From: Candidatus Spyradenecus sp.
GTDB taxonomy: Bacteria; Verrucomicrobiota; Kiritimatiellia; RFP12; DVOR01
Length of the DNA stretch: 64,000 nucleotides
Reading direction: 5' to 3'
Assembly: GCA_051884775.1 (NCBI GenBank)
Contig: JBJEVY010000058.1
Span: 2,655-66,654 of the forward strand
The notes under the pieces: model-generated
Databases searched by the model: none
The model's input: the letters and a program-made list of their open reading frames with translations, nothing else
What the model was told of the DNA's origin: nothing
In this document: piece by piece, positions 1-64,000 of the stretch
Layout: every line of letters begins with the position of its first letter
Numbering within the stretch: position 1 is the stretch's first letter
Program-made: the position numbers and the translations under genes

Positions 1-645
1 GCCGTTGCGCGAGGCGAAGCCGATGGAGAGGTTTTTGAGCGCGCCGCCAAAGCCGCCCATCGCGTGGCCCTTGAAGTGGGAGAGGACGAGGAAGGAGGCG
101 TAGTCGCGGAAGTGCGCGCCAACAATGTTACGCGGCAGATGCTTGGCACCGGCGGGGGCAGGGAGGTCCATCGTGGCGATGCCGTCCATAATATCCACGG
201 TCGCGATGTCGCACCAACCGTGCTCAAGGGCGGCGCGGATGTGGTCGTGCAGGGTGTCTCGGCGCCCGCCATAGGCGGTGTTGCACTCCACGATGTTCGC
301 GTCGAGCTGCTGGACGAGGGGCTTGACCAGCTGCGGATCGAGGAAGTGGAGGCCGCCAGGTTCGCCGGTGGAGACCTTGGCGCCGACCTTGCCCGGGAGC
401 GTGATGCCGAGCGCGGCGTAGGCGCGGCAGAGGCTCTGGGGGGTGATCTCGGGGGTGAAGTAGACCGCCGGGCCCTCGCTGCCGGCGTGGGAGGTGCGGT
501 CGATGGGGCCGGGGGCCCAACCGCGCTGGCGCATCTCTTCGCGCCACTGCTCATCGAAGGTCTTGGCCTGGGCCGCTACGCCCACGGCCGCCGCGCTGGC
601 AGCGAGCACGCTCCGGCGCAGAAAGTCACGTCTGGATTGCTTCAT
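1..645 (-). CDS. DUF362-like protein with twin-arginine signal peptide (C-terminal part lies beyond the window edge)
   Basis: Absent from the ORF track because it runs off the window. Reverse translation from the ATG (cat at 643-645) gives MKQSRRDFLRRSVLAASAAAVGVAAQA (RRxFL Tat motif). It stays in frame to nt 1 through ...VECNTAYGGRRDT...HFKGHAMGGFGG..., which resembles DUF362 proteins. Confidence 0.55.
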   Translation of the reverse strand, partial: MKQSRRDFLRRSVLAASAAAVGVAAQAKTFDEQWREEMRQRGWAPGPIDRTSHAGSEGPAVYFTPEITPQSLCRAYAALGITLPGKVGAKVSTGEPGGLHFLDPQLVKPLVQQLDANIVECNTAYGGRRDTLHDHIRAALEHGWCDIATVDIMDGIATMDLPAPAGAKHLPRNIVGAHFRDYASFLVLSHFKGHAMGGFGGALKNLSIGFASRNG

Positions 646-660
646 TGGGAACTCCTGGGG

Positions 661-1713
661 TTAGGGGTGAAGAAGGGTCTGGAGCTCGGCGTAGGCTTCG
701 TCGCTCAAGCCGAGGCGTTTGGCGATGGCGCGGTGGGCGGCAAGTTGGGCCTCCACGCTGGGCAGGGCGGTGAGGATAGCAACGGTGCAGAGCTCGCGAT
801 CGGCTTCCGAGAGGATACCGCGCTCAAAGAGATCGCAGAAGAGGTGCTCTTTCAGGAACTGCTCTGCGCCAGGGGCGAAGCGCTGCCAGGCGGCGAGGTC
901 GGCCTCGGGAGAGATGCCGCACAGGCGGGCACGGCGCTCACGGCCAATCCGTTCGCGGTCGGCCTCCGGGCTGAGTACATTCGGGTGGGGGCCCTCGGGC
1001 AGGGGCAGGCCGGCGGCTTGGCGCGCTTGGCAGAGTTCGGCCAGGGCGCTATAACCATTGAGGCAACGGGGGAAGCCGGCGTAGGCCTGGACTTGCAGGA
1101 GCGCTTCCTTGAACTCGGCGAGGGTGAGGCCCTCTGCGAAGCCGGCCTCGGCGGCGGCTTTGAGGGCCTCGAGGTCGCCCGTGGCGGCCGCAGCGGCAAG
1201 TTGCGCGAGGGCGGTTTGACGGGGCGTGAGGAGGGAAAGACGGGCGGCCTGTGGTTGGGCGGCGGCGTAGTCGGCCTCGGAGACGGCTTCAAGCCAGTCG
1301 GTCTGGTTTTGCTCCGGGCGCACCTCGATGGCGAGATGGGCGAAGGCGCGGTGGGCGGTGGCACCGTGCCAGTGGTCGACCCCGCCCGGGATCTCCACGA
1401 CATCGCCGGGGCGTAACACGCGGGCGGCCTCGCCGCGTGCTTGGTAGAGGCCCTCGCCGCCGACGGCAATGAGGAGTTGGCCTTGGCTATGGCGGTGCCA
1501 GTGGTTGCGGCAGCCGGGCTCGAAGGTAACATTGGCGATGGGGATGCCGTGCTCGGCGTGGCGCGTGGTGAGGCGCGCGAGGTGCGAGCGGCCGGTGAAG
1601 TAGGCGGCATAGGCGGTGTTAGGTTCGCCTTGCGGGAAGGGCGAGAGGGACTGGGCGCAGAGCGTGGTCATCGCGAGGGCTCCAAAGAGAAGGGGGAGGA
1701 GGGGGCAGCGCAT
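661..1713 (-). CDS. Secreted cupin domain / carboxymuconolactone decarboxylase (AhpD-like) fusion protein
   Basis: Track ORF 661..1959(-). The N-terminal 82 aa are R/P-rich junk, so I trimmed to the internal Met at 1713, which gives MRCPLLPLLFGALAMTTLCAQS (signal peptide). Cupin motif: HWHRHSQGQLLIAVGGEG...PGGVDHWHG. The C-terminal half is alpha-helical and CMD-like. Confidence 0.75.
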   Translation of the reverse strand: MRCPLLPLLFGALAMTTLCAQSLSPFPQGEPNTAYAAYFTGRSHLARLTTRHAEHGIPIANVTFEPGCRNHWHRHSQGQLLIAVGGEGLYQARGEAARVLRPGDVVEIPGGVDHWHGATAHRAFAHLAIEVRPEQNQTDWLEAVSEADYAAAQPQAARLSLLTPRQTALAQLAAAAATGDLEALKAAAEAGFAEGLTLAEFKEALLQVQAYAGFPRCLNGYSALAELCQARQAAGLPLPEGPHPNVLSPEADRERIGRERRARLCGISPEADLAAWQRFAPGAEQFLKEHLFCDLFERGILSEADRELCTVAILTALPSVEAQLAAHRAIAKRLGLSDEAYAELQTLLHP

Positions 1714-1721
1714 GGGGTTCC

Positions 1722-2318
1722 TCACAGTCCAAGGGGGGTGAGCCAGGCGGCGATTTGGGGCTCGGCGCGGTGGATGCTGTAGCCGGAGAAGGTCTTGCCG
1801 GGGAGGTGGCGGAGGGCGCCGGGGGTGAGGGCGCGGAGGTCTTTTTCGCAGGATTGCATTCCGCCGCCGCCGTGGGTAAAGAAGGGGAGGATGAACTTGC
1901 CCTGGGCGTAGCGCGGGTCGGCGAGGAAGGTGCGCACGCTTGGGGCGACGGTGCCCCACCAGTTGGGCGAGCCCACGCAGAGGAGGTCGTAAGAGGCAGG
2001 GTCGAGGTCGAAGGGTTTGAGAGGCGGGAGGAAGCCGCGCTTGAGTTCGTCCTTGGCCACGCGGGTGCAGTCGGTGTAATCGGCGGGGTAGGGGGTCTGC
2101 GGCTCGAGGCGCAGGAGGTGGGCGTGGGTGCGCTTGGCGATGAACTCGGCGGCGGCGAGGGTGTTGCCAGTGTAGGAGTAGACGACCACGGCCACGCGCG
2201 GCTTCTTGGAGAAGGGCGCGGGGGCAGGGGCGGAGGATTCATCGGCTTCGGCACAACCGGCGAGCAGGGCGCCGGAGGCGGCGAGGGCGCTTTGGAGGAA
2301 GGTACGGCGGGTGAACAT
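1722..2318 (-). CDS. Flavodoxin-like protein, Tat signal plus lipobox
   Basis: MFTRRTFLQSALAASGALLAGC (Tat-like RR followed by a lipobox Cys). VVVYSYTGNTLAAAEFIA is a flavodoxin-type phosphate-binding loop. Length is 198 aa. Confidence 0.75.
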   Translation of the reverse strand: MFTRRTFLQSALAASGALLAGCAEADESSAPAPAPFSKKPRVAVVVYSYTGNTLAAAEFIAKRTHAHLLRLEPQTPYPADYTDCTRVAKDELKRGFLPPLKPFDLDPASYDLLCVGSPNWWGTVAPSVRTFLADPRYAQGKFILPFFTHGGGGMQSCEKDLRALTPGALRHLPGKTFSGYSIHRAEPQIAAWLTPLGL

Positions 2319-2487
2319 AGCGGAGAGCTCCTTTCTTGATGGCCCATAGTGTGGCGCATTTTGGCCGCGCGCTCAATACCTCAATCCGCGAAGGTGCAAC
2401 CTAGATTACAGATTTTGGGTGCGTGTACTGTCTGCCAGGGGCGCGGGCGCGCCAGATATAGTATGCTATGGCCGAAAGGAACGCCTT

Positions 2488-3396
2488 ATGCCCCAACACT
2501 TTCGCTCGATTGCCGACTACACCGTGCCCTTGGGCTGCACCCCGCAGCACCCGCACTTGGCTTACATCGACTTCACGCAGCTGCCGCCTTTCCGCTATCG
2601 TCAGGGCATCTACGGCTTCTACGCCATCTTCCTCAAGGAGCACCTTGGCTGTGGTGCGCTCCAGTACGGTCTGGGCTCCTATGACTACCAGGCCGGGACG
2701 GTCCTTTGCGTTGGGCCCGGGCAGCTCTTTGGACCTAAGGATGACGGCCAGCTCCACCAAGGCGTCGGCAAGGCGCTCCTCATCCACCCGGCATTCCTCG
2801 AAGGCACCCCGCTTGCCGCCGCCTTCGCCTCGGCCTCCTTCTTTGCCTACACCTCGCGCGAGGCGCTCCACCTCGCCGACGGCGAGCGCGCCAGCTTTCT
2901 CGCACAGGTCGAGGCTATTCGCGGCGAACTCGAAACGCCCCAGGACGCCCACTCCCGCGCGCTCCTCCTAGCCCACCTCGACCTCCTGCTCCACCTCCTT
3001 GCGCGCTTCTACGAGCGGCAGTTCGCCTCGCGTCAGCCCGACAACCGCGCCCTGCTCGCCCGCCTGGAAACCTACCTCGCCTCGGCCCTGCCCGCCGCGC
3101 CCGATGCCCCGGTGGCCGCGCTCCCCACCGTTGCCGCCTGCGCCAAGGCCCTCTTCCTCTCCCCGAATTATTTTGGCGACCTGGTGCGCAAGGAGACGGG
3201 CGCTTCGGCCCAGGCCTTTATCTCCCGCGCCATGCTCAACCGCGCGTGCGAGTTTCTTCGCAATACCGATGCCTCCGTCGCCCAAATCGGCCTCACGCTC
3301 GGCTTCTCTTATCCCCATCACTTCACCCGCTTCTTCCGCCACCACACCGGCCTCACGCCCCGCGCCTATCGCGCGGCGCAGCCCGCCGGGCAGTGA
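2488..3396 (+). CDS. AraC family transcriptional regulator
   Basis: C-terminal HTH_18 signature ...LFLSPNYFGDLVRKETGASAQAFISRAMLNRACEFLRNTDASVAQIGLTLGFSYPHHFTRFFRHHTGLTPRAYR. Start moved to ATG 2488. It is divergent from the redox cluster. Confidence 0.85.
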   Translation: MPQHFRSIADYTVPLGCTPQHPHLAYIDFTQLPPFRYRQGIYGFYAIFLKEHLGCGALQYGLGSYDYQAGTVLCVGPGQLFGPKDDGQLHQGVGKALLIHPAFLEGTPLAAAFASASFFAYTSREALHLADGERASFLAQVEAIRGELETPQDAHSRALLLAHLDLLLHLLARFYERQFASRQPDNRALLARLETYLASALPAAPDAPVAALPTVAACAKALFLSPNYFGDLVRKETGASAQAFISRAMLNRACEFLRNTDASVAQIGLTLGFSYPHHFTRFFRHHTGLTPRAYRAAQPAGQ

Positions 3397-3468
3397 AGGC
3401 GAGGCGGGCAGTAAAAGGCCCCGGCGGGGATGCCGGGGCGATGGAAGCAGGGGCGCGGAGGCCGGGGA

Positions 3469-3969
3469 TTATTGTGCTCCGGGGGAGCGTTTACGGGCCC
3501 GGCGGCGCTTGAAGGCCTTGGCGCCGCGCATCGATTGGATGAGCTCGATGAATTGGCTGACATCATCGAAGGCGGAATAGACCGAGGCGAAGCGAACGTA
3601 GGCAACGGCATCGAGTTCGCTCAGGCGGTTCATTACGATTTGGCCGAGCCAGGAGGAGGAGACTTCGGCTTTGTTGAGGTGCTCAAGGTCTTCGGCAATG
3701 GTATTGATGAGTTCGGCGATGCGTTCGCTGGGGATGGGGCGCTTGCGGCAGGCTGAGAGGATGCCGCGTTCGAGCTTGGCGGGGTCGAACTCTTCGCGGT
3801 GACCATCGCGCTTGATGAGTTTGGGGAGGCGGCGCTCGATGCGTTCGTAGGAGGTGAAGCGCTTGCCGCAGAGGATGCATTGCCGGCGGCGGCGTACGGA
3901 GCGGCCATCATCGGCGATGCGGCTGTCGATGACCTTGTCGTTGTTTTTGCCGCAGTAGGGGCAGAGCAT
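3469..3969 (-). CDS. nrdR: Transcriptional repressor NrdR
   Basis: MLCPYCGKNNDKVIDSR...RRRRQCILCGKRFTSYE gives the zinc ribbon and is followed by an ATP-cone. The length is typical at 166 aa. Confidence 0.95.
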   Translation of the reverse strand: MLCPYCGKNNDKVIDSRIADDGRSVRRRRQCILCGKRFTSYERIERRLPKLIKRDGHREEFDPAKLERGILSACRKRPIPSERIAELINTIAEDLEHLNKAEVSSSWLGQIVMNRLSELDAVAYVRFASVYSAFDDVSQFIELIQSMRGAKAFKRRRARKRSPGAQ

Positions 3970-3971
3970 GG

Positions 3972-4736
3972 TTAGACGATGGTTTTCATGGCCGCGCGGG
4001 CAATGGTGAGGCCGTCAGTGCCGGGGACTTTGGAGACGTTGCGCGGGTCGATGAAACAGGCGCGCTCGGGCATCAACTCGGCGGCGTAGAGGACGATGGG
4101 GAGGGTCTGGCCGGCGGGGAGTTTGCGCAGGATTTCGAGGACGCTATCGGCGGGCATTTGCTCGGTATTCATCGGGAGGATGAGTCCGGCGGGGCGGCGC
4201 GAGATGACAGCCTCGATGGCTTCGGGGCCGGTGTGGACGACCTCGACGGTGAACCCGGCTTTGCCGAGTGCCTCGCAGAGGGCATTGGCACGGATGGCGT
4301 TGGCTTCGGCCAGGACGACGAGGCGGCGGATATCCTCGCCCACCACCATCGTCTCGCCGCGCGGCAGATCGCTCTCCATAAAGAGGATGCGCTGGACTTC
4401 GGCGAGGAGTTCATCGGGATCGGCGGGCTTGGTGAGGAAGCCTGCGATTTGCTTGTTGGCGAAGAACTCGGCGAGGTTGCTGCGCGCGGTGAGGACGAGG
4501 ACGGGCACGCGGGTGCGGCCGAGGCGATCGGTGATGCGCTCGAGGAAGCCGGTGCCGCCCATCCCAGGCATCCCCATATCGAGGATGACCAGGTCGGGCA
4601 AGGCTTCGAGCATGCACTGCAGGGCGGCTTCCCCGGAGTCGGCGCAGGTCACTTCATAACCCGCGCCCACGAGGAAGTCGCCCAACATCATCCGGATGTT
4701 CGGATCGTCGTCGACCAGCAGCAGGTGCTTGTTCAT
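3972..4736 (-). CDS. Response regulator with an N-terminal receiver and a second, degenerate receiver-like domain; no output domain
   Basis: LLLVDDDPNIRMMLGDFL...LVILDMGMPGMGG...LTA...KP is a canonical REC. The second half (VVLAEANAIRANALCEAL...) is REC-like. The stop lies 2 nt before the nrdR start. Confidence 0.8.
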   Translation of the reverse strand: MNKHLLLVDDDPNIRMMLGDFLVGAGYEVTCADSGEAALQCMLEALPDLVILDMGMPGMGGTGFLERITDRLGRTRVPVLVLTARSNLAEFFANKQIAGFLTKPADPDELLAEVQRILFMESDLPRGETMVVGEDIRRLVVLAEANAIRANALCEALGKAGFTVEVVHTGPEAIEAVISRRPAGLILPMNTEQMPADSVLEILRKLPAGQTLPIVLYAAELMPERACFIDPRNVSKVPGTDGLTIARAAMKTIV

Positions 4737-4739
4737 TAT

Positions 4740-6146
4740 TTAATCGGCCAAGAAGGCGCGGTAGGCGCGATAGGTCATGTAGCAATCGAACTTGGAGGCG
4801 GCTTCCCAGGGCGCGTGCATGTTGAGCAGCGGCACGCCGAAGTCGACCACATCCATCCCGTAACGGGCGAGGTAGAGGGCGATGGTGCCGCCGCCGCCCT
4901 TCTCGCAACGGCCGAGCTCGCCGGCTTGCCAGGTGACGCCATCGGCCGCAAAGATGCGGCGCAGGTCGGCAATGAACTCGGCGCGCGCGTCGGAGGCGCC
5001 GCCCTTGCCGCGGGCGCCGGTGTACTTGATGAGGCAGCCGCCGGCATTCATCAGGGCCATGTTGTTGGGCGAATCGGCGTTGGGGAAGTGGGGATCGCTG
5101 GCAGCGCAGACATCGGCCGAGAGCATGCGGCTGCGCTCGAGGGCGCGGCGGACGGCGAGGTCGCCGGCGGTGGGCTCCTGGCGGGCGATGAGTTCGGCCA
5201 CGGAGTTCTCGAAGAAGGTGGAATCCATGCCCGTGGCGCCGACCGAGCCAATCTCTTCCTTGTCGCAGAGGAGGACCATGCCGGTCTTGCGGGGCACGGC
5301 GGGCAGGTCCATCAGGGCCTTGAGCCCGGCGTAGGCGCAGACGCGGTCGTCATGGCCGTAGCCCACGATCATCGAGCGATCGAGGCCGAGGTCGCGCGGC
5401 ATCCCGGCGGGGACGATTTCGAGTTCGGCGGAGAGGAAGTCCTCTTCGGTGATGCCGTATTCGCGCTCGAGGAGGCGGAGGATGTTGAGCTTGACCTTGT
5501 CCTTAACGTCCTCGTCATCGTCCTCCTTGGTGGCGGGGAGCGAACCGATCAAAAGGTCCATATCCTCGGGGTCGAAGGCCTCGGCGAGCTTCTTGCCAGC
5601 CTGCTCGGCGCCGAAGTGGGGGAGGATGTCGGTAATCTGGAAGACGGGGTCTTCGGGCTTATCGCCGATGGCGATTTCCACCTGCGTGCCGTCGGGCTTG
5701 GCCACCACGCCATAGAGGGCCAGGGGGTGGATGAGCCAGTGGAACTTCTTGATGCCGCCATAGTAATGGGTGTCGAAGTAGGCAAAGCCGCCCTTTTCGC
5801 AGACCGGCACGGGCTTGAGATCGATGCGCGGGGCATCGGTGTGGCCGCCGATCACGTTGATGCCGCCGCTCACCGGCTCGGTGCCGATGACCGCGGCCAT
5901 CAGCGTCTTGCCGTGGTAGCCGCGGTAAACCTTGTCGCCGGGCTTGAGGGTTTCGACCTGCGAGAGCTCCTTGAAGCCCAACGCCTCGATGCGCCGCACC
6001 GCTTCGGCATAGGCCCGCCGCTCGGTCTTGGCAATCCCCAGATAGCTGAGATAATCCTTCGCGTACGCTTCACACGCCTTCGCATCGGCTTCCGACATGG
6101 CACGCACGCCATTTTCGCGCTTGATGCACCCTTGCAACTTGCTCAT
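4740..6146 (-). CDS. M18 family aminopeptidase
   Basis: 468 aa. Motifs GGHTDAPRIDLKP, GYGHDDRVCAY, LCDKEEIGS and NMHAPWE are typical of M18 (aspartyl-aminopeptidase-like) enzymes. Confidence 0.85.
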   Translation of the reverse strand: MSKLQGCIKRENGVRAMSEADAKACEAYAKDYLSYLGIAKTERRAYAEAVRRIEALGFKELSQVETLKPGDKVYRGYHGKTLMAAVIGTEPVSGGINVIGGHTDAPRIDLKPVPVCEKGGFAYFDTHYYGGIKKFHWLIHPLALYGVVAKPDGTQVEIAIGDKPEDPVFQITDILPHFGAEQAGKKLAEAFDPEDMDLLIGSLPATKEDDDEDVKDKVKLNILRLLEREYGITEEDFLSAELEIVPAGMPRDLGLDRSMIVGYGHDDRVCAYAGLKALMDLPAVPRKTGMVLLCDKEEIGSVGATGMDSTFFENSVAELIARQEPTAGDLAVRRALERSRMLSADVCAASDPHFPNADSPNNMALMNAGGCLIKYTGARGKGGASDARAEFIADLRRIFAADGVTWQAGELGRCEKGGGGTIALYLARYGMDVVDFGVPLLNMHAPWEAASKFDCYMTYRAYRAFLAD

Positions 6147-6196
6147 AACCTTACCTTTCTAAAAGATCCGCCCACGGCGCCTGCCGCGGCGGTCGC

Positions 6197-7306
6197 TTAA
6201 AATCCATAGCGATAGATGTCCATCACCTCTTCGGGCGAGGGCATCGTGCGATAGCGCTTGACCACTTCCAGGCGCAACGGTTCGCGCGTGAAGCGGACGA
6301 GCTCCTCTTCGGTGGGCACTTCGCGCGCGCAGCCGAGCCGATCGAAGAGCATATCCACCAGGGCCTGAAACTCCTCGGGCACCTGCAAGCCCATCGCCTG
6401 CAACAACTGCGCCGTCCGCTCCGGGCAGGAATGCTCCATAAACTCCAAGTAGCCGGCCAGCAGCACCCCATTGGCCCGACCGTGCGGCAGGTGCTTATAA
6501 TAGGTGAGCGGATAGCCCATCGCGTGCACCAGGCCGGTCCCCGCCTGCGCGATGACCATTCCCGCCAACATGGAGCCATAGAGTAGCCGCGCGCGGTTCA
6601 CAAAGGTGCCGTGCGCCAGGCGCACCAGTTCGGGCATCACCACGCCAATGGCTTCCACTGCCAGGGCCAACGAGAGCGCGTCCGAGCGCAGCGAATAGGC
6701 ACCCTCAATGGCGTGCGAGAGCGCATCGAGCGCCGTGTCGCAGACCACCTGCGCGGGGAGGGAATCGAGGTAGCGCCCATCGAGCAGGGCCACGCGCGGA
6801 AAGAGCTGCCGCCCCGAGACGTTCACCTTGGTGCGCGCGTGGTGATCGGTAATAATGGCATAGGGCGTCACCTCACTGCCTGTGCCGCAAGTAATCGGCA
6901 CGGCCACAATCGGCAGGGCCGCGTCATTGGGTTGCGGCTTTTCGGCAAAGAAGGTTTCGCGCTCAATCTTGCTGCCCACCACCCAGGCGATGGCCTTGGC
7001 TGCGTCCATGGCCGAGCCGCCACCGATGGCCACCACAAAGTCGCACCCCTCGGCCTGCGCCACGGCCGCGCCCGCGTACACCTGTTCATCATCCGGATTC
7101 TCTCCCACGCCATCAAAGTGCGCCCACGCCACGCGCTGCGCTTCAAGCGCCTGCTGCACATCGGCCAGCGCGCCCGATGCCTTCGCCCCGGTCTTCCCCG
7201 TGACGATGAGCGCCTTGCGCCCCAGTGCCAACGTCTCCGCGTGCTGCATCACGCAGCCCTTGCCCGCATAAACATCCGTCGGAAGATAAAAGTGTGCCCT
7301 GTTCAT
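6197..7306 (-). CDS. Iron-containing (group III) alcohol dehydrogenase
   Basis: Trimmed to Met at 7306 (MNRAHFYLPTDVYAGKG...). GGGSAMDAAKA is the NAD-binding motif, and ALDALSHAIE plus GLVHAMGYPL are metal-binding His motifs. Confidence 0.85.
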   Translation of the reverse strand: MNRAHFYLPTDVYAGKGCVMQHAETLALGRKALIVTGKTGAKASGALADVQQALEAQRVAWAHFDGVGENPDDEQVYAGAAVAQAEGCDFVVAIGGGSAMDAAKAIAWVVGSKIERETFFAEKPQPNDAALPIVAVPITCGTGSEVTPYAIITDHHARTKVNVSGRQLFPRVALLDGRYLDSLPAQVVCDTALDALSHAIEGAYSLRSDALSLALAVEAIGVVMPELVRLAHGTFVNRARLLYGSMLAGMVIAQAGTGLVHAMGYPLTYYKHLPHGRANGVLLAGYLEFMEHSCPERTAQLLQAMGLQVPEEFQALVDMLFDRLGCAREVPTEEELVRFTREPLRLEVVKRYRTMPSPEEVMDIYRYGF

Positions 7307-7416
7307 AACGCCACCAGTATAGCACACTTTCCTAGCGCGCACGCGTATTTGCCGCGCGCTTCTCCCTGCCCAGGGCCGCTTCGCCGCCATCTTGACGCGC
7401 TCTGCGTGGGGGCTCC

Positions 7417-7546
7417 TTGCCCCCACACCCCTCGGCAGGGCTACTCGCCCTGCACCTCGGGAGCGCGGGGCGCTCCACCCCGGCCGAAGCGCCCTGTGGG
7501 CACTCCGGCTATGAGCCGTTCACCGTTCACTGTTCACCGTTCACCT
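7417..7546. repeat. 130-bp multi-hairpin intergenic repeat, copy 1, ending in GTTCACC heptamers
   Basis: gggggctccttgcccccacacccctcggcagggctactcgccctgcacctcgggagcgcggggcgctccacc... is nearly identical to 9616-9760. It contains hairpins ggggg/ccccc, cagggc/gccctg and ggagcgc/gcgctcc. Confidence 0.9.
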
Positions 7547-7644
7547 CCCAGGGTACGCGCAGCGGAGAGGCGGTTGTGTTATGATAGCGTCCGCTATGGG
7601 ATAGCCATAGGTTTGTTTTTGCTCTTAAGCAAAACAGGTTCATT

Positions 7645-7754
7645 CGTAGAGAAACTACCACCCTTCTGACGATGAATGGCCGTTTTTGCGAGGGCACGCG
7701 TTAGCGTGTCCTTCTTGGTGTATTCATCGTCGGGCTGTGGTAGGCCTCTCTACG
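7645..7754 (+). other. About 110-nt imperfect long hairpin (candidate structured RNA or MITE-like element) upstream of the membrane protein gene
   Basis: Left arm cgtagaga..taccac..gacgatgaat pairs with right arm attcatcgtc..gtggta..tctctacg. An inner hairpin gggcacgc-gtta-gcgtgtcc is present. It ends 29 nt before ATG 7783. Confidence 0.45.
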
Positions 7755-7782
7755 AGTACATCACAGAAGGGCACGTTGTTTT

Positions 7783-9567
7783 ATGAAGTTATGCGCATGG
7801 GTTGCGCGGAGGGCCGAGGCATTCGGCGCGTTCCGCAGAGCGGCAATTGAGGGCGGGATGGTGCGTCCCGAGAACTTGGTGCTGGGGGCGCTATTCTTGG
7901 GGCTTTGCCTGGGGAGTGCGGGGTTCTTTGTCGGGCGGCCGTGCTCGCCGTGGACGATGCGGCTTGTGTTTGGGGGCGCTCTGGTGCTGGCGGCGTGTTG
8001 CTCGTGGCGGCACGCGCTTCGGTTCGCGGCGACGGTGCTGGCGCTCCTACTGCTGTGCGCTTGGACCTTTTCCTATACGGGCACGGATAGTATGGCCTAT
8101 CACTTGCCGATGCAGCGCTTGCTCTGGCACGGGTGGAACCCCATCTTTACCTCCACGGTGCCCGCCTTTGGCGAGTTGGTGGATCTGCGCTCGCTCTCAC
8201 CCTATCACACGCTTTTTCTGCCCAAGGCGACCGCGTTCTGCGGCGCGCTTGTGGCGAAGGCGACGGGGCTCTTTACGGCGGATGCCTTTCTGGGTTATGC
8301 GCTTATTCTCGCCCTCTGGCGTAGCGCCTGGCACTTTGCGGCCAGCGAATGGCGGGCTTCCGCCTTTGTCTGTGGCGCGTTTGCCGCGGCGCTGGCCTTT
8401 AGCACCAAGATTACGAGCTTCTTGGCCGGGCAGGTGGACTACACGGCCTATGCGGCCTTTGTCGCTGCCGCGCTCGGATTTGTTACTTGGCGGCGGACGC
8501 ACTTGCCGGGGGATCTGCTGCTCACGGGGCTTTGTCTAGGCTTCGCGATGTTGGCTAAGAGCACGGGGCTGGTGTGCGGCGCACTGGGGTGCGTGATTGT
8601 CCTGTGCTTGGAGGGGCGGCGCGCGGAGGTGCGTTGGGGACTAGTCGGCTTGGGGGCGGCAGTCTTGCTCGCCGGCGCTTCGCCGCTGCTGACCGCGTGG
8701 ATCAACTACGGCTCGCCGGTCTATCCCGAGTTTTCGTTCAACCCCGAGGTGCCGCTGGTTAACATCACGGCCGACTTCACGGGGAATGCGGATGCGCTCT
8801 CGATGGGCTATCTATCGCGCTGCGTACAGGCGTGGTTTTCGCAGACATTAGCCTGGAAGGGCAGCGCGTGGTGGCAGGGCAAGGAGGTTTTCCGGCCAGT
8901 CTTCGAGGTCTGCGGTGGCGTGGGTGGCTTTGGGGTCTTCTTTCGGCTGCTGATGTGGGGGAGCGTGGTGGCGCTCTGCCTCTCGCGCCGGAACGCCACC
9001 ACTTGGCTGGTGCTCTTTCTCTTCCTCACCGGACATCTCGCGCCGCTCAAATACATCGGCTACGGGCGCTACTTCCCGCAGATGTGGGCTATCCCCTTCC
9101 TTGCGCTCGGCAATATGCTCTATGCACCTCGGGGTAACTGGCTAGCTCGCTGGCTACCGCGGCTGCGGGGGATGGCCTTTGCCTGCACCTTGCCCCTGAC
9201 CGGCCTCATCCTCTTGCGAACGGTGGCTTATCAGGCGCGGCAGTGGCGCTACGAGTGGGAGCGACAAGCGCGCTTTGCGCAAATGGTCGAGATCTCCCCG
9301 CGCTGGGCCGTGGAGTCCACCCGAAGCCTCTATACCCTCCACGAACGCTTGGCCGAAGCAGGGATTACGCTCGTAGAAGAGCCCGAACTCCCGCGGTTTA
9401 CCGTGGATCGCGACCTCTTCCCCGTCGCACCCGCGCTCCCTCCTGTCCCCGAAGAACTCAAGCGCAAGATGCCTATCTGTGATACGCTGCGCGATCTCTT
9501 CGCCTTCCCCTGGGCGGACTTGCTTGGCCACCTCCCCCATCCCCTCTGGCACGCCCCCATCGATTAA
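7783..9567 (+). CDS. Polytopic integral membrane protein of unknown function (possibly GT-C-like glycosyltransferase)
   Basis: 594 aa with many hydrophobic segments throughout the first ~470 aa and a soluble C-terminal tail. I recognise no confident family motif. Confidence 0.6.
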   Translation: MKLCAWVARRAEAFGAFRRAAIEGGMVRPENLVLGALFLGLCLGSAGFFVGRPCSPWTMRLVFGGALVLAACCSWRHALRFAATVLALLLLCAWTFSYTGTDSMAYHLPMQRLLWHGWNPIFTSTVPAFGELVDLRSLSPYHTLFLPKATAFCGALVAKATGLFTADAFLGYALILALWRSAWHFAASEWRASAFVCGAFAAALAFSTKITSFLAGQVDYTAYAAFVAAALGFVTWRRTHLPGDLLLTGLCLGFAMLAKSTGLVCGALGCVIVLCLEGRRAEVRWGLVGLGAAVLLAGASPLLTAWINYGSPVYPEFSFNPEVPLVNITADFTGNADALSMGYLSRCVQAWFSQTLAWKGSAWWQGKEVFRPVFEVCGGVGGFGVFFRLLMWGSVVALCLSRRNATTWLVLFLFLTGHLAPLKYIGYGRYFPQMWAIPFLALGNMLYAPRGNWLARWLPRLRGMAFACTLPLTGLILLRTVAYQARQWRYEWERQARFAQMVEISPRWAVESTRSLYTLHERLAEAGITLVEEPELPRFTVDRDLFPVAPALPPVPEELKRKMPICDTLRDLFAFPWADLLGHLPHPLWHAPID

Positions 9568-9615
9568 TCCGTCCCGGACCCGCTTTGCCTCCGCCATCGC
9601 ACGGTAGGCTGATGT

Positions 9616-9760
9616 GGGGGCTCCTTGCCCCCACACCCCTCGGCAGGGCTACTCGCCCTGCACCTCGGGAGCGCGGGGCGCTCCACCCCGGCCGGAGCGC
9701 CCTGTGGGCACTCCGGCTATGAGCCGCTCACCGTTCACTGTTCACCGTTCACCGTTCACC
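9616..9760. repeat. 130-bp multi-hairpin intergenic repeat, copy 2
   Basis: Near-identical to 7417-7546, with one extra GTTCACC heptamer. Confidence 0.9.
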
Positions 9761-9837
9761 TCCTCGGGAACGGGGGGCAACGCCCCCGCACTCCAAGACA
9801 CCCCGGCCCCACCCCCTGCCGCGCCCTTCCCGCGCAT

Positions 9838-10010
9838 CCGCCCCGGGTTCGCCTCGAGGTAGGCCCGGGTTGACCCTCGCCCCGGGGCGGGTTCGTTTTG
9901 GCCTCGGGGCGCTTTACATTTTTATCCGCCCCGGGTTGACCTCGAGGTAGGCCCGGGTTCGGGGTCGACTCGGGCCGGGTTCGTTTTGGGTCCGGGGCGG
10001 GTTGGGGGGC
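9838..10010. repeat. GGGTTGACC/GGGTTCGCC-type dispersed repeat cluster
   Basis: It shares the segments ccgccccgggttgacc, cctcgaggtaggcccgggttcg and ccggggcgggttcgttttgg with 42590-42720. Confidence 0.8.
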
Positions 10011-10083
10011 GAGCGCAGCGCGCGCGGGATTGTGGTATACTTCGCGGCCGTGATTTACGCACCCTAGTCAAGGAGAGAGAACG

Positions 10084-10920
10084 ATGTTTCCGATTGTTGC
10101 GAAGGAGCAGTTGTCCGCCGAGGTTTATTCGATGTGGATTCACGCTCCGTTGATTGCCGAGGAGCGCAAGGCCGGGCAGTTTATCATTCTGCAGATTGAT
10201 GAGCAGTTTGGCGAGCGGATTCCGTTGACGATTGCCGACGCCGATCCGGTGAAGGGGGATGTGCGCATCATCTTCCAGGCGGTGGGGTTCTCGACGAAGA
10301 AGCTGGCGCAGATGAATGTGGGCGATGCGTTGCCGGTCTTCCTGGGTCCGCTGGGGCGTCTGACGCATATTGAGCAGCGCGGGACGGTGGTGTGCGTGGG
10401 TGGCGGCATTGGCGTGGCGCCGTTGCATCCGATTGCGCAGGCGATGAAGGCTGCGGGCAACCGGGTGATTGTGATTATCGGCGCGCGCAATAAGGATCTC
10501 CTGATTATGGAAGAGGAGATGGGCAAGATTGCCGATGAGCTGATTATCTGCACCGATGATGGTTCCTACGGGCGCAAGGCGTTGGTGACCGAGCCGCTCA
10601 AGGAGGTCTGCGAGCGCGAAGAGGTGAAGGAGTGCGTGACGATCGGGCCGCCGATTATGATGAAGTTCTGCGCGCTGACGACCAAGCCCTTCAACGTGCC
10701 GACCGTTGCCTCGCTGAACGCGATTATGATTGACGGCACCGGGATGTGCGGCGGCTGCCGCGTGCTGGTGGGCGGGAAGATCAAGTTCGTCTGCGTGGAT
10801 GGGCCGGAGTTCGACGCGCACCAGGTGGACTTCGATAACCTGATGCAGCGCAATCGCGCCTTCATCCCCCGCGAGCGCGAGGAGAATTGCAACCTCTTTA
10901 AGATGGCTGATAAGCAGTAA
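10084..10920 (+). CDS. NfnA-like ferredoxin-NADP+ reductase subunit (sulfide/dihydroorotate dehydrogenase-like FAD/NAD-binding protein)
   Basis: 278 aa. It has a GQFIILQ FAD-binding barrel, CVGGGIGVAPLHP as the NAD motif, and a C-terminal Cys cluster GTGMCGGCRV...KFVCVDGPEF. Confidence 0.85.
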   Translation: MFPIVAKEQLSAEVYSMWIHAPLIAEERKAGQFIILQIDEQFGERIPLTIADADPVKGDVRIIFQAVGFSTKKLAQMNVGDALPVFLGPLGRLTHIEQRGTVVCVGGGIGVAPLHPIAQAMKAAGNRVIVIIGARNKDLLIMEEEMGKIADELIICTDDGSYGRKALVTEPLKEVCEREEVKECVTIGPPIMMKFCALTTKPFNVPTVASLNAIMIDGTGMCGGCRVLVGGKIKFVCVDGPEFDAHQVDFDNLMQRNRAFIPREREENCNLFKMADKQ

Positions 10921-10932
10921 GGAGAGAAGGCC

Positions 10933-12429
10933 ATGTCGTTTGTATCTAAGGAAGCGTTGGAGGCGCAGGCTGAGCAGCTCTGGGCCGGAATGCAGAGCGC
11001 GCCGTTGACGCCCAAGGCGCGGACGGGGATTGACCAGCAGCCGATGCCGGTGCAGGCGCCCGAGATCCGCAAGCGCAATATGCAGGAGGTGGCCATTGGC
11101 TACACCGAGGTGCAGGCGCGCGTGGAGGCTAACCGCTGCTTGCAGTGCAAGAATGCTCCGTGCATGAAGGATTGCCCGGTCTCGATCAACATTCCCGGCT
11201 TTATCCACGAAGTGGCGCAGGGGAACTACGCCGAGGCGTTGGGGATTATCCGGCGCACGAGCATCCTGCCGGCAATCTGCGGCCGCGTCTGCCCGCAGGA
11301 GAGCCAGTGCCAGAAGCATTGCACGATGGGCGTCATCCGCAAGGATGTGAACCAGAGCGTGGCCATTGGGCGCTTGGAGCGCTTTGTGGCCGATTGGCAG
11401 CGCGCGCACGACGCCGAGCACCCGATCGACAACACCGTCAAGCCCGAGACGGGCAAGAAGGTGGCCGTGATCGGCTCGGGCCCATCGGGGATCACCGTGG
11501 CGGCCGATGTCCGGCGCGAAGGGCACGCGGTCACGCTCTACGAAGCCTTCCAGAAGCCCGGTGGCGTGCTCGTTTACGGCATTCCCGAGTTCCGTCTGCC
11601 CAAGGCAATCGTGAACAAGGAGATTGAGGGGCTCAAGCAGATGGGCGTGACGGTGGAGACGAACTTCGTCGTCGGCCGCACCCGCAAGCTGCGCGACCTG
11701 ATGGCCAAGGACGGCTTCGACGCGGTCTACATCGGCACCGGCGCCGGGCTCCCGCGCTTTATGGGCATCCCCGGCGAAGAGCTCGTGGGCGTCTTCTCGG
11801 CTAATGAGTATCTCACGCGCGCCAATCTGATGAAGGCCTATGACAAGGCCGATGCCGCCACGCCTTACTATCCTGCCAAGCGCGTGGCCGTGCTCGGCGG
11901 TGGCAACGTGGCAATGGACGCTGCGCGTATGGCCTTCCGCCTGGGCGCCGAAGAGGTCTATCTGGTCTATCGCCGCAGCCGCGCCGAGATGCCTGCCCGC
12001 GCCGAAGAGGTGGAGCACGCCGAGGAGGAGGGGGTCAACTTCCAGTTCCTCTCCAACATCGAGCGGATTGTGGGCGACGAGAATGGCGCGGTCAAGGCCA
12101 TCGAGTGCCTGCGCTACGAGCTGGGCGAGCCCGATGCCTCCGGCCGCCGCAGCCCCGTGCCGATCCAGGGCAGCGAGTACACCCTGCCGATGGACGCGGT
12201 GATTATCGCCATCGGCAACGCCTCCAACCCCCTCATCCCGCAGACCACCGACGGGCTGGAGATTGACCGCAAGGGCCACATCGTTGTCGATGCCAACCAG
12301 GCCACCTCGATCCCCGGCGTCTATGCCGGCGGTGACATCGTCCTGGGCGCGGCCACGGTCATCCTGGCGATGGGCGAAGGCCGTCGCGCCGCCAAGGCGA
12401 TTAACGAGTATTTAGCGGCAAGCCGCTAA
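10933..12429 (+). CDS. NfnB-like / NADPH-dependent glutamate synthase small-chain-family oxidoreductase
   Basis: Fe-S Cys motifs CLQCKNAPCMKDCP and CGRVCPQESQC. VAVIGSGPSG and VAVLGGGNVAMD are Rossmann motifs. It lies 12 nt after the NfnA-like gene. Confidence 0.85.
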   Translation: MSFVSKEALEAQAEQLWAGMQSAPLTPKARTGIDQQPMPVQAPEIRKRNMQEVAIGYTEVQARVEANRCLQCKNAPCMKDCPVSINIPGFIHEVAQGNYAEALGIIRRTSILPAICGRVCPQESQCQKHCTMGVIRKDVNQSVAIGRLERFVADWQRAHDAEHPIDNTVKPETGKKVAVIGSGPSGITVAADVRREGHAVTLYEAFQKPGGVLVYGIPEFRLPKAIVNKEIEGLKQMGVTVETNFVVGRTRKLRDLMAKDGFDAVYIGTGAGLPRFMGIPGEELVGVFSANEYLTRANLMKAYDKADAATPYYPAKRVAVLGGGNVAMDAARMAFRLGAEEVYLVYRRSRAEMPARAEEVEHAEEEGVNFQFLSNIERIVGDENGAVKAIECLRYELGEPDASGRRSPVPIQGSEYTLPMDAVIIAIGNASNPLIPQTTDGLEIDRKGHIVVDANQATSIPGVYAGGDIVLGAATVILAMGEGRRAAKAINEYLAASR

Positions 12430-12433
12430 ATCA

Positions 12434-12465
12434 GCTGTTAGCGGTTAGCCGTTAGCTGTTAGCTG
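12434..12465. repeat. Heptamer microsatellite (GTTAGCN)n
   Basis: gctgttagcggttagccgttagctgttagctg sits directly after the nfnB-like stop. The reverse-complement version recurs at 22854-22895 and 36602-36622. Confidence 0.85.
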
Positions 12466-12550
12466 CGCGTTCCGCGACGGGCAAGCTCCTGGTGTTAGGC
12501 CGGGCCTTCCACTTCAAGCGCCAGCTTTCCCGTCTATCGTCTATCCCAAC

Positions 12551-12583
12551 AAAAAGGGGAGCCAACTGGCTCCCCTTTTTGTT
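12551..12583. terminator. Bidirectional rho-independent terminator between convergent genes
   Basis: aaaaa-ggggagcc-aact-ggctcccc-tttttgtt: a perfect 8-bp GC stem flanked by an A-run and a T-run. Confidence 0.9.
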
Positions 12584-12600
12584 GGCTCGCATTCGCTCGC

Positions 12601-14226
12601 TTACTCGGCCTGCTCGTCAGCTTGGGCGGCGATGGGGGCAATGAGCGGCTCGTCGGTGGCCAGCGGGCCAAAGAGGGCCGAGGCGGGAAGGGTGTCATCG
12701 CCCTCCCAACCGCCGCAGAGGGCCTTATAGAGGGCCACCTGCTGGCGGGCGATGGCGCCCTCGCTAATCACGCGCGCTTCGTCGAGGGTCTGGAGCTGAC
12801 GCTGGGCGTCAAGGACGTCGAAGAAGTCGCCAAGGCCGGCGTTGTACTTGTTGGCGGCGATCTCGTAGGCGGCTTGGGCGGCCTGGACGCCGAGGCGCAG
12901 CTGGGTGAGGCGCTCGTACTCTTGGGTGACGCCGGCGAGGGCGGTGCGGACATCGGCCAGGGCCGAGAGGACCGTCTGCTCGTAGTTCGCCAGGGCGGCC
13001 TTCTGCTGCTCGGTCTTGAGCTTCACATTGGCAACGATTTGACCGCCGCGGAAGATGGGCAGGGTGATGCCCGGGCCGAAGTTATAGAAGCGGCTGTCCC
13101 AATCGACGAGGTCGCCCAAAGTCAGCGAGTCGAGCCCGAAGGAGCCGGAGATGTAGACGGTGGGATAGTGCTCGGCCTCGGCGGCACCCAGGGTGGAGGT
13201 GGCGGCCTTCAAGCGGCGCTCGGCAGCGTAGACATCGGGGCGGCGGCGGATGGCATCGGCCGGAATGCCGGCATCGAGATTGATGCGCTGGGCGCGGGGG
13301 ATGCCGGTGGGGCGGAGCCCGGCGGCCTTGGCGTTGTCATTCTGCGTGCCTTGAGGGACCTCGCCTGCGGCGGGACCGGGGCCGGGCTGGAGCGCGGGCT
13401 GGGCCAGGAGCTCGGGCGGCAGGGTGCCGGGGGTGACGCCGCAGAGCAGGGCGATGGCATTCTCGGCAGCGACAATCTGGGCCTTGAGGGAGGGAATGGC
13501 TGCGGCGGTGTTGCGCAGGTCGTATTCGGCCTGGTTCTTCTGCAGGTCGTTGGTGATGCCGGCGCGGTTGCGGTTGGCCAAGAGGTCGTAGTTGGCCTGC
13601 TGGAGCTTGAGGTTGTCCTCGGCCACCATCAGGCGGCCCTGGAGGGTGCGCAGCTCAAGGTAGTAGGTGGCCAGCGAACTGGAGACCGAGACCCAGAGGG
13701 TCTTGAGGTCGGCTTCGGTGGCTTGGGCCTCAGCCTCGGCGGCATCGGTCAGATGCTGAACGCGGCCGAAGAAGTCAATCTCCCAACGGGCGCTGGCGGC
13801 GAGGTTGTAATCGGTGTAGCGGCGGTTGGGCGAGGCTGCGGAGAGGCCATTTTCGGAGGTGCGGGTGCGGGTGAGGTCGCCGCCCACATTGACGGTGGGC
13901 CAGAGGGCACCGCGCTGGTATTCATAGGCAGCGCGGGCGGCGGCGAGGTTGGCGCGGGCGGCGGCCATCGTGCGATTGACGGCGTAGGCCTTGGCCAGGA
14001 GGCGGGAGAGGGCCGGGTCGTCGAAGCGCTCCCACCAGGCGGTGAGTTCGGGGGCGGGGAGGGCATCGCGCGTGTTGAGGCGGGGGAGGTTATCCTGGGC
14101 CTCGGTCTGGGCAACGGCCGCCTCATCAAGGATGTCGGCGGCGGGGCGCTCGGTGTATTGGGGGCCCAGGGCGGTGCAGCCGCAGAGGGTCAGCAGGGCG
14201 GTCAGGGAGAGCAGGGAAGGTTTCAC
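12601..14226 (-). CDS. Efflux transporter outer membrane factor lipoprotein (NodT family)
   Basis: Lipobox LTLCGC. 541 aa with two OEP-type repeats. It is the last gene of the tetR-MFP-RND-OMF operon and overlaps the RND stop by 4 nt. Confidence 0.9.
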
Positions 14227-17200
14227 TTGGTTTCCTCCTTCTTGTGCGTGGTGCCGAAGAGGGCGTAAGTGCCCTCGCGCATCTTCTCGAAGAGCGAATA
14301 GAGGGCCGGAATCATCAGCAGGCCGGCGGTGGTGGACATCAACATGCCGTAGTAGACGGTAACGCCGATGTGGCGGCGGCTGGCCGCACCTGCGCCTTCG
14401 GCGTAGACCATCGGGAGCACGCCGAGGATGAAGGTGAGGGCGGTCATCAACACCGCGCGCAGACGCTCGCCGGCGCCCTCGCCTGCCGCGTCAACGATGC
14501 TCAGGCCTTGCTCGCGGCGCGTGGCGGCGAACTCGACGATGAGGATGGCGTTCTTCGCGGCCAGGGCCACCAGAAGCAACAGACCGAGCTGGGCGTAGAT
14601 GGAGAGGTCCAGGCCGTTGCGCATAATGCCGATGAAGGCGCCCAAACAGCCGACGATGATGGAGGTCATCACCGGCAGGGGCAGCGTCCAGCTCTCATAC
14701 TGCGCCACCAGGAAGAGGTAGCCGAAGACGAAGGCCGCGATGACGAGGATGGTCGTCTGGCCGGCGGTGGCGTTTTCTTGATAGGAGAGGTCGGTCCACT
14801 CGAAGGAGAAGTCGCGCGAGAGGGTGGACTTGGCGATAGCGCGGACGGCATCCATCGCCTCGCCTGAGGCGAAGCCGGGGGCGGTCATGGCGGTGATGGC
14901 GGCGGAGGGATAGAGGTTGTAGCGCGGATAGCTGCGCGTGCCGCCGGTGGTGTGGAAGTTGACGAGGGCCGAGACCGGGACCATCGCGCCGGTGTTGCTC
15001 TTGGCGTAGAGGCGGCCAATGGCGTCGGCGGTGTCGCGCCCCTTCCAATCGGCCTGGACAACGACCTGATTGACCTGGGTGCCAATGTTGATGTCGTTGA
15101 CATAGTAGGAGCCGAGGTAGCTCTGCAAGGTCGAGTAGAGGGTGGAGATAGGCACCTGGTAGGACTCGGTCTTGGTGCGGTCAATCTCGAGCTTGATGTG
15201 GGGCGTGCCGGAGGTGTAGGGCGAGAAGGCCATCGCGAGTTCCGGCGCCTGGTTGAGGGAGACGAGGAAGGAGCGGAGGTTGCGCTCGATAATCTCCGGG
15301 TCGGTGAAGTTGAGCGACTGGAAACGGATGCTCAAGCCACCGGTGTTGCCCAGGCCCATAATCGCCGGCGGGAGCATCGCGAAGAACTTCGCCTCGTGAT
15401 ACTGCGCGGAGAGGGCCATAATCTGGTTGAGGATGCCGCGGGCGGTGACCCCTTCGGGGCGCTTGGCCCAGTCGTCCAACGCCACGATAAGCATGCCGGT
15501 GTTCTCCGCCGCGCCCGAGACCATTGCGTGGCCGGTGACGGCCAGGAGGCTCTTCACACCCGGGATCTTCTGCACCTCGGTGCCGATGCGAGCGATGAAC
15601 TTGTCGGTGACGGCGCGGTTCGTGCCCTCGCTCAAGGAGAGGTCCACGAAGACCACGCCCTGGTCCTCTTCGGGAAGGAAGGAGCTCGGGGTCTTCTCCA
15701 GGGCGATGATGGCCCCGGCAGCGGTCAAGAGCAACAGAAGCAAGGTCAACAGCCGGCGCGCGGCCAGGAACTTGGCGATGGTGGCATAGCGCTTCTTGAG
15801 CCAATTAAGCCCGGCATTGAACCAGGTGAAGGGGTCCCACAGGTGCTTGTGTTCGGTGGGGGTGCCCATAATCGTCGAGCAGATTGCCGGGGAGAGGGTG
15901 AGGGCGTTGACGGTGGAGAAGCAGATCGCCACCGACATCGTCACCGCGAACTGCGCATAGATGCGCCCGGTAATGCCCGAGATGAAGCCCACCGGCACAA
16001 AGATGGCCAGCAACACGAGCGTGGTGGCGATCACCGCGCCGGTCACTTCGCTCATCGTCAGGAGCGTGGCGGTCTTGCGGTCGAGCTTACTCTTCTCCAT
16101 GTGATACTGCACGCGCTCGACCACGACGATGGCATCGTCGACGATTGAGCCGATCGCCAGCACCAGGGCGAAGAGCGAGAGGGTGTTGATGGAGAAGCCG
16201 CAGCCCTTCATCACCGCAAAGGTGCACATCAGCGAAACGGGGATGGCGCAGACCGGCACGAGCGTGGCGCGGATGTCCTGCAAGAAGACGAAGCAGACGA
16301 TCACCACGAGCACGAAGGTCTCCACGAGGGTGGAGACGATCTCCTTAATCGAGTCGCGCACCACGTCGGTGGCGTCGTAGGCGAAGACGGCCTCCAGGTC
16401 GCCGGGGAAGGTGGGCTTGAGGCGCTCGAGCTCGGCCTTGATGGCATCGACGGCCTCAATGGCGTTGGTGCCGGGGGTCTGGTTGAGGCCCATCGAGACC
16501 GCTTCAGCGCTATTGAAGGTGCCGTTGGCGCTATAGTTCTGCTCGCCCACCTCAATACGCGCCACATCGCGCAGGCGGACAATGCCGCCGTCCTCGGAGG
16601 TGCGCACCACGATATTCTCGAACTCCTTCACCGAGCTCAGGCGGCCGTCGGCCGTGATGGTGTAGACATTCTTGACGTTGGGGTCCAGCACCGGCGAAGC
16701 GCCCACCGAACCGAGCGAGGCCTGGCGGTTCTGCGAGGAGATGGCCGCGACCACCTCGTTAGCGTCCATATTCTGGGCGGCCATCCGGTCGGGGTCCAGC
16801 CAGATGCGCATGGCCACCTTCGCGCCATAGACATCCGCGCCACCCACGCCGGGCACACGCAGAATGGTGTCACGAATATTGGAGAAGAGGAAGTCGGTGA
16901 TCTGCAGCTTGTTGAGCGCACCCGAGGGCGAGCGGAAGGCGATAAAGCCGAGCATCGAGGAGGCGCGCGAGCTCACCGAGACGCCCTGCTTGGTCACTTC
17001 CACCGGGAGCTTCGGCTCGGCACGCGCCACGCGGTTCTGCACGCGCACCATACTCATATCGCGATCTGCGCCCACCGCGAAGGTGACCGTCAAGGTGTAG
17101 CGCCCGTTGTCGGTGCACTCGGAGGACATGTAGATCATATCCTCCACCCCGTTGACCTCCGACTCAATCGGAATCGCCACCGTGTTCGCCAGGTCCACGG

Positions 17201-17456
17201 CATTAGCGCCCGGATAGGTGCAGCTCACCTGCACCGTCGGCGGTGCCACCTCGGGATACTGCTCAATGGGCAGCGACTTAATGGCCAGCGCGCCCACCAG
17301 CGTCATCACAATAGCGATGACGAAGGCGAAGCGCGGCCGGTTCACAAAGATGCGCGAGAAGATGGACTTCGTCGGCAACTCCTTGAGCGCCTCTTGGATC
17401 ACCCGGCGCTCGTTTGCCTCGATCTCCTCGAGGCTCATCTTCCGTTCTTCTGCCAT
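14223..17456 (-). CDS. RND efflux transporter permease (HAE1/AcrB-like)
   Basis: 1077 aa. N-terminus [27 protein letters not shown], with 12-TM architecture and large periplasmic loops. Confidence 0.95.
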
Positions 17457-17487
17457 AACCGAAAACTCCTTCTACCGGCAACAGCGC

Positions 17488-18750
17488 TTACTTCGCGGCC
17501 ACGGGGAGGGAGACCTCCTCCGTCGCGCTCTGCTTCACTGCCGGGTTGACCACATTCAGCTTGGCGCCGTCCGAGACGTTCACCACGCCCTCGGTAATCA
17601 CCTCTTCGCCCTCGTCCAACCCCTCGAGGATGGCGATGTAGCCGCCCTGCGTTTCGCCGAGCTTGACAATGCGCCGCACGGCCGTGCCGTTCACGTTCAG
17701 GTAGACGTAGTCGCCCGTGGCATTGGCCAACACCGCACCGGTGGGCACCGCAATGACCGCCTTGGGCTCAGCCTCGCTCAAGAGCACCGTCACATAGCCA
17801 TTGGAGACCAGGAACTGCTTGGGGTTCGCGAAGCGGTAGCGGATGGCCAGGGTGGCCGTGGCGCTGTCGATTTCGTTGCTCACGAAGTCCGCCTCGCCAT
17901 TGTGCTCGTAGATCGAGCCATCGGGCAGACGCAGCTGGGCGCGGATGGCCTCAACCTTCCCCTCGGCCTCAATCACGCGCCGCCCCTGCAAGAGCTCCTT
18001 GTCGGGAATGGAGAAGACCACGCGCACCGGATCGGTCTGCACAATGCGCGCCAGCGAGCCCATCGAGGGGGCCACATAGTCGCCCTTCTTGAGCAGGCTC
18101 TTGCCGATGCGCCCGGAGATGGGGGCGGTGATGCGGGTGTAGCCCAGGTTGATCTCCGCGCTCTTGAGGTCCGCCTCGCACTGGGCAATCGCCGCGCGCG
18201 CCTCGAGCATCGTGGCGTAAGCTTGGTCAATCTCCGCCTCGGTCACCGAGCGCTTATCCACCGCGCTGATACGCGCATAGTAGCGATCGGCATTCTCGCT
18301 GGAGGCTTTCGCCTTCTCCAGGGCCGCCTTCGCCTGGGCCACGCGCGCCTCATAGACCCGCGGATCGATGAGGAAGAGCAGGTCGCCAGCCTTGACCATC
18401 GAGCCTTCGGTGAAGGCCACCTCGGCAATCGTGCCATCAATCTGCGCGCGCAGGTCGGTCTTCTCAATGGGCTCGACGTGGCCCATAAACTCCTGGGGCG
18501 GATTCATCGCGCGCTTGGAGGCCTTCGTGGTCTCCACCGTGACCGGGCGGCCCATCATCATCGCTTGCTGCTGGGCGGCCTGTGCGGCGGCGGCCTTGGT
18601 GGCCTGGCGCGCGGTGTAAATCTGGCTCACATACCACCCCAACGCGAAGGCCGCGCCCACACTCAACAGCAGCCCCAACGTGCCGGCCGCAGCCGCCGCA
18701 CCGCGAGAAGGCGTTGCCACCTGTTCAGTCGTTTCCGTTGCTTCAGTCAT
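17488..18750 (-). CDS. RND efflux periplasmic adaptor (membrane fusion protein)
   Basis: HlyD/MFP lipoyl, hairpin and barrel pattern (GTIAEVAFTEGSMVKAGDLLFLIDP..., ITAPISGRIG). The start is ambiguous: 18771 in the track or ATG 18750. Confidence 0.9.
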   Translation of the reverse strand: MTEATETTEQVATPSRGAAAAAGTLGLLLSVGAAFALGWYVSQIYTARQATKAAAAQAAQQQAMMMGRPVTVETTKASKRAMNPPQEFMGHVEPIEKTDLRAQIDGTIAEVAFTEGSMVKAGDLLFLIDPRVYEARVAQAKAALEKAKASSENADRYYARISAVDKRSVTEAEIDQAYATMLEARAAIAQCEADLKSAEINLGYTRITAPISGRIGKSLLKKGDYVAPSMGSLARIVQTDPVRVVFSIPDKELLQGRRVIEAEGKVEAIRAQLRLPDGSIYEHNGEADFVSNEIDSATATLAIRYRFANPKQFLVSNGYVTVLLSEAEPKAVIAVPTGAVLANATGDYVYLNVNGTAVRRIVKLGETQGGYIAILEGLDEGEEVITEGVVNVSDGAKLNVVNPAVKQSATEEVSLPVAAK

Positions 18751-19411
18751 CTGATGTCCTCCTGATACCATTTAGGATAAAGTCCAATCCCGCCTCCAGC
18801 GTCGGGCGCAGTGCCAACTGCTCCGAACGCGCTTGCGGCTTGTGCAACCACGCCTCCCGGTGCAACCCGAAGAAGCACGAACTCAACAACGCGGCGATCT
18901 GCGACCCCGAAAGCGGGGAGGCAATCTCGCCCAAATCCTTCAGCCGCTCCATGCACGCCACCAGGCGGTCATACGGGTCGGCCACCATCAGCGCATCCAA
19001 CTTCTTGCGCAGCTTCGTCTTCAGCGCCTCGCTCCACTCCACGCGGCTCATCACAAAGATTAAAAACTGTCGGTGCTGGCGGTTCGTTGCGAGCACATCG
19101 GCCCACGCCAAGAAGGCCGCACGCACCTCCTCAAGCGTCGTTGCCCCCTCCAACGGCTTGAACGGGTCGAACGATTCCTGCAACCACGCCAGCAACGCGG
19201 CCAACAGGTCCTCTTTCGTCTTGAAGTGCCAGAAGATGGCGCCCTTGGTCAGGTGAATCTTCTTGGCGATATCATTAAAGGTCGTCAGCGCATATCCACG
19301 CTTGGAAAAGCTCTCCAACGCCACCCGCAGGATGGTGTTTCGCGTCTCCAAAGCCTCTTCTTTTGTTCTGCGCACGGCACTCCTTTTCAAAAAACGCCGC
19401 CCATTATACAA
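18743..19411 (-). CDS. TetR/AcrR family transcriptional regulator
   Basis: N-terminal HTH ILRVALESFSKRGYALTTFNDIAKKIHLTKGAIFWHFKTKEDLL. It is the first gene of the efflux operon. Confidence 0.9.
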   Translation of the reverse strand: MYNGRRFLKRSAVRRTKEEALETRNTILRVALESFSKRGYALTTFNDIAKKIHLTKGAIFWHFKTKEDLLAALLAWLQESFDPFKPLEGATTLEEVRAAFLAWADVLATNRQHRQFLIFVMSRVEWSEALKTKLRKKLDALMVADPYDRLVACMERLKDLGEIASPLSGSQIAALLSSCFFGLHREAWLHKPQARSEQLALRPTLEAGLDFILNGIRRTSDD

Positions 19412-19565
19412 ACCGTCAGGCTAGTAAGCAAGCACTTTTTCGCGTCCTTTCGCCGCGGAAGCCTGCGTGAAATGCCCACGGCTCAGGGGGTTCTGCGGGA
19501 TTGCCCCACCCGCTCTCCGGGGCCATGGGGGGATTGGGGCGCAGTGGATGGGGGTGGGGCGAGGC

Positions 19566-20837
19566 CTAAGGGGTGGTTGTTGACGCTGCGCGTAAGGCGG
19601 GCGCTTCGGGGTCCTCGGGGGAAGTGGCCTGGAGGCGTTTGTGGAGTTGCTTGGGGGTGACAACGCCGAGGGATTTGAGGCTTTCGAGCTGTTTGATGAC
19701 GTTGCCGCGGCCGGAGGAGAGTTGTTTATGGGCGGTGTCGTAGGCGGCTTTGGCTTTGTCGAGTTGCTCGCCGAGGGCGGCAAAGGTGTCGGTGAAGGAG
19801 GCGAACTTCTCGTAGAGCTTGGTGGCTGCGGAGATGATTTGCTCGGCCTTCTCGCTTTGGGCTTCGCGCGAACGGAGGAGCGTGGCGATTTGCAGGCAGA
19901 GGAGGAGTGTGGTGGGGTTGACGATGATGACGCGGCGCCGGAAGGCTTCGGTGACGAGTTGGCGATCGTGCTCCATCGCCAGGAGGTAGCTTCCTTCGTT
20001 GGGAATGAACATGAGAATGTAGTTCTGCGCCCCTTTGATTTTGCCGGGGTAATCCTTGTCGGCCAGTTCTTTGACATGCGCACGCACGGAGGCGATATGG
20101 TCGGCAATGGCCTTTTGCCGCGCAGGTTCATCGGTTGCAGCCATATAGTTGGCATAGGCGGTGATGGAGACCTTGGAATCGACCAGGAGGACTTCGCCGT
20201 GGGGCAGGAGGATCTCCACATCGGGGATGAGGCGTTGCCCGGTTTCGTCGAGTTCCTGAGCTTGGAGGCGGTAGTCGATGTTCTCGGTTAATCCGGCGGC
20301 GGCAAGGAGGTTCTCGAGGATCATCTCGCCCCAGTTGCCCTGCGTTTTGGCCTCGGATTTGAGGGCCTTGGTAAGGGCCTCGGCATCGGCGCTGATTTGC
20401 AGGGTCTGCCGCTGGAGGCGTTCAAGGGCCTCTTCAAAGCTCGCCTTATTGGTCACCTGTTGATCGCGATTGGCTTCAAAGGCCTTCCGGAAGGCCTCAA
20501 GTTGCGCGCCCAAGGGCTCCAACAGCACCTTGAAACGCGTCCGGTTATCCTCGGCCAGACCGGCGCGCGAGGCTTCGAGCTGCCGGGTGGCGAGGTTGGT
20601 AAACTGCTCGCGGAGCGCCTTGAGCGAGGCCTGGAGCGTGGCCTGCTGTTCGGTGCGGGTTTGGCTGGCGAGGCGTTCGCGCTCGGCGAGGGTAATCTCC
20701 GCGCGCTCCGCCCGCTGCCGCTGGGCCTGCGCCTCCGTTCGCGCCACGCGGCAGGTCTGCGCGAGGTGCCACGCCCAGAGGCCCAAGCCCGCCGCCGCCA
20801 CCACCGCGCCCGTCAATAACACGACTAAAACCTGCAT
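19566..20837 (-). CDS. rmuC: DNA recombination protein RmuC
   Basis: N-terminal TM segment, long coiled coil, and C-terminal RmuC nuclease-like region ...PDVEILLPHGEVLLVDSKVSITAY...MFIPNEGSY... Confidence 0.85.
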   Translation of the reverse strand: MQVLVVLLTGAVVAAAGLGLWAWHLAQTCRVARTEAQAQRQRAERAEITLAERERLASQTRTEQQATLQASLKALREQFTNLATRQLEASRAGLAEDNRTRFKVLLEPLGAQLEAFRKAFEANRDQQVTNKASFEEALERLQRQTLQISADAEALTKALKSEAKTQGNWGEMILENLLAAAGLTENIDYRLQAQELDETGQRLIPDVEILLPHGEVLLVDSKVSITAYANYMAATDEPARQKAIADHIASVRAHVKELADKDYPGKIKGAQNYILMFIPNEGSYLLAMEHDRQLVTEAFRRRVIIVNPTTLLLCLQIATLLRSREAQSEKAEQIISAATKLYEKFASFTDTFAALGEQLDKAKAAYDTAHKQLSSGRGNVIKQLESLKSLGVVTPKQLHKRLQATSPEDPEAPALRAASTTTP

Positions 20838-20923
20838 CTTGCCTCGCTTTCCAGTCCGCCGTGGACCGCTGCGCGCAAGTATAACAGATTTGCACGGGCG
20901 GGAGATGTGGTATAATCGCGGGT

Positions 20924-22405
20924 ATGAATAGGATGCAGACGCGTTGGTGCCTGGCGGTTGCGCTGGGCGTGGTGTTGGCGGGAGTGGGTTTTTGCGCGCC
21001 GTTGCCGCAGGGGCTGTCCGCGGCAGATCAGGCGAAGTTGGCCAAGATTGCCGCCGTTCGGCCGACGCCGCAGCAGGCGGCTTGGCAGCGGTTCGAGCTG
21101 ACCGCCTTCTTCCACTTTGGGATGAATACCTACACTGGCCGCGAGTGGGGCGATGGCAAGGAGGATCCCAAGCAGTTCAACCCCACCTCGCTCGATTGCC
21201 GGCAGTGGATCCGCGCGGCGAAGGCGGCGGGGATTAAGTTGGCCATTCTGACGGCGAAGCATCACGATGGCTTCTGCCTGTGGCCGAGCAAGTTGACGAA
21301 GCATACGGTGGCCGCCTCGCCGTGGCGGCGGGGGCGGGGCGATGTCTGCCGCGAGTTTGTGGCGGCGTGCAAGGCCGAGGGGATGCGCGTGGGGATGTAC
21401 CTCTCGCCGTGGGATCGCCACGAGCCGAGCTATGGCACGCCGGCCTACAACGACTTCTTTGTGGGGCAGCTCAACGAACTCTTCGATAACTATGGCCCCA
21501 TCGACGAGATTTGGTTCGATGGCGCTTGCGGCGAGGGGCCCAACGGTAAGCGCCAGGAGTATGACTGGAACCGCTACTACGCCACCATCCGCAAGCGCAA
21601 CCCCAAGTGCGTCATCGCCGTCTCGGGGCCGGATGTGCGCTGGGTGGGCAATGAGTCTGGCCTGGCGCGCGAGAGCGAGTGGAGCGTGGTGCCGGCCGCG
21701 GCGATGAATAACGATGCCGTGCGCGAGAACTTCGAGAACTACCACTTCGAGGGCACCGACGTCACCAAGATGGCCGAACAGCAGGCCGCGATGGCCAAGC
21801 CGGTCATCGACGCGCAGTCCAAGACCCTCGGCTCGCTCAAGGAGGTGCTCGCCGCCGACCACTGGGTCTGGTATCCGGCCGAGTGCGACGTCTCTATCCG
21901 CCCGGGCTGGTTCTATCACCCGGAGCAGGATGGCCAGGTCAAGACCCCCGAACAGCTGATGAGCCTCTACGATCGTTCGGTCGGCCGCAACGCCGTCCTG
22001 CTGCTCAATATCCCCCCGATGCCCAACGGCAAGGTTCACGCCACGGATGTCGAGCACCTGCGCGCCTTCGGGCGGGCCGTGCGCGCCACCTTCGGGCGCA
22101 ACCTCCTCGGCCGCGTCCGCCCCGGGCAGCTGGAGGTCAAGCCCGCCCAGCCGATCGCCTTCGACACCGTGATGGTGCAGGAGGATATCACCAAGGGCCA
22201 ACTGGTCGAGCGCTTCCACGTCGAGGCCATCCTCCACGGCAAGCAGGAGTGGGAGACCATCGCCACCTCCACCACCATCGGCCACAAGCGCATTATCCGC
22301 CTGCCCCAGTCCGTCACCGCCAAGGCCGTCCGCATCGTCATCGACGAAGCCCGCGCCGAGCCCAATATCCTCTCCTTCTCCGTCCACCGCGCCACGATGC
22401 GCTAA
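20924..22405 (+). CDS. Secreted alpha-L-fucosidase (GH29) with C-terminal F5/8-type-C-like domain
   Basis: Signal peptide present. AILTAKHHDGFCLWPS is the GH29 hallmark, and WFDGACGEG is also present. Confidence 0.9.
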   Translation: MNRMQTRWCLAVALGVVLAGVGFCAPLPQGLSAADQAKLAKIAAVRPTPQQAAWQRFELTAFFHFGMNTYTGREWGDGKEDPKQFNPTSLDCRQWIRAAKAAGIKLAILTAKHHDGFCLWPSKLTKHTVAASPWRRGRGDVCREFVAACKAEGMRVGMYLSPWDRHEPSYGTPAYNDFFVGQLNELFDNYGPIDEIWFDGACGEGPNGKRQEYDWNRYYATIRKRNPKCVIAVSGPDVRWVGNESGLARESEWSVVPAAAMNNDAVRENFENYHFEGTDVTKMAEQQAAMAKPVIDAQSKTLGSLKEVLAADHWVWYPAECDVSIRPGWFYHPEQDGQVKTPEQLMSLYDRSVGRNAVLLLNIPPMPNGKVHATDVEHLRAFGRAVRATFGRNLLGRVRPGQLEVKPAQPIAFDTVMVQEDITKGQLVERFHVEAILHGKQEWETIATSTTIGHKRIIRLPQSVTAKAVRIVIDEARAEPNILSFSVHRATMR

Positions 22406-22521
22406 GGCTCGCTACGCTCGCGTGAGGTGGCGGTTGCACCGCCGTGAGGTGCGCCTGGCGGCGCGCGAGGAGGCCCTCCGGGCCGCGAGAAGCGGTGAAG
22501 CGAGAGGCAAGAGGGCAGATG

Positions 22522-22630
22522 ACAGAGGCTTGGGGGCCCGCCCCCAAACCCCGGGCAGGGCTCACTCGCCCTGCACCTCGGGAGCGTGGGACGCTCCACC
22601 CCGGCCGAAGCGCCCTCCGGACACTTCGGC
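22522..22630. repeat. Diverged third copy of the 130-bp multi-hairpin repeat
   Basis: gggggcccgcccccaaaccccgggcagggctcactcgccctgcacctcgggagcgtgggacgctccaccccggccgaagcgccc aligns with copies 1 and 2. Confidence 0.75.
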
Positions 22631-22890
22631 AATAAGGCAACGAAGCGTTATTATGCGTTGAGGTATGAGACAGACTATGCAAGCATTTGTCAGAGGCGTA
22701 GCTTCGTGTTTGAGAGTGAAGTTGCATATCCCTCGGCGTGACTATGTGCCATTTGAGACTATTCAGGCAATGTTGCGTCCAGAGGAGACGGAACATCGTG
22801 TGGCAGATGCCTTTTGGTGTGCCATAAGCCACTTTCCGCTGCCAGGGAAAGAACGCTAACCGCTAATCGCTAACGGCTAACTGCTAGTCG

Positions 22891-24996
22891 CTACTCCTCA
22901 AAAGCTTCAATGAGGTCGAGGAGGGCGTCGCCGTATTTGGCGAGTTTGCGGTCGCCGAGGCCGGGGATGAGTTCGAGTTCGGCGGGGGTGGTGGGGCGCT
23001 TGCGGGCGAGTTCGGCGATGGTTTTGTTGTTGAGGACCATATAGGCGGGCAGGCCGCGACGGTCGGCTTCCTCGCGGACCCAGTGGCGCAGGGCGGTGGC
23101 GAGGCCACCCTCGGCGGGGCGGGTGCGGGAACGCGGGGAGGCGGGTTCGCCGGAGGGGGAGGGGAAGCGGCTGGGGGCGTCGGCCCGTTTGGGTCTGGCG
23201 CGGAAGGTGGCGATGGGGGCGGGGTCTGTTTTGGCGAAGACGAGGTCGTATCCGGCAGGGGTGAGGGTCATGCCGGCGAGGTAGCCATCCATTTCGAGGG
23301 CTTCAAGGTCGCGGAGGATGGCATCGATGGATTGCTCGGAGAGGAGGCCGAAGGTGGAGAGGTCGGTCCACGGGGCGGGGGCGGTGCCGCGGAGGATGGC
23401 GGCAGCGAGGGGGTAATCACCTTGGCCGTGCATGCGGGCGATGCAGGAGAGCTCTTTGCGCAGACGCAGGAGGGTGGCGGCAGAGGGGGGGACGCGGGGG
23501 GGAAAGGCGGCGAGGGGGTGGCAATGATCGCACTTGGCGCAACGCTTGGGGAGGGCGGCGGTCTCTTCACCGAAGTAGGCGAGGAGGAAGCGGTGGCGGC
23601 AGACGCGGGCATCGATATAGCCGAGCATCTCTTGGAGGCGGTCGCGGTCGGCCTCCTCCTTGCGCTGGAGGCTGGTGCAGATGCGCTCGAGGGCGGTGCG
23701 GTCTGGCTCTTGGGGGACGGAGATGATGGAGTAGGGCGTGCCGACTTGGCGGCGGCGGGAGATGAGGCCGTGGCGCTCGAAGAGGGCGAAGAGGTTGCGC
23801 ACGGAGACGGCCGAGGAGAGCCCGGCGAGTTCGGCCCAGCCTTCGGGGTCGTGACTGGCTTCGCCGTGCTCGCCCTGGGCGCAGGCGTTGCGGATGGCGG
23901 CGTAGAGCTCGTAGACGTGGCTGGGGGGCGGGGTGGTGCTGGCGATGAAGAACTCCTGGGTGCGGACATCGGCGTAGTTGAAGAGGAGTTCGCACCAGGC
24001 GTAGTGGCCATCGCGTCCGGCGCGGCCGACCTCTTGGTAGTAGGCTTCCAGACTGCCGGGGACATCCCAGTGGATGACGAAGCGGATGTCCTGGCGGTCG
24101 ACCCCCATCCCGAAGGCGTTGGTGGCCACCACCACGGGCGCTTCGCCGCGCATAAAGGCCTCTTGGACGCGGCTGCGCTCGTCATCGGCCATGCCGCCGC
24201 TGTAGGCCAGGGCCTTGACGCCGTTTTCCGCGAGCAGACCGCGGACGCGTTCGACCATCTTGCGCGTGGCGCAGTAGAGGATGCCGGTGCGGAAGAACTC
24301 GATCACCTGCAGGCAGCGCTCGAGCTTTTCGCCGTGGGTGCGCACGCGGGTGACATTGAGCGAGAGGTTGGGGCGCTCAAAGCCGGTGACGACAATGGCC
24401 GGCTCGGGGCGGCCGCCCTGGCCGAGGCGCAGGTGGGCAGCGATGTCGCGGCGGACGGCATCGGTGGCGGTGGCGGTGACGGCGATGAGGCGGACGGCGG
24501 GGGGCAGGGTGGAGACCACTTCGCCCAGGTGCAGGTAGTCGGGACGGAAGTCGTGGCCCCAGGTGCTGATGCAGTGGGCCTCGTCAACCGCGAGCATCGC
24601 CAGGGGCATTTCGCGGAAGGTTTCGAGGAAGCGCGGGTTGCGGAAGCGCTCGGGGGCCACATAGACAAGCTTGTAGCGCCCCAGGCGCATGCCCGCCAGG
24701 CGGCGAGTGGTCTCCTCGGTGGAGAGGGTGGAGTTGAGGAAGGTGGCCGGAATGCGGCGGGCGACGAGGGCGTCGACCTGGTCCTTCATCAGTGCGATGA
24801 GCGGGGAGACGACCAGGGTGCAGCCCTCCATCATCAGCGCCGGGAGCTGGAAGCAGAGGCTCTTGCCCGAGCCGGTGGGCATTACGAGGAGCGCATCGCC
24901 GCCCTCTAGGACGCGGCGAATAACCTGTTCCTGCCCGGGGCGAAAGGCCCCAAAGCCGAACCAGCGTTGCAGCGCTTGAAGGAGCGAGTCGCTCAA
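22891..24996 (-). CDS. recQ: ATP-dependent DNA helicase RecQ
   Basis: FGFGAFRPGQEQVI, MPTGSGKSLCFQLPA (Walker A), AVDEAHCISTWGHDFRPDY (DEAH), a zinc-binding Cys cluster, and a C-terminal HRDC-like region. Confidence 0.95.
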   Translation of the reverse strand: MSDSLLQALQRWFGFGAFRPGQEQVIRRVLEGGDALLVMPTGSGKSLCFQLPALMMEGCTLVVSPLIALMKDQVDALVARRIPATFLNSTLSTEETTRRLAGMRLGRYKLVYVAPERFRNPRFLETFREMPLAMLAVDEAHCISTWGHDFRPDYLHLGEVVSTLPPAVRLIAVTATATDAVRRDIAAHLRLGQGGRPEPAIVVTGFERPNLSLNVTRVRTHGEKLERCLQVIEFFRTGILYCATRKMVERVRGLLAENGVKALAYSGGMADDERSRVQEAFMRGEAPVVVATNAFGMGVDRQDIRFVIHWDVPGSLEAYYQEVGRAGRDGHYAWCELLFNYADVRTQEFFIASTTPPPSHVYELYAAIRNACAQGEHGEASHDPEGWAELAGLSSAVSVRNLFALFERHGLISRRRQVGTPYSIISVPQEPDRTALERICTSLQRKEEADRDRLQEMLGYIDARVCRHRFLLAYFGEETAALPKRCAKCDHCHPLAAFPPRVPPSAATLLRLRKELSCIARMHGQGDYPLAAAILRGTAPAPWTDLSTFGLLSEQSIDAILRDLEALEMDGYLAGMTLTPAGYDLVFAKTDPAPIATFRARPKRADAPSRFPSPSGEPASPRSRTRPAEGGLATALRHWVREEADRRGLPAYMVLNNKTIAELARKRPTTPAELELIPGLGDRKLAKYGDALLDLIEAFEE

Positions 24997-25511
24997 GGCT
25001 GCTGCAGTTGGAAGTACTCTTCGCGCGCCTTCTGGAAGAGGGCGTTGTAAACCTCGGGCGTGCCGAGGCCGGATTTGAAGGTCAGTTGGACGCCATCGGG
25101 GCCCATCACCACGATGTAGGGATAGTAGCGGCCATCATCTTCCACAAAGAAGGTCTCCTCGAAGACGGCGCGCGTCTCGGCATCATCGCAGGAGGTATCG
25201 GCGTAGAGGAAGTCTGCGGGCATCTTGATGCGCCCATCGCCGAGCATATTCCAGACCTTCTGGCAGTTGGTGCAGTTTTCGCGGCCATACTGGACCAGGA
25301 GGAACTTCTTCTCCGCCTTGGCCTTGGCGATGGCTTTGGCCAGGTCGTGCTCGCCCTTGGGTTTGACCACCTTAATCTGCTCGCAGCCCTTGGGCGTGGG
25401 GACGGTGGAGGGGGCGAAGCCCTTCTCGCCTTCGGCGGCGGTGAGGCTGACGGCGATGGCCAGGCAGCTCAGAAGCATAAACCAGGATTTCATTGGATGC
25501 GTTCCTTTCAA
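24993..25511 (-). CDS. Secreted thioredoxin-fold protein
   Basis: Signal peptide MKSWFMLLSCLAIAVSLTA and CxxC motif (ENCTNCQKVW). It overlaps the recQ start by 4 nt. Confidence 0.65.
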   Translation of the reverse strand: MKGTHPMKSWFMLLSCLAIAVSLTAAEGEKGFAPSTVPTPKGCEQIKVVKPKGEHDLAKAIAKAKAEKKFLLVQYGRENCTNCQKVWNMLGDGRIKMPADFLYADTSCDDAETRAVFEETFFVEDDGRYYPYIVVMGPDGVQLTFKSGLGTPEVYNALFQKAREEYFQLQQP

Positions 25512-25532
25512 TAGCAGTGCGCACGGGGCGCG

Positions 25533-25931
25533 TTAGAGGGCAAAGGGGTCGGGAAAGAGGGCGCCGAGGGTGGTGCGGGTGACGGGGGCAGCCGCATCTA
25601 ACGCGCCCAGCGCGATGGGCATCTTCGGCGAACAGAACTCGGCGAGGACCTGCCGGCAGGCGCCGCAGGGCGGCACCGGGCGCTCGGCCGCCAGGGCCAA
25701 GGCCGTGAAGCGGCGGCAGCCTTCGGCGATGGCGTGGAAGCAGGCGTTGCGTTCGGCACAGACCGTGAGGCTGTAGGAGGCGTTCTCCACATTGCAGCCG
25801 GTGTAGATGCGGCCATCCTCGCCCAAGAGCGCGGCCCCAACGCGGAAGTGCGAGTAGGGCGCGTAGGCCTTGAGCGCGGCCTGACGGGCGGCGGCGAGGA
25901 GGGCGGTTTCGGTGGGGGCGGTCTCGGGCAT
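25533..25931 (-). CDS. cdd: Cytidine deaminase
   Basis: CAERNA (zinc/catalytic Glu motif) and PCGACRQ. Start set to ATG 25931 to avoid overlap with the upstream permease; the track start is 25967. Confidence 0.9.
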   Translation of the reverse strand: MPETAPTETALLAAARQAALKAYAPYSHFRVGAALLGEDGRIYTGCNVENASYSLTVCAERNACFHAIAEGCRRFTALALAAERPVPPCGACRQVLAEFCSPKMPIALGALDAAAPVTRTTLGALFPDPFAL

Positions 25932-25947
25932 CGGCGGGGTCTCCGGG

Positions 25948-27315
25948 TTACTCGTGGCGCAGGGCATCGATGGGATTCAGGCGGCTGGCGCGCCAGGCGG
26001 GATAGAAGCCGAAGGCCACGCCGATAATCGCCGAGATGCCCGCCGAGATGAGAATGGCATTGAGCGAAACTTGCACCGGCCAATGGAGGACCTGCGCAAT
26101 CACCAGCGAGGCGCAGCGCCCCACGCCAATCCCCACCAGCCCGCCCAAGATGCAGAGGAGGACCGACTCGGTGAGGAACTGCGAGAGGATGCGGCTGCCG
26201 CGCGCGCCCACGGCCATCCGCAGGCCAATTTCGCGCGTGCGCTCGGTCACGCTCACCAGCATAATGTTCATAATCCCCACGCCGCCGACCACGAGCGAGA
26301 GCATCGCCACGATGAGCAGCAGCGTGGTCATCAACCCACTGGTGGCGGTCATCGTCTTGAGCATCTCGGACATATCGCGGATGGAGAAGTCGTCCTCCGC
26401 GCCGGGGGCGATGTTGTGGCGGCGGCGCAGCACTGCGCAGATCTGCGCCATCGCGTCGGGCACCTGTTCGGGGGTCTTGGCCGAGACGGTGATCTGGTCG
26501 ATATTGTTAAAGCGCACGGGCAGGGGATAGTTCTGCGCCTGAACCGAGTCGCGCGCGGGGTAGGTGGAGGTGGAGCTTTCGGGGTAGACATCGCTGGTCG
26601 AGGAGGTGGTGGAGGTGGAGGATGCGGAGCCCGAGGCGCCGGTGGCCGAGGAGCCCGAGCGCGAGAGGCGGCTGCGCATCGTCTTCCAGGGCACGATGAC
26701 CGTGTCGTCCTGGTCCATCCCCATCATATTGGCCCCTTTGCGCGGCAGCACGCCGATAATGCGGAAGAGGACGTTGTTCAGGCGCAGGTCTTGGCCAACG
26801 GCCTCCTGCCCCGGGAAGAGCTCGTTCTTGACCGTCTGCCCAATCACGCAGACACAGGCGGAGACGTCCACCTCGCGCTTGGTGAAGTAGCGTCCGCTCT
26901 CGGGGCTGCCCCACGATTGCACGGTGAAGTAATCCTCATTGCCTGAGTAGACCGTGAAGGGGGTCCAGTTCCGGTTGCCGGCGATGGCCTGAATGCCGCG
27001 GCGCGAGAGCGAGGGGGTGACGGCCTCGACCGAGAGGCACTCGGCGGCGATGGCCTGGCAATCTTCTTCCGTGAGCGTGACCGTGCCGCCCGAGCCCGAG
27101 CTGATGCCCGCGGTCTTGACGGCCGAGGGCCAAATCATCATCACATTGGTGCCCATATTCGAGATGGAGCGCTTGATGGATTGCGAGGCGCCCGCGCCAA
27201 TCTCCATCATCGTAATCACCACCGCCACGCCAATCACGATGCCCAGCATCGTCAGGAGCGAGCGCAGAATGTTGCGCTTGAGTGAAACGAAGGCCGCTAG
27301 GATTTGCTTGATCAT
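25948..27315 (-). CDS. MacB-type ABC transporter permease (MacB_PCD plus FtsX domains)
   Basis: 455 aa. N-terminus LKRNILRSLLTMLGIVIGVAVV, a large periplasmic domain, and a C-terminal FtsX 3-TM bundle with YPAWRASRLNPIDALRHE. Confidence 0.9.
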   Translation of the reverse strand: MIKQILAAFVSLKRNILRSLLTMLGIVIGVAVVITMMEIGAGASQSIKRSISNMGTNVMMIWPSAVKTAGISSGSGGTVTLTEEDCQAIAAECLSVEAVTPSLSRRGIQAIAGNRNWTPFTVYSGNEDYFTVQSWGSPESGRYFTKREVDVSACVCVIGQTVKNELFPGQEAVGQDLRLNNVLFRIIGVLPRKGANMMGMDQDDTVIVPWKTMRSRLSRSGSSATGASGSASSTSTTSSTSDVYPESSTSTYPARDSVQAQNYPLPVRFNNIDQITVSAKTPEQVPDAMAQICAVLRRRHNIAPGAEDDFSIRDMSEMLKTMTATSGLMTTLLLIVAMLSLVVGGVGIMNIMLVSVTERTREIGLRMAVGARGSRILSQFLTESVLLCILGGLVGIGVGRCASLVIAQVLHWPVQVSLNAILISAGISAIIGVAFGFYPAWRASRLNPIDALRHE

Positions 27316-27330
27316 TGGCGTGCTCCTCCC

Positions 27331-28074
27331 TTAGCGCTCGTTGTAGGTGCCGCCGACCACCAGGCCGTCCTTAATATGGTAGGCCTCCTTGGCGAAGGCG
27401 CCGACCTCCGGCGAGTGGGTGACGAGCACGATGGTAATCCCCTCCTGCTCGTTCAGCTCCTGGAACATCCGCAGCACCTCCTCGGAGGTCTTGGAATCGA
27501 GGTTCCCGGTCGGCTCATCGGCAAAGAGAATCTTGGGGCGGTTGACCAGCGCCCGGGCAATCGCCACGCGCTGCTGCTGCCCGCCGGACATCTGCGAGGG
27601 CTGGTGCTCCATTCGCTCGCCCAACCCCACGCGCGTGAGCAGGTGCTCGGCCCAGGCGCGCTCCTCGCGGGCGCTCTTGCGGTTGCGGGCATATTCCAGG
27701 GGCATTAGCACGTTCTTCAAGGCCGACGTGCGCGCCAGGAGGTTGAAGTTCTGGAAGACAAAGCCGATGCGCTCATTACGCAGATCCGCGCGCGCATTGG
27801 CCGAGAGGGTCGTCACATCGCGCCCGTCGAGCAGGTATTGTCCGCCCGAGGAGGTATCTAGAAAGCCCAGGATATTCATCAAGGTGGACTTCCCGCCGCC
27901 CGAGGGGCCCATCAGCGCCAGCAGCGTCCCCTCGCGGATGACCATATTGATGCCCTTGAGCACCGGCACATCCACATCCCCAAGACGGTAGGTCTTGCGC
28001 AGATCCTTGAGCTCAATGAGCACGCGCCCGGGGGCTGCCGGGCCGGGAGAGGGGGTGGGGGAGGGCGTGACCAT
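27331..28074 (-). CDS. ABC transporter ATP-binding protein (MacB/LolD type)
   Basis: Walker A GPSGGGKST, signature LSGGQQQRVAIARAL, Walker B ILFADEPTGNLD. Confidence 0.95.
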   Translation of the reverse strand: MVTPSPTPSPGPAAPGRVLIELKDLRKTYRLGDVDVPVLKGINMVIREGTLLALMGPSGGGKSTLMNILGFLDTSSGGQYLLDGRDVTTLSANARADLRNERIGFVFQNFNLLARTSALKNVLMPLEYARNRKSAREERAWAEHLLTRVGLGERMEHQPSQMSGGQQQRVAIARALVNRPKILFADEPTGNLDSKTSEEVLRMFQELNEQEGITIVLVTHSPEVGAFAKEAYHIKDGLVVGGTYNER

Positions 28075-28087
28075 CGCGTCTCTCCGC

Positions 28088-29377
28088 TTAGGGCCGGGGC
28101 GGGGGATTGTTCTTCTTCCCCCACTTCGGCGGCTTGGGCATAAAGGGATTTTCGCCGGCGGCGGAGGCCTGCGCCACCTCGATGGCCGTTAAGGTGCCGG
28201 TAATCACCGTGTCGCCCGGCTCCAACGCCTCGCAGAGGATGGCCGTATTCACATCATCGCTCACCCCCGCCTGGACCGCCATCGCCACCGGCTTGCCGGC
28301 TTCATCTTGCACAAAGAGATAATCCTTCCCCGCGAGTTCGGCCGGCTCCTGCCACCCCTCCGGTCGCCACCGCAGCGCCGTCACCGGCACCAAGAGCGAC
28401 TCGGCCGGCGACTCGGCCAAGATGAAGGAGACATTCGCCGTCAGGTAGGGCAGGAGCAGGTTCCCGGGGTTCTCGGTGGTCACCTCCACCGTGTAGGTGA
28501 CCACGTTGGAGGTCATCGACGCATTTAGCCGCACGCGCCCGACCTTCCCCATAAAGGTCTTGCCCGCGAAGGCATCCACCGTAAAGCGCACCGCCTGCCC
28601 CACCTGAATCGAGCCAATATCCGCCTCGTTAACCGGCACCCAAATCTCAATCTTCCCCAGGTCCTTCGCCACCAGGAAGAGCGAGGGCGTGCTCATCGAA
28701 GCGGTCACCGTCTGCCCAATATTCACGCGCCGATCGATGATAATCCCATCGACCGTCGAGAGAATATCGCAGTACGACAGGTTCCGCTCGGCCTTCTCCA
28801 GCTGCGCCTGCGCCTGCTCAATCGCCGCCTCCGCCTGCTTCACCGAAGCTTCCCCCACATCCAAGTTCGCCTCCGCCGTCTCGTAGGCGCTCTGATAGGC
28901 ATCGTAATCCTTCTGCGAGAGCGCGTCCCCCACACCCAACGCCTGCGCGCGCTTCCAATCCCGCTCAGCCTGACGCAACTTCGCGCCGAACTGCACCACA
29001 TCGGCCTTCGCCCCGGCCAACTGCGCCTGCGCCGTCGTCAGGTTCGCCTTGGCAATCGTCACCTCGGCCTTGTAGGTGACGTCATCAATCCGCGCGAGCA
29101 GCTGCCCCTTCTTCACCTCCGAGCAATAATCCACCTCGCGCCCGGCAGTGTCGACCCCAAAGGCCATAATCTGCCCGGTAATCTGCGCGCCAATATCAAT
29201 CAAATCCTCCGGTTCAATCGTCCCCGTCGCGCGAATCGTCTGCGTCACCTGCCCGCGCGTCAGCTCTGCCGTCTTGTAGGCAATCGATGCCACCTGCTCC
29301 TGCGGCCGCGACCAATACCACCACGCCCCGCCGCCAATCGCCGCCAGCACCAATAACAAGCCAATACCCTTTTTCAT
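28088..29377 (-). CDS. MacA-like periplasmic adaptor (HlyD/MFP family)
   Basis: Trimmed to MKKGIGLLLVLAAIGGGAWWYW (cat at 29375-29377). The track's N-terminal extension only translates the 22-bp tandem repeat. Coiled-coil hairpin plus beta-barrel pattern. Confidence 0.9.
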   Translation of the reverse strand: MKKGIGLLLVLAAIGGGAWWYWSRPQEQVASIAYKTAELTRGQVTQTIRATGTIEPEDLIDIGAQITGQIMAFGVDTAGREVDYCSEVKKGQLLARIDDVTYKAEVTIAKANLTTAQAQLAGAKADVVQFGAKLRQAERDWKRAQALGVGDALSQKDYDAYQSAYETAEANLDVGEASVKQAEAAIEQAQAQLEKAERNLSYCDILSTVDGIIIDRRVNIGQTVTASMSTPSLFLVAKDLGKIEIWVPVNEADIGSIQVGQAVRFTVDAFAGKTFMGKVGRVRLNASMTSNVVTYTVEVTTENPGNLLLPYLTANVSFILAESPAESLLVPVTALRWRPEGWQEPAELAGKDYLFVQDEAGKPVAMAVQAGVSDDVNTAILCEALEPGDTVITGTLTAIEVAQASAAGENPFMPKPPKWGKKNNPPPRP

Positions 29378-29463
29378 CGGCAGAGCCTCCAATTCCAAAT
29401 AAACCCAAATCACCCCCATTATACAACCACACACTCGCATTTTCCAGCAGAAAACGCCTCCCC

Positions 29464-29617
29464 CTCGGGCAGGTTGACCTCGCACCTCGGGCGGGTTCGC
29501 CTCGCACCTCGGGCGGGTTGACCTCGCACCTCGGGCGGGTTGACCTCCGACCTCGGGCGGGTTCGCCTCGCACCTCGGGCGGGTTGACCTCCGACCTCGG
29601 GCGGGTCCGCCTCTCAC
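29464..29617. repeat. Tandem array of seven 22-bp units (ctcgggcgggttgacctcgcac)
   Basis: Seven contiguous units with 1-4 substitutions each and no spacers. It lies 87-240 nt upstream of the macA-like start. Confidence 0.95.
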
Positions 29618-29947
29618 CGTTCACTGTTCACCGTTCACCGTTCACGGGCGCGCAGCGCCCTCGGGCGGGTTCATTTTTGGCTTGGGAGAGCCCGAGGTAT
29701 GAAATGGTCCTAAAAGCACATTAGCCTCTCCGTCGCGGCACGCGCGCTGTCCGCTGTCGGCTGTCGGCTGTCCGCTAGGGCGCTCTGTGCCCGCAACTGT
29801 TCACCGTTCACCGTTCACGGGCGCGCAGCGCCCACTGTCCGCTGTCGGCTGTCGGCTGTCCGCTTGGGCGCCCTGCGCCCACTGTCCGCTGTCGGCTGTC
29901 AGCTAGGGGCGTAGCCCCCTCGCCCCAAAAATAGTTGCAAAATCTGC

Positions 29948-29978
29948 TTGACACGGGGGGGGGTAGAAATGCTAGACT
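29948..29978 (+). promoter_or_regulatory. Candidate promoter with a G9 tract between TTGACA and TAGACT
   Basis: ttgaca-c-ggggggggg-tagaaatgc-tagact, about 65 nt upstream of ATG 30044. The hexamer spacing of 19 nt is longer than optimal. Confidence 0.4.
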
Positions 29979-30043
29979 AGCCTCGTCAAGTGGGAGAAGG
30001 GCCCCAAACGCCCTTCGCCAAATATGAAGGAAAGGATTGAGAA

Positions 30044-33000
30044 ATGAGAACGATAACACGCTTGGCGCTCGCGGCCCTCGCGGCTGTATGCGCCTCATCC
30101 ACCCTCGTCGCCGCCCCTGCGGCCTCGTGGACAAACTTCGGCGGTGGCATCACGAATGACGATGGCACCATTACTTATTATGGCGGGAATACTGCCTATG
30201 CGGCGACGGCTCACGGTTCGCGGCAGACGGACGGTTCGGTGCTCTTGACGGAGGGTGGAATTGAGATTGTTTTACCCAGCGCGCAGGCCCAGGTTTCGGT
30301 GATTGTGGATATGTCCGCGCCGCCGGAGACTGGCGATTACGATATCCTCGCGGTGGACACGGGCACCTACACAATGGCGGCGCGCTCAAAGAGTCGCACG
30401 CTTAACCTGCTGTATATCACCAACTCAAATAGCAATGAAACCGACCGAACCTCCAATGGTGGCACAGCCGTGTGGGGTGATGCCGAGCGTCGTTGGGTGA
30501 CGATGACGCACCAGAACAATCTAAATGGCACATCAGTCTACCTTGATGATGCCGCAGCAGCTCCAAATGATTCGGGGCTACGTTGGAGTTCTCAATCGAT
30601 TAGTAAGGTTAAGATTGGCGCGGCAGGGCAGAAGATCTACGCCATCTACCTCTATACCACACGCTTGACTCAAGCAGACATCGCGACGGCGCGTGCGGAG
30701 AATACGGCCGCGTTGGCGGTGCCGCTGAGCTTCACCTTCTCGCGGGCCGGGTTGACATCTGCCGGCAATACGATGGAGGTGCTGCAGGTGGGCGGTGGCG
30801 CAGCGAAGGGCTTGACCTTCACGGCCACATTGGGCACAAATGCCACGCGCGTGACGGAGGGGAGTGAAACCGATGAAACGGCCTTCTTCAAGTCGGTAAC
30901 CTCAGGCTCCACACTCCTGACAACGAATGGTTACCCGATGGTGCAGTGCAAGTTTTCAACAACGGGTTCAAAAGACAACGAGGGCTGGAGCATCTATCTG
31001 CCCTTCACGCCGAGCGCGGAAACAACCGTTACGCGCGTCTGCCCGCAACTCTTTGCCGTGAACGCCTCGGGTAACGTGCAGAGCGACTCCAAGGTCTTTG
31101 GCTACACGGTGACGCTCTATTCCGGTTCGGTCGACGAGACCACGGTCTCCTCTGCGACAGCCCTTGCCACCGCGACGGGCACCACGGACTCACTCACCCA
31201 GACCTTGGTCAACACCCAAGCGGCGGCCTTTGCCGATAAGGTGACTTTGAATGCCGACACGGCCTACACGATGAAACTGGCGGTGAGCGATAGCAGCACC
31301 GGCGGCGGGTCCTATTCGGGCATCGGTGGGGTGGTATTTTCCTCGGTTATTGGCCGCACCGTGAGCGGCGAGGGCACCTGGAGCAATGACTGGACAGCCG
31401 GCAGCGCGCCCGCCGATGGCAGTGCCGTCGAGCTCACCGTCTCCGACGCGGCCACCCTCTCGATGGATGCAGCCGCTTCGCTCTCTTCGCTCACCGTCCT
31501 CGACGGCTCTGCCGACAGTTCCGCTTCGCTGACCTTCTCCGGAGAGCAGAGCCTCACCTCCTCGGCCACCACCCTCAACGTCTCCACCGACGTTTCCGCC
31601 ATCACGGCCAGCCTCGGTGCCGTGACCCTCGCTGGGGGTAAGACGCTGACGGTGGGCAAATCCAGTTCGATTGTCTCGCTCTCCGGTACGGGCGGCACGG
31701 TGTCGGTGGATGCCACGGCCGAGTCGATTGCCTACGACGCGACCGCCACGATGCTTGAAATCTATCGCACCTACGGTGGCAAGGTCATCTTTAAGGGCGC
31801 GAATGCCAATGGCGTGACGCTTCCGTATGCTATCGGCAAGGGCACGATGGCGGCTAAGTTCGCTTTCGATGGCGGCACGCACACCTTCCAGTATGGCGTG
31901 AATAGTAGCCAGGTCCTCTTTGGGCCGCAGGGAACCGACGCTGACCCGACCCTCGATATCTTGGATGGGGCAACGCTGAACTTCTGCACGAAAGACCTCT
32001 CTGGATGGACTCCCCAAACCAATGCGGAAAAGGTGATTCTGCGCGTGCGAGCGGGAAGCACCCTGAACTTCACGCAATACAGTTCGAACACGGCCTACTT
32101 CAATAACCGCATTGTGTTGGACAACAACGCAACCGTGAACATCCAAAACACCAATGGTAACTTCCGGGTGAACGGGGGCGTGCGCGCTGAGGGGACGGCC
32201 CAACTGGCGATGTTGGGCGGCGAGACTGAGACTGCAGCCGATGTGACGGGCAACAACATTACCTTGGCCTCGGATCAAACACCCAAGGGCATGGGTGTCT
32301 CGGTGGGCGAGAATGCCACGCTGACGATTGCGAATGCCATCGTTGGCAACTCAGGGTGCACCTTCGCCAAGTATGGCGCAGGCACGTTGGTGTTGAGTGG
32401 AACCTTTACAGCCTCGCCAATTACCGTGGCTGCCGGCGTGCTTGGCTTCTCGGTGGCGAGTGGCGAGCGGACGGTGGGGGTTAACATCTCCGGTTCTGGC
32501 ACGGTGAAGAAACTCGGTGCGGGCACGCTCTCCTTGACGGGGACGGTCTCTACGCCGGTGGAAGTGGCCGAGGGTACGCTTGACCTGGGCACGCAGCGTT
32601 CATTGACGCTTGGCGGCATTGCCGAAGGGGCCACCCTCAAGTTGACGGCCACCGATGTTGAACTCGCCAATTGCGCCATTACCTTCTCGACCACGATGGG
32701 GACCGCGCCGGCGAAGGAACGCTTCACGGTGGTCAAGGCTGACGGTACGGCAGTGACCCTGACGGCCGAACCGACGGTCGCGGATGGCACCTTGACGGTC
32801 ACGTTGCCGCAGTCGGGCGGGATGATTACCGCGACTGGTAACTGGAGCGAGGCGGGCGTCTCGGGGGAGACGGTGGTCTATGTGCGCGGCGGCGAGAGTG
32901 CAGAATCGGCCATTACCGTGACCCTGGATGCGGACCTCTCGGGTTACACGCAGATTGCCGTCATTGGCCATGTGAAGTTCGTCACCACGGAAACTCAGGC

Positions 33001-36000
33001 GACCCTGCCCACGACGATTGCGCTGGAGAGCGGCACGGTCCTGACGGTCACCGCGAGCTTCTCGGGGGCCTACACCATCCCCAGCGGTGCCACGGTCGTG
33101 CTCGATGGCACCACGGCCATCACTTCGGCTAGCGCCCTGACGGTGAATGGCGCGCTCAAGACCCAGGGCACGGTCACCCTCTCCGGGGCGAATGCGGTTC
33201 CGGCGGGCGGCACGCTCACGGTCGAGACCGGCACGCTGACGCTAACGGCAAGCGATCGGAGTCTTGCAGGTACCGTCAATATTGCTGCGGGGGCCACTTT
33301 GGTCAATGTGACGGGCGATGCGCTGAAGTATGATGGCTCGCCGGTGGTGAATGTGCGCGGCACGCTCGACATGCGCTCGACGCGTTGGACGGTCGGTAGC
33401 GCCAACACGCTGAATGTCTACGCCGGAGCGACCATCCAGGGCGCGGGCGATTCGCATGGCGCCTTGGACTTCTACAACAGCGCCACGCACACGCTCAATG
33501 TGCCCAACGAGGGGGATGCCTCTCAGCCTGTCACCATTTCGGCCAAGCTGCGGTTGCGGCAGTCGGGCGTTACCCTCAAGTTCAATATCGCCCTTGGGAG
33601 TGCCAAGGTTAACCTCACGGGCATTGTGCGCGATGTCGGCAGCCTGGAGAAGGCCGGCTCGGGCTCTTCGCGCCTGATTCTCTCGGGCGAGAATAAGGTT
33701 TACACCGGCGCCACGACGGTCACAACTGGCTACTTGGACCTGGTGGGCGGGTGCACGCTCGCCACCTCTGGGGTGACGGTTGCCAGCGGCGCGGCGGTTA
33801 CCTTCCAGGCCGACGACGCTTCCACCGAGACCACCTACACCACGCCCTTCGCCCTCACCGGGCGGATGGATAAGGAGGGCGCGCACAGCGTCATCCTCTC
33901 CGGGGCCATCACGGGCGCAGGGGCGGTGAATGTGAAGAACGGCGGCCTCACGCTCGATGCCTCGGCCGCCACGGCAGAGGCCCCGACTGCGGTGGCCAAC
34001 CCGATTGCCGTGGGTCTGGATAGCGGCACCGCCGGCACGCTCACGGCTAAGGGCTTCCTTACCCTCTCGAATGCCTCCAATACGGTGAAGGCCACCGGCA
34101 CGCTCGCCATCGCCTCGGGCACGACCGTCCTCACCACCGCGGGTTCCGCTGGCGGCATCAAGGGCAAGCTTGCCATCGCCTCGGGCGCAACGCTCCAGTG
34201 CGGCATCGATGATGCGCCGGATTACAACGGCTCCCCGAGCTTCGAGATTGCCGGTACCCTGGAGATCACCGGCACTGCCCGTTGGTCCATCCCCAGTGGA
34301 GCGACCGTCACCCTGCACGAGGGTGCCCTGCTGAAGGGCACGGGCCCCGAGAGTGGCAGTAACTACGCCTTCGACTTCTTCGATGGTGGTGCCATTACCG
34401 CTGATGGCAACGCGACCATTGAGGCCACTGTGGGAGCCCATAAAGCCGGCCAAACGCTGACACTCACCCAGACGGCTGAGACGATGACAACAATCACGGG
34501 CGAAGTGCGTAATTCGACGACCCTGAAGGCCGCCGGCACCGGAACGGTGGTCTACGCCCCTGCTGCTGGGGTGGCGGCCACCTCCTCGCCGTTGGTTGTG
34601 GATACAGGCGCGACCTTGCAACTCTTGCCCGCTGCCGCCTTCACCCTCAATGGCACGGTGACGGGGGCGGGGACGCTGATGGTTGGCAATGGCACGGCGG
34701 CGACGGCGGTAACGTTGGCGGTGGCGGGCAATGGCGCGAATGTCACGGTCTCGCCCAAGGCCTCGCTGACGGTGGCGACCGGCGCCGGAAGCGAGGACGC
34801 GAACAAGTCCTTCGCCGATGGGAAGACGGTCACGAATAATGGCACGCTAACGCTGACCTCTGGCTATGGCTACTTCAATATTGCCGGCACCGGCAAGACG
34901 GTGGTGCCTGGTAGCGACTTCCTCTTCGGGATTGGCGGCGCGAGTGCCGAGACGCCCTTCTCGAATGGTCTGGAGGTGCCCGCTTCGGCAAACTTCCGCA
35001 TCCGCCCGTGGAATCGGAATTGGACGCTTATCGCCATGGGTACGGCGGCGGTGAATGGCTCGGTATCCGTGGATGGTGGCGATCACACGGTGACGCTCCA
35101 GATCGCGGCGGATACGACCCTCACAGGCTCGAGTACCTTCGCCATCCCGGTGGCCTTTGAGAATGCGGCCACGGCCACGATGGCTTCGGACGCGACCTTC
35201 ACCTTCTCGAACGCCCTCACGGTGCCGAAGAATGTCACGCTTCCGGGCACGGTGACCCTGGGCGAGAATGCGGTGCTCTCCGGCGCGGGTGAACTTTCGG
35301 GCACGGTGACGCTGAGCGCGGGCGTGATTATCAACGCGACCGAGTCGACCGCCTCGGGCTATCTCAAGTTGACGGGCACGGTGACCTTGGGCGACACGCT
35401 GAAGGTCAGGGCCGCCAAGCTGACGAATGTGCTCGATGTGCCGACCGCTGCCGGGTTAGACCTCGCAAAGGTCTCGCTGACGGACGATAGCACCGTCCCG
35501 ACAGGCGCCAAGCTGATGACCTCGGTCTTTACAACGGAAAGCACCTCGGTAACGACCCTGAAGTTCTTTGTCCCGCCGATGGTGCCGGAAGCGCCCGCCG
35601 AGAGTCCGCGCGAGGCTGACGTGGATACGCAGATTGCTCAGGCCGCAGAGACCTACGCCGGGTGGGGGATGGTCATCTCCGAGGTGACCGCAATCACCGG
35701 CACGGGCTCCGATGGCACCGGCACGCGCGAGATTAACGGGGCCTCGCTCTTCGAGAATGTCCTCACCCTGGCTCCTGCAGCAGTGAAGGATGATGGCACC
35801 TACACCGCCACGGCGACGGTTGCCTACGACTTCGGCTTAAGCGCGATGACGGTGAAGTCGGCGCAGTTGGGAAGTGACACCGCCGCGCGGAACTATGTGG
35901 TGCTTTGCGCGAAGGTCTCTAACGGCACCGACACGGGCGATAGCGCGGCAGACTATGGCACCACGACCACTGTCTCGCTCCTGCTCGGCGGCAAGGTCTG

Positions 36001-36175
36001 CGACGGCACCGCGGGGAATGGTCCTGCGGCGACGGAACTCACCGACGAACAGTTGACGGCCCTGGGCCTTACGCGCGGCAAGGGCGAGAAGTGGTTCGCC
36101 GTGCCGATGGCCGACTTGGCAACTGGCACGAGTGCCTTCACCGTGCGTGCTTCGCAGACGACCGCCACCCCTTAA
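30044..36175 (+). CDS. Giant secreted protein with autotransporter-associated beta-strand (PATR) repeats and an N-terminal LamG-like region
   Basis: Signal peptide MRTITRLALAALAAVCASSTLVAAPA. Recurrent K(L/Y/A)G(A/S)G(T/S)L.L(S/T)G motifs (KYGAGTLVLSG, KLGAGTLSLTG, KAGSGSSRLILSG). The composition is T/G/A/S-rich and beta-helix-like. I see no beta-barrel or sorting-signal motif at the C-terminus. Confidence 0.85.
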   Translation: MRTITRLALAALAAVCASSTLVAAPAASWTNFGGGITNDDGTITYYGGNTAYAATAHGSRQTDGSVLLTEGGIEIVLPSAQAQVSVIVDMSAPPETGDYDILAVDTGTYTMAARSKSRTLNLLYITNSNSNETDRTSNGGTAVWGDAERRWVTMTHQNNLNGTSVYLDDAAAAPNDSGLRWSSQSISKVKIGAAGQKIYAIYLYTTRLTQADIATARAENTAALAVPLSFTFSRAGLTSAGNTMEVLQVGGGAAKGLTFTATLGTNATRVTEGSETDETAFFKSVTSGSTLLTTNGYPMVQCKFSTTGSKDNEGWSIYLPFTPSAETTVTRVCPQLFAVNASGNVQSDSKVFGYTVTLYSGSVDETTVSSATALATATGTTDSLTQTLVNTQAAAFADKVTLNADTAYTMKLAVSDSSTGGGSYSGIGGVVFSSVIGRTVSGEGTWSNDWTAGSAPADGSAVELTVSDAATLSMDAAASLSSLTVLDGSADSSASLTFSGEQSLTSSATTLNVSTDVSAITASLGAVTLAGGKTLTVGKSSSIVSLSGTGGTVSVDATAESIAYDATATMLEIYRTYGGKVIFKGANANGVTLPYAIGKGTMAAKFAFDGGTHTFQYGVNSSQVLFGPQGTDADPTLDILDGATLNFCTKDLSGWTPQTNAEKVILRVRAGSTLNFTQYSSNTAYFNNRIVLDNNATVNIQNTNGNFRVNGGVRAEGTAQLAMLGGETETAADVTGNNITLASDQTPKGMGVSVGENATLTIANAIVGNSGCTFAKYGAGTLVLSGTFTASPITVAAGVLGFSVASGERTVGVNISGSGTVKKLGAGTLSLTGTVSTPVEVAEGTLDLGTQRSLTLGGIAEGATLKLTATDVELANCAITFSTTMGTAPAKERFTVVKADGTAVTLTAEPTVADGTLTVTLPQSGGMITATGNWSEAGVSGETVVYVRGGESAESAITVTLDADLSGYTQIAVIGHVKFVTTETQATLPTTIALESGTVLTVTASFSGAYTIPSGATVVLDGTTAITSASALTVNGALKTQGTVTLSGANAVPAGGTLTVETGTLTLTASDRSLAGTVNIAAGATLVNVTGDALKYDGSPVVNVRGTLDMRSTRWTVGSANTLNVYAGATIQGAGDSHGALDFYNSATHTLNVPNEGDASQPVTISAKLRLRQSGVTLKFNIALGSAKVNLTGIVRDVGSLEKAGSGSSRLILSGENKVYTGATTVTTGYLDLVGGCTLATSGVTVASGAAVTFQADDASTETTYTTPFALTGRMDKEGAHSVILSGAITGAGAVNVKNGGLTLDASAATAEAPTAVANPIAVGLDSGTAGTLTAKGFLTLSNASNTVKATGTLAIASGTTVLTTAGSAGGIKGKLAIASGATLQCGIDDAPDYNGSPSFEIAGTLEITGTARWSIPSGATVTLHEGALLKGTGPESGSNYAFDFFDGGAITADGNATIEATVGAHKAGQTLTLTQTAETMTTITGEVRNSTTLKAAGTGTVVYAPAAGVAATSSPLVVDTGATLQLLPAAAFTLNGTVTGAGTLMVGNGTAATAVTLAVAGNGANVTVSPKASLTVATGAGSEDANKSFADGKTVTNNGTLTLTSGYGYFNIAGTGKTVVPGSDFLFGIGGASAETPFSNGLEVPASANFRIRPWNRNWTLIAMGTAAVNGSVSVDGGDHTVTLQIAADTTLTGSSTFAIPVAFENAATATMASDATFTFSNALTVPKNVTLPGTVTLGENAVLSGAGELSGTVTLSAGVIINATESTASGYLKLTGTVTLGDTLKVRAAKLTNVLDVPTAAGLDLAKVSLTDDSTVPTGAKLMTSVFTTESTSVTTLKFFVPPMVPEAPAESPREADVDTQIAQAAETYAGWGMVISEVTAITGTGSDGTGTREINGASLFENVLTLAPAAVKDDGTYTATATVAYDFGLSAMTVKSAQLGSDTAARNYVVLCAKVSNGTDTGDSAADYGTTTTVSLLLGGKVCDGTAGNGPAATELTDEQLTALGLTRGKGEKWFAVPMADLATGTSAFTVRASQTTATP

Positions 36176-36208
36176 ACCATCTTTCATCCCTAACAATATA
36201 TAATCCTC

Positions 36209-36240
36209 GGCCCCGCAGGCAACTGCGGGGCCCCTTTTTT
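36209..36240 (+). terminator. Rho-independent terminator of the giant gene
   Basis: ggccccgcag-gcaa-ctgcggggcc followed by cctttttt. Confidence 0.9.
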
Positions 36241-36510
36241 CACGCCGAAACACACGCAGATTTAGCAACCACAAGTCCGAGCGAAGCGAAGGAGCTATGT
36301 CAACAAGCAACACAAAGGAACACAAAGAAAAGAAGCGCAAAGCACGCCGAGACGTACGCAGGAAGAGCAACCATAGAGAAGCGCAGGCACGCCGAAATAC
36401 ACGCAGATTTAGCAACCACAAGTCCGAGCGAAGCGAAGGAGCTATGTCAACAAGCAACACAAAGGAACACAAAGAAAAGAAGCGCAAAGCACGCCGAAAT
36501 ACACGCAGGA
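36241..36510. repeat. Duplicated ~102-bp A-rich module with a 147-bp period between the terminator and glnN
   Basis: cacgccgaaa(c/t)acacgcagatttagcaaccacaagtccgagcgaagcgaaggagctatgtcaacaagcaacacaaaggaacacaaagaaaagaagcgcaaag occurs at 36241 and 36388. Short cacgccga.a..acgcagga starts also occur at 36343 and 36490. Confidence 0.9.
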
Positions 36511-36631
36511 TGAGCCGCTTGCGTGAGGGGTGGTTCTGTGGCGCGGCATATTTGCCGCGCAGCGAGCGTTCGCGAGCGCCCCTAGTCGCTGACGCGCGCC
36601 GCGCTAACGGCTAGCGGCTAACCCCGGGTTT

Positions 36632-36640
36632 TGCTATACT
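36632..36640 (+). promoter_or_regulatory. Possible extended -10 element (TGcTATACT) for glnN
   Basis: tgctatact lies 28 nt upstream of ATG 36668, with ggag at 36658-36661 as the RBS. No convincing -35 element. Confidence 0.3.
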
Positions 36641-36667
36641 GCGCGGCGCAGTAGATTGGAGAAGCCT

Positions 36668-38737
36668 ATGAGCCTTGAAGAGTTAAAGTACGGATCTGAT
36701 GTATTTAATGAGCAGGCGATGCGCGAGTATCTGGCTAAGGATACGGTCGAGACGTTGTTGCATACGATGCGCGACCGCGCGCCGCTCGATCCTTCTATCG
36801 CCAACGAGGTGGCCCACGCCCTCAAGCAGTGGGGGATGGCGCGTGGGGCAACGCACTTTACGCATTGGTTCCAGCCGCTCACGGGCAGCACTGCCGAAAA
36901 GCACGATGCCTTCTACGAGCCGGCGGGGATGGCCGAGACCATTGCGCGCTTCTCGGGCAAGAACTTGATTATGGGCGAGCCGGATGCCTCGAGTTTCCCC
37001 TCGGGCGGGCTGCGCTGCACCTTCGAGGCGCGTGGCTACACGGCCTGGGATGTTACGAGTCCGGCCTTTATTAAGCGCCATAGCAACGGCGCCACGCTCT
37101 GCATCCCGACGGTCTTTTGCTCCTACACCGGCGAGGTGCTCGACAAGAAGACCCCGCTTCTGCGCTCGATGCAGGCGATGGACAAGGCGGTGCAGAAGTT
37201 GATGGCGTGCTTTGGCGAGACGGGCGGTCATGCGGATATTACCCTGGGCGCCGAGCAGGAGTACTTCTTGGTGGATAAGGCGCTCTGGGCCAAGCGTCCG
37301 GACCTGATGCAGTGCGGGCGGACCTTGGTGGGGGCGCCGCCGGCGCGCAGCCAGCTCTCCGAGGATCACTACTTTGGCTCCATCAAGCCGCGCGTGCTGG
37401 CCTTTATGGAGGAGGTGGAGCAGGAGCTTTGGCGCCTGGGCATTCCGGCCAAGACGCGCCACAATGAGACCGCGCCCGCGCAGTTCGAGCTCGCGCCGAT
37501 GTTCGAGGAGCTCAACCTGGCCGTGGACCACAACATGCTCATTATGGAGACCTTGCGCAATGTGGCCGAGCGGCATGGGCTGGTCTGTTTGTTGCACGAG
37601 AAGCCCTTTGCATGGGTGAATGGCTCGGGCAAGCATAACAACTGGTCGGTGGCTTACAAGGGGCGCAATCTGCTCGATCCCGGGAGCAATCCGCAGGAGA
37701 ACGCGATCTTCCTGGCGGTGCTCGCTTCGGTGGTGCGCGCGGTGGATTTGCACGCCGATGTGCTGCGCGCGGCCACGGCCTCGCTGGGGAACGATTGCCG
37801 CCTGGGGGCGCTGGAGGCGCCGCCGGCAATTGTCTCGATTTTCCTGGGCGATGAGCTGACTGGGGTGATTCGCCGGCTGGAGCAGGGGGGCGGCGAGGCC
37901 ACGCGCGGCCGGGCCGAGAAGTTGCGCATCGGCGTGGATACGCTCCCGCCGATCCCGCGCGACACCTCCGACCGTAACCGCACTTCGCCCTTCGCCTTCA
38001 CCGGCAACAAGTTCGAGTTCCGCGCGCCGGGTTCGAGCCAGAACTGCTCGGGCGTGTGCATGGTGCTCAACACGATGGTAGCCGAATCGATGGAGGTGTT
38101 GGCCGCGGCGATTGCCAAGCTGCCCAAGAAGCGCTTCCACGAGGGGCTCGAGCGCGTGCTGCGCGCCGTCTTCCGCGACCACGGCCGGGTCATCTTCAAT
38201 GGCGATGGCTACTCCGAAGCGTGGGTGGCCGAGGCCAAGAAGCGCGGTCTGCCGAACCTGCGCAACACCCCCGAGGCGTTGGCCTGCCAGATCACCGACA
38301 AGAACTTTGAGCTCTTTGCGAAGATGGGCGTGCTCACGCCCGCCGAACTGCGCTCGCGCCACGACGTTTTCCTGGCCGAGTATGAGCGCAAGCTGGGCAT
38401 CGAGGCCAAGGTGCTGCAGGAGATGGTCCGCGGTCGCGTGATTCCCGCCATTGAGGCCGAGCTGCGCCGTCTAGCCGAGACCTGGCAGGCGCTTGGGATC
38501 CTCAAGCTCAGCAAGAGCGCCGAGGCGATGCACGCGCGCGCCGAAGCGTTGGATGAGAAGCTCCAGAAGGTGGCCGAGGGCAGCGAGGCTCTCGCCCGCG
38601 CGATGGTCGGCAAGCACACCGATGACATCGTTGCCCAAATGCAGCGCCTGCGCCATGTGGTCGACTGCGCCGAAGGGCTGGTGAGTGACGACCTCTGGCC
38701 GATGCCCAAGTATCGCGAACTGCTGGCGATGAACTAA
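36668..38737 (+). CDS. glnN: Glutamine synthetase type III
   Basis: About 690 aa. N-terminus MSLEELKYGSDVFNEQAMREYL...THFTHWFQPLTGSTAEKHDAF and ...NGSGKHNNWS... are typical of GSIII. The track start 36656 is TTG, so I used ATG 36668. Confidence 0.9.
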   Translation: MSLEELKYGSDVFNEQAMREYLAKDTVETLLHTMRDRAPLDPSIANEVAHALKQWGMARGATHFTHWFQPLTGSTAEKHDAFYEPAGMAETIARFSGKNLIMGEPDASSFPSGGLRCTFEARGYTAWDVTSPAFIKRHSNGATLCIPTVFCSYTGEVLDKKTPLLRSMQAMDKAVQKLMACFGETGGHADITLGAEQEYFLVDKALWAKRPDLMQCGRTLVGAPPARSQLSEDHYFGSIKPRVLAFMEEVEQELWRLGIPAKTRHNETAPAQFELAPMFEELNLAVDHNMLIMETLRNVAERHGLVCLLHEKPFAWVNGSGKHNNWSVAYKGRNLLDPGSNPQENAIFLAVLASVVRAVDLHADVLRAATASLGNDCRLGALEAPPAIVSIFLGDELTGVIRRLEQGGGEATRGRAEKLRIGVDTLPPIPRDTSDRNRTSPFAFTGNKFEFRAPGSSQNCSGVCMVLNTMVAESMEVLAAAIAKLPKKRFHEGLERVLRAVFRDHGRVIFNGDGYSEAWVAEAKKRGLPNLRNTPEALACQITDKNFELFAKMGVLTPAELRSRHDVFLAEYERKLGIEAKVLQEMVRGRVIPAIEAELRRLAETWQALGILKLSKSAEAMHARAEALDEKLQKVAEGSEALARAMVGKHTDDIVAQMQRLRHVVDCAEGLVSDDLWPMPKYRELLAMN

Positions 38738-38745
38738 ACAAAAAA

Positions 38746-38771
38746 GGCCTGCGGCGCTAGCGCCGCAGGCC
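38746..38771. terminator. Perfect 12-bp-stem hairpin between convergent genes, with the T-run on the minus strand
   Basis: aaaaaa-ggcctgcggcgc-ta-gcgccgcaggcc. A second hairpin gagcgccttcgg...ccgaaggcgctc follows at about 38793-38824. Confidence 0.8.
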
Positions 38772-38860
38772 AATGACAGCGAAGAGATGACAGAGCGCCT
38801 TCGGTCTATCGGCCGAAGGCGCTCACGCGTTCCTCTCTCCTCCGGCTTCTGTCATCCTGC

Positions 38861-39838
38861 TTACAGCATCCACGGCTCGTAGGTCTCGCGGGGGAGCGGG
38901 GTGACGGTGATGTCGCGTTTGGAGGAGGGGGTGATGATCTTGACGATAATCTCGGAGAGGGCGCCCTTGTCGCCGTAGTTGGCGATGATGGCGGCGGCGC
39001 GCAGGAGGTCCGCTTCGTTGATGGGGCCGATGACCGCGGCGGTGGGGCCGGGGATGTTGACGGTGTGGAGGATGGTGCGGCCCTGGGCGGCGAGGGCCTT
39101 GAGGGCTTGGTTGTCGGCGCGGTTGCGGCCCACGATGATGCGCCCGCCCTCGGGGAGGCGGAACTGGCGCGAGAAGACCAGGAGCTCGACATCCTCGCGG
39201 GGCGGGATGCCGTCGGTGTGGTCATAGAGGTCGCGCAACTTGCGGCAGAAGCCCTTCTCGGTGAGGCGGCAGCCGCCGGCCGGGGAGGGATATTCCAAGA
39301 GGCCAAAGTGCTGGGCCAGGGCCATCTGCGCTTGGCGCTGGCGGCCCTGGAGGTCGAGGAGGCGCGTGCGGTCCACGCGGCCATCCTCCTCGGGCAGGGT
39401 GGGGGTGAGGTGCTGAGCCGAGAGCGGGCGCAGGAGCAGGCCCTTGAGGCCGGAGCTCTCGGCCACGGTCTCGAGGCTCTTGCGGTTCTGCGACATGGGG
39501 CGCTGGTTGAGCACTTCGCCGGTGGAGACGAAGTCGAAGCCCCACTCGCGCATCAGCTCGCCCGCGCGGCGGATCATCGCGGCGTGGCAGTCGATGCACG
39601 GATTCATCGCCCCGCCAAAGCCGTGCGGCGGGTGGCGGACCAGGGCGAGAATCTCGTCGGTGAAGTCGACGATGTGCAGCGGCACCTTGAGCTGCGCGGC
39701 AGCCTTCTCGGCGGCCTTGGTGCCAAAGAAGGGACTCTTGAAGACGACGGCCTCCATGTGGACCCCCTGGTCGCGCAAGACGCAGATGGCGAGCATCGAA
39801 TCGAGCCCGCCGGAAAGCAACGAAAGACCTTTGGTCAT
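38861..39838 (-). CDS. PP-loop ATP pyrophosphatase family protein (ThiI/MnmA-like tRNA thiolation enzyme)
   Basis: SGGLDS PP-loop motif at the N-terminus, plus NPCIDCH and TGEVLNQRPMSQ motifs. 325 aa. Confidence 0.7.
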   Translation of the reverse strand: MTKGLSLLSGGLDSMLAICVLRDQGVHMEAVVFKSPFFGTKAAEKAAAQLKVPLHIVDFTDEILALVRHPPHGFGGAMNPCIDCHAAMIRRAGELMREWGFDFVSTGEVLNQRPMSQNRKSLETVAESSGLKGLLLRPLSAQHLTPTLPEEDGRVDRTRLLDLQGRQRQAQMALAQHFGLLEYPSPAGGCRLTEKGFCRKLRDLYDHTDGIPPREDVELLVFSRQFRLPEGGRIIVGRNRADNQALKALAAQGRTILHTVNIPGPTAAVIGPINEADLLRAAAIIANYGDKGALSEIIVKIITPSSKRDITVTPLPRETYEPWML

Positions 39839-39871
39839 AGGAACTTCTCCCGAGTGGTAGTCATTCTCCCG

Positions 39872-39903
39872 CCGCGCGGGTAAAAAGCGGGGCCGGCACC
39901 GGT
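39872..39903 (-). terminator. Rho-independent terminator of leuS
   Basis: Minus strand reads ggccggcac-accg-gtgccggcc followed by ccgcttttt. Confidence 0.8.
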
Positions 39904-39923
39904 GTGCCGGCCCTGAGGGGCCT

Positions 39924-42437
39924 TTACTTGGCCACGATGTTGACGAGCTTGCCGGGGACGACGATGACCTTGACGATGGTCTGGCCCTCGGTGAAGCGCT
40001 TGACCTCCTCGGAGGCGCGGGCGGCGGCCTCGAGTTCCTCGCGCGAGAGGCTGGCGGGGACGGTAAGCTTGCCGCGCATCTTGCCGTTGACCTGGAGGAT
40101 GATCTGCAGGGAGTCTTCCTTCAGCGCCTCGGGGTTGACCTTGGGCCAGCCGGCGTTCATCACGCCCTCGGGCTGGCAGCCGAACTCGGCCCAAATCTCC
40201 TCGGCGATGTGCGGGGTGATGGGGGCCATCATCCGGGCGATGGTGACGACCGTCTCGCGCAGGAGGGCCTTGGCGGCGGCGGAGGAGTCCGGGCCGATCT
40301 TGGCCTTGTCGGCGGTGTTCATCAGCTCCATCAGCTGGGCGATGGCGGTGTTGAAGCGGAAGCCGTGCTCGATGGAGTCGGTCACGCTCTGCAGGGTCTG
40401 GTGGAGCTTGCGCCAGAGGTCGCGCTCGGCGGGGGTGAGGGCCGCGCCGTCGACGGGCGTCTCCTCGGCCGGGACGATGGCCTTGGCATCGTAGGCCTTC
40501 TTCCAGAGGCGGCAGAGGAAGCGGTAGGGCCCCTGGATGGAGGCATCCTGCCACTCGGCATCGAGCTCGGGCGGGCCGATGAAGAGGGTGTAGAGGCGGA
40601 CAGTGTCGGCGCCATAGTCGCGGATGAGGTCGTCAGGGGAGACGACGTTGCCGACGGACTTGGACATCTTGTAGAGCTTGCCGTCCTTCTCGGAGCGCTT
40701 GCAGATCATGCCCTGGGTGAAGAGGGCCTTGAAGGGCTCGACGCAATCGAGGGCGCCGGCATCGTTGAGGATTTTGACGACGAAGCGCGAGTAGAGGAGG
40801 TGAAGCACGGCGTGCTCCACGCCGCCGATGTACTGATCTACGGGCATCCACTTATCCACCAGGGCCTTATCGAAGGGGGCCTGCTCGTTGCGCGCGTCGA
40901 TATAGCGCAGGAAGTACCAGCACGAGCAGAGCCATTGGGCGAGGGTATCGGTCTCGCGCTTGGCCGGGGCGCCGCACTTGGGGCAGGTGGTGTTGATGAA
41001 GCCTTCGTGACGGGCGAGGGGGTTGCCCTGGTCGCTCTTGAAGTCCACATCATCGGGCAGGCGCACGGGGAGCTGATCTTCGGGCACCGGCACCGCGCCG
41101 CAGTGCGGGCAGTGGACAATCGGGATGGGCGCGCCCCAGTAGCGCTGGCGGGCCACATTCCAATCGCGGATGCGGAAGTTGGTGGTGGCCTCGGCAAAGC
41201 CCGCCTGCGCGCCGAACTCGATAATCGCCTTGAGGGCCTGGCGGTTGGGCTGACCATCGAAGGGACCGGAGGCCACGAGCGTGCCGTCTTCCACATAGGC
41301 CGCGGTCATCGTCTCGAGCGAGAGGCTCTGCTCGGGGTTCTGGATGACGATCTTCTTGGCGATGCCGTACTTGGTGGCGAAGTCCCAGTCGCGCTGGTCG
41401 TGGGTGGGGACGGCCATCACGATGCCAGTGCCCGAATCGGAGACCACGTAGTTCGTCACCCACAGCTCGATGTCCTTGTCGCCATTGTAGGGGTTGGTGA
41501 CGTGGAAGCCGGTGAAGACGCCCTCCTTGGCCAACGCGTCGGAGAAGCGTTCGGCGGCGGGGATGTTGGCGAGCTTCTCGGTAAAGGCCTTGACCTCAGC
41601 CTCCCTTGCCGTCCCGGGCAGCAGCTTCTTCAGGAGCGGATGATCCGGGGCGATGGCCATAAAGGTAACGCCGAAGATGGTGTCGGGGCGGGTGGTGTAG
41701 ACCGGGCAATCATCGCCCGTCTCGGTCACCTTGAAGTTCACCTTCGCGCCCTGCGACTTGCCAATCCAGTTCGCCTGCATCTGGCGGACCTTCTCCGGCC
41801 AGCCCTCGAGCAGGTCCAGATCCTTGAGCAGACGGTCGGCATAGGCCGTAATGCGGAAGAACCACTGCTTAAGGTTCTTCTTCTCCACCGGGCGGCCGCA
41901 GCGGACGCAGTGACCATCGGCGGTCACCTCTTCGTTAGCCAGGTTGGTGCAGAGCGGGCACCAGTTCACCGGCGCCTCCTTCTGATAGGCCACGCCCAGC
42001 TTGTAGGCCTGCAGGAAGACCCACTGCGTCCACTTGTAGTAATCGGGGTGGCAGGTGGCAATCTCGCGCTCCCAGTCGTAGCCCACGCCCCAGCTGCGCA
42101 CCTGGCGCTTCATCTCCTGAATGTTCTCAATCGTCCACTTGTGCGGGTGAACATGGAACTTCTTGGCCGCATTCTCCGCCGGCAGACCGAAGGAGTCCCA
42201 GCCCATGGGCGAGAGGACGTTGTAGCCGAGCATCTTCTTGTAGCGGGTGATCACGTCGCCCATAATATAGTTGCGCCCGTGACCCACGTGCATGTGGCCG
42301 CTGGGGTAGGGGAACATCGTCAGACAGTAGAACTTCGGCTTGCTCTCGTCGTGCGCATCGCACCGGAAGGTGCCGTGCTCGTCCCAATACTTCTGCCACT
42401 TCGGTTCAATCGCGTTAAACGGATACTTTTCTTCCAT
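39924..42437 (-). CDS. leuS: Leucine--tRNA ligase
   Basis: Trimmed to [24 protein letters not shown] (cat at 42435-42437). It has HMHVGH (HIGH motif), KMSKS, and the leucyl-specific and CP1 editing regions. Confidence 0.97.
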
Positions 42438-42589
42438 AAGGCTCGTCCTTCGTTGAAAACGGGCGCATAGTCTATCACAACCCGCGCGCGCGTGCTTGCG
42501 CGGGGTCGCTGCGCTCCCAGCGGACAGCCGACAGCGGACAGCGGACAGCCGCGTGCCGCGACGGAGGGGGTGGGGGTGGAACTGCACCC

Positions 42590-42720
42590 GGGCCGGGCCT
42601 CAGGCGCATCCGCCCCGGGTTGACCCTCGACCCGGGGCGGATGCGCCTCGAGGTAGGCCCGGGTTCGCTTTTGTCCCGGGGCGGGTTCGTTTTGGCCCCG
42701 GGGCGGGTGAGGGGTGCCCG
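42590..42720. repeat. GGGTTGACC-type dispersed repeat cluster (related to 9838-10010)
   Basis: Shared segments as listed for 9838-10010. It is preceded by (CAGCGGA/CAGCCGA) heptamers at 42517-42550. Confidence 0.8.
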
Positions 42721-42933
42721 TCCTGACGGGCCGCGTCCTCGCGGCCCAGGTGGGGGCTTAGGCCGCCGGGGACGGCGGCCTGCAAAACGCTTAGCGAAAC
42801 ACCCCCTGCTCCCACCCCCGTTCGTGCCCGCCGATACCCCCAAAAAAGGTAGGGCCTAGGTGACCTCGACCTAGGCCCTAGGTCGCCTCGAGGTGGGCCC
42901 TACCTCGAAATGAGCTAGGCGCGGGGGCGAGAA

Positions 42934-43959
42934 TTAGGCTTCGCCGATGTGCCGAGTGTAAAGCGCGTCGAGGCGTTGAAGGAGCGGCTTCCAGAGGCGC
43001 TGGGTGAGGGCGAGGAGCGCGCGGCGGGGGAGGTCGATCGCGAGGCAGAGGGCAAAGATGGGGAGCGTGGCCAGAGGGTAGGCGATGAGGCGCGGGCAGT
43101 GAAGCGCGTTCATCACGGCCTGTTCAAGGGGCTCAAAGGCGGGGAGGATGACGCGGTTGCAGTGGAGGAGGTAGACGGCGAACATTGAGGGACCGAGCCA
43201 AAGGGCCACGCGGCCGATCCAGTCCGGCCAGGGGATGCGGCGGAAGAGGAGGAAGGTGCAGCCGGAGAGGAGGGCGGCCACAGGCGAAGCGTAGGCGTAG
43301 AAGCCGCCGATGGAGAGCATCATCAGCACGCCGAGGGCCATGTAGAGGCGGGGACCGACCAGGAAGCGGTCCCAATCTCCCAGGCGCCAGAGTCGGGCGA
43401 GGGTGTAGATGCCAAAGAGGGTGAGACCAGCGTAGGAGTCGACGCCGGGGGTTTTCGGGAAGATGCCGCCGATGCGCGGGATGGATTGGGCAAAGGCCCA
43501 GAGGAAGGTGATGGCCAGCGGCGGGAGGAGGATGGGCAGGCGTTTGGCGGGTGGCACCCAGGTGAGGACGGCATCAACGAGCGGGGCCAGGAGCATTAAG
43601 AGGGCGTAGGCATTGAGGAACCACGGGCCAACAAGCAAGCCACGTATGAGTTTGAGGGTGGCGAGGTCAAGCGCGAGGGGATAAGCGTCGGTCAGCCAGC
43701 CGAAGCAAAAAATGAGCCCGCCGCAGAAGAGGGCGAGCGCGTAGAGGCGGATGAACTTGGAGGGGCGGAAGGTGAGGCCATACCAACCGCTGAGGAAGGC
43801 GAAGCCATCAACACATGAGTGAAGGAGGCGCCACGGCCAGAGGGCGCGGTCGCCCGCGCTAAAGGTGATGCTGTGGAGCAGGCAGATGCCGAACATCAGG
43901 GCCACGCGGTAGACTTCCGGTGCGGCCTGGCGCGGTCTTAACGGGGGGGCAACAGTCAT
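42934..43959 (-). CDS. Acyltransferase family 3 membrane protein
   Basis: 341 aa, about 10 TM. N-terminal motif RVALMFGICLLHS..., like acyltransferase_3 (OafA-type) proteins. Confidence 0.7.
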   Translation of the reverse strand: MTVAPPLRPRQAAPEVYRVALMFGICLLHSITFSAGDRALWPWRLLHSCVDGFAFLSGWYGLTFRPSKFIRLYALALFCGGLIFCFGWLTDAYPLALDLATLKLIRGLLVGPWFLNAYALLMLLAPLVDAVLTWVPPAKRLPILLPPLAITFLWAFAQSIPRIGGIFPKTPGVDSYAGLTLFGIYTLARLWRLGDWDRFLVGPRLYMALGVLMMLSIGGFYAYASPVAALLSGCTFLLFRRIPWPDWIGRVALWLGPSMFAVYLLHCNRVILPAFEPLEQAVMNALHCPRLIAYPLATLPIFALCLAIDLPRRALLALTQRLWKPLLQRLDALYTRHIGEA

Positions 43960-43972
43960 TGCGGCCAGAGGG

Positions 43973-44629
43973 TTACTGTTGGGGCTTGCGGGCGGAGAGG
44001 CGGTTCATTACGGCGCGGGCGATGAAGTATTGCGCGAGGATGAAGGCGAGGAAGAAGGCGCCGATGATGGTCAGGACGAGGAGGGGGTGGTGCTGCCAGA
44101 GGCCTTTGAGCCAGGCGATGAGCGGGGCGTAGCACTTGGGCATAAAGAAGGTGATAATCGAGCTCTGGAAGAGGCAGGAGAGGGCGGAGAAGAGGGTGTA
44201 TTGGCCGAAGTGGACGCGGAGCATCCCGGCGGCGAGGAGGGCGGGGGTGCGGATGCCGGGGGTGAAGCGGATGATGAAGAGGGTCTTGCCGAGGTGGCGG
44301 TCGAAGAAGTGTCCGCAGGCCTCGATTTGGTCTTGGTGTTTGCGGACCCAACGGATCTTGGCCACGTAGCGCATGGCGAAGCGCACGGGCAGGTACATGA
44401 GGATGTCGCCGACAAAGACGCCCCAGAAGGTGCTTTGCAGGGCGGTCATCCAACCGAGGATGCCTTCAGAGAGGAGGGGCGGGACGATGGTCCAGCAGAC
44501 GATGTTCTCGAAGAAGAAGGTGGCCACGGCGGTGAACCAGCCTTGGAGCCAGGGGTGCTCGGCGGAGGCGAGGATGGCATCGGTGAGGGCCGAGAGGTCG
44601 ACAGGGGCCATGGAGAGGAGGGCGATCAC
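43973..44629 (-). CDS. DedA/VTT-domain membrane protein
   Basis: 218 aa. ...FFENIVCWTIVPPLL...GDILMYLPVRF...FFDRHLGKTLFIIRFTPGIRTPALLAAG... is a DedA-like pattern. Confidence 0.7.
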   Translation of the reverse strand: MIALLSMAPVDLSALTDAILASAEHPWLQGWFTAVATFFFENIVCWTIVPPLLSEGILGWMTALQSTFWGVFVGDILMYLPVRFAMRYVAKIRWVRKHQDQIEACGHFFDRHLGKTLFIIRFTPGIRTPALLAAGMLRVHFGQYTLFSALSCLFQSSIITFFMPKCYAPLIAWLKGLWQHHPLLVLTIIGAFFLAFILAQYFIARAVMNRLSARKPQQ

Positions 44630-46449
44630 GGGGTATCCTCCGGGAGGGGCTTATCGGCGCTGAGGCCGAGGTAGTGGCCGATTTCTTCGGCAACGGCGGC
44701 AAAGGTGGGGGCAGCAACGAAGCCGCCTTCGCGGTTGCCGCCTTGGGGGCGCTCGATGGTGACGAGGATGACGAGCTCGGGGGCGGAGGCGGGATAGATG
44801 CCGATGAAGGTGGCGTTGAAGTCGGTGCGGTTGTAGTGGCCGTTGACGGGGATTTGGCCGGTGCCGGTTTTGCCGGCGACGGTGTAGGAGCGGAGCTTGG
44901 CGCGGCGGGCGGTGCCGCGTTGCTTCGGATCGGTGATGCCGCTCATCATCTCCATCACGCTGGCGCAGACCTCGGGGGAGAGGGGTTGGCCGATGACTTC
45001 GGGCTTGTTTTGGCGGATGACTTCGCCCTCGTGGGTGCGCAGCTCGCGGAAGATGGTTGGGCGCATATGCACGCCGCCGTTGGCGATGGTGGCGTAGGCG
45101 CTGACGAGCTGGATGGCGGTGACGGCGACGCCTTGGCCGAGGGGGATGCGGGTGGGGGAGAGCTTGCTCCACTTGGAGTAGTGCGGGAGGATGCCCGATT
45201 GCTCGCCCACCAACTCAATGCCGGTCTTTTCGCCGAAGCCGAGGGCGCGGAAGGCGCGCCAGAGGAACTCGTATTCGTGCTTGATGCCGAGCTTGGGCTG
45301 CGGTTCGGCCATGCGCAGGCCAATCATCGCGGTGCCGATGTTGGAGGATTGGAGGATGATTTCGCGGGCGTGGAGGATGCCGGTGGCGTGGTCGCGCAAG
45401 GGCTTGCCGGCGTAGTACCAGATGCGCTTGGTGCCCACGTCGAAGGGGGTGCGCTCGGTGATGAGGCCGTAGTTGAGGGCCATGGCGATGGTCAGAGGTT
45501 TCATCACCGACCCGGGCTCGTAGTTCCGCGCGATGGCGATGTTTTGCCACTCGCTGGCGTTGAAGGAGCGATACTCGGCGGGATTGAAGCACGGCAGGGT
45601 GGCCATCCCCAGGATCTCGCCGCTCTTGATGTGCTGGACGATGACGATGCCGGACTTGGCCTGGAACTCCTCGAGGGTCTTGGCGAGGGCCTTTTCGATG
45701 ATGTACTGGATGTTGTTATCGATGGTCAGGACCACATCGTGGCCGTGCTCGGCCTTCTTTTCGCTGATACGGCGGGTACGGATCTCGCGGGCCCGGTTGT
45801 CGCGCACCGAGACGACCTCCCCGTTCTGCCCGCGCAAGAGCTCGTCGAAGCGCTGCTCAATGCCGTAGATGCCGTTGTTGTCCTTGTCGATGAAGCCGAT
45901 GACGTGGCTGAGGCGCGCGCCGTTGGGGTAGGAGCGGATGGGGCGCAGGTCGCGGAAGTTGATGCCGGCGATGCGGTTGCTCGGCGCCACGCTCCGGGCT
46001 GAACGCTCGCGTAGTTCGGTCAGGATCGCTTCATCGGCCACCTCGCAGACCTTCACGCTGCTGCGCTTGAGGCCGTTGATGATATGCTCGCCGGTAAAGG
46101 CGTCGATCATCTTCTCTTGGCTGACCCCCAGCAACTTGGCCAGCTCCAGGGGCAACTCGGCCACGCGCTCGGGCGGCAGAAGCTTGAGTTTGACGTCCTT
46201 CTGGTCCACATAGATGTCGCGCCCGGCAATGGTCTCGGCCAGGACATTTCCATTGCGGTCCAGAATCCGCCCGCGCAGCCCGGGCAGGGTGAACTTGGTG
46301 GCGTAGTCCGGCGCCTCATAGTCGGGCGCGCTCGGTTCAATGATATGGAGCTTGATGAGCTTGGCAAAGATGAGGCCAAAGAAAAGCACCATGGCGCTCA
46401 AGATGAGCGCCATCCATCGCCGGGCATACTGCAGCTCGCTGCGAACCAT
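44626..46449 (-). CDS. ftsI: Peptidoglycan D,D-transpeptidase FtsI (class B PBP)
   Basis: N-terminal TM. SxxK (GSVMKP), SxN (SSNIG) and KTG (GKTGTG) motifs. Its position is after ftsL. Confidence 0.9.
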   Translation of the reverse strand: MVRSELQYARRWMALILSAMVLFFGLIFAKLIKLHIIEPSAPDYEAPDYATKFTLPGLRGRILDRNGNVLAETIAGRDIYVDQKDVKLKLLPPERVAELPLELAKLLGVSQEKMIDAFTGEHIINGLKRSSVKVCEVADEAILTELRERSARSVAPSNRIAGINFRDLRPIRSYPNGARLSHVIGFIDKDNNGIYGIEQRFDELLRGQNGEVVSVRDNRAREIRTRRISEKKAEHGHDVVLTIDNNIQYIIEKALAKTLEEFQAKSGIVIVQHIKSGEILGMATLPCFNPAEYRSFNASEWQNIAIARNYEPGSVMKPLTIAMALNYGLITERTPFDVGTKRIWYYAGKPLRDHATGILHAREIILQSSNIGTAMIGLRMAEPQPKLGIKHEYEFLWRAFRALGFGEKTGIELVGEQSGILPHYSKWSKLSPTRIPLGQGVAVTAIQLVSAYATIANGGVHMRPTIFRELRTHEGEVIRQNKPEVIGQPLSPEVCASVMEMMSGITDPKQRGTARRAKLRSYTVAGKTGTGQIPVNGHYNRTDFNATFIGIYPASAPELVILVTIERPQGGNREGGFVAAPTFAAVAEEIGHYLGLSADKPLPEDTP

Positions 46450-46471
46450 TAGGCCTCGGGGCTAAGCGGGG

Positions 46472-46882
46472 TCAGCGGCGGTTCCGGACTTGGGCGCGGT
46501 CGCCGCTCTGCTGGTGCTCCTGCTTGGCAATCTCAAGGGCGCGGTAGACCGGCCGGGAGAGCTTGAATTGGCCATTGGGGAGCACCACGGCCGTGCGCTC
46601 GGGCGGGGCATAGGCCAGGCGCAGTCCGCGCGAAGCCATCGCCTCATCCAACCGCCGCGGCTCGGCGAGTTGGTTCCACTCGGCCTCCTGCCGGCGGCGC
46701 GTCTCGTTCAGCGCGCGCTTCTCGCGCTCTAGGAGGCGGATTTGCGAGCCCACCTGGTCGGTGTGCATCAAGAGCAGGGAGTAGACAATCCAGGGGGCGA
46801 CGATGAAGGCAATCAGCGTTGCCAGCCCCAAGGTTGCCGCCTTCATCCGAAAGGTTTTGCACCGTCTGTTTCGCTTTGCCAT
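46472..46882 (-). CDS. ftsL: Cell division protein FtsL-like
   Basis: Small bitopic protein (TM LGLATLIAFIVAPWIVYSLLL followed by a coiled coil) sited between rsmH and ftsI. Confidence 0.7.
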   Translation of the reverse strand: MAKRNRRCKTFRMKAATLGLATLIAFIVAPWIVYSLLLMHTDQVGSQIRLLEREKRALNETRRRQEAEWNQLAEPRRLDEAMASRGLRLAYAPPERTAVVLPNGQFKLSRPVYRALEIAKQEHQQSGDRAQVRNRR

Positions 46883-46886
46883 AGCC

Positions 46887-47828
46887 CTATGCCTCCTCTA
46901 CCAACTTCTCCACCACGCGCAGTTTCGCCGTCCGCGCGCGGGGGTTTGCCTCAATTTCTGCCGGTTGCCCGGTCACCGCCTTCTTGAAAATCGCCTGCGT
47001 GCGCGGCAGTTCGCCCTGCCACTCACTGCCGCCCTGCTGGAGCGCCACCTCGCGCCCGCAATGGGCCCGGAAGCGCTGCTTCACCACCCGGTCGGTCAGA
47101 CTCTCGAAGGTGATAATCGCCAAGCGTCCGCCGGGCTTGAGCAGCCGCAACCCGCCCTCGAGCGCCCGCTCCAAGTCCCCCATCTCGTCATTGACCGCCA
47201 TGCGCAGCGCCTGGAAGACGCGCGTGGCCGGGTTTCGCCCCTTCGTGTGCGCGGAGCCGACCGCCCGGGCCACCACCTCGGCCAACTGCAGCGTCCGCGT
47301 GATGGGCGCCCGATTGCGCTCGCGCTCGATGGCCTTGGCAATCGTAAAAGCGCGCCGCTCCTCGCCCAGGGTTCGAAAGAGTTCGCACATCTCCGGGACC
47401 GAGAGGCGCGCGATTAGCTCGGCGGCCGTCTCCCCGGCATCGTTGCGCATTCGCATATCCAGCGGCCCATCGTTGCGGAAAGAGAAGCCGCGCTCGGGCG
47501 TATCCAGCTGGTCGCTGCTCACCCCCAGGTCCAGCAAAATGGCATCCACCTGCGCAAAGCCGTTGGCCTTGGCCAGGGCCTCGATGTCGCCGTGGGCCCC
47601 CTGCACCAGCACATGCTCGCCGGGCACGCCCTCGCGCGCCAGGTTTGCGCGCGCGCGTTCAAGCGCCTCGGGGTCGCGATCAATTCCCAGGAGCCGACCG
47701 GTGGCCCCGGCGCGGCGCATCACCGCGCTCGCGTGGCCGGCCTGACCGAGCGTGCCATCGATATAGACGCACCCCGGGCGTGGCGCCAGGGCCGCGATCG
47801 TCTCCTCAAGCAACACGGGAATATGCAT
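46887..47828 (-). CDS. rsmH: 16S rRNA (cytosine1402-N4)-methyltransferase RsmH
   Basis: MHIPVLLEETIAAL...YIDGTLGQAGHA...LLDLGVSSDQLD...GFSF... Confidence 0.95.
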   Translation of the reverse strand: MHIPVLLEETIAALAPRPGCVYIDGTLGQAGHASAVMRRAGATGRLLGIDRDPEALERARANLAREGVPGEHVLVQGAHGDIEALAKANGFAQVDAILLDLGVSSDQLDTPERGFSFRNDGPLDMRMRNDAGETAAELIARLSVPEMCELFRTLGEERRAFTIAKAIERERNRAPITRTLQLAEVVARAVGSAHTKGRNPATRVFQALRMAVNDEMGDLERALEGGLRLLKPGGRLAIITFESLTDRVVKQRFRAHCGREVALQQGGSEWQGELPRTQAIFKKAVTGQPAEIEANPRARTAKLRVVEKLVEEA

Positions 47829-47840
47829 CGCCCACCTCCG

Positions 47841-48287
47841 CTAGAAGTCCAGTGCCGCCAACGCCTCGCTCAATGCCGCCTGGTCCACCGCAGCCTCCTG
47901 CGGCCGCGCCTCGGCAGCCCAAATCTCGCCATAAGTAATTGCCCCCACAAAGGCAATCTTCCCCGTAATCCCCGCAAAGTTCAGCAAGCGGTCGCTAATC
48001 CGGATGCGCCCCTGCACATCCAGCGGCAACTGCTCGGTGTTCTGCCCCAGCACCCGCAGCTTCTGCGCCACCAACGGGTCCGAAAAGCGCTTGCCCAGCA
48101 ACTTCTCCCGCAACCCCTGCATCCGCTCATTGCTCAAGAGCCGCAGACACTTCTCGTGTGGATCGGCCATCACAAAGACATAGGCCGGCTTCCCCAACGC
48201 ATCGCGCCAGCCCGAAGGAATCGTCACGCGCCGCTTGGGATCCAACGCATGCTGCGCCACGCCCGATAAGACGGCGTCGCCTTGCAT
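47841..48287 (-). CDS. mraZ: Transcriptional regulator MraZ
   Basis: Two SpoVT/AbrB-like repeats (LDPKRRVTIPSGWR and LDVQGRIRISDRL). Start set to Met-11 of the track ORF (MQGDAVLSG...), which is preceded by gaggtg. Confidence 0.9.
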   Translation of the reverse strand: MQGDAVLSGVAQHALDPKRRVTIPSGWRDALGKPAYVFVMADPHEKCLRLLSNERMQGLREKLLGKRFSDPLVAQKLRVLGQNTEQLPLDVQGRIRISDRLLNFAGITGKIAFVGAITYGEIWAAEARPQEAAVDQAALSEALAALDF

Positions 48288-48332
48288 CGTTTTCACCTCG
48301 TTCTCTGTCTCTTTCACGGCTGACCTTTTGTG

Positions 48333-48356
48333 ACACTATTAAACACTTTCCCCCAC
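48333..48356 (-). promoter_or_regulatory. Candidate MraZ operator: three GTG(G/T) direct repeats with a 10-nt period
   Basis: Minus strand reads GTGGGGGAAAGTGTTTAATAGTGT, with GTG at positions 1, 11 and 21. It lies 46-69 nt upstream of the proposed mraZ start. Confidence 0.5.
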
Positions 48357-48768
48357 CTCCGCGTCAAGTCTTTTCTCTCCCGAGGGGTATTTTTTTGCGC
48401 TTTTGGCCCTTTTCAGGGGATTCTTCCGCCAATTTCACCCCGATCCCGACCGAAGTCGGGGCCCATCGCGCCGAAATAAAGGAGCCCCTGCGTGTACCGG
48501 ATGTGAGAGAGCCCGGTCGTTCTCCACTACAAGAGGGGTTATAACCAAACGAAAGGAGCCTCCTATGGACACAAATGTCGTAACCCCTGTTATCATTCGT
48601 ATGGTTAACACTTTGCTTGATAACATGTTTGGCATCCCAAAGGGACCATTTCATGCGCGCCCATCGTCCACCAATGCCGTACTCCTCTCGCCCGCGCAAC
48701 ATCCGGAATCGGGACCCAAAGGGTCATCTGCACTGGGGCTGTGGTATTCCCCAATTAGCGTACCGCTT

Positions 48769-48809
48769 GTACCCCAATTGGGGTACCGAGCGTTCCCCAG
48801 CTGGGGAAC
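48769..48809. other. Two adjacent perfect 18-bp palindromes (GTACCCCAATTGGGGTAC and GTTCCCCAGCTGGGGAAC)
   Basis: Read directly at 48769-48786 and 48792-48809. Consensus is GTnCCCCAnnTGGGGnAC, with a 23-bp centre-to-centre distance. Confidence 0.9.
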
Positions 48810-49152
48810 AATCTTCGCCCGGGTCCTGGAAGATTTTAACCTCAGACAGGAAAACTGATAAGAGCCAGACTTATTGGAATTAAGAGGCTCACTTATTTCC
48901 ATTAAGAGGGCCTCTTAATTGTCGCACGCGGGGCGGGCGCAAATTGAAACAGCCCCGGATTTGACTCAGCTCCCAAGGCGAGCGGTCCGTTCTCTATAAG
49001 TGGTAGAAGCCCTGTCGAAAGTGGCATATACATAGCAAGCCCCACATACTTGAAACATCTGAGATTGTGCACTCTTTGTAGATATGATTGTCACCATAGA
49101 CGTTCTTCTTAGCCCGGAAGTTCTCGGGGTAAGGGAATTGAGAAAACGGGGG

Positions 49153-49180
49153 TTGACTTGATGGGGGGGGGTGGTAGACT
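49153..49180 (+). promoter_or_regulatory. Candidate promoter of the five-gene operon with a G9 tract in the spacer
   Basis: ttgact (49153-49158), tgat, ggggggggg (49163-49171), tgg, tagact (49175-49180). The spacer is 16 nt, and the element lies 75 nt upstream of ATG 49255. Confidence 0.45.
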
Positions 49181-49254
49181 ATGTGCTGTTGAGTAGATAG
49201 CAGATAGCAGACTGAATCGAGCTCTCTGCGAAATAACGTGAAAGAGGTACAGCC

Positions 49255-51714
49255 ATGAGACGGTTATTGGATTGGTATTGGCAGGAAGGTAAGGAGCGGC
49301 CTAAGGTATGGCGGTTGCCGGAGGTCGGTGTTGGGCAGATGATGGAGGCTGTGCGAATTTTTGAGCAGGTGACAAAGGCGCGGGGGGAGATGCAGAGGGG
49401 ATGTGTGGCCTTTTGGGGGCCATCGCAGGCCGGGAAGTCATCACTACTCTCGCATTATTTAGATGCGATGGATGCTCAGGGGAGTGCGTTGACGTGGCAT
49501 GCGGGGGAGAGGGTACGTTTTTCGGCAGACCCGTTGGGGGTCGACCGGGAGGGGGTGGTCTTCAATCCTTTTCGTGGGGGAATGGATGCCTCGGCGGTGG
49601 TGACGCGCTTCTATCTGCCAACAGATCCAGAGGTTGTGAAGCCGGAGGCGCCGGTGGAGGTGGTGCTGGCGGAACGCCAACAAGTGTTGCACGCGTTGGC
49701 GTTGGGTTATCACCTGGAGTGCCGTCGCACAGACATGGCGTGGGATTCAATAACCTTGCGCGAGCGATTGGCCGAGCCAAGCGTAAAGGCAGATCGCGAG
49801 GCCTTTGAGCTGCTCTACGAGGTGTGCGAAATCTGCGAGGCGCTGGAGCCGGAACTCTCGCGTTTTGCCGCCTTCCGGGAACGGGCGACGATACGCCGGC
49901 GCATCCTCTCTTCAAACTATGTGGATGATGTGCAGCAGGCGTGGGCGCTGGCGAAGTGGTTGCTGTGGGATGGAAACGAGCAAATCTCGGCGCTGTTGGA
50001 ACGGCTACTGCAGATGCGCGCTTCGTTGGTGGAGACCTTTTTGGGTCCGGGGCGGCGGCTCTTCGTTTCGATGCGGGTGGCTGCGTTACTGGAGGATATT
50101 GGGGTGATGGAGTTTGCCGCAAGCGGTTCGGCGCCGGCGGCGGGGTGGGCGCCGGGCGGCGCGACGGAGATACAGGGCAAGGCAAAGGATTTGCTGTCTC
50201 TGCAAATGGTTAAGCACGAGTCGGGGGCCTACCTCTTCGTCGATGGAGAGATGTCTACCGGAGGCGAATCCAGTCGTTTTGAGGCGCGCTATTTTGGGCT
50301 CTTGCAGGCGCTGGTTGGGGAGATGCGCATACCTGTCCGCCCGATGTTGAACGAGGTAGCCAAGCCCTTTCTTTCTTTTCTGGAGCGCTTTAATCTGCTG
50401 GATATTCCTGGCGTGACGAACAAGGCAACAGGCGATGCGCAGGGGAGCGGTAATCTCTTGGACCTGAGCGAGGTAATTGAGGAGACCGTGTTGCTACGGC
50501 GGGTTTACAAGTCAGGCAAGACCTTGGCGGTGGTACACGGCCAGGCGGCGCAGGGCTCAATCGACAGCTTTGTGGTTTTTGTGGACCTGGAACACGCGGG
50601 GGGGCTGCCGCGCCCGGGAACATTGACCAACGGGATTAAGGCATGGCTGAGGCCCTTCGGCGGGGAGGGTTTCTCGCCGCCGTTGCCCTTGCCGCTCTAT
50701 CTGAACTGCTCGCTCTTCGGGAAGTTGCAGGATAAGGTGGCTGCAGCTATGCAGAGTGGCGGGCTGCAGGATTACTGCCGCAAGGCGGAGGCGCTGGAGT
50801 TCGTCAAGCGTGGCTGCGCAGAGGTCGTCTTCACCTCGTCGTGCTTTGTGCCGTGGCAGAATGCCGGGGTCAAGGCGATGCTGGAGGCGGACGCAAGCTT
50901 CCGGCAATGCTTTCTGCGCGGCCGGGCCGAGGAGTCGCTCAATGCGGTTGTGGGCGACGGGCTGGGGACGGACTATCTCTTCGAGCGCCTGGCGCGAGAG
51001 GTTTCACCCCAGAGGCGCTGGGAACACTATGGCCGGATCGAGGCGCAGTGCCGCGAGACCTTGCGGCGCATCGTTGCGCAACAGTTGCCTTCGGGCAGCG
51101 GCGAGCGGGCCTTGGCCTGTCGCGAGGCCGTCCGCCAGGTGCTCGCCCGGCTCCAGGCTATGGGCCTCTCGCCGGAGAATGGCGAGGTAACGAAGCAGCT
51201 CTCAGATTTCATCAAGCGGGTCTTCGTGGTTGACGCGACGGAACTGGAGCCCTTGCCGACGCAGCCACATCTGCTCTCGGGCGGGGAGCTAAAGCAGTAT
51301 CTCATGCGGCAGGTTGTCGCGTGGGTCGGTCAACGCAAGGCGATGCTCTCCGGGGATGTTGCGGTGACCTGGTTATTAGGCGAAGCGCAACTGCCTCTCT
51401 TCTTGCAAGCGGTGGCGACGATCGATCAGGAGCGTTGGGCCCGGTGGTTGCAGGAAGTTTTCTGGCAGCACAATCCGAAGGTTTCTCGCGTCTTCCTAGC
51501 AATGGCGCTGAATAACGCCTTTTTGTGGGGGGACTACGCCCGCAAGCGTGCGGCGATGGGCCAGGGGAGTGCCTACGAGATGCTCTGTGCACCCTTTGTT
51601 GCGCGTTTGGAGCAGTTGGCTCAGTGCACACCAGTGCAGGCGGACGGCCGCCCAACAACGTTGCCCGGCGATGCTAGCCTGGCGGCGCTCCAGGGGACGT
51701 TGGGGTTGAAGTAA
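49255..51714 (+). CDS. Gene A: P-loop NTPase with dynamin-type G1/G2/G3 motifs (SrfC-like?)
   Basis: 819 aa. G1 is FWGPSQAGKSSLLS (aa 53-66), the switch-I-like motif is SAVVTRFYL (aa 113-121), and G3 is FNLLDIPGVTNKATGD (aa 379-394). These are followed by TLAVVHG and FVVFVDLEH strands. The C-terminal ~370 aa are helical. Confidence 0.6.
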   Translation: MRRLLDWYWQEGKERPKVWRLPEVGVGQMMEAVRIFEQVTKARGEMQRGCVAFWGPSQAGKSSLLSHYLDAMDAQGSALTWHAGERVRFSADPLGVDREGVVFNPFRGGMDASAVVTRFYLPTDPEVVKPEAPVEVVLAERQQVLHALALGYHLECRRTDMAWDSITLRERLAEPSVKADREAFELLYEVCEICEALEPELSRFAAFRERATIRRRILSSNYVDDVQQAWALAKWLLWDGNEQISALLERLLQMRASLVETFLGPGRRLFVSMRVAALLEDIGVMEFAASGSAPAAGWAPGGATEIQGKAKDLLSLQMVKHESGAYLFVDGEMSTGGESSRFEARYFGLLQALVGEMRIPVRPMLNEVAKPFLSFLERFNLLDIPGVTNKATGDAQGSGNLLDLSEVIEETVLLRRVYKSGKTLAVVHGQAAQGSIDSFVVFVDLEHAGGLPRPGTLTNGIKAWLRPFGGEGFSPPLPLPLYLNCSLFGKLQDKVAAAMQSGGLQDYCRKAEALEFVKRGCAEVVFTSSCFVPWQNAGVKAMLEADASFRQCFLRGRAEESLNAVVGDGLGTDYLFERLAREVSPQRRWEHYGRIEAQCRETLRRIVAQQLPSGSGERALACREAVRQVLARLQAMGLSPENGEVTKQLSDFIKRVFVVDATELEPLPTQPHLLSGGELKQYLMRQVVAWVGQRKAMLSGDVAVTWLLGEAQLPLFLQAVATIDQERWARWLQEVFWQHNPKVSRVFLAMALNNAFLWGDYARKRAAMGQGSAYEMLCAPFVARLEQLAQCTPVQADGRPTTLPGDASLAALQGTLGLK

Positions 51715-51730
51715 TAGCAAGGAGAAGATT

Positions 51731-54574
51731 ATGATTGAATTTGATTGGGAGCCAACGGTCCTGAGCAATACGGGGTGCCAATTCCGTTTCTTCCCGGTGT
51801 GCATGTTCAGGTCGCCAAGTAGTGACTTGCCAGACTTGGCCAAGGCGGAGGTGCTGTGGGATGACATAGCGGGATTTCAGGAGCGCCACCAAACATTTGC
51901 GCGCAGCGAGGCGTTTGCCGACTATCTGACTTCGACGGTGATGAGCACGCTCGCCGCAAAGCGTTGGAGCGCTTGGCCAGAGTGCCCATTCTTGAAGGTT
52001 CGCTGGACGAGTAAGCGCTTCACCCATCACGGTGAGTACGAGTTCCTCGGCGTGGAGTTGGCCATCGAAACGCTTTCGCCAGGCGATGCCTTCCAGCAAT
52101 GCGGATTTTGCTACAAAGAAGAGGCGCTCCAGGACGATCGACGTGCGCACGCCGCACCCTTCGCCTCCATCTACCAATCGATTCGCGATGGAGCATACTA
52201 TCCGCCAACGGGAACGGCCCCCCTTCTCCTCAAACTGGACGATGTCGTCGCCGTCAATATACGCGTGGGCTTTTTGCAGCAAACGACGGCCTCTGGGCCG
52301 CTGGGAGCGCACTTGGTCATCGATATCGGTAACACGCGCACCTGCGCGTTGCTGTTGCGAGACGATCCTTCCGGGATGCTGGACCGGGTGGATGCCATTC
52401 GCAGTTGCTGCACGCCGGTGATGCTTGATCTGCCAATGCGCGCAGAAGCCGTTACGCGAGCCAATTTACGGGATGTGGACAACGGCATTGCCTCGTCATG
52501 GATTCTTCTCCATCAGCCGGAGTTCGATGAGGCGACCCCCTCGTTGTTGCAAGGGCGCTACGTAATTGAGAGCGTGAAGCACACGCCAGAGCGGCGGTGG
52601 TCGTTCAGAAAGGTCACAGATGAACTGCGCAATACGCGCGTGGAGTGGCGTGTACCAACAATGTTTGTGCGTAACTCGCCAGTCTTGCTGGGGCGTGAGG
52701 CTGGGCAGCAACTTTCACTCAAGACTGTGGCCACGATGATTGAGGAGGGACTGCAGATTCAGCAGAGTTCACCCAAACGCTACTTCGCTGAACAGCAGCG
52801 TACCCAACAGGATTGGAGCATGGTGCCCAATCCCTGGGAGGACCGGAGCACGACCTCTGCCTCCAAACTACAGGCAGACCTGCTTTACTGGATGAGTGAA
52901 CGCGGAGAATTCGTGGATCCCGACGAGACAGCCGTGCAGAACCGTCCGCTTAAGGCTCCGCCCCACCCGAACTATCCGCGCTCAGCCACCTTCATCTGGC
53001 TGCTGGTGGGTATTTTGGAGCGCGCGTGGGACCAGTGCAATCGGTTGAAGTCTGCTGCCGGTAAGTTTGTTCCTTACGAACTGCGCAATGTGATGGTCAC
53101 CTTTCCCTCGGGCTGGACGCGCGATGAGGTGCAGCTCTACCGCAAGCGTTGCGAGGAAGCGGTCCGCCTCTTTGCACGTAGCAATTTCCCCAAAGGGACG
53201 GAGATCCATCTAAATATGGATGTGGACGAAGCGGTGGCCAGCCAATTGCCCTATGTATTCTCCGAAATCCACAAGTTTAATGATAACGCGCAGCAGTGGC
53301 TGGCCCTGGCCGGCAAGTGCCGCGAGGGTGACGATCCAGGATTTCGCGTGATGAACCTGGACATCGGCGGGGGCACAAGCGACATCTCAGTGGTGGAATA
53401 CACCTGCCTGCCGAGCGACGACGGGCGCGGGGATGTGGATCTGCAGCCTACGCTCCTCTTTCGCGATGGCTATGCCTCGGCCGGCGATGACCTGGCACGG
53501 CAGATCCTCTCGCAAATCATCTTCCCAGCAATTGAGAGCGTGGCCGCGCAGGAAGGGGCCGAGTTAAAGCGCTACTTCACTGGGGCGGCCACTTCGCCAG
53601 AACTGTGCACCCGACGCGCTAAGATGTTGCGCCTGTGCTTGCTGCCGCTGGTCTACTGCATCCTCGGAGCCATCGCCTCCGGGGCTCCGGAGGGTACCAT
53701 CACGTTGGAACGCGCAGGCATCGAGCCTGCCCTCTGGGATGAGCTCTATCGCTATCTCTACCCGACGGAGGATGTTGTGCCAGGTTCTTGGCAGCAGATT
53801 GTCGGTGTTGGCGGGCCCGGGCTAGCCTATGATGCTCAGGCTGTTAACCGCCTGATCGTCGCTCAGTTTCAACGGACCTTTGAGAATGTGGCCCTCATCG
53901 CCGCACGGCAGGATGTCGACCTCTTCCTGATGAGTGGCAAGACCTCCGAGCTGCCCATTCTGCACGAGATGGCCATCGAGGTGCTGCCGTTGACCCAGGA
54001 GCGCATCATCGCCACGCGCCACTATTGCGCCGGCGATTGGTACCCCTTCGTCAAGACCGACGGTTATGGGCGGATTGTCGACAACACCATCAAGGATGCC
54101 AAGAGCATCACGGCCGTGGGCGCTGCCCTGAACTTCTTGCTCGCCAACGAGATGGTCTATGGCTGGAAGATCGAGAAACCGCGCGTCGTTCCGGCCATCG
54201 AGAGCGAGTGGGGCTTCAACGAGCAGTTCAAGCGCCCCAACGGCCAGGCCTTCCGCTTCGATGCACAGGGGCAGGTCACCGTGCCGGTACGGCCGCGTTT
54301 GGATCTCATCGCCCGCCGTTTCGCCAAGGGCGCCACCCCTTCGGCGGTCTATTGCATCCAGTCGCGGGATCCCGATGCTCCGGCACAGAACATCCGTCTG
54401 AAGGCCACGCTTCGTCGCGGCCGCGATGAAGAGACCCAGGCCGAGTTCCTGGAACTGGTCGCCCTGACCGAGCACACCCCGCAGGGTGAGCGTGACTGTC
54501 TGCACGCCTTCGAGCTGGCCGTCTGTCAACAGGAAGGCGACTTCTGGCAGGATACCGGCCGCGTGATTGATTGA
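51731..54574 (+). CDS. Gene B: large Hsp70/actin-fold ATPase (SrfB-like?)
   Basis: 947 aa. Phosphate-1 is LVIDIGNTRTCALLL (D198), phosphate-2 is VMNLDIGGGTSDISVVEY (D544), and the adenosine motif is VDLFLMSGKTSELPIL. RBS aaggag lies 7 nt upstream, and the gap to gene A is 16 nt. Confidence 0.65.
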   Translation: MIEFDWEPTVLSNTGCQFRFFPVCMFRSPSSDLPDLAKAEVLWDDIAGFQERHQTFARSEAFADYLTSTVMSTLAAKRWSAWPECPFLKVRWTSKRFTHHGEYEFLGVELAIETLSPGDAFQQCGFCYKEEALQDDRRAHAAPFASIYQSIRDGAYYPPTGTAPLLLKLDDVVAVNIRVGFLQQTTASGPLGAHLVIDIGNTRTCALLLRDDPSGMLDRVDAIRSCCTPVMLDLPMRAEAVTRANLRDVDNGIASSWILLHQPEFDEATPSLLQGRYVIESVKHTPERRWSFRKVTDELRNTRVEWRVPTMFVRNSPVLLGREAGQQLSLKTVATMIEEGLQIQQSSPKRYFAEQQRTQQDWSMVPNPWEDRSTTSASKLQADLLYWMSERGEFVDPDETAVQNRPLKAPPHPNYPRSATFIWLLVGILERAWDQCNRLKSAAGKFVPYELRNVMVTFPSGWTRDEVQLYRKRCEEAVRLFARSNFPKGTEIHLNMDVDEAVASQLPYVFSEIHKFNDNAQQWLALAGKCREGDDPGFRVMNLDIGGGTSDISVVEYTCLPSDDGRGDVDLQPTLLFRDGYASAGDDLARQILSQIIFPAIESVAAQEGAELKRYFTGAATSPELCTRRAKMLRLCLLPLVYCILGAIASGAPEGTITLERAGIEPALWDELYRYLYPTEDVVPGSWQQIVGVGGPGLAYDAQAVNRLIVAQFQRTFENVALIAARQDVDLFLMSGKTSELPILHEMAIEVLPLTQERIIATRHYCAGDWYPFVKTDGYGRIVDNTIKDAKSITAVGAALNFLLANEMVYGWKIEKPRVVPAIESEWGFNEQFKRPNGQAFRFDAQGQVTVPVRPRLDLIARRFAKGATPSAVYCIQSRDPDAPAQNIRLKATLRRGRDEETQAEFLELVALTEHTPQGERDCLHAFELAVCQQEGDFWQDTGRVID

Positions 54575-54595
54575 CTAACCGAAAGGAGATAGACA

Positions 54596-55828
54596 ATGGA
54601 GACCTTTGCCCCTTTTTCCCCCATAAGCACCCCCGTTCCCCCGAGTCTGCAAGGGCAGGATGGCGAGCGTGAGGTGCCGCCGATGTACCCGGTGGCCTTC
54701 GTGCCAGCCCCGGTCCAACCCATCGCCCCTGCATCGGCCCCTGTACCGGCTCCGGCGGCGGAGCCCCTGCCGCCTGCAGCCGTGGAGGCTGCGCCCCAGG
54801 TGGAGACCGTGCCGACGGCGGCGGACGCTGCGGCCGAGGCCAATGCGGAGATCGAGTGTCTGAAGGCGCAGTTGGCCGAGGCGCAGAAACAGTGTGCGGA
54901 TGCCGAGGCCCGGATGCAGAAGGCCTGCGAGCACCAACAGGCATTGAAGAAGGCTTATGCCGAGGAACTCGATCGTTGCCGGGTGGATTGCGAAGCACAG
55001 ATGAAGCAGCACGTCGAGGACCTCCTCCGTTGCAAGCGGCTGGGCATTGAAGATCCCGAGTTCATTCAGGACTTCTTCGAGCGCTATGCGCAGATGGTAC
55101 GGGCCGAGCGCGAGCGAGACAAGGCGGCTTGCGAGCGTGACAAACTCCAGGCTCAGTTAGAGGAGAAGGACCAAGAACTGCAGCGGCAGAGCGCGCAATA
55201 CAAGCAAGCGGAACGGCAGAATCTGACCTTGCGAGAAGAGGCAGAAAAACTGCGCCAATCCTTGGAACTTCAGACGCACACAGTGACCCAAGAGCGTAAC
55301 GCACGTCTGAGCGCAGAGGCCAAAGTTCAAACAACCCGTCAGCAATTGGAGGAATTGAGGCGTAAGCAGGGCGGTTGGGAAGCGCTGTATGCCACGTTGT
55401 TCCAAGAGGGCTGGGGTGACTGTCGGGAGGTCGCGGCATTGGGCGATGCGCTCTCTGGGAAGATGACCGCCGGGGGGGAGTTGGACCCTCTGGCGCTTCA
55501 GGCCGCGCTTGCACTGGCCGCTTGGCGCGCGATGGTACTGGCCGTTGAGGTCCCTAACCGCATTGCCCTGTGTCATCTGGAGTTGCTCGGGCGGCAATTG
55601 GCGCAGTTCTGGAATGCCGCCCCTGTACTCCTTGAGCGCCTAGCCCAGGTCCTCAACGGCTGCGAGCTGATGCGTAAGCAGGAGATTCGCCTAGAGGTGC
55701 CGGCGATAGACAGCGAGGTCGATACCTCCAAGGTTATACACCGGCAGAATGGTACCTATGTCAAGAAGGTGCTTGTCTGGGGGATTGTTCATAAGGGTAA
55801 ACGCCACCTCAAGGCAGAGGTCGAGTAA
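54596..55828 (+). CDS. Gene C: Pro-rich N-terminus, long coiled coil and GrpE-like C-terminal domain
   Basis: 410 aa. Residues 1-75 are P/A/V-rich, and residues ~80-260 have a heptad-rich E/Q/K/R/A composition. The C-terminus ...EVPAIDSEVDTSKVIHRQNGTYVKKVLVWGIVHKGKRHLKAEVE resembles the GrpE beta-domain ending (...V..V.QKGY.L.GR.LRPA.V.V). Confidence 0.5.
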   Translation: METFAPFSPISTPVPPSLQGQDGEREVPPMYPVAFVPAPVQPIAPASAPVPAPAAEPLPPAAVEAAPQVETVPTAADAAAEANAEIECLKAQLAEAQKQCADAEARMQKACEHQQALKKAYAEELDRCRVDCEAQMKQHVEDLLRCKRLGIEDPEFIQDFFERYAQMVRAERERDKAACERDKLQAQLEEKDQELQRQSAQYKQAERQNLTLREEAEKLRQSLELQTHTVTQERNARLSAEAKVQTTRQQLEELRRKQGGWEALYATLFQEGWGDCREVAALGDALSGKMTAGGELDPLALQAALALAAWRAMVLAVEVPNRIALCHLELLGRQLAQFWNAAPVLLERLAQVLNGCELMRKQEIRLEVPAIDSEVDTSKVIHRQNGTYVKKVLVWGIVHKGKRHLKAEVE

Positions 55829-55831
55829 GCG

Positions 55832-57373
55832 ATGGTGGAAGCCCCGTACCCGTGCGAGATCGCACTTGTTGATGGTCGGCGGTTACTCCGTTGCGGCTTG
55901 CAGAGCTATGTCGATTATCCTTTCCCGGCGCTGTTGCAATCGCTGAACGAGGAGATTGCCCCCGCCTCGCCGCTCTTTCCGTTCCTGACGATCTTGCCTG
56001 GCACGCCTGAAAAACTCCGTTACGCTCTCGCGCGCGCCGGTGTCGCCGAACATTCCTCTCTGCGCAATCGCGCCTTGCCGAGGGCGTGTCTGCGCCAACT
56101 CCAGGAGGCAATCAATCGCCTCCACGCCTGGGCGGAGGATCCGCAGGTACCGGGCGGTACGCAGGATTTCTGCCGCAATTTCGCATTGCCCGACCCTGTA
56201 CTCGACCCGGAGGCCTACCAACTCTCCCGTGGTCCAGGCGGCTGGCGGGTACATGTCCTCTGGGGTTATGAGAGCGATGAGGCGCCTGCCATCAAGCCCC
56301 TCTCCGCCCTCTCCGCCCATTGGGCGGATAGCGCCGATCGTGTCGCTTTGGCCGAGCGTTTCCGCAAGGCGCGGCCGCGGTTCGTCCTGCCGTGGCGAGC
56401 CTGCGTGCGCCGTCTGTTTGTGTGCCTGCTCATCCTTTTCCTCGGAAGCAGACTGTGGCATTATGCCTCGGAGTGCGTGGAGGGCATGGAGCGACTCCGC
56501 GCTTATCGGGCGAGCGCATTGGTGTGCCTGGAGGCTATGCAGCAGTCGCTCAATGAGACCCAGGCGGAGCTGGCTGCGGCGCAGTCCCGTTGCGAGGCTC
56601 AGCAACGAGATCTGGAGGCTGCGCACTCCCGACAACAGGAGGCCGAGGCACGCGTTGCGACCTTGCAGGGCGAACATACGGCCTTGCAACAGCAATGCAT
56701 AGGTCTGGAGCGAAATCTGGAGGCTGCGCGTTTCCAGCGGCAAGCGGCCGAGGCGCGCGCAACGACCTTGTTGAAAGATCAAGAGGCTATAAGAAACAAT
56801 GTCTCTGAACTGCAAGACAAACTTACCTTGGCGCAAACCGGCCAGCAAGATGCCGAGATGCGTGTCGTTATGTTGCAAGCCGAATGCGATTCGCTGCGTG
56901 AGGAGCTCTCGCAGATTAAATCTGGCCAAAGGAGTATGGTTAAGCAAGTTCGCGATGCGTTAGACAAATGTGAATCGTTACAACATAAATGCGATGTGCT
57001 ACAAGACGCGCTTACCTCTACGCAGTCTAGCCAGCAAGAAGCCGAGACGCAGGTGACCACCTTAAAGGGTGAGCTCAACGCATTGAAGACGCAATACGCC
57101 AAACAGGTGCGTCTCGGTAAGCTGTGGCACACAAAGGCAACGCAATTGGAGCAACAGAACAAACAACTCCAAGACCTCAAGGCGCGGCATCAAGCCCTGG
57201 AAGATAATCTGAAACAAGAACGGCAACAATCTGAACTCTACCGTCGGATTTGTGTAGGACTGATTGATACACTTCGACGTGCAGATCCTAATCTTCCAGA
57301 GGTGAAAAACTTGCAGGAAATCGATGCCTATCTCTCCAAACGAGATGAACGTTGGTGGAAGCTGTGGAAGTAG
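55832..57373 (+). CDS. Gene D: single-pass membrane protein with an N-terminal domain shared with gene E plus a 35-residue-repeat coiled coil
   Basis: 513 aa. A basic stretch then a TM segment (RFRKARPRFVLPWRACVRRLFVCLLILFLGSRLW). Repeats are LEAAHSRQQEAEARVATLQGE, LEAARFQRQAAEARATTLLKD, LTLAQTGQQDAEMRVVMLQAE and LTSTQSSQQEAETQVTTLKGE. The gap to gene C is 3 nt. Confidence 0.6.
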   Translation: MVEAPYPCEIALVDGRRLLRCGLQSYVDYPFPALLQSLNEEIAPASPLFPFLTILPGTPEKLRYALARAGVAEHSSLRNRALPRACLRQLQEAINRLHAWAEDPQVPGGTQDFCRNFALPDPVLDPEAYQLSRGPGGWRVHVLWGYESDEAPAIKPLSALSAHWADSADRVALAERFRKARPRFVLPWRACVRRLFVCLLILFLGSRLWHYASECVEGMERLRAYRASALVCLEAMQQSLNETQAELAAAQSRCEAQQRDLEAAHSRQQEAEARVATLQGEHTALQQQCIGLERNLEAARFQRQAAEARATTLLKDQEAIRNNVSELQDKLTLAQTGQQDAEMRVVMLQAECDSLREELSQIKSGQRSMVKQVRDALDKCESLQHKCDVLQDALTSTQSSQQEAETQVTTLKGELNALKTQYAKQVRLGKLWHTKATQLEQQNKQLQDLKARHQALEDNLKQERQQSELYRRICVGLIDTLRRADPNLPEVKNLQEIDAYLSKRDERWWKLWK

Positions 57374-57390
57374 CTGGAAGGAGCAACGAG

Positions 57391-64000: not shown

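Follow-up and report, generated by a model that had tools for sequence, protein, structure and literature searches.

Gene A encodes a divergent SrfC of the type found in the PVC superphylum, a protein of a known Pfam family that is mechanistically uncharacterised, and it is no new kind of element. The gene lies in a 64,000-nt stretch of a Candidatus Spyradenecus sp. contig (JBJEVY010000058.1), which is referred to below as the window. We consider it likely, taking all of the evidence together, that this SrfC has a dynamin-superfamily architecture and acts with an Hsp70-like SrfB and SrfA-like membrane anchors encoded in the same five-gene cluster. The initial annotation had proposed that the product is an atypical dynamin-superfamily or SrfC-like NTPase, and this description is supported by a Pfam match above the cut-off, a high-scoring profile alignment with a canonical SrfC and dynamin-type structural matches. 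The features of the locus are listed in Table 1.

Family membership of gene A

The gene A ORF is the longest at its site, starts with ATG and terminates with a stop codon at 51712-51714. The segment GAAAGAGG is found directly 5' of this ATG, the homologues begin at the same Met, and there is no same-strand gene upstream. Pfam PF10139 (SrfC, Virul_Fac) matches gene A with 33.4 bits against a gathering cut-off of 28.1 (E 2e-8); the match is limited to aa 46-198, equivalent to profile positions 41-183 of 878, and the precomputed PF10139 assignment is present in nearly all gene A homologues. The family numbers 1,098 clusters. When the gene A family alignment was compared by hhalign with the full-length Cereibacter SrfC, which served as the canonical reference and itself matches PF10139 at E 5e-298, the two aligned over 468 columns (aa 45-593) with a probability of 99.2% and E 3e-19. 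This alignment spans G1, switch I, the insertion and G3, with the C-terminal ~225 aa outside it. BLASTP of gene A against canonical SrfC gave ~23% identity in a single aligned stretch of 160 residues. No NCBIfam family was found for gene A or gene B, and only one sub-threshold kinase-family match was obtained (gene A).

Gene A has in common with the canonical SrfC proteins (Cereibacter sphaeroides AXQ95977 and those of Rahnella, Methylobacterium and Haematospirillum) a GxSQxGKS P-loop, the N-P pair, a (V)TRF switch I, a DLLDxPG G3, a KxGK helix motif, a helical C-terminal half and adjacency to srfB. An insertion of 220-300 aa between switch I and G3, with the equivalents of the invariant W238 and E356, is also common to them. 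The canonical proteins differ from gene A in overall sequence (16-18% identity in the multiple alignment) and in having TxFD where gene A has SLFG.

Table 1. Genes of the cluster and features of the gene A protein, with their positions in the window
Feature	Position	Strand	Basis
Gene A: SrfC-family, dynamin-fold large NTPase, 819 aa	49255..51714	+	ORF, Pfam, hhalign, AF2 model, Foldseek
G1 / P-loop, G55-P-S-Q-A-G-K-S62	49417..49440	+	follows model strand 49-54
Switch-I-like AVVTRFYL (T117, R118), aa 114-121, start of strand beta2	49594..49617	+	model strand 116-120
SrfC-family insertion, ~aa 134-376	49654..50382	+	model secondary structure, canonical SrfC alignment
G3 / switch II, LLD383-I-P-G386 VTNKATGD, end of strand beta3	50395..50436	+	model strand 379-383
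Degenerate G4 position, N484-C-S486-L-F-G489-K, end of strand beta5	50704..50724	+	model strand 481-486; SrfC alignment
C-terminal all-helical, stalk-like region, aa 558-819	50926..51711	+	model helices 558-815
Gene B: SrfB-family protein, predicted Hsp70-like fold, 947 aa	51731..54574	+	PF07520 E 2e-59; AF2 and Foldseek
Gene C: coiled-coil protein, 410 aa, conserved C-terminal domain ~70 aa	54596..55828	+	weak coiled-coil-type profile matches only
Gene D: SrfA-like N-domain (~1-160), TM helix (~188-208), C-terminal coiled coil	55832..57373	+	N-domain HMM E 1.6e-35, hydropathy
Gene E: SrfA-like N-domain, TM helix (~220-245), beta-rich middle, C-terminal trypsin-like protease	57352..59592	+	N-domain HMM E 7.5e-46, hydropathy

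Motifs, inserted domain and predicted fold of gene A

Residue conservation was counted in a MAFFT alignment of 182 gene A family members. The G1, switch-I and G3 motifs that had been pointed out in the initial annotation are real and near-invariant in this set. The P-loop is contained in GPSQAGKSSLLS (aa 55-66, nt 49417-49452); its K61 is present in 182/182 members, G55, G60 and S62 in 181/182, S57 in 180/182 and Q58 in 173/182. The six-frame translation of the whole window contains only 4 Walker-A matches. Both this P-loop and that of dynamin carry Ser and Gln (GPSQAGKS in gene A, GGQSAGKS in dynamin). In the switch-I-like motif, which is preceded by an invariant N104-P105, position 117 is T or S in 175 of the 182 members and R118 is kept in 174. 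G3 falls within LLDIPGVTNKATGD (aa 381-394), where D383 and G386 are invariant (182/182) and P385 is found in 181/182.

Switch I and G3 are separated by ~70 residues in dynamin. A separation of ~260 residues had been claimed for gene A, and T117 and D383 are indeed 266 residues apart. That a large domain is inserted in the G domain also proved correct; the insertion is no oddity of gene A alone, since the whole SrfC family has one. In the model it consists of a helical bundle (141-263) and, after it, a subdomain of mixed alpha/beta structure (268-376), in which the loop 291-301 is of low confidence. The distance from T117 to D383 ranges from 173 to 303 aa among the 182 members (median 264), and the insertion measures 220-234 aa in canonical SrfC. 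When gene A was aligned with annotated SrfC proteins, its insertion paired with the corresponding canonical region, and the family-invariant W238 and E356 fall inside it. We concluded that the beta2-beta3 insertion of ~260 residues is a conserved, family-wide domain and a hallmark of the SrfC family, not a peculiarity of gene A.

The AlphaFold2 model of gene A (pLDDT 86.5, pTM 0.78) has the element order beta1-alpha1-beta2-[insert]-beta3-alpha2-beta4-alpha3-beta5-alpha4-beta6, which is that of TRAFAC GTPases, and its antiparallel beta2 and the DxxG on beta3 correspond to TRAFAC GTPase topology. The model shows G1, the switch-I Thr and G3 on strands beta1, beta2 and beta3, respectively, of one predicted P-loop fold; together with Foldseek, it indicates that D383-x-x-G386 would lie beside the P-loop phosphate site. 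In a Foldseek search of the PDB, SynDLP was the best match (E 9e-7, probability 1.0), followed by IniA, Cj-DLP, MFN2 and BDLP, and further matches included Cj-DLP1/2, MFN1/2, EHD, Fzo1, Sey1p, dynamin, OPA1 and MxA. The best 26 matches are all dynamin-superfamily proteins and the remaining ones include G-alpha and EngB; the matches listed are confined to the dynamin superfamily and other TRAFAC GTPases. The alignments with full-length SynDLP and BDLP span ~900 columns; against dynamin-like proteins the global TM-scores are only 0.13-0.23 and the rmsd is large, and the match is one of local 3Di similarity. These predictions support an architecture for SrfC in which helices at the N-terminus precede a G domain of the TRAFAC GTPase type and a helical stalk forms the C-terminal part, as in the dynamin superfamily.

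The bacterial dynamin-like proteins (SynDLP 7zw6/9em7, IniA 6j72, Campylobacter DLP1/2 5oxf, Nostoc BDLP 2j69) and the mitofusins, which are the best Foldseek matches, resemble gene A in the predicted G domain and helical stalk and in the G1, G2 and G3 motifs. Unlike them, gene A has no (N/T)KxD, no detected hydrophobic paddle or TM segment and no sequence-level match to dynamin-like proteins, and its partner is an Hsp70-like protein, not a second DLP. In the Kyte-Doolittle analysis of gene A no 19-residue window had a mean above 1.6, and no TM segment was found. Pfam Dynamin_N and MMR_HSR1 gave no match to gene A at E <= 0.1, and phmmer of gene A against PDB sequences gave one chance match only.

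Could the likeness to dynamin be coincidental, with gene A being a non-dynamin P-loop ATPase (AAA+, STAND or ABC) and the 'G3' unrelated to the P-loop? The sub-threshold Pfam matches over the P-loop, AAA_22 at 16.5 bits (cut-off 27) and AAA_16 at 15.4 bits (cut-off 32.6), would point this way, as would the search of PDB sequences with the gene A family profile, in which no dynamin-like protein was found and the only matches, to TnsC and ABC proteins (E 0.03-1.4), were marginal and lay in the P-loop. However, the AAA/ABC-type matches cover ~30-60 residues around Walker A only and are far under the cut-offs, and neither AAA+ nor ABC is represented by a family above the Pfam cut-off or by a protein among the Foldseek matches listed. 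With the TRAFAC topology of the model, significant Foldseek matches that are, among those listed, all of the dynamin superfamily, and the invariance of D383 and G386, we regard a coincidental likeness as very improbable.

Initial annotation also stated that gene A has no canonical (N/T)KxD G4 motif, and none is present. It offered FVVFVDLEH as the G4 equivalent, which we rejected: this segment (aa 439-447) coincides with strand beta4 of the model (438-444), and the G4 position is S486-L-F-G489, which aligns with the T-K/P/W/M-F-D of the four canonical SrfC proteins. Of the 182 family members, 169 have T or S at position 486 and 133 have A or G at position 489. Judged from this alignment, the guanine-specifying G4 Asp of canonical SrfC (TxFD) is lost in the gene A clade, which would make the enzyme improbable as a classical guanine reader; it may use ATP or several NTPs. 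It is conceivable, at somewhat less than even chances, that gene A keeps the dynamin fold and is no GTPase at all, being either an ATPase or unspecific NTPase or a nucleotide-bound scaffold for the Hsp70-like partner. Such a reading draws on the SLFG at G4, with Asp at position 489 in 3 of 182 members versus TxFD in all four canonical proteins, and on the presence of EHD ATPases (2qpt, 5mvf) among the structural matches, a precedent for altered nucleotide choice in a dynamin fold. EHD proteins have the dynamin fold and use ATP as substrate; they keep an NKxD-type G4. They differ from gene A in lacking the inserted domain and in having an EH domain. Against a dead scaffold, the near-invariance of the G1 Lys, the switch-I Thr/Ser and the G3 Asp and Gly favours hydrolysis, and base specificity is not readable from sequence alone, as other residues could contact guanine.

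Partner genes and distribution of the locus

The genes are arranged as SrfC, SrfB, coiled coil and two SrfA-like genes. The canonical operon order is A-B-C (srfA-srfB-srfC), whereas that of the gene A locus is C-B-(cc)-A-like. Gene B starts 17 nt downstream of gene A, and its product is 23-27% identical to canonical SrfB. The AF2 model of gene B (pLDDT 88.8, pTM 0.91) matched DnaK, BiP and Hsp110 in Foldseek at E ~1e-13; the best 50 matches are all Hsp70/Hsp110 proteins (DnaK 7kru, E 9e-14), and the best TM-score on a target comprising the nucleotide-binding domain (NBD) only is 0.70. The ASKHA phosphate-1 and phosphate-2 motifs are kept and invariant (D198-x-G-N and D544-x-G-G-G-T-x-D). Unlike Hsp70, gene B is extended by a beta-rich domain at the N-terminus and contains large insertions, and it has no sequence-level Hsp70 match: nothing was found among PDB sequences, and the SrfB alignment, when compared by hhalign with an Hsp70 (HscC, locus L064), matched with a probability of 38% in the adenosine motif only. 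Since the HscC match is confined to this motif, the Hsp70 assignment rests on the structure model, by which the SrfB of gene B is Hsp70-like.

Positional orthologues of gene C were found by jackhmmer directly after SrfB in Kiritimatiellota-type loci (L001, L002, L003 and L060). Genes D and E each have one TM segment by hydropathy and an LPDP...LWG motif in common. Coiled-coil profile matches cover residues 233-494 of gene D. Gene E carries a Trypsin_2 domain (E 1.7e-17, aa 555-715) and has an orthologue of 39% identity in L001; from the alignment, its true start is probably the ATG at 57391 or 57400. Canonical SrfA is laid out in the same way as D and E: an N-domain is followed by a single TM helix close to residue 200 and then by a C-terminal domain. 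The N-termini of D and E had no BLASTP match in canonical SrfA, hhalign of a full-length D/E-type profile against SrfA gave a probability of 5%, and trimmed N-domain profiles gave a weak match (E 5e-4, probability 31%, 119 columns). The N-terminal domain shared by D and E is SrfA-like in its architecture, with a weak profile similarity.

All 51 related loci that offer enough sequence have SrfB immediately downstream on the same strand, and a SrfA-like N-domain gene is present in 30 of 31 related loci, with one or two such genes per locus. The layout of SrfC, SrfB and membrane protein is conserved across the PVC superphylum, in Kiritimatiellota, Verrucomicrobiota (including Akkermansia MAGs), Planctomycetota and Lentisphaerota. 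The gene A clade is restricted to this superphylum, and its hosts include many free-living or gut-dwelling PVC bacteria. In alphaproteobacteria, too, canonical srfABC is flanked by trypsin-like proteases.

It could be supposed that the cluster is an anti-phage or conflict system, in which the two NTPases, dynamin-like and Hsp70-like, would sense or transduce an insult to the envelope and release the effectors (the protease and the coiled coil). The distribution across PVC MAGs is patchy and the G+C content of the cluster is 0.60, under the 0.65-0.69 of its flanks. The N-terminal adaptor domain is conserved while the C-terminal ends fused to it vary, often in tandem paralogues, and related loci carry protease, vWA, TPR, Kinase-PolyVal and SpoIIE-type genes; in addition, the protease domain of gene E has a weak PADLOC match to RT-Protease_XI. 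These observations speak for a conflict system, but PADLOC-DB v2 contained no model matching genes A and B at E <= 0.1 and gave coiled-coil noise only for genes C and D, tblastn of gene A in phage and plasmid collections yielded no match, and the neighbours in the window are housekeeping genes (the dcw cluster and sbcCD). We therefore rate a dedicated defence role as rather unlikely. An accessory function in envelope stress or conflict would fit the locus, with its patchy occurrence, its reduced G+C and effector ends that vary.

Proposed mechanism and significance

In the reading that we favour, of a divergent SrfC acting with SrfB and SrfA-like anchors, the interaction and membrane steps are ones that we infer. 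The SrfA-like membrane proteins are proposed to act as anchors whose cytoplasmic N-domains would bring the SrfC-like NTPase, together with the Hsp70-like SrfB, to the inner membrane face; gene A itself has no hydrophobic segment. Nucleotide-driven dimerisation and assembly of the G domain, as in dynamin-like proteins, and the ATPase cycle of the Hsp70-like partner might then alter the oligomeric state or conformation of the anchors, and the altered anchors would control the extracytoplasmic modules, which in this locus are a coiled coil and a trypsin-like protease. A broader proposal, which we put forward tentatively and which is possible at best, is that SrfABC-type operons in general encode one conserved membrane machine, composed of SrfC as a dynamin-fold NTPase, SrfB as an Hsp70-fold ATPase and SrfA as a single-pass membrane adaptor with exchangeable extracytoplasmic effectors. 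The cluster in the window would be a PVC variant that has abandoned guanine-specific recognition and is coupled to a trypsin-like protease.

SrfA, SrfB and SrfC are annotated as 'virulence factors' in thousands of genomes and are orphan genes known since 2000. No mechanistic study of any Srf protein, and no description of a prokaryotic dynamin-Hsp70 pairing, was found in the literature searched. For Xenorhabdus SrfABC expressed in Escherichia coli, cytotoxicity towards insect and mammalian cells has been reported (PMC6950479), and its Pfam families include those of genes A and B, which raises the question of whether the cluster is a host-directed toxin of this kind. We consider this improbable: gene A has no predicted TM segment, the predicted folds of A and B are ones known from cytoplasmic NTPases, the SrfA-like proteins are anchored in the membrane, the hosts include many free-living or gut bacteria, and the similarity to the canonical proteins is low.

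The locus indicates, from predicted structures, that SrfC-type proteins combine a dynamin fold with a family-specific inserted domain and that SrfB is Hsp70-like. It also reveals a deeply divergent Srf system shared by Kiritimatiellota, Verrucomicrobiota, Planctomycetota and Lentisphaerota. For this widespread orphan system it provides hypotheses on nucleotide preference where the G4 Asp is missing, on recruitment by SrfA-like anchors and on the control of a periplasmic protease, and these argue against taking the 'virulence factor' label literally in non-pathogens.

Nucleotide-binding motifs and family of gene A

The initial annotation had read gene A as an ORF with dynamin-type G1, switch I-like and G3 motifs, and all of them were found at the positions assigned to them (see the table). 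The frame contains 819 codons with an ATG start, and no longer ORF exists at the site; GAAAGAGG sits just 5' of the ATG, and the start Met is the same Met at which homologues begin. We aligned 182 sequences, comprising gene A, four canonical SrfC proteins and homologues from two large protein searches. All 182 have K61, D383 and G386, and G55, G60, S62 and P385 each occur in 181; position 117 is Thr/Ser in 175/182 and R118 is found in 174/182. This conservation shows that the G1/switch I/G3 matches are not due to chance.

The suspected SrfC-like membership was borne out. Pfam PF10139 (Virul_Fac, SrfC family) matches gene A at 33.4 bits (gathering cut-off 28.1), limited to aa 46-198; AAA_22 and AAA_16 give weak, sub-threshold matches over the P-loop, and NCBIfam and PADLOC searches returned nothing further for the protein. 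As reference for homology beyond the P-loop we used the canonical SrfC of a Cereibacter sphaeroides plasmid, which PF10139 matches end to end (E 5e-298). In profile comparison the gene A family aligns with it at 99.2% probability (E 3e-19, 468 columns, gene A aa 45-593); the aligned part takes in the P-loop, VTRF switch, entire intervening region, DLLDxPG and a KxGK helix motif, so gene A is a divergent SrfC. In the multiple alignment it is 16-18% identical to the four canonical SrfC proteins.

Features of the cluster, of the gene A product and of neighboring or related loci
Feature	Position	Strand	Remark
Gene A, SrfC-like	49255-51714	+	
N-terminal helices	gene A aa 2-45		AlphaFold2 model
beta1; alpha1	gene A aa 49-54; 61-69		AlphaFold2 model; P-loop follows beta1
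G1 region GPSQAGKSSLLS	gene A aa 55-66		
Switch I-like AVVTRFYL	gene A aa 114-121		
beta2	gene A aa 116-120		AlphaFold2 model; bears T117
SrfC insertion	gene A about aa 134-376		AlphaFold2 model; long region between beta2 and beta3
beta3	gene A aa 379-383		AlphaFold2 model; D383 at its end
G3 region LLDIPGVTNKATGD	gene A aa 381-394		
alpha2; beta4; alpha3	gene A aa 410-433; 438-444; 454-468		AlphaFold2 model
FVVFVDLEH	gene A aa 439-447		
beta5; alpha4; beta6	gene A aa 481-486; 488-500; 523-526		AlphaFold2 model
All-helical region	gene A aa 558-815		AlphaFold2 model
Gene B, SrfB	51731-54574		PF07520, E 2e-59
Gene C, coiled-coil protein	54596-55828		
Gene D	55832-57373		N-domain, one hydrophobic helix, then coiled coil
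Gene E	57352-59592		N-domain, one hydrophobic helix, beta-rich region, trypsin-like protease
PBP3/FtsI-like transpeptidase	44626-46449	-	dcw cluster part
rsmH (MraW)	46887-47828	-	dcw cluster part, divergent from gene A
mraZ	47841-48317	-	dcw cluster part, divergent from gene A
sbcD and SbcC-like ATPase	59866-63782	+	directly downstream of cluster; sbcD NF008206, E 2e-79
Protease/TPR/vWA genes flanking canonical srfABC	L063 2747-3937; L065 1-3805; L066 2262-3788 and 10975-13746		alphaproteobacterial loci

Predicted fold, inserted domain and G4 position

An AlphaFold2 model of gene A built from 26 sequences (mean pLDDT 86.5, pTM 0.78) places its elements in the order of a TRAFAC GTPase, followed by a predicted stalk. 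Foldseek against the PDB returned SynDLP (E 9e-7, probability 1.0), IniA, Campylobacter DLP1/2, mitofusin 1/2, BDLP, EHD, Fzo1, Sey1p, dynamin, OPA1, MxA and Drp1, with weaker matches to G-alpha and EngB; no AAA+ or ABC proteins are among the matches listed. Hinged multidomain proteins are expected to give low global TM-scores, and those found here are 0.13-0.23. Pfam and PDB sequence and profile searches gave no sequence-level link to dynamins. The model favors the atypical dynamin-superfamily member first proposed, and that the three motifs would form one site is argued from topology and the Foldseek matches. We did not find a dynamin-fold reading of SrfC published in the searchable literature.

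A gap of about 260 residues between switch I and G3 had been attributed to a large domain inserted in the G domain. The gap measures 266 residues (T117 to D383), whereas dynamin has about 70, and the inserted domain is real, between beta2 and beta3. It is not special to gene A: all 182 sequences carry it, canonical SrfC included, with a T117-D383 distance of 173-303 residues (median 264) overall and 220-234 in the four canonical proteins. In the model it forms a helical bundle (141-263) that leads into a mixed alpha/beta subdomain (268-376), whose single disordered loop spans 291-301. The insertion can be aligned between the gene A clade and canonical SrfC, and W238 and E356 within it (codons at window 49966 and 50320) do not vary in either the PVC clade or canonical SrfC, so the insertion is a conserved functional domain defining the SrfC family. 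E356 belongs to a conserved strand (GEMRIPV) a short way before G3, and its role could be catalytic or structural. So large an insertion at the beta2-beta3 position is unusual among GTPase families; in G-alpha, by contrast, the helical domain is inserted before switch I.

FVVFVDLEH, at first taken as the G4 equivalent, is strand beta4 in the model; the alignment puts the G4 position at the end of beta5, S486-L-F-G489. Classical GTPases recognize guanine through an Asp at G4. In the four canonical SrfC proteins the corresponding residues are T-K/P/W/M-F-D. Over the whole alignment, position 486 is Thr/Ser in 169/182, and position 489 is Ala/Gly in 133/182 and Asp in only 3/182. The PVC clade has thus lost the guanine-recognizing Asp while keeping the catalytic G1-G3 residues; we infer that hydrolysis is kept, and base preference may have changed. 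A PVC-wide SrfC variant with degenerate G4 was not found as published in the searchable literature.

Genes B-E of the cluster

For the AlphaFold2 model of gene B (pLDDT 88.8, pTM 0.91), the 50 best Foldseek matches are all Hsp70-family structures (DnaK, BiP and Hsp110, E about 1e-13), with TM-scores up to 0.70 on a target consisting of the nucleotide-binding domain (NBD) only; D198-x-G-N and D544-x-GGGT-x-D, the ASKHA phosphate motifs, are invariant. Its product is accordingly modeled as an Hsp70-fold partner, a reading of SrfB that we did not find published in the searchable literature. When gene C was compared with the gene after SrfB in four related loci (L001, L002, L003 and L060), its last ~70 residues (aa 341-410, window 55616-55825) were the sole part conserved in Kiritimatiellota-type loci.

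Genes D and E have an N-terminal domain in common, with the motif LPDP...(I/V)LWG, followed by a single hydrophobic helix, and gene E carries a Pfam Trypsin_2 match (E 1.7e-17). With the TTG listed as its start, gene E would share 22 nt with the end of gene D; since its orthologues align from about residue 14-17, ATG 57391 or 57400 is more likely the true start. Canonical SrfA has the same layout (N-domain, one TM helix near residue 200, C-terminal domain), with PDE..V.TFWGF where the D/E motif lies. Profile comparison is suggestive, with a probability of 5% for the full-length proteins and of 31% (E 5e-4, 119 columns) for domain-trimmed profiles. We take D and E to be probable SrfA counterparts.

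Distribution, neighborhood and possible role

Scanning one genome per species yielded 61 loci, in Kiritimatiellota, Verrucomicrobiota (Akkermansia, Opitutae, Chthoniobacterales, Prosthecobacter), Planctomycetota and Lentisphaerota, plus a few bins labeled otherwise. In 51/51 loci with enough sequence, the next gene downstream is SrfB-like and has the same orientation; a SrfA-like N-domain gene, often as a tandem pair, is found in 30/31. The family profile hit 1,098 clusters (50% identity, E <= 1e-3) among 1.84 billion representatives; no copies were found in phage and plasmid collections. Trypsin-like protease fusions also occur in L001 and L009. In L001 (a Kiritimatiellota MAG, the closest genome-collection locus), two same-strand genes at 6899-9651 immediately precede the SrfC-like gene; they encode a response-regulator/SpoIIE phosphatase/HATPase_c_2 protein and a Kinase-PolyVal Ser/Thr kinase. 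Separate trypsin-like serine proteases, TPR and vWA genes flank canonical srfABC in alphaproteobacteria, which suggests a conserved module larger than srfABC alone. On Salmonella enterica plasmid NZ_CP110932 (L062), the post-srfB region where srfC is expected (8289-10432) consists of two ORFs of 177 and 507 aa, for which the plasmid's gene table lists no CDS; it is probably a pseudogene.

The cluster sits between a divergent mraZ-rsmH-ftsI block and sbcCD. Its G+C (49255-59592) is about 0.59-0.60, versus 0.65-0.69 in the flanking division/cell-wall (dcw) and sbcCD genes, and the intergenic 48.5-49.5 kb falls to 0.52, a hint of horizontal acquisition. Elsewhere, window 30044-36175 (+) holds a very long ORF of 2043 aa.

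The predicted parts are a dynamin-fold NTPase (G1-G3 intact, inserted domain, G4 Asp lost), an Hsp70-fold partner, and membrane-anchored proteins whose N-domain is common and of cytoplasmic type and whose outer ends vary. Because hydropathy shows no hydrophobic segment in gene A itself, the anchors would recruit both NTPases to the membrane, where nucleotide-dependent assembly of the SrfC-like protein and an Hsp70-like cycle would put the anchors in a different state and thereby control the extracytoplasmic protease and coiled-coil modules. The cluster's accessory nature and modular effector ends point toward a stress or conflict system, though at a fairly low probability. A host-directed toxin, as described for Xenorhabdus SrfABC (PMC6950479), fits poorly with the predicted folds and with the hosts and is very improbable. 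Annotation pipelines would already assign genes A and B to the SrfC and SrfB families, so gene A is a divergent addition to a known orphan family and opens no new category.

Follow-up and report, generated by a model that had tools for sequence, protein, structure and literature searches.

A SrfB-family Hsp70-like ATPase and its predicted dynamin-like partner in a conserved five-gene operon of Candidatus Spyradenecus

Gene B of the window (that is, the whole stretch of 64,000 nucleotides of Candidatus Spyradenecus sp. DNA that was analysed) encodes a large SrfB-family protein, probably an active ATPase of the Hsp70 type. It stands second in an operon of five genes, which are ordered A (SrfC-like), B (SrfB-like), C, D, and E (Table 1). 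We lean slightly towards regarding this operon as a rearranged version of the proteobacterial Srf cluster, in which A and B would form a nucleotide-driven, envelope-associated pair acting on the anchors D and E. The Srf family has been named “virulence factor” since 2000, without a mechanism. Our full-text literature search found no paper linking SrfB with Hsp70 or SrfC with dynamin, and none that pairs a dynamin-like protein with an Hsp70-like ATPase.

Table 1. Features of the operon region and their positions in the window
Feature	Position	Strand	Remarks
Non-coding, lower-GC gap	48318..49254	.	~940 bp, 5' of the operon; promoter-like sites at 49059-49088 and 49153-49180
Gene A, SrfC-family predicted dynamin-like P-loop NTPase	49255..51714	+	819 aa; directly 5' of gene B
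Gene B, SrfB-family Hsp70-like predicted ATPase	51731..54574	+	947 aa; Pfam, alignment, AF2 model, Foldseek, NCBI name
N-terminal β-rich domain of B	51731..52300	+	aa 1-190; SrfB-family-specific; confidently modelled (AF2)
Phosphate-1 motif of B, VIDIGNTRTCA (D198)	52316..52348	+	aa 196-206
SSPKRY motif of B (K349-R350)	52766..52783	+	equivalent of Hsp70 catalytic K70-R71
DEAVASQ motif of B (E500)	53225..53245	+	equivalent of Hsp70 NEPTAAA (E171), hhalign alignment
Phosphate-2 motif of B, LDIGGGTSDISVV (D544, T549)	53357..53395	+	aa 543-555
Adenosine motif of B, LFLMSGKTSELPIL (G736)	53921..53962	+	aa 731-744
C-terminal all-β domain of B	54164..54571	+	aa 812-947, ~136 aa; DSSP of the AF2 model
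Gene C, cytoplasmic protein	54596..55828	+	410 aa; Pro/Ala-rich N-terminus, coiled coil, conserved C-terminal domain
Gene D, SrfA-like N-domain, hydrophobic segment (~aa 190-210), coiled coil (~300 aa)	55832..57373	+	BLASTP against E, coiled-coil matches
Gene E, SrfA-like N-domain, TM helix (~aa 211-231), linker, trypsin-like serine protease	57391..59592	+	Pfam, TM prediction

Gene B belongs to the SrfB family

Gene B starts with an ATG codon that is preceded, 7–8 nt upstream, by an AGGAG-type ribosome-binding site. Pfam SrfB (PF07520) matched the protein with an E-value of 2.2e-59 and 201.9 bits (cut-off 27.1), residues 308–817 aligning with profile positions 320–842 of 992, and was the sole Pfam family above noise even at E ≤ 10. 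No match was found to Pfam HSP70 (PF00012) at E ≤ 10 or to Pfam MreB_Mbl, FGGY, and actin, and NCBIfam gave no match for A or B. The preliminary description had called the protein SrfB-like and had named SrfB, HSP70, MreB_Mbl, and FGGY as the families to be compared by hmmscan; the comparison returned the first of these and none of the sugar-kinase or cytoskeletal families. The exact sequence has been deposited at NCBI as “MAG: virulence factor SrfB [Candidatus Spyradenecus sp.]”, under Lentisphaerota. Thus, gene B is a new member of an already known family.

A word-indexed protein search yielded 62 homologues of gene B, and an exhaustive profile search yielded 1,940 cluster representatives (50% identity) at E ≤ 1e-3; other family members match the profile from end to end (positions 1–932). 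In an alignment of 52 sequences, which takes in the Yersinia and Pectobacterium SrfB proteins, conserved positions extend from G15 to G943. Agreement of this extent goes far beyond chance. Enterobacterial pathogens, gut Akkermansia, and other PVC bacteria all have members of the family, and many Klebsiella and Rahnella plasmids carry them too.

Gene B and SrfB (PF07520, COG4457) of the enterobacterial srfABC clusters (Salmonella, Yersinia, Pectobacterium, and Xenorhabdus) share an N-domain, an expanded Hsp70-type nucleotide-binding domain (NBD), and a C-domain, and gene B thus has the full-length SrfB architecture of ~900–1,100 aa with N- and C-domains flanking the ATPase core. The motifs DxGNxR, SSPKRY, DEAxxxQ, DIGGGTxD, AGD, GK/RxS, WYP, and DxKxxxxxGA are invariant in gene B and the Yersinia and Pectobacterium proteins, and a SrfC-family gene (PF10139) is the neighbour in both settings. 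Comparison with the enterobacterial clusters also revealed that (i) gene B is only 21–25% identical to their SrfB proteins over 50–65% of the length; (ii) it has 947 residues, compared with ~1,020; (iii) the SrfC-like gene precedes the SrfB-like gene here, whereas the canonical order is srfA-srfB-srfC (seen in our loci L005, L006, and L078); (iv) no canonical SrfA was found here by a search with NF040486; (v) genes for a TagQRST-like ABC transporter or an FGE-sulfatase are not found next to gene B within the window, unlike in canonical srfABC loci; and (vi) the host belongs to Lentisphaerota.

The core of gene B has the Hsp70 fold and the Hsp70 catalytic residues

The AF2 model of gene B (pLDDT 89.7, pTM 0.92) was compared with the PDB by Foldseek, and all of the 50 matches listed belong to Hsp70/Hsp110 chaperones or to entries that include one (best E-value 1.8e-14, probability 1.00), with TM-scores of 0.62–0.67 on isolated NBDs. 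Almost all significant matches of the model to viral structures (BFVD) are likewise Hsp70 homologues. At the sequence level, a PDB search with gene B alone returned nothing at E ≤ 10, and a profile search with its family returned DnaK only at E = 0.019; by hhalign, the family profile is collinear with the DnaK NBD over DnaK residues 2–384 (P = 9.4e-5), and the equivalents of K70, E171, D194, and T199 are all present. The fold, which had been described as Hsp70/actin-like, is therefore specifically of the Hsp70 type, and the catalytic Lys-Arg pair of Hsp70 is kept as SSPKRY.

The three diagnostic ASKHA motifs that had been read from the sequence, with an estimated spread of ~550 residues, were all located (Table 1), and their span was measured as 549 residues. 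In the hhalign alignment with DnaK, the phosphate-1 motif aligns with IGIDLGTTNS, SSPKRY with AIKRLIG, and the segment DAKSITAVGAA (residues 789–799) with NPDEAVAIGAA; by both HMMER and hhalign, the phosphate-2 motif matches DnaK DLGGGTFDIS and the adenosine motif aligns with DnaK VILVGGQTRMPMV. The Hsp70 catalytic set (D198, K349, E500, D544, and T549) is invariant in the 52 family members, as are G200, N201, R203, R350, D499, G546, G548, D551, and G736, together with the whole of S346–R350, Q505, and D730; at least 90% of them also have Y351. Two of the three catalytic residues proposed earlier, D198 and D544, were correctly placed and proved invariant, but the phosphate-2 threonine, also invariant, is T549 rather than residue 550, which is a serine. 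The conservation of these residues suggests that the protein would hydrolyse ATP.

The NBD extends to about residue 811 and comprises ~620 residues, compared with ~385 in Hsp70; the ~235 residues of insertions are largest at about residues 215–315. The N-terminal domain alone has no Pfam match. Its stretch EFDWEPTVLSNTGCQFRFF (residues 3–21) had been thought reminiscent of SrfB N-termini, and this holds: G15 and Q17 recur in 90% or more of the 52 sequences, and W79 is invariant across the family. The C-terminal domain also has no Pfam match, does not resemble the DnaK substrate-binding domain (SBD) in sequence by hhalign (P = 0.37), and is not followed by a helical lid in the AF2 model. The ~200 residues behind the adenosine motif are thus unlike a DnaK SBD in sequence, as first described, but ~65 of them still belong to the NBD. 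Foldseek alignments with full-length domain-docked Hsp70s cover ~780 columns, compared with ~630 for isolated NBDs, which is suggestive of a C-terminal β domain that may superpose on the docked SBDβ. No signal peptide was predicted from the sequence, and the only hydrophobic stretch is a helix inside the NBD.

Gene B therefore has in common with the Hsp70 chaperones (DnaK, BiP, and Hsp110) the NBD fold and the catalytic set D8/K70/E171/D194/T199. It differs from them in its insertions and its extra N-terminal domain, in having no SBD or lid recognisable by sequence, in having no J-protein or nucleotide-exchange partner encoded nearby, and in its failure to match Pfam HSP70.

Gene A is a SrfC-family protein with dynamin-like features

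The protein encoded by gene A matched Pfam PF10139 (Virul_Fac) with an E-value of 2.1e-8 and 33.4 bits (cut-off 28.1), and its NCBI name is “virulence factor SrfC family protein”. The Walker A motif GPSQAGKS (residues 55–62) and the DIPG motif (residues 383–386) are invariant, canonical SrfC included. Foldseek comparison of its AF2 model (pLDDT 86.1) returned SynDLP (E = 1e-6), IniA (6e-4), and BDLP at the top (probabilities 0.96–1.00), and the further matches are mostly other members of the dynamin superfamily, mitofusins and EHD among them; the TM-scores to dynamins are low (0.2–0.27). Like the bacterial dynamin-like proteins (SynDLP, IniA, BDLP, DynA, and LeoA), gene A has a G-domain with a long helical stalk, a P-loop, and a DxPG switch-II motif; unlike in them, ~320 residues separate the P-loop from DxPG. 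A clear NKxD (G4) motif was not found in the protein, a search of PDB sequences with its profile gave only noise, and neither a signal peptide nor a TM helix is present. With a P-loop, a DxxG motif, a helical stalk, and a fold match of low TM-score, gene A is a candidate member of the dynamin superfamily.

Genes D and E have putative SrfA-like N-domains

Gene C gave only coiled-coil noise in Pfam and NCBIfam. The N-domain of gene D matched gene E by BLASTP (E = 7e-10) and has the motif LPDP...VLWG in the alignment. Gene E, whose ATG codon at 57391 is preceded by AAGGAG, matched Pfam Trypsin_2 (E = 1.7e-17), and its motifs TNYHV, DLALLEL, and GYSGGP are all present, leaving the His/Asp/Ser triad intact. 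The C-termini of the D/E family are Trypsin_2 (n = 9), PKD (n = 3), and TonB_C, OmpA, and Ig-like domains (n = 1 each), all of which are periplasmic domain types. Both proteins, each with a single pass through the inner membrane, would be oriented with the N-terminus in the cytoplasm and the C-terminus in the periplasm.

The layout of D and E is that of SrfA, namely an N-domain, a ...WG motif, a TM segment, and a variable C-terminus, and the canonical loci L006 and L078 also encode proteins with a SrfA-like N-domain, a TM segment, and a trypsin domain. By hhalign, the D/E N-domain aligned with SrfA-type N-domains from seven SrfA sequences over 184 columns (P = 3.4e-4, probability 38%); with the TM helix left out, the score was 28.1 (P = 7.5e-4), above all 41 controls, which reached 15.2 for the reversed template and at most 19.1 for 40 column shuffles. 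An earlier alignment with two SrfA sequences only had been weak (P = 0.0035). Other searches gave little: NCBIfam SrfA_fam (NF040486) did not match D or E at E ≤ 1, HMMER with the PVC D/E profile found Pectobacterium SrfA at only E = 0.022 and nothing in the Cereibacter locus, and Pectobacterium SrfA had no significant BLASTP match in D or E. A word-indexed search with the D/E N-domain profile yielded 2 close relatives only and therefore could not reach SrfA. The D/E N-domain may thus be related to that of SrfA, through a weak similarity in sequence.

The operon is conserved as a cassette in PVC bacteria

The genes from A to E are separated by 16, 21, 3, and 17 nt, respectively. Only weak consensus sites were found by a promoter and terminator scan, no convincing terminator was found inside it, and no Rfam family was found between 47.8 and 60.2 kb. 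The cassette occupies a stretch of lower GC (48.3–59.85 kb), with the non-coding gap at its left end, between mraZ and sbcD (sbcDC), where the GC content dips to 0.56–0.61 compared with ~0.65 in the flanks. It recurs in about 60 PVC-group loci, with a gene order unlike that of enterobacterial srfABC, and is present in most of the Akkermansia and Verrucomicrobia loci retrieved; its nearest relatives are in another phylum. Gene A adjoins gene B upstream in 62 of 63 related loci, the gene C family lies directly 3' of gene B in 52 of 65 (iterated HMM), and a protein with a D/E-type N-domain is encoded downstream in 48 of 50. The flanks vary, with Fic and PIN genes in one locus (L001), a radical-SAM gene in another (L003), and some PARIS-like genes; in a further one (L004), PNP_UDP_1 and an AAA_21 + DUF4276 pair come after the cassette. 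Neither a DnaJ nor a GrpE domain was found in the five operon genes or the scanned flanking genes, and a collection of 50,697 phage records contained no relative.

Discussion

In the mechanism that we slightly favour, A and B would act together in the cytoplasm, at the inner membrane, as a pair driven by nucleotides; by binding the SrfA-like cytoplasmic N-domains of D and E, this pair would control the assembly, membrane remodelling, or activity of the periplasmic modules, a coiled coil in D and an intact trypsin-like protease in E. Gene order suggests the contacts between A and B and between B and D/E. The outcome would be an envelope-associated machine, rather than a secreted toxin or a classical folding chaperone. 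PilM-PilN, FtsA-FtsN, and MreB-RodZ are pairs in which an actin-fold ATPase docks on the short cytoplasmic tail of a single-pass membrane protein. Gene B follows the same logic, being a cytoplasmic ASKHA protein encoded beside bitopic proteins whose conserved N-terminus lies in the cytoplasm and whose working part lies in the periplasm, but it is of the Hsp70 type, whereas PilM, FtsA, and MreB are of the actin/FtsA type and are unrelated to it in sequence or fold beyond the superfamily. In Salmonella, where FlhDC controls the operon, srf mutants lose swarming and keep swimming (PMC4219756), which fits a role at the cell surface or envelope.

Two other identities of gene B itself were considered and rejected. 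An actin-like or ParM/MreB-like filament former, or an ASKHA sugar kinase, would have the same ASKHA motifs, and weak profile matches to FtsA and MreB (E = 0.8–4) do fall on the phosphate-2 motif; this identity is scarcely credible given that the best 50 PDB matches and almost all significant viral matches of the fold are Hsp70s, that the Hsp70-specific Lys-Arg motif is invariant in the family, and that Pfam MreB_Mbl, FGGY, and actin did not match. The all-β C-terminal domain and the longer alignments to domain-docked chaperones (BiP, DnaK-ATP, and Sse1), which are the best Foldseek matches, would suit a classical Hsp70 paralogue whose C-terminal SBD binds unfolded polypeptides. The TM-score gain with the SBD is marginal (0.55 × 520 compared with 0.67 × 393), and the lack of a Pfam HSP70 match, of SBD similarity by hhalign, of a helical lid in the model, and of a DnaJ/GrpE domain in the operon makes this paralogue distinctly improbable.

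The remaining alternatives concern the whole cassette. As an anti-phage or conflict system, the cassette would use its dynamin-like NTPase and Hsp70-like ATPase to detect infection and to set free a variable effector (a protease or nucleoside phosphorylase), as in abortive-infection islands. The low GC content, the genome-dependent flanks, the PNP_UDP_1 and AAA_21 + DUF4276 genes behind one cassette, the joining of one N-domain to many different C-termini, and the nearest relatives in another phylum, which suggest horizontal transfer, are in line with such a system. We nevertheless consider it unlikely, as PADLOC-DB 2.0 gave no match for A or B at E ≤ 0.01, only coiled-coil noise for C and D, and for E only the protease part of RT-Protease models (RT-Protease_XI); as phage records hold no relative; as the C-terminal domains that vary (TonB_C, OmpA, PKD, and Ig-like) are of periplasmic binding or structural kinds and not typical toxins; and as the presence of the cassette in most retrieved Akkermansia/Verrucomicrobia loci looks more like a lineage-wide trait. 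A secreted tripartite toxin acting on eukaryotic cells is suggested by the family name and by Xenorhabdus stockiae SrfABC, reported to be cytotoxic and insecticidal, with all three Srf proteins needed (PMC6950479). Here, this reading was rejected as highly improbable: the folds of A and B are those of cytoplasmic machines driven by nucleotides, with catalytic residues kept, neither protein has a signal peptide, and the SrfA-like partners are membrane-anchored. The host, moreover, is a gut Lentisphaerota MAG, the relatives are in commensal Akkermansia and environmental Verrucomicrobia, and the Salmonella phenotype is a swarming defect (PMC4219756).

Observations that speak against the envelope mechanism are the weak link between D/E and SrfA, the low TM-scores of gene A to dynamins, the Xenorhabdus toxin report (PMC6950479), and the lower-GC stretch with varying flanks (Fic, PIN, and PARIS-like genes), which would suit a defence island too.

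Gene B itself is an ordinary family member that was already correctly annotated. SrfB and SrfC, in turn, are a widespread family pair (~1,940 SrfB clusters at 50% identity), for which the window offers a compact and differently ordered system and hence a clearer parts list: a putative dynamin-like NTPase, an Hsp70-like ATPase, and SrfA-like membrane anchors with exchangeable periplasmic domains. An unexplained annotation is thereby turned into the testable hypothesis of an envelope-associated, nucleotide-driven machine. More tentatively, and with more doubt than confidence, we propose that the Srf cluster at large may be an unrecognised envelope machine, in which the SrfB Hsp70-type ATPase and the SrfC dynamin-like NTPase would work on SrfA-like cytoplasmic tails and so bring about remodelling or repair of the inner membrane and on/off control of periplasmic modules. 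If true, this machine would parallel, in prokaryotes, the way in which Hsc70 cooperates with dynamin-type membrane machinery in eukaryotes, and the “virulence factor/toxin” label of SrfABC would be re-interpreted.

Assignment of gene B to the SrfB family

Pfam placed the gene under study (gene B) in a sole family, SrfB (PF07520; E = 2.2e-59, 201.9 bits; gathering threshold, 27.1). Besides SrfB, the scan at E ≤ 10 gave just EutA, matched over 19 residues at the phosphate-2 motif; HSP70, MreB_Mbl and FGGY, which the preliminary description of this DNA had named beside SrfB, and actin gave none. The identical NCBI protein is MGN0886212.1 ("MAG: virulence factor SrfB [Candidatus Spyradenecus sp.]"), and its upstream neighbor, gene A, is MGN0886211.1 ("virulence factor SrfC family protein"); the genus is placed in Lentisphaerota, in the PVC group. 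The SrfB proteins of Yersinia and Pectobacterium, encoded by canonical (enterobacterial-type) srfABC, are just 21-25% identical to B, and their motif blocks match it almost residue for residue. G15, Q17 and W79 of the N-terminal domain are among the residues conserved across the SrfB family in the alignment, so the SrfB-like N-terminus suggested earlier was correct. By its sequence, gene B is a divergent member of the known SrfB family and was already correctly annotated.

The start of B lies 16 nt past the stop of gene A and is preceded by an AGGAG-type ribosome-binding site. All four peptides quoted in the preliminary description were found in the translation of B, and the three ASKHA (Hsp70/actin-fold) motifs span 549 residues against its estimate of ~550. 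A word-indexed protein search yielded 62 homologues, and when 1.84 billion representatives were searched exhaustively with a profile, 1,940 SrfB clusters emerged at E ≤ 1e-3 (994 at E ≤ 1e-30), nearly all of 900-1,100 aa and covering the profile end to end. Judged by this breadth of nearly always full-length matches, gene B is a real gene under selection.

Positions of genes, motifs and domains, and motif pairs aligned by hhalign
Feature	Position	Strand	Description
Gene A, SrfC family, 819 aa	49255..51714	+	Pfam PF10139, 33.4 bits (threshold 28.1)
Gene B, SrfB family	51731..54574	+	Single ORF, 947 codons, ATG start
B N-terminal peptide EFDWEPTVLSNTGCQFRFF	aa 3-21	+	Located in translation
B phosphate-1 motif VIDIGNTRTCA	aa 196-206	+	Located in translation
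B phosphate-2 motif LDIGGGTSDISVV	aa 543-555	+	Located in translation
B adenosine motif LFLMSGKTSELPIL	aa 731-744	+	Located in translation
B N-terminal beta-rich domain	aa 1-190	+	AlphaFold2 model
B C-terminal all-beta domain	aa 812-947	+	AlphaFold2 model
Gene C, 410 aa	54596..55828	+	Pro/Ala-rich N-terminus, coiled coil, conserved C-terminal domain
Gene D, 513 aa	55832..57373	+	N-domain, hydrophobic segment, then ~300-aa coiled coil
Gene E, 733 aa	57391..59592	+	N-domain, hydrophobic segment, Trypsin_2 at C-terminal end
DnaK IGIDLGTTNS / B VIDIGNTRTC			hhalign pair
DnaK AIKRLIG / B SSPKRYF	K70 / K349		hhalign pair; K70 catalytic
DnaK INEPTAAA / B VDEAVASQ	E171 / E500		hhalign pair
DnaK DLGGGTFDIS / B DIGGGTSDIS	D194, T199 / D544, T549		hhalign pair
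DnaK LGGEDFD / B SAGDDLA			hhalign pair
DnaK VGGQTRMP / B MSGKTSELP			hhalign pair
DnaK NPDEAVAIGAA / B DAKSITAVGAA			hhalign pair

Predicted Hsp70-type fold of gene B

The AlphaFold2 model of B, built from 52 sequences, had a mean pLDDT of 89.7 and a pTM of 0.92. In a Foldseek search of the PDB, the best 50 matches were all Hsp70s (BiP, DnaK, Ssb and Hsp110/Sse1; best E = 1.8e-14, probability 1.00), with target-normalised TM-scores of 0.62-0.67 to isolated nucleotide-binding domains (NBDs). Against BFVD at E ≤ 0.001, 16 of 18 matches were Hsp70 homologues or unnamed entries, and the other two were a Pandoravirus threonylcarbamoyladenine synthase and Bacillus phage G Gp506. The B family profile aligned collinearly by hhalign with the E. 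coli DnaK NBD (DnaK 2-384 with B 192-811; P = 9.4e-5). The DnaK-equivalent residues of B, including K349, E500, D544 and T549, are invariant among the 52 aligned sequences. Of the catalytic residues D198, D544 and T550 proposed earlier, the two aspartates were right and are conserved; the phosphate-2 threonine is the conserved T549, and residue 550 is a serine. The Foldseek matches, the collinear alignment and the invariant catalytic residues place B within the ASKHA superfamily as an Hsp70 type, as opposed to the actin, MreB or sugar-kinase types, and B is probably catalytically competent. The observation and its reading in the preliminary description both hold, the Hsp70/actin-fold ATPase first proposed being narrowed to the Hsp70 type; the searches returned an ASKHA fold and neither a confident sugar-kinase nor a confident cytoskeletal match.

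Compared with the DnaK NBD, the B core is ~235 residues longer, with (i) its largest insertion block at about aa 215-315; (ii) a smaller insertion in the IIB-equivalent lobe; and (iii) another one, with an invariant GxWYP motif, that separates the adenosine motif from the last helix. Neither flanking domain alone (aa 1-190; aa 812-947) matched a Pfam family, and sequence comparison of the C-terminal domain with the DnaK substrate-binding domain gave no similarity (P = 0.37). Foldseek alignments were ~150 columns longer to full-length domain-docked Hsp70s than to NBDs, with a marginal gain in TM-score; in fold, the domain might resemble SBD-beta. The IIB-equivalent lobe also carries a strongly hydrophobic helix, MLRLCLLPLVYCILGAIASGA (window 53621..53680, aa ~631-650; helix 623-649 in the model), the sole segment in A or B above the Kyte-Doolittle transmembrane (TM) threshold, which could be buried or membrane-facing.

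Operon neighbors and genomic setting

Five genes on one strand, A-B-C-D-E, are separated by 16, 21, 3 and 17 nt, with B in second place. The P-loop (GPSQAGKS) of gene A and a DIPG motif ~320 residues further on are both invariant and are kept in canonical SrfC. For the AlphaFold model of A (pLDDT 86.1), the best PDB fold matches were the bacterial dynamin-like SynDLP (E = 1e-6), IniA (6e-4) and BDLP (5.7e-3), and further matches were mostly of the dynamin superfamily (mitofusins, EHD, Drp1, MxB, OPA1 and dynamin). TM-scores to dynamin-like proteins were low (0.2-0.27), as expected with flexible multi-domain proteins. Judged from the model, the SrfC partner looks dynamin-like. Genes D and E share an N-terminal domain of ~150 aa (BLASTP E = 7e-10; motif LPDP..PE.YR...L.VLWG), and the Trypsin_2 domain of E (E = 1.7e-17) has its His (TNYHV), Asp (DLALLEL) and Ser (GYSGGP) motifs all present.

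The cassette lies between mraZ-rsmH-ftsI (minus strand) and sbcD-sbcC, in a stretch of lower GC (48318..59860; 0.56-0.61 versus about 0.65 around it) that opens on the left with ~940 bp of non-coding DNA. The closest B relatives are ~53% identical and come from Kiritimatiellae MAGs; the version in a Candidatus Spyradenecus genome of the collection is just 28% identical. The GC dip, together with this disparity in identity, suggests horizontal acquisition. Elsewhere in the window are a very long ORF of 2,043 aa (30044..36175, +) to which Pfam assigned no family at E ≤ 1e-4, two predicted ORFs without a Pfam match (7783..9567, +, 594 aa; 42934..43959, -, 341 aa), and genes for an AcrB-type RND transporter (14223..17456, -), a MacB/FtsX-type permease (25948..27315, -) and an HlyD-type membrane-fusion protein (28088..29617, -). 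The three transport-type genes are >20 kb from the cassette, and no evidence of a connection with it was seen.

Conservation of the cassette

Scanning the genome collection with the clade profile gave 70 loci, nearly all from PVC bacteria (Kiritimatiellae, Lentisphaeria/Victivallales, many Verrucomicrobiota including Akkermansia, and a few Planctomycetota). Profile searches over the ORFs of all fetched loci placed an A homologue directly upstream of B in 62 of the 63 loci that extend far enough in that direction, a gene of the C family directly downstream in 52 of 65, and, also downstream, one to three proteins carrying the D/E N-domain in 48 of 50. Members of the D/E family have the N-domain, a TM helix at about aa 170-240 and varying C-termini (among 52 members: Trypsin_2, 9; PKD, 3; TonB_C, OmpA, RcpC and Ig-like, 1 each). 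Since the identified C-termini are all periplasmic domain types, we infer from sequence a cytoplasmic N-domain and a periplasmic variable part.

The cassette of a 31%-identical relative (L004:15761-18426) has no trypsin-type protein; after it come a nucleoside phosphorylase (PNP_UDP_1) and an AAA_21 plus DUF4276 pair in a PARIS-like layout. Beyond a 975-aa relative of B (P0030; GCA_016648615.1), the next genes encode a 766-aa protein, a pair of VWA proteins, a PP2C phosphatase and a Ser/Thr protein kinase, neighbors that echo the reported PpkA/TagQRST surroundings of srf genes in Deltaproteobacteria (PMC3608642).

Relation to canonical srfABC clusters

The gene order in Pectobacterium (L005) is an SrfA-like paralogue, SrfA, SrfB, SrfC, two unknown genes, an ABC ATPase, an FtsX permease and an FGE-sulfatase protein; a Cereibacter plasmid (L078) and a metagenomic locus (L006) have a similar layout plus a serine protease. 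Canonical loci encode several SrfA-type N-domain paralogues, the N-domain ending in "...DG.PVL..WG" before a TM helix, and one paralogue in L006 bears a trypsin domain. On the plasmid (Cereibacter sphaeroides CP031752.1; L078:5052-6937), an ORF that encodes 246 aa, with an N-domain like that of SrfA and a TM helix at the end, overlaps the start of an annotated "serine protease" by 46 nt in a different frame; the pair may be a frameshifted or mis-split N-domain, TM and protease gene like E.

NCBIfam SrfA_fam did not match D or E at E ≤ 1, and a HMMER search with the PVC N-domain profile reached Pectobacterium SrfA at just E = 0.022. Profile-profile comparison of 34 PVC with 7 canonical N-domains gave P = 3.4e-4 over 184 collinear columns, and P = 7.5e-4 without the TM helix (score 28.1, versus 15.2 for the reversed template and ≤ 19.1 for 40 column shuffles). 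From these comparisons, D and E are probably remote relatives of SrfA; their layout is certainly SrfA-like. Therefore, the operon is probably a rearranged Srf cluster, with the order C-B-x-A-A' (Srf letters) versus the canonical A-B-C.

Possible function of the cassette

In 62 of 63 loci, a gene for a predicted Hsp70-type ATPase with intact catalytic residues adjoins one for a predicted dynamin-like NTPase, and genes for single-pass membrane proteins that share an N-domain and carry exchangeable, predicted periplasmic modules nearly always come after the two. We infer that A and B would act jointly on the N-domains of D/E-type proteins, on the cytoplasmic side of the inner membrane, and that their nucleotide hydrolysis could be linked to assembly, to membrane remodelling or to control of periplasmic modules, which in this operon would be the protease of E and the coiled coil of D. 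Such a membrane-acting role fits the published findings that Salmonella mutants in srfB and srfC are defective in swarming only and that FlhDC controls the operon (PMC4219756). It also fits recurrent envelope-signalling neighbors, namely the VWA, PP2C and Ser/Thr kinase genes at P0030 and the TagQRST-like and PpkA genes that are reported to adjoin srf in Deltaproteobacteria and in Xenorhabdus (PMC3608642, PMC6950479).

The variable flanks among relatives, the GC dip and the PNP_UDP_1 gene and PARIS-like pair of L004 would also suit a defence system, but PADLOC gave no match, no phage homologue was found, and the D/E-family C-termini are non-toxic domain types, so that we regard defence as unlikely. 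A secreted toxin (PMC6950479) conflicts with the folds of the proteins and with their lack of export signals, and is highly improbable. As for B itself, we think a classical chaperone very unlikely, and a filament former or sugar kinase extremely unlikely.

The most far-reaching reading, the Srf cluster as a bacterial Hsp70-dynamin envelope machine, is tentative and less likely than not. Our full-text literature search found no paper tying SrfB to Hsp70 or SrfC to dynamin. At the level of the system, the gain is that the SrfC partner looks dynamin-like and that SrfB is specifically Hsp70-like, with the catalytic lysine conserved, and the PVC-type cassette reveals a modular set of SrfA-like anchors.
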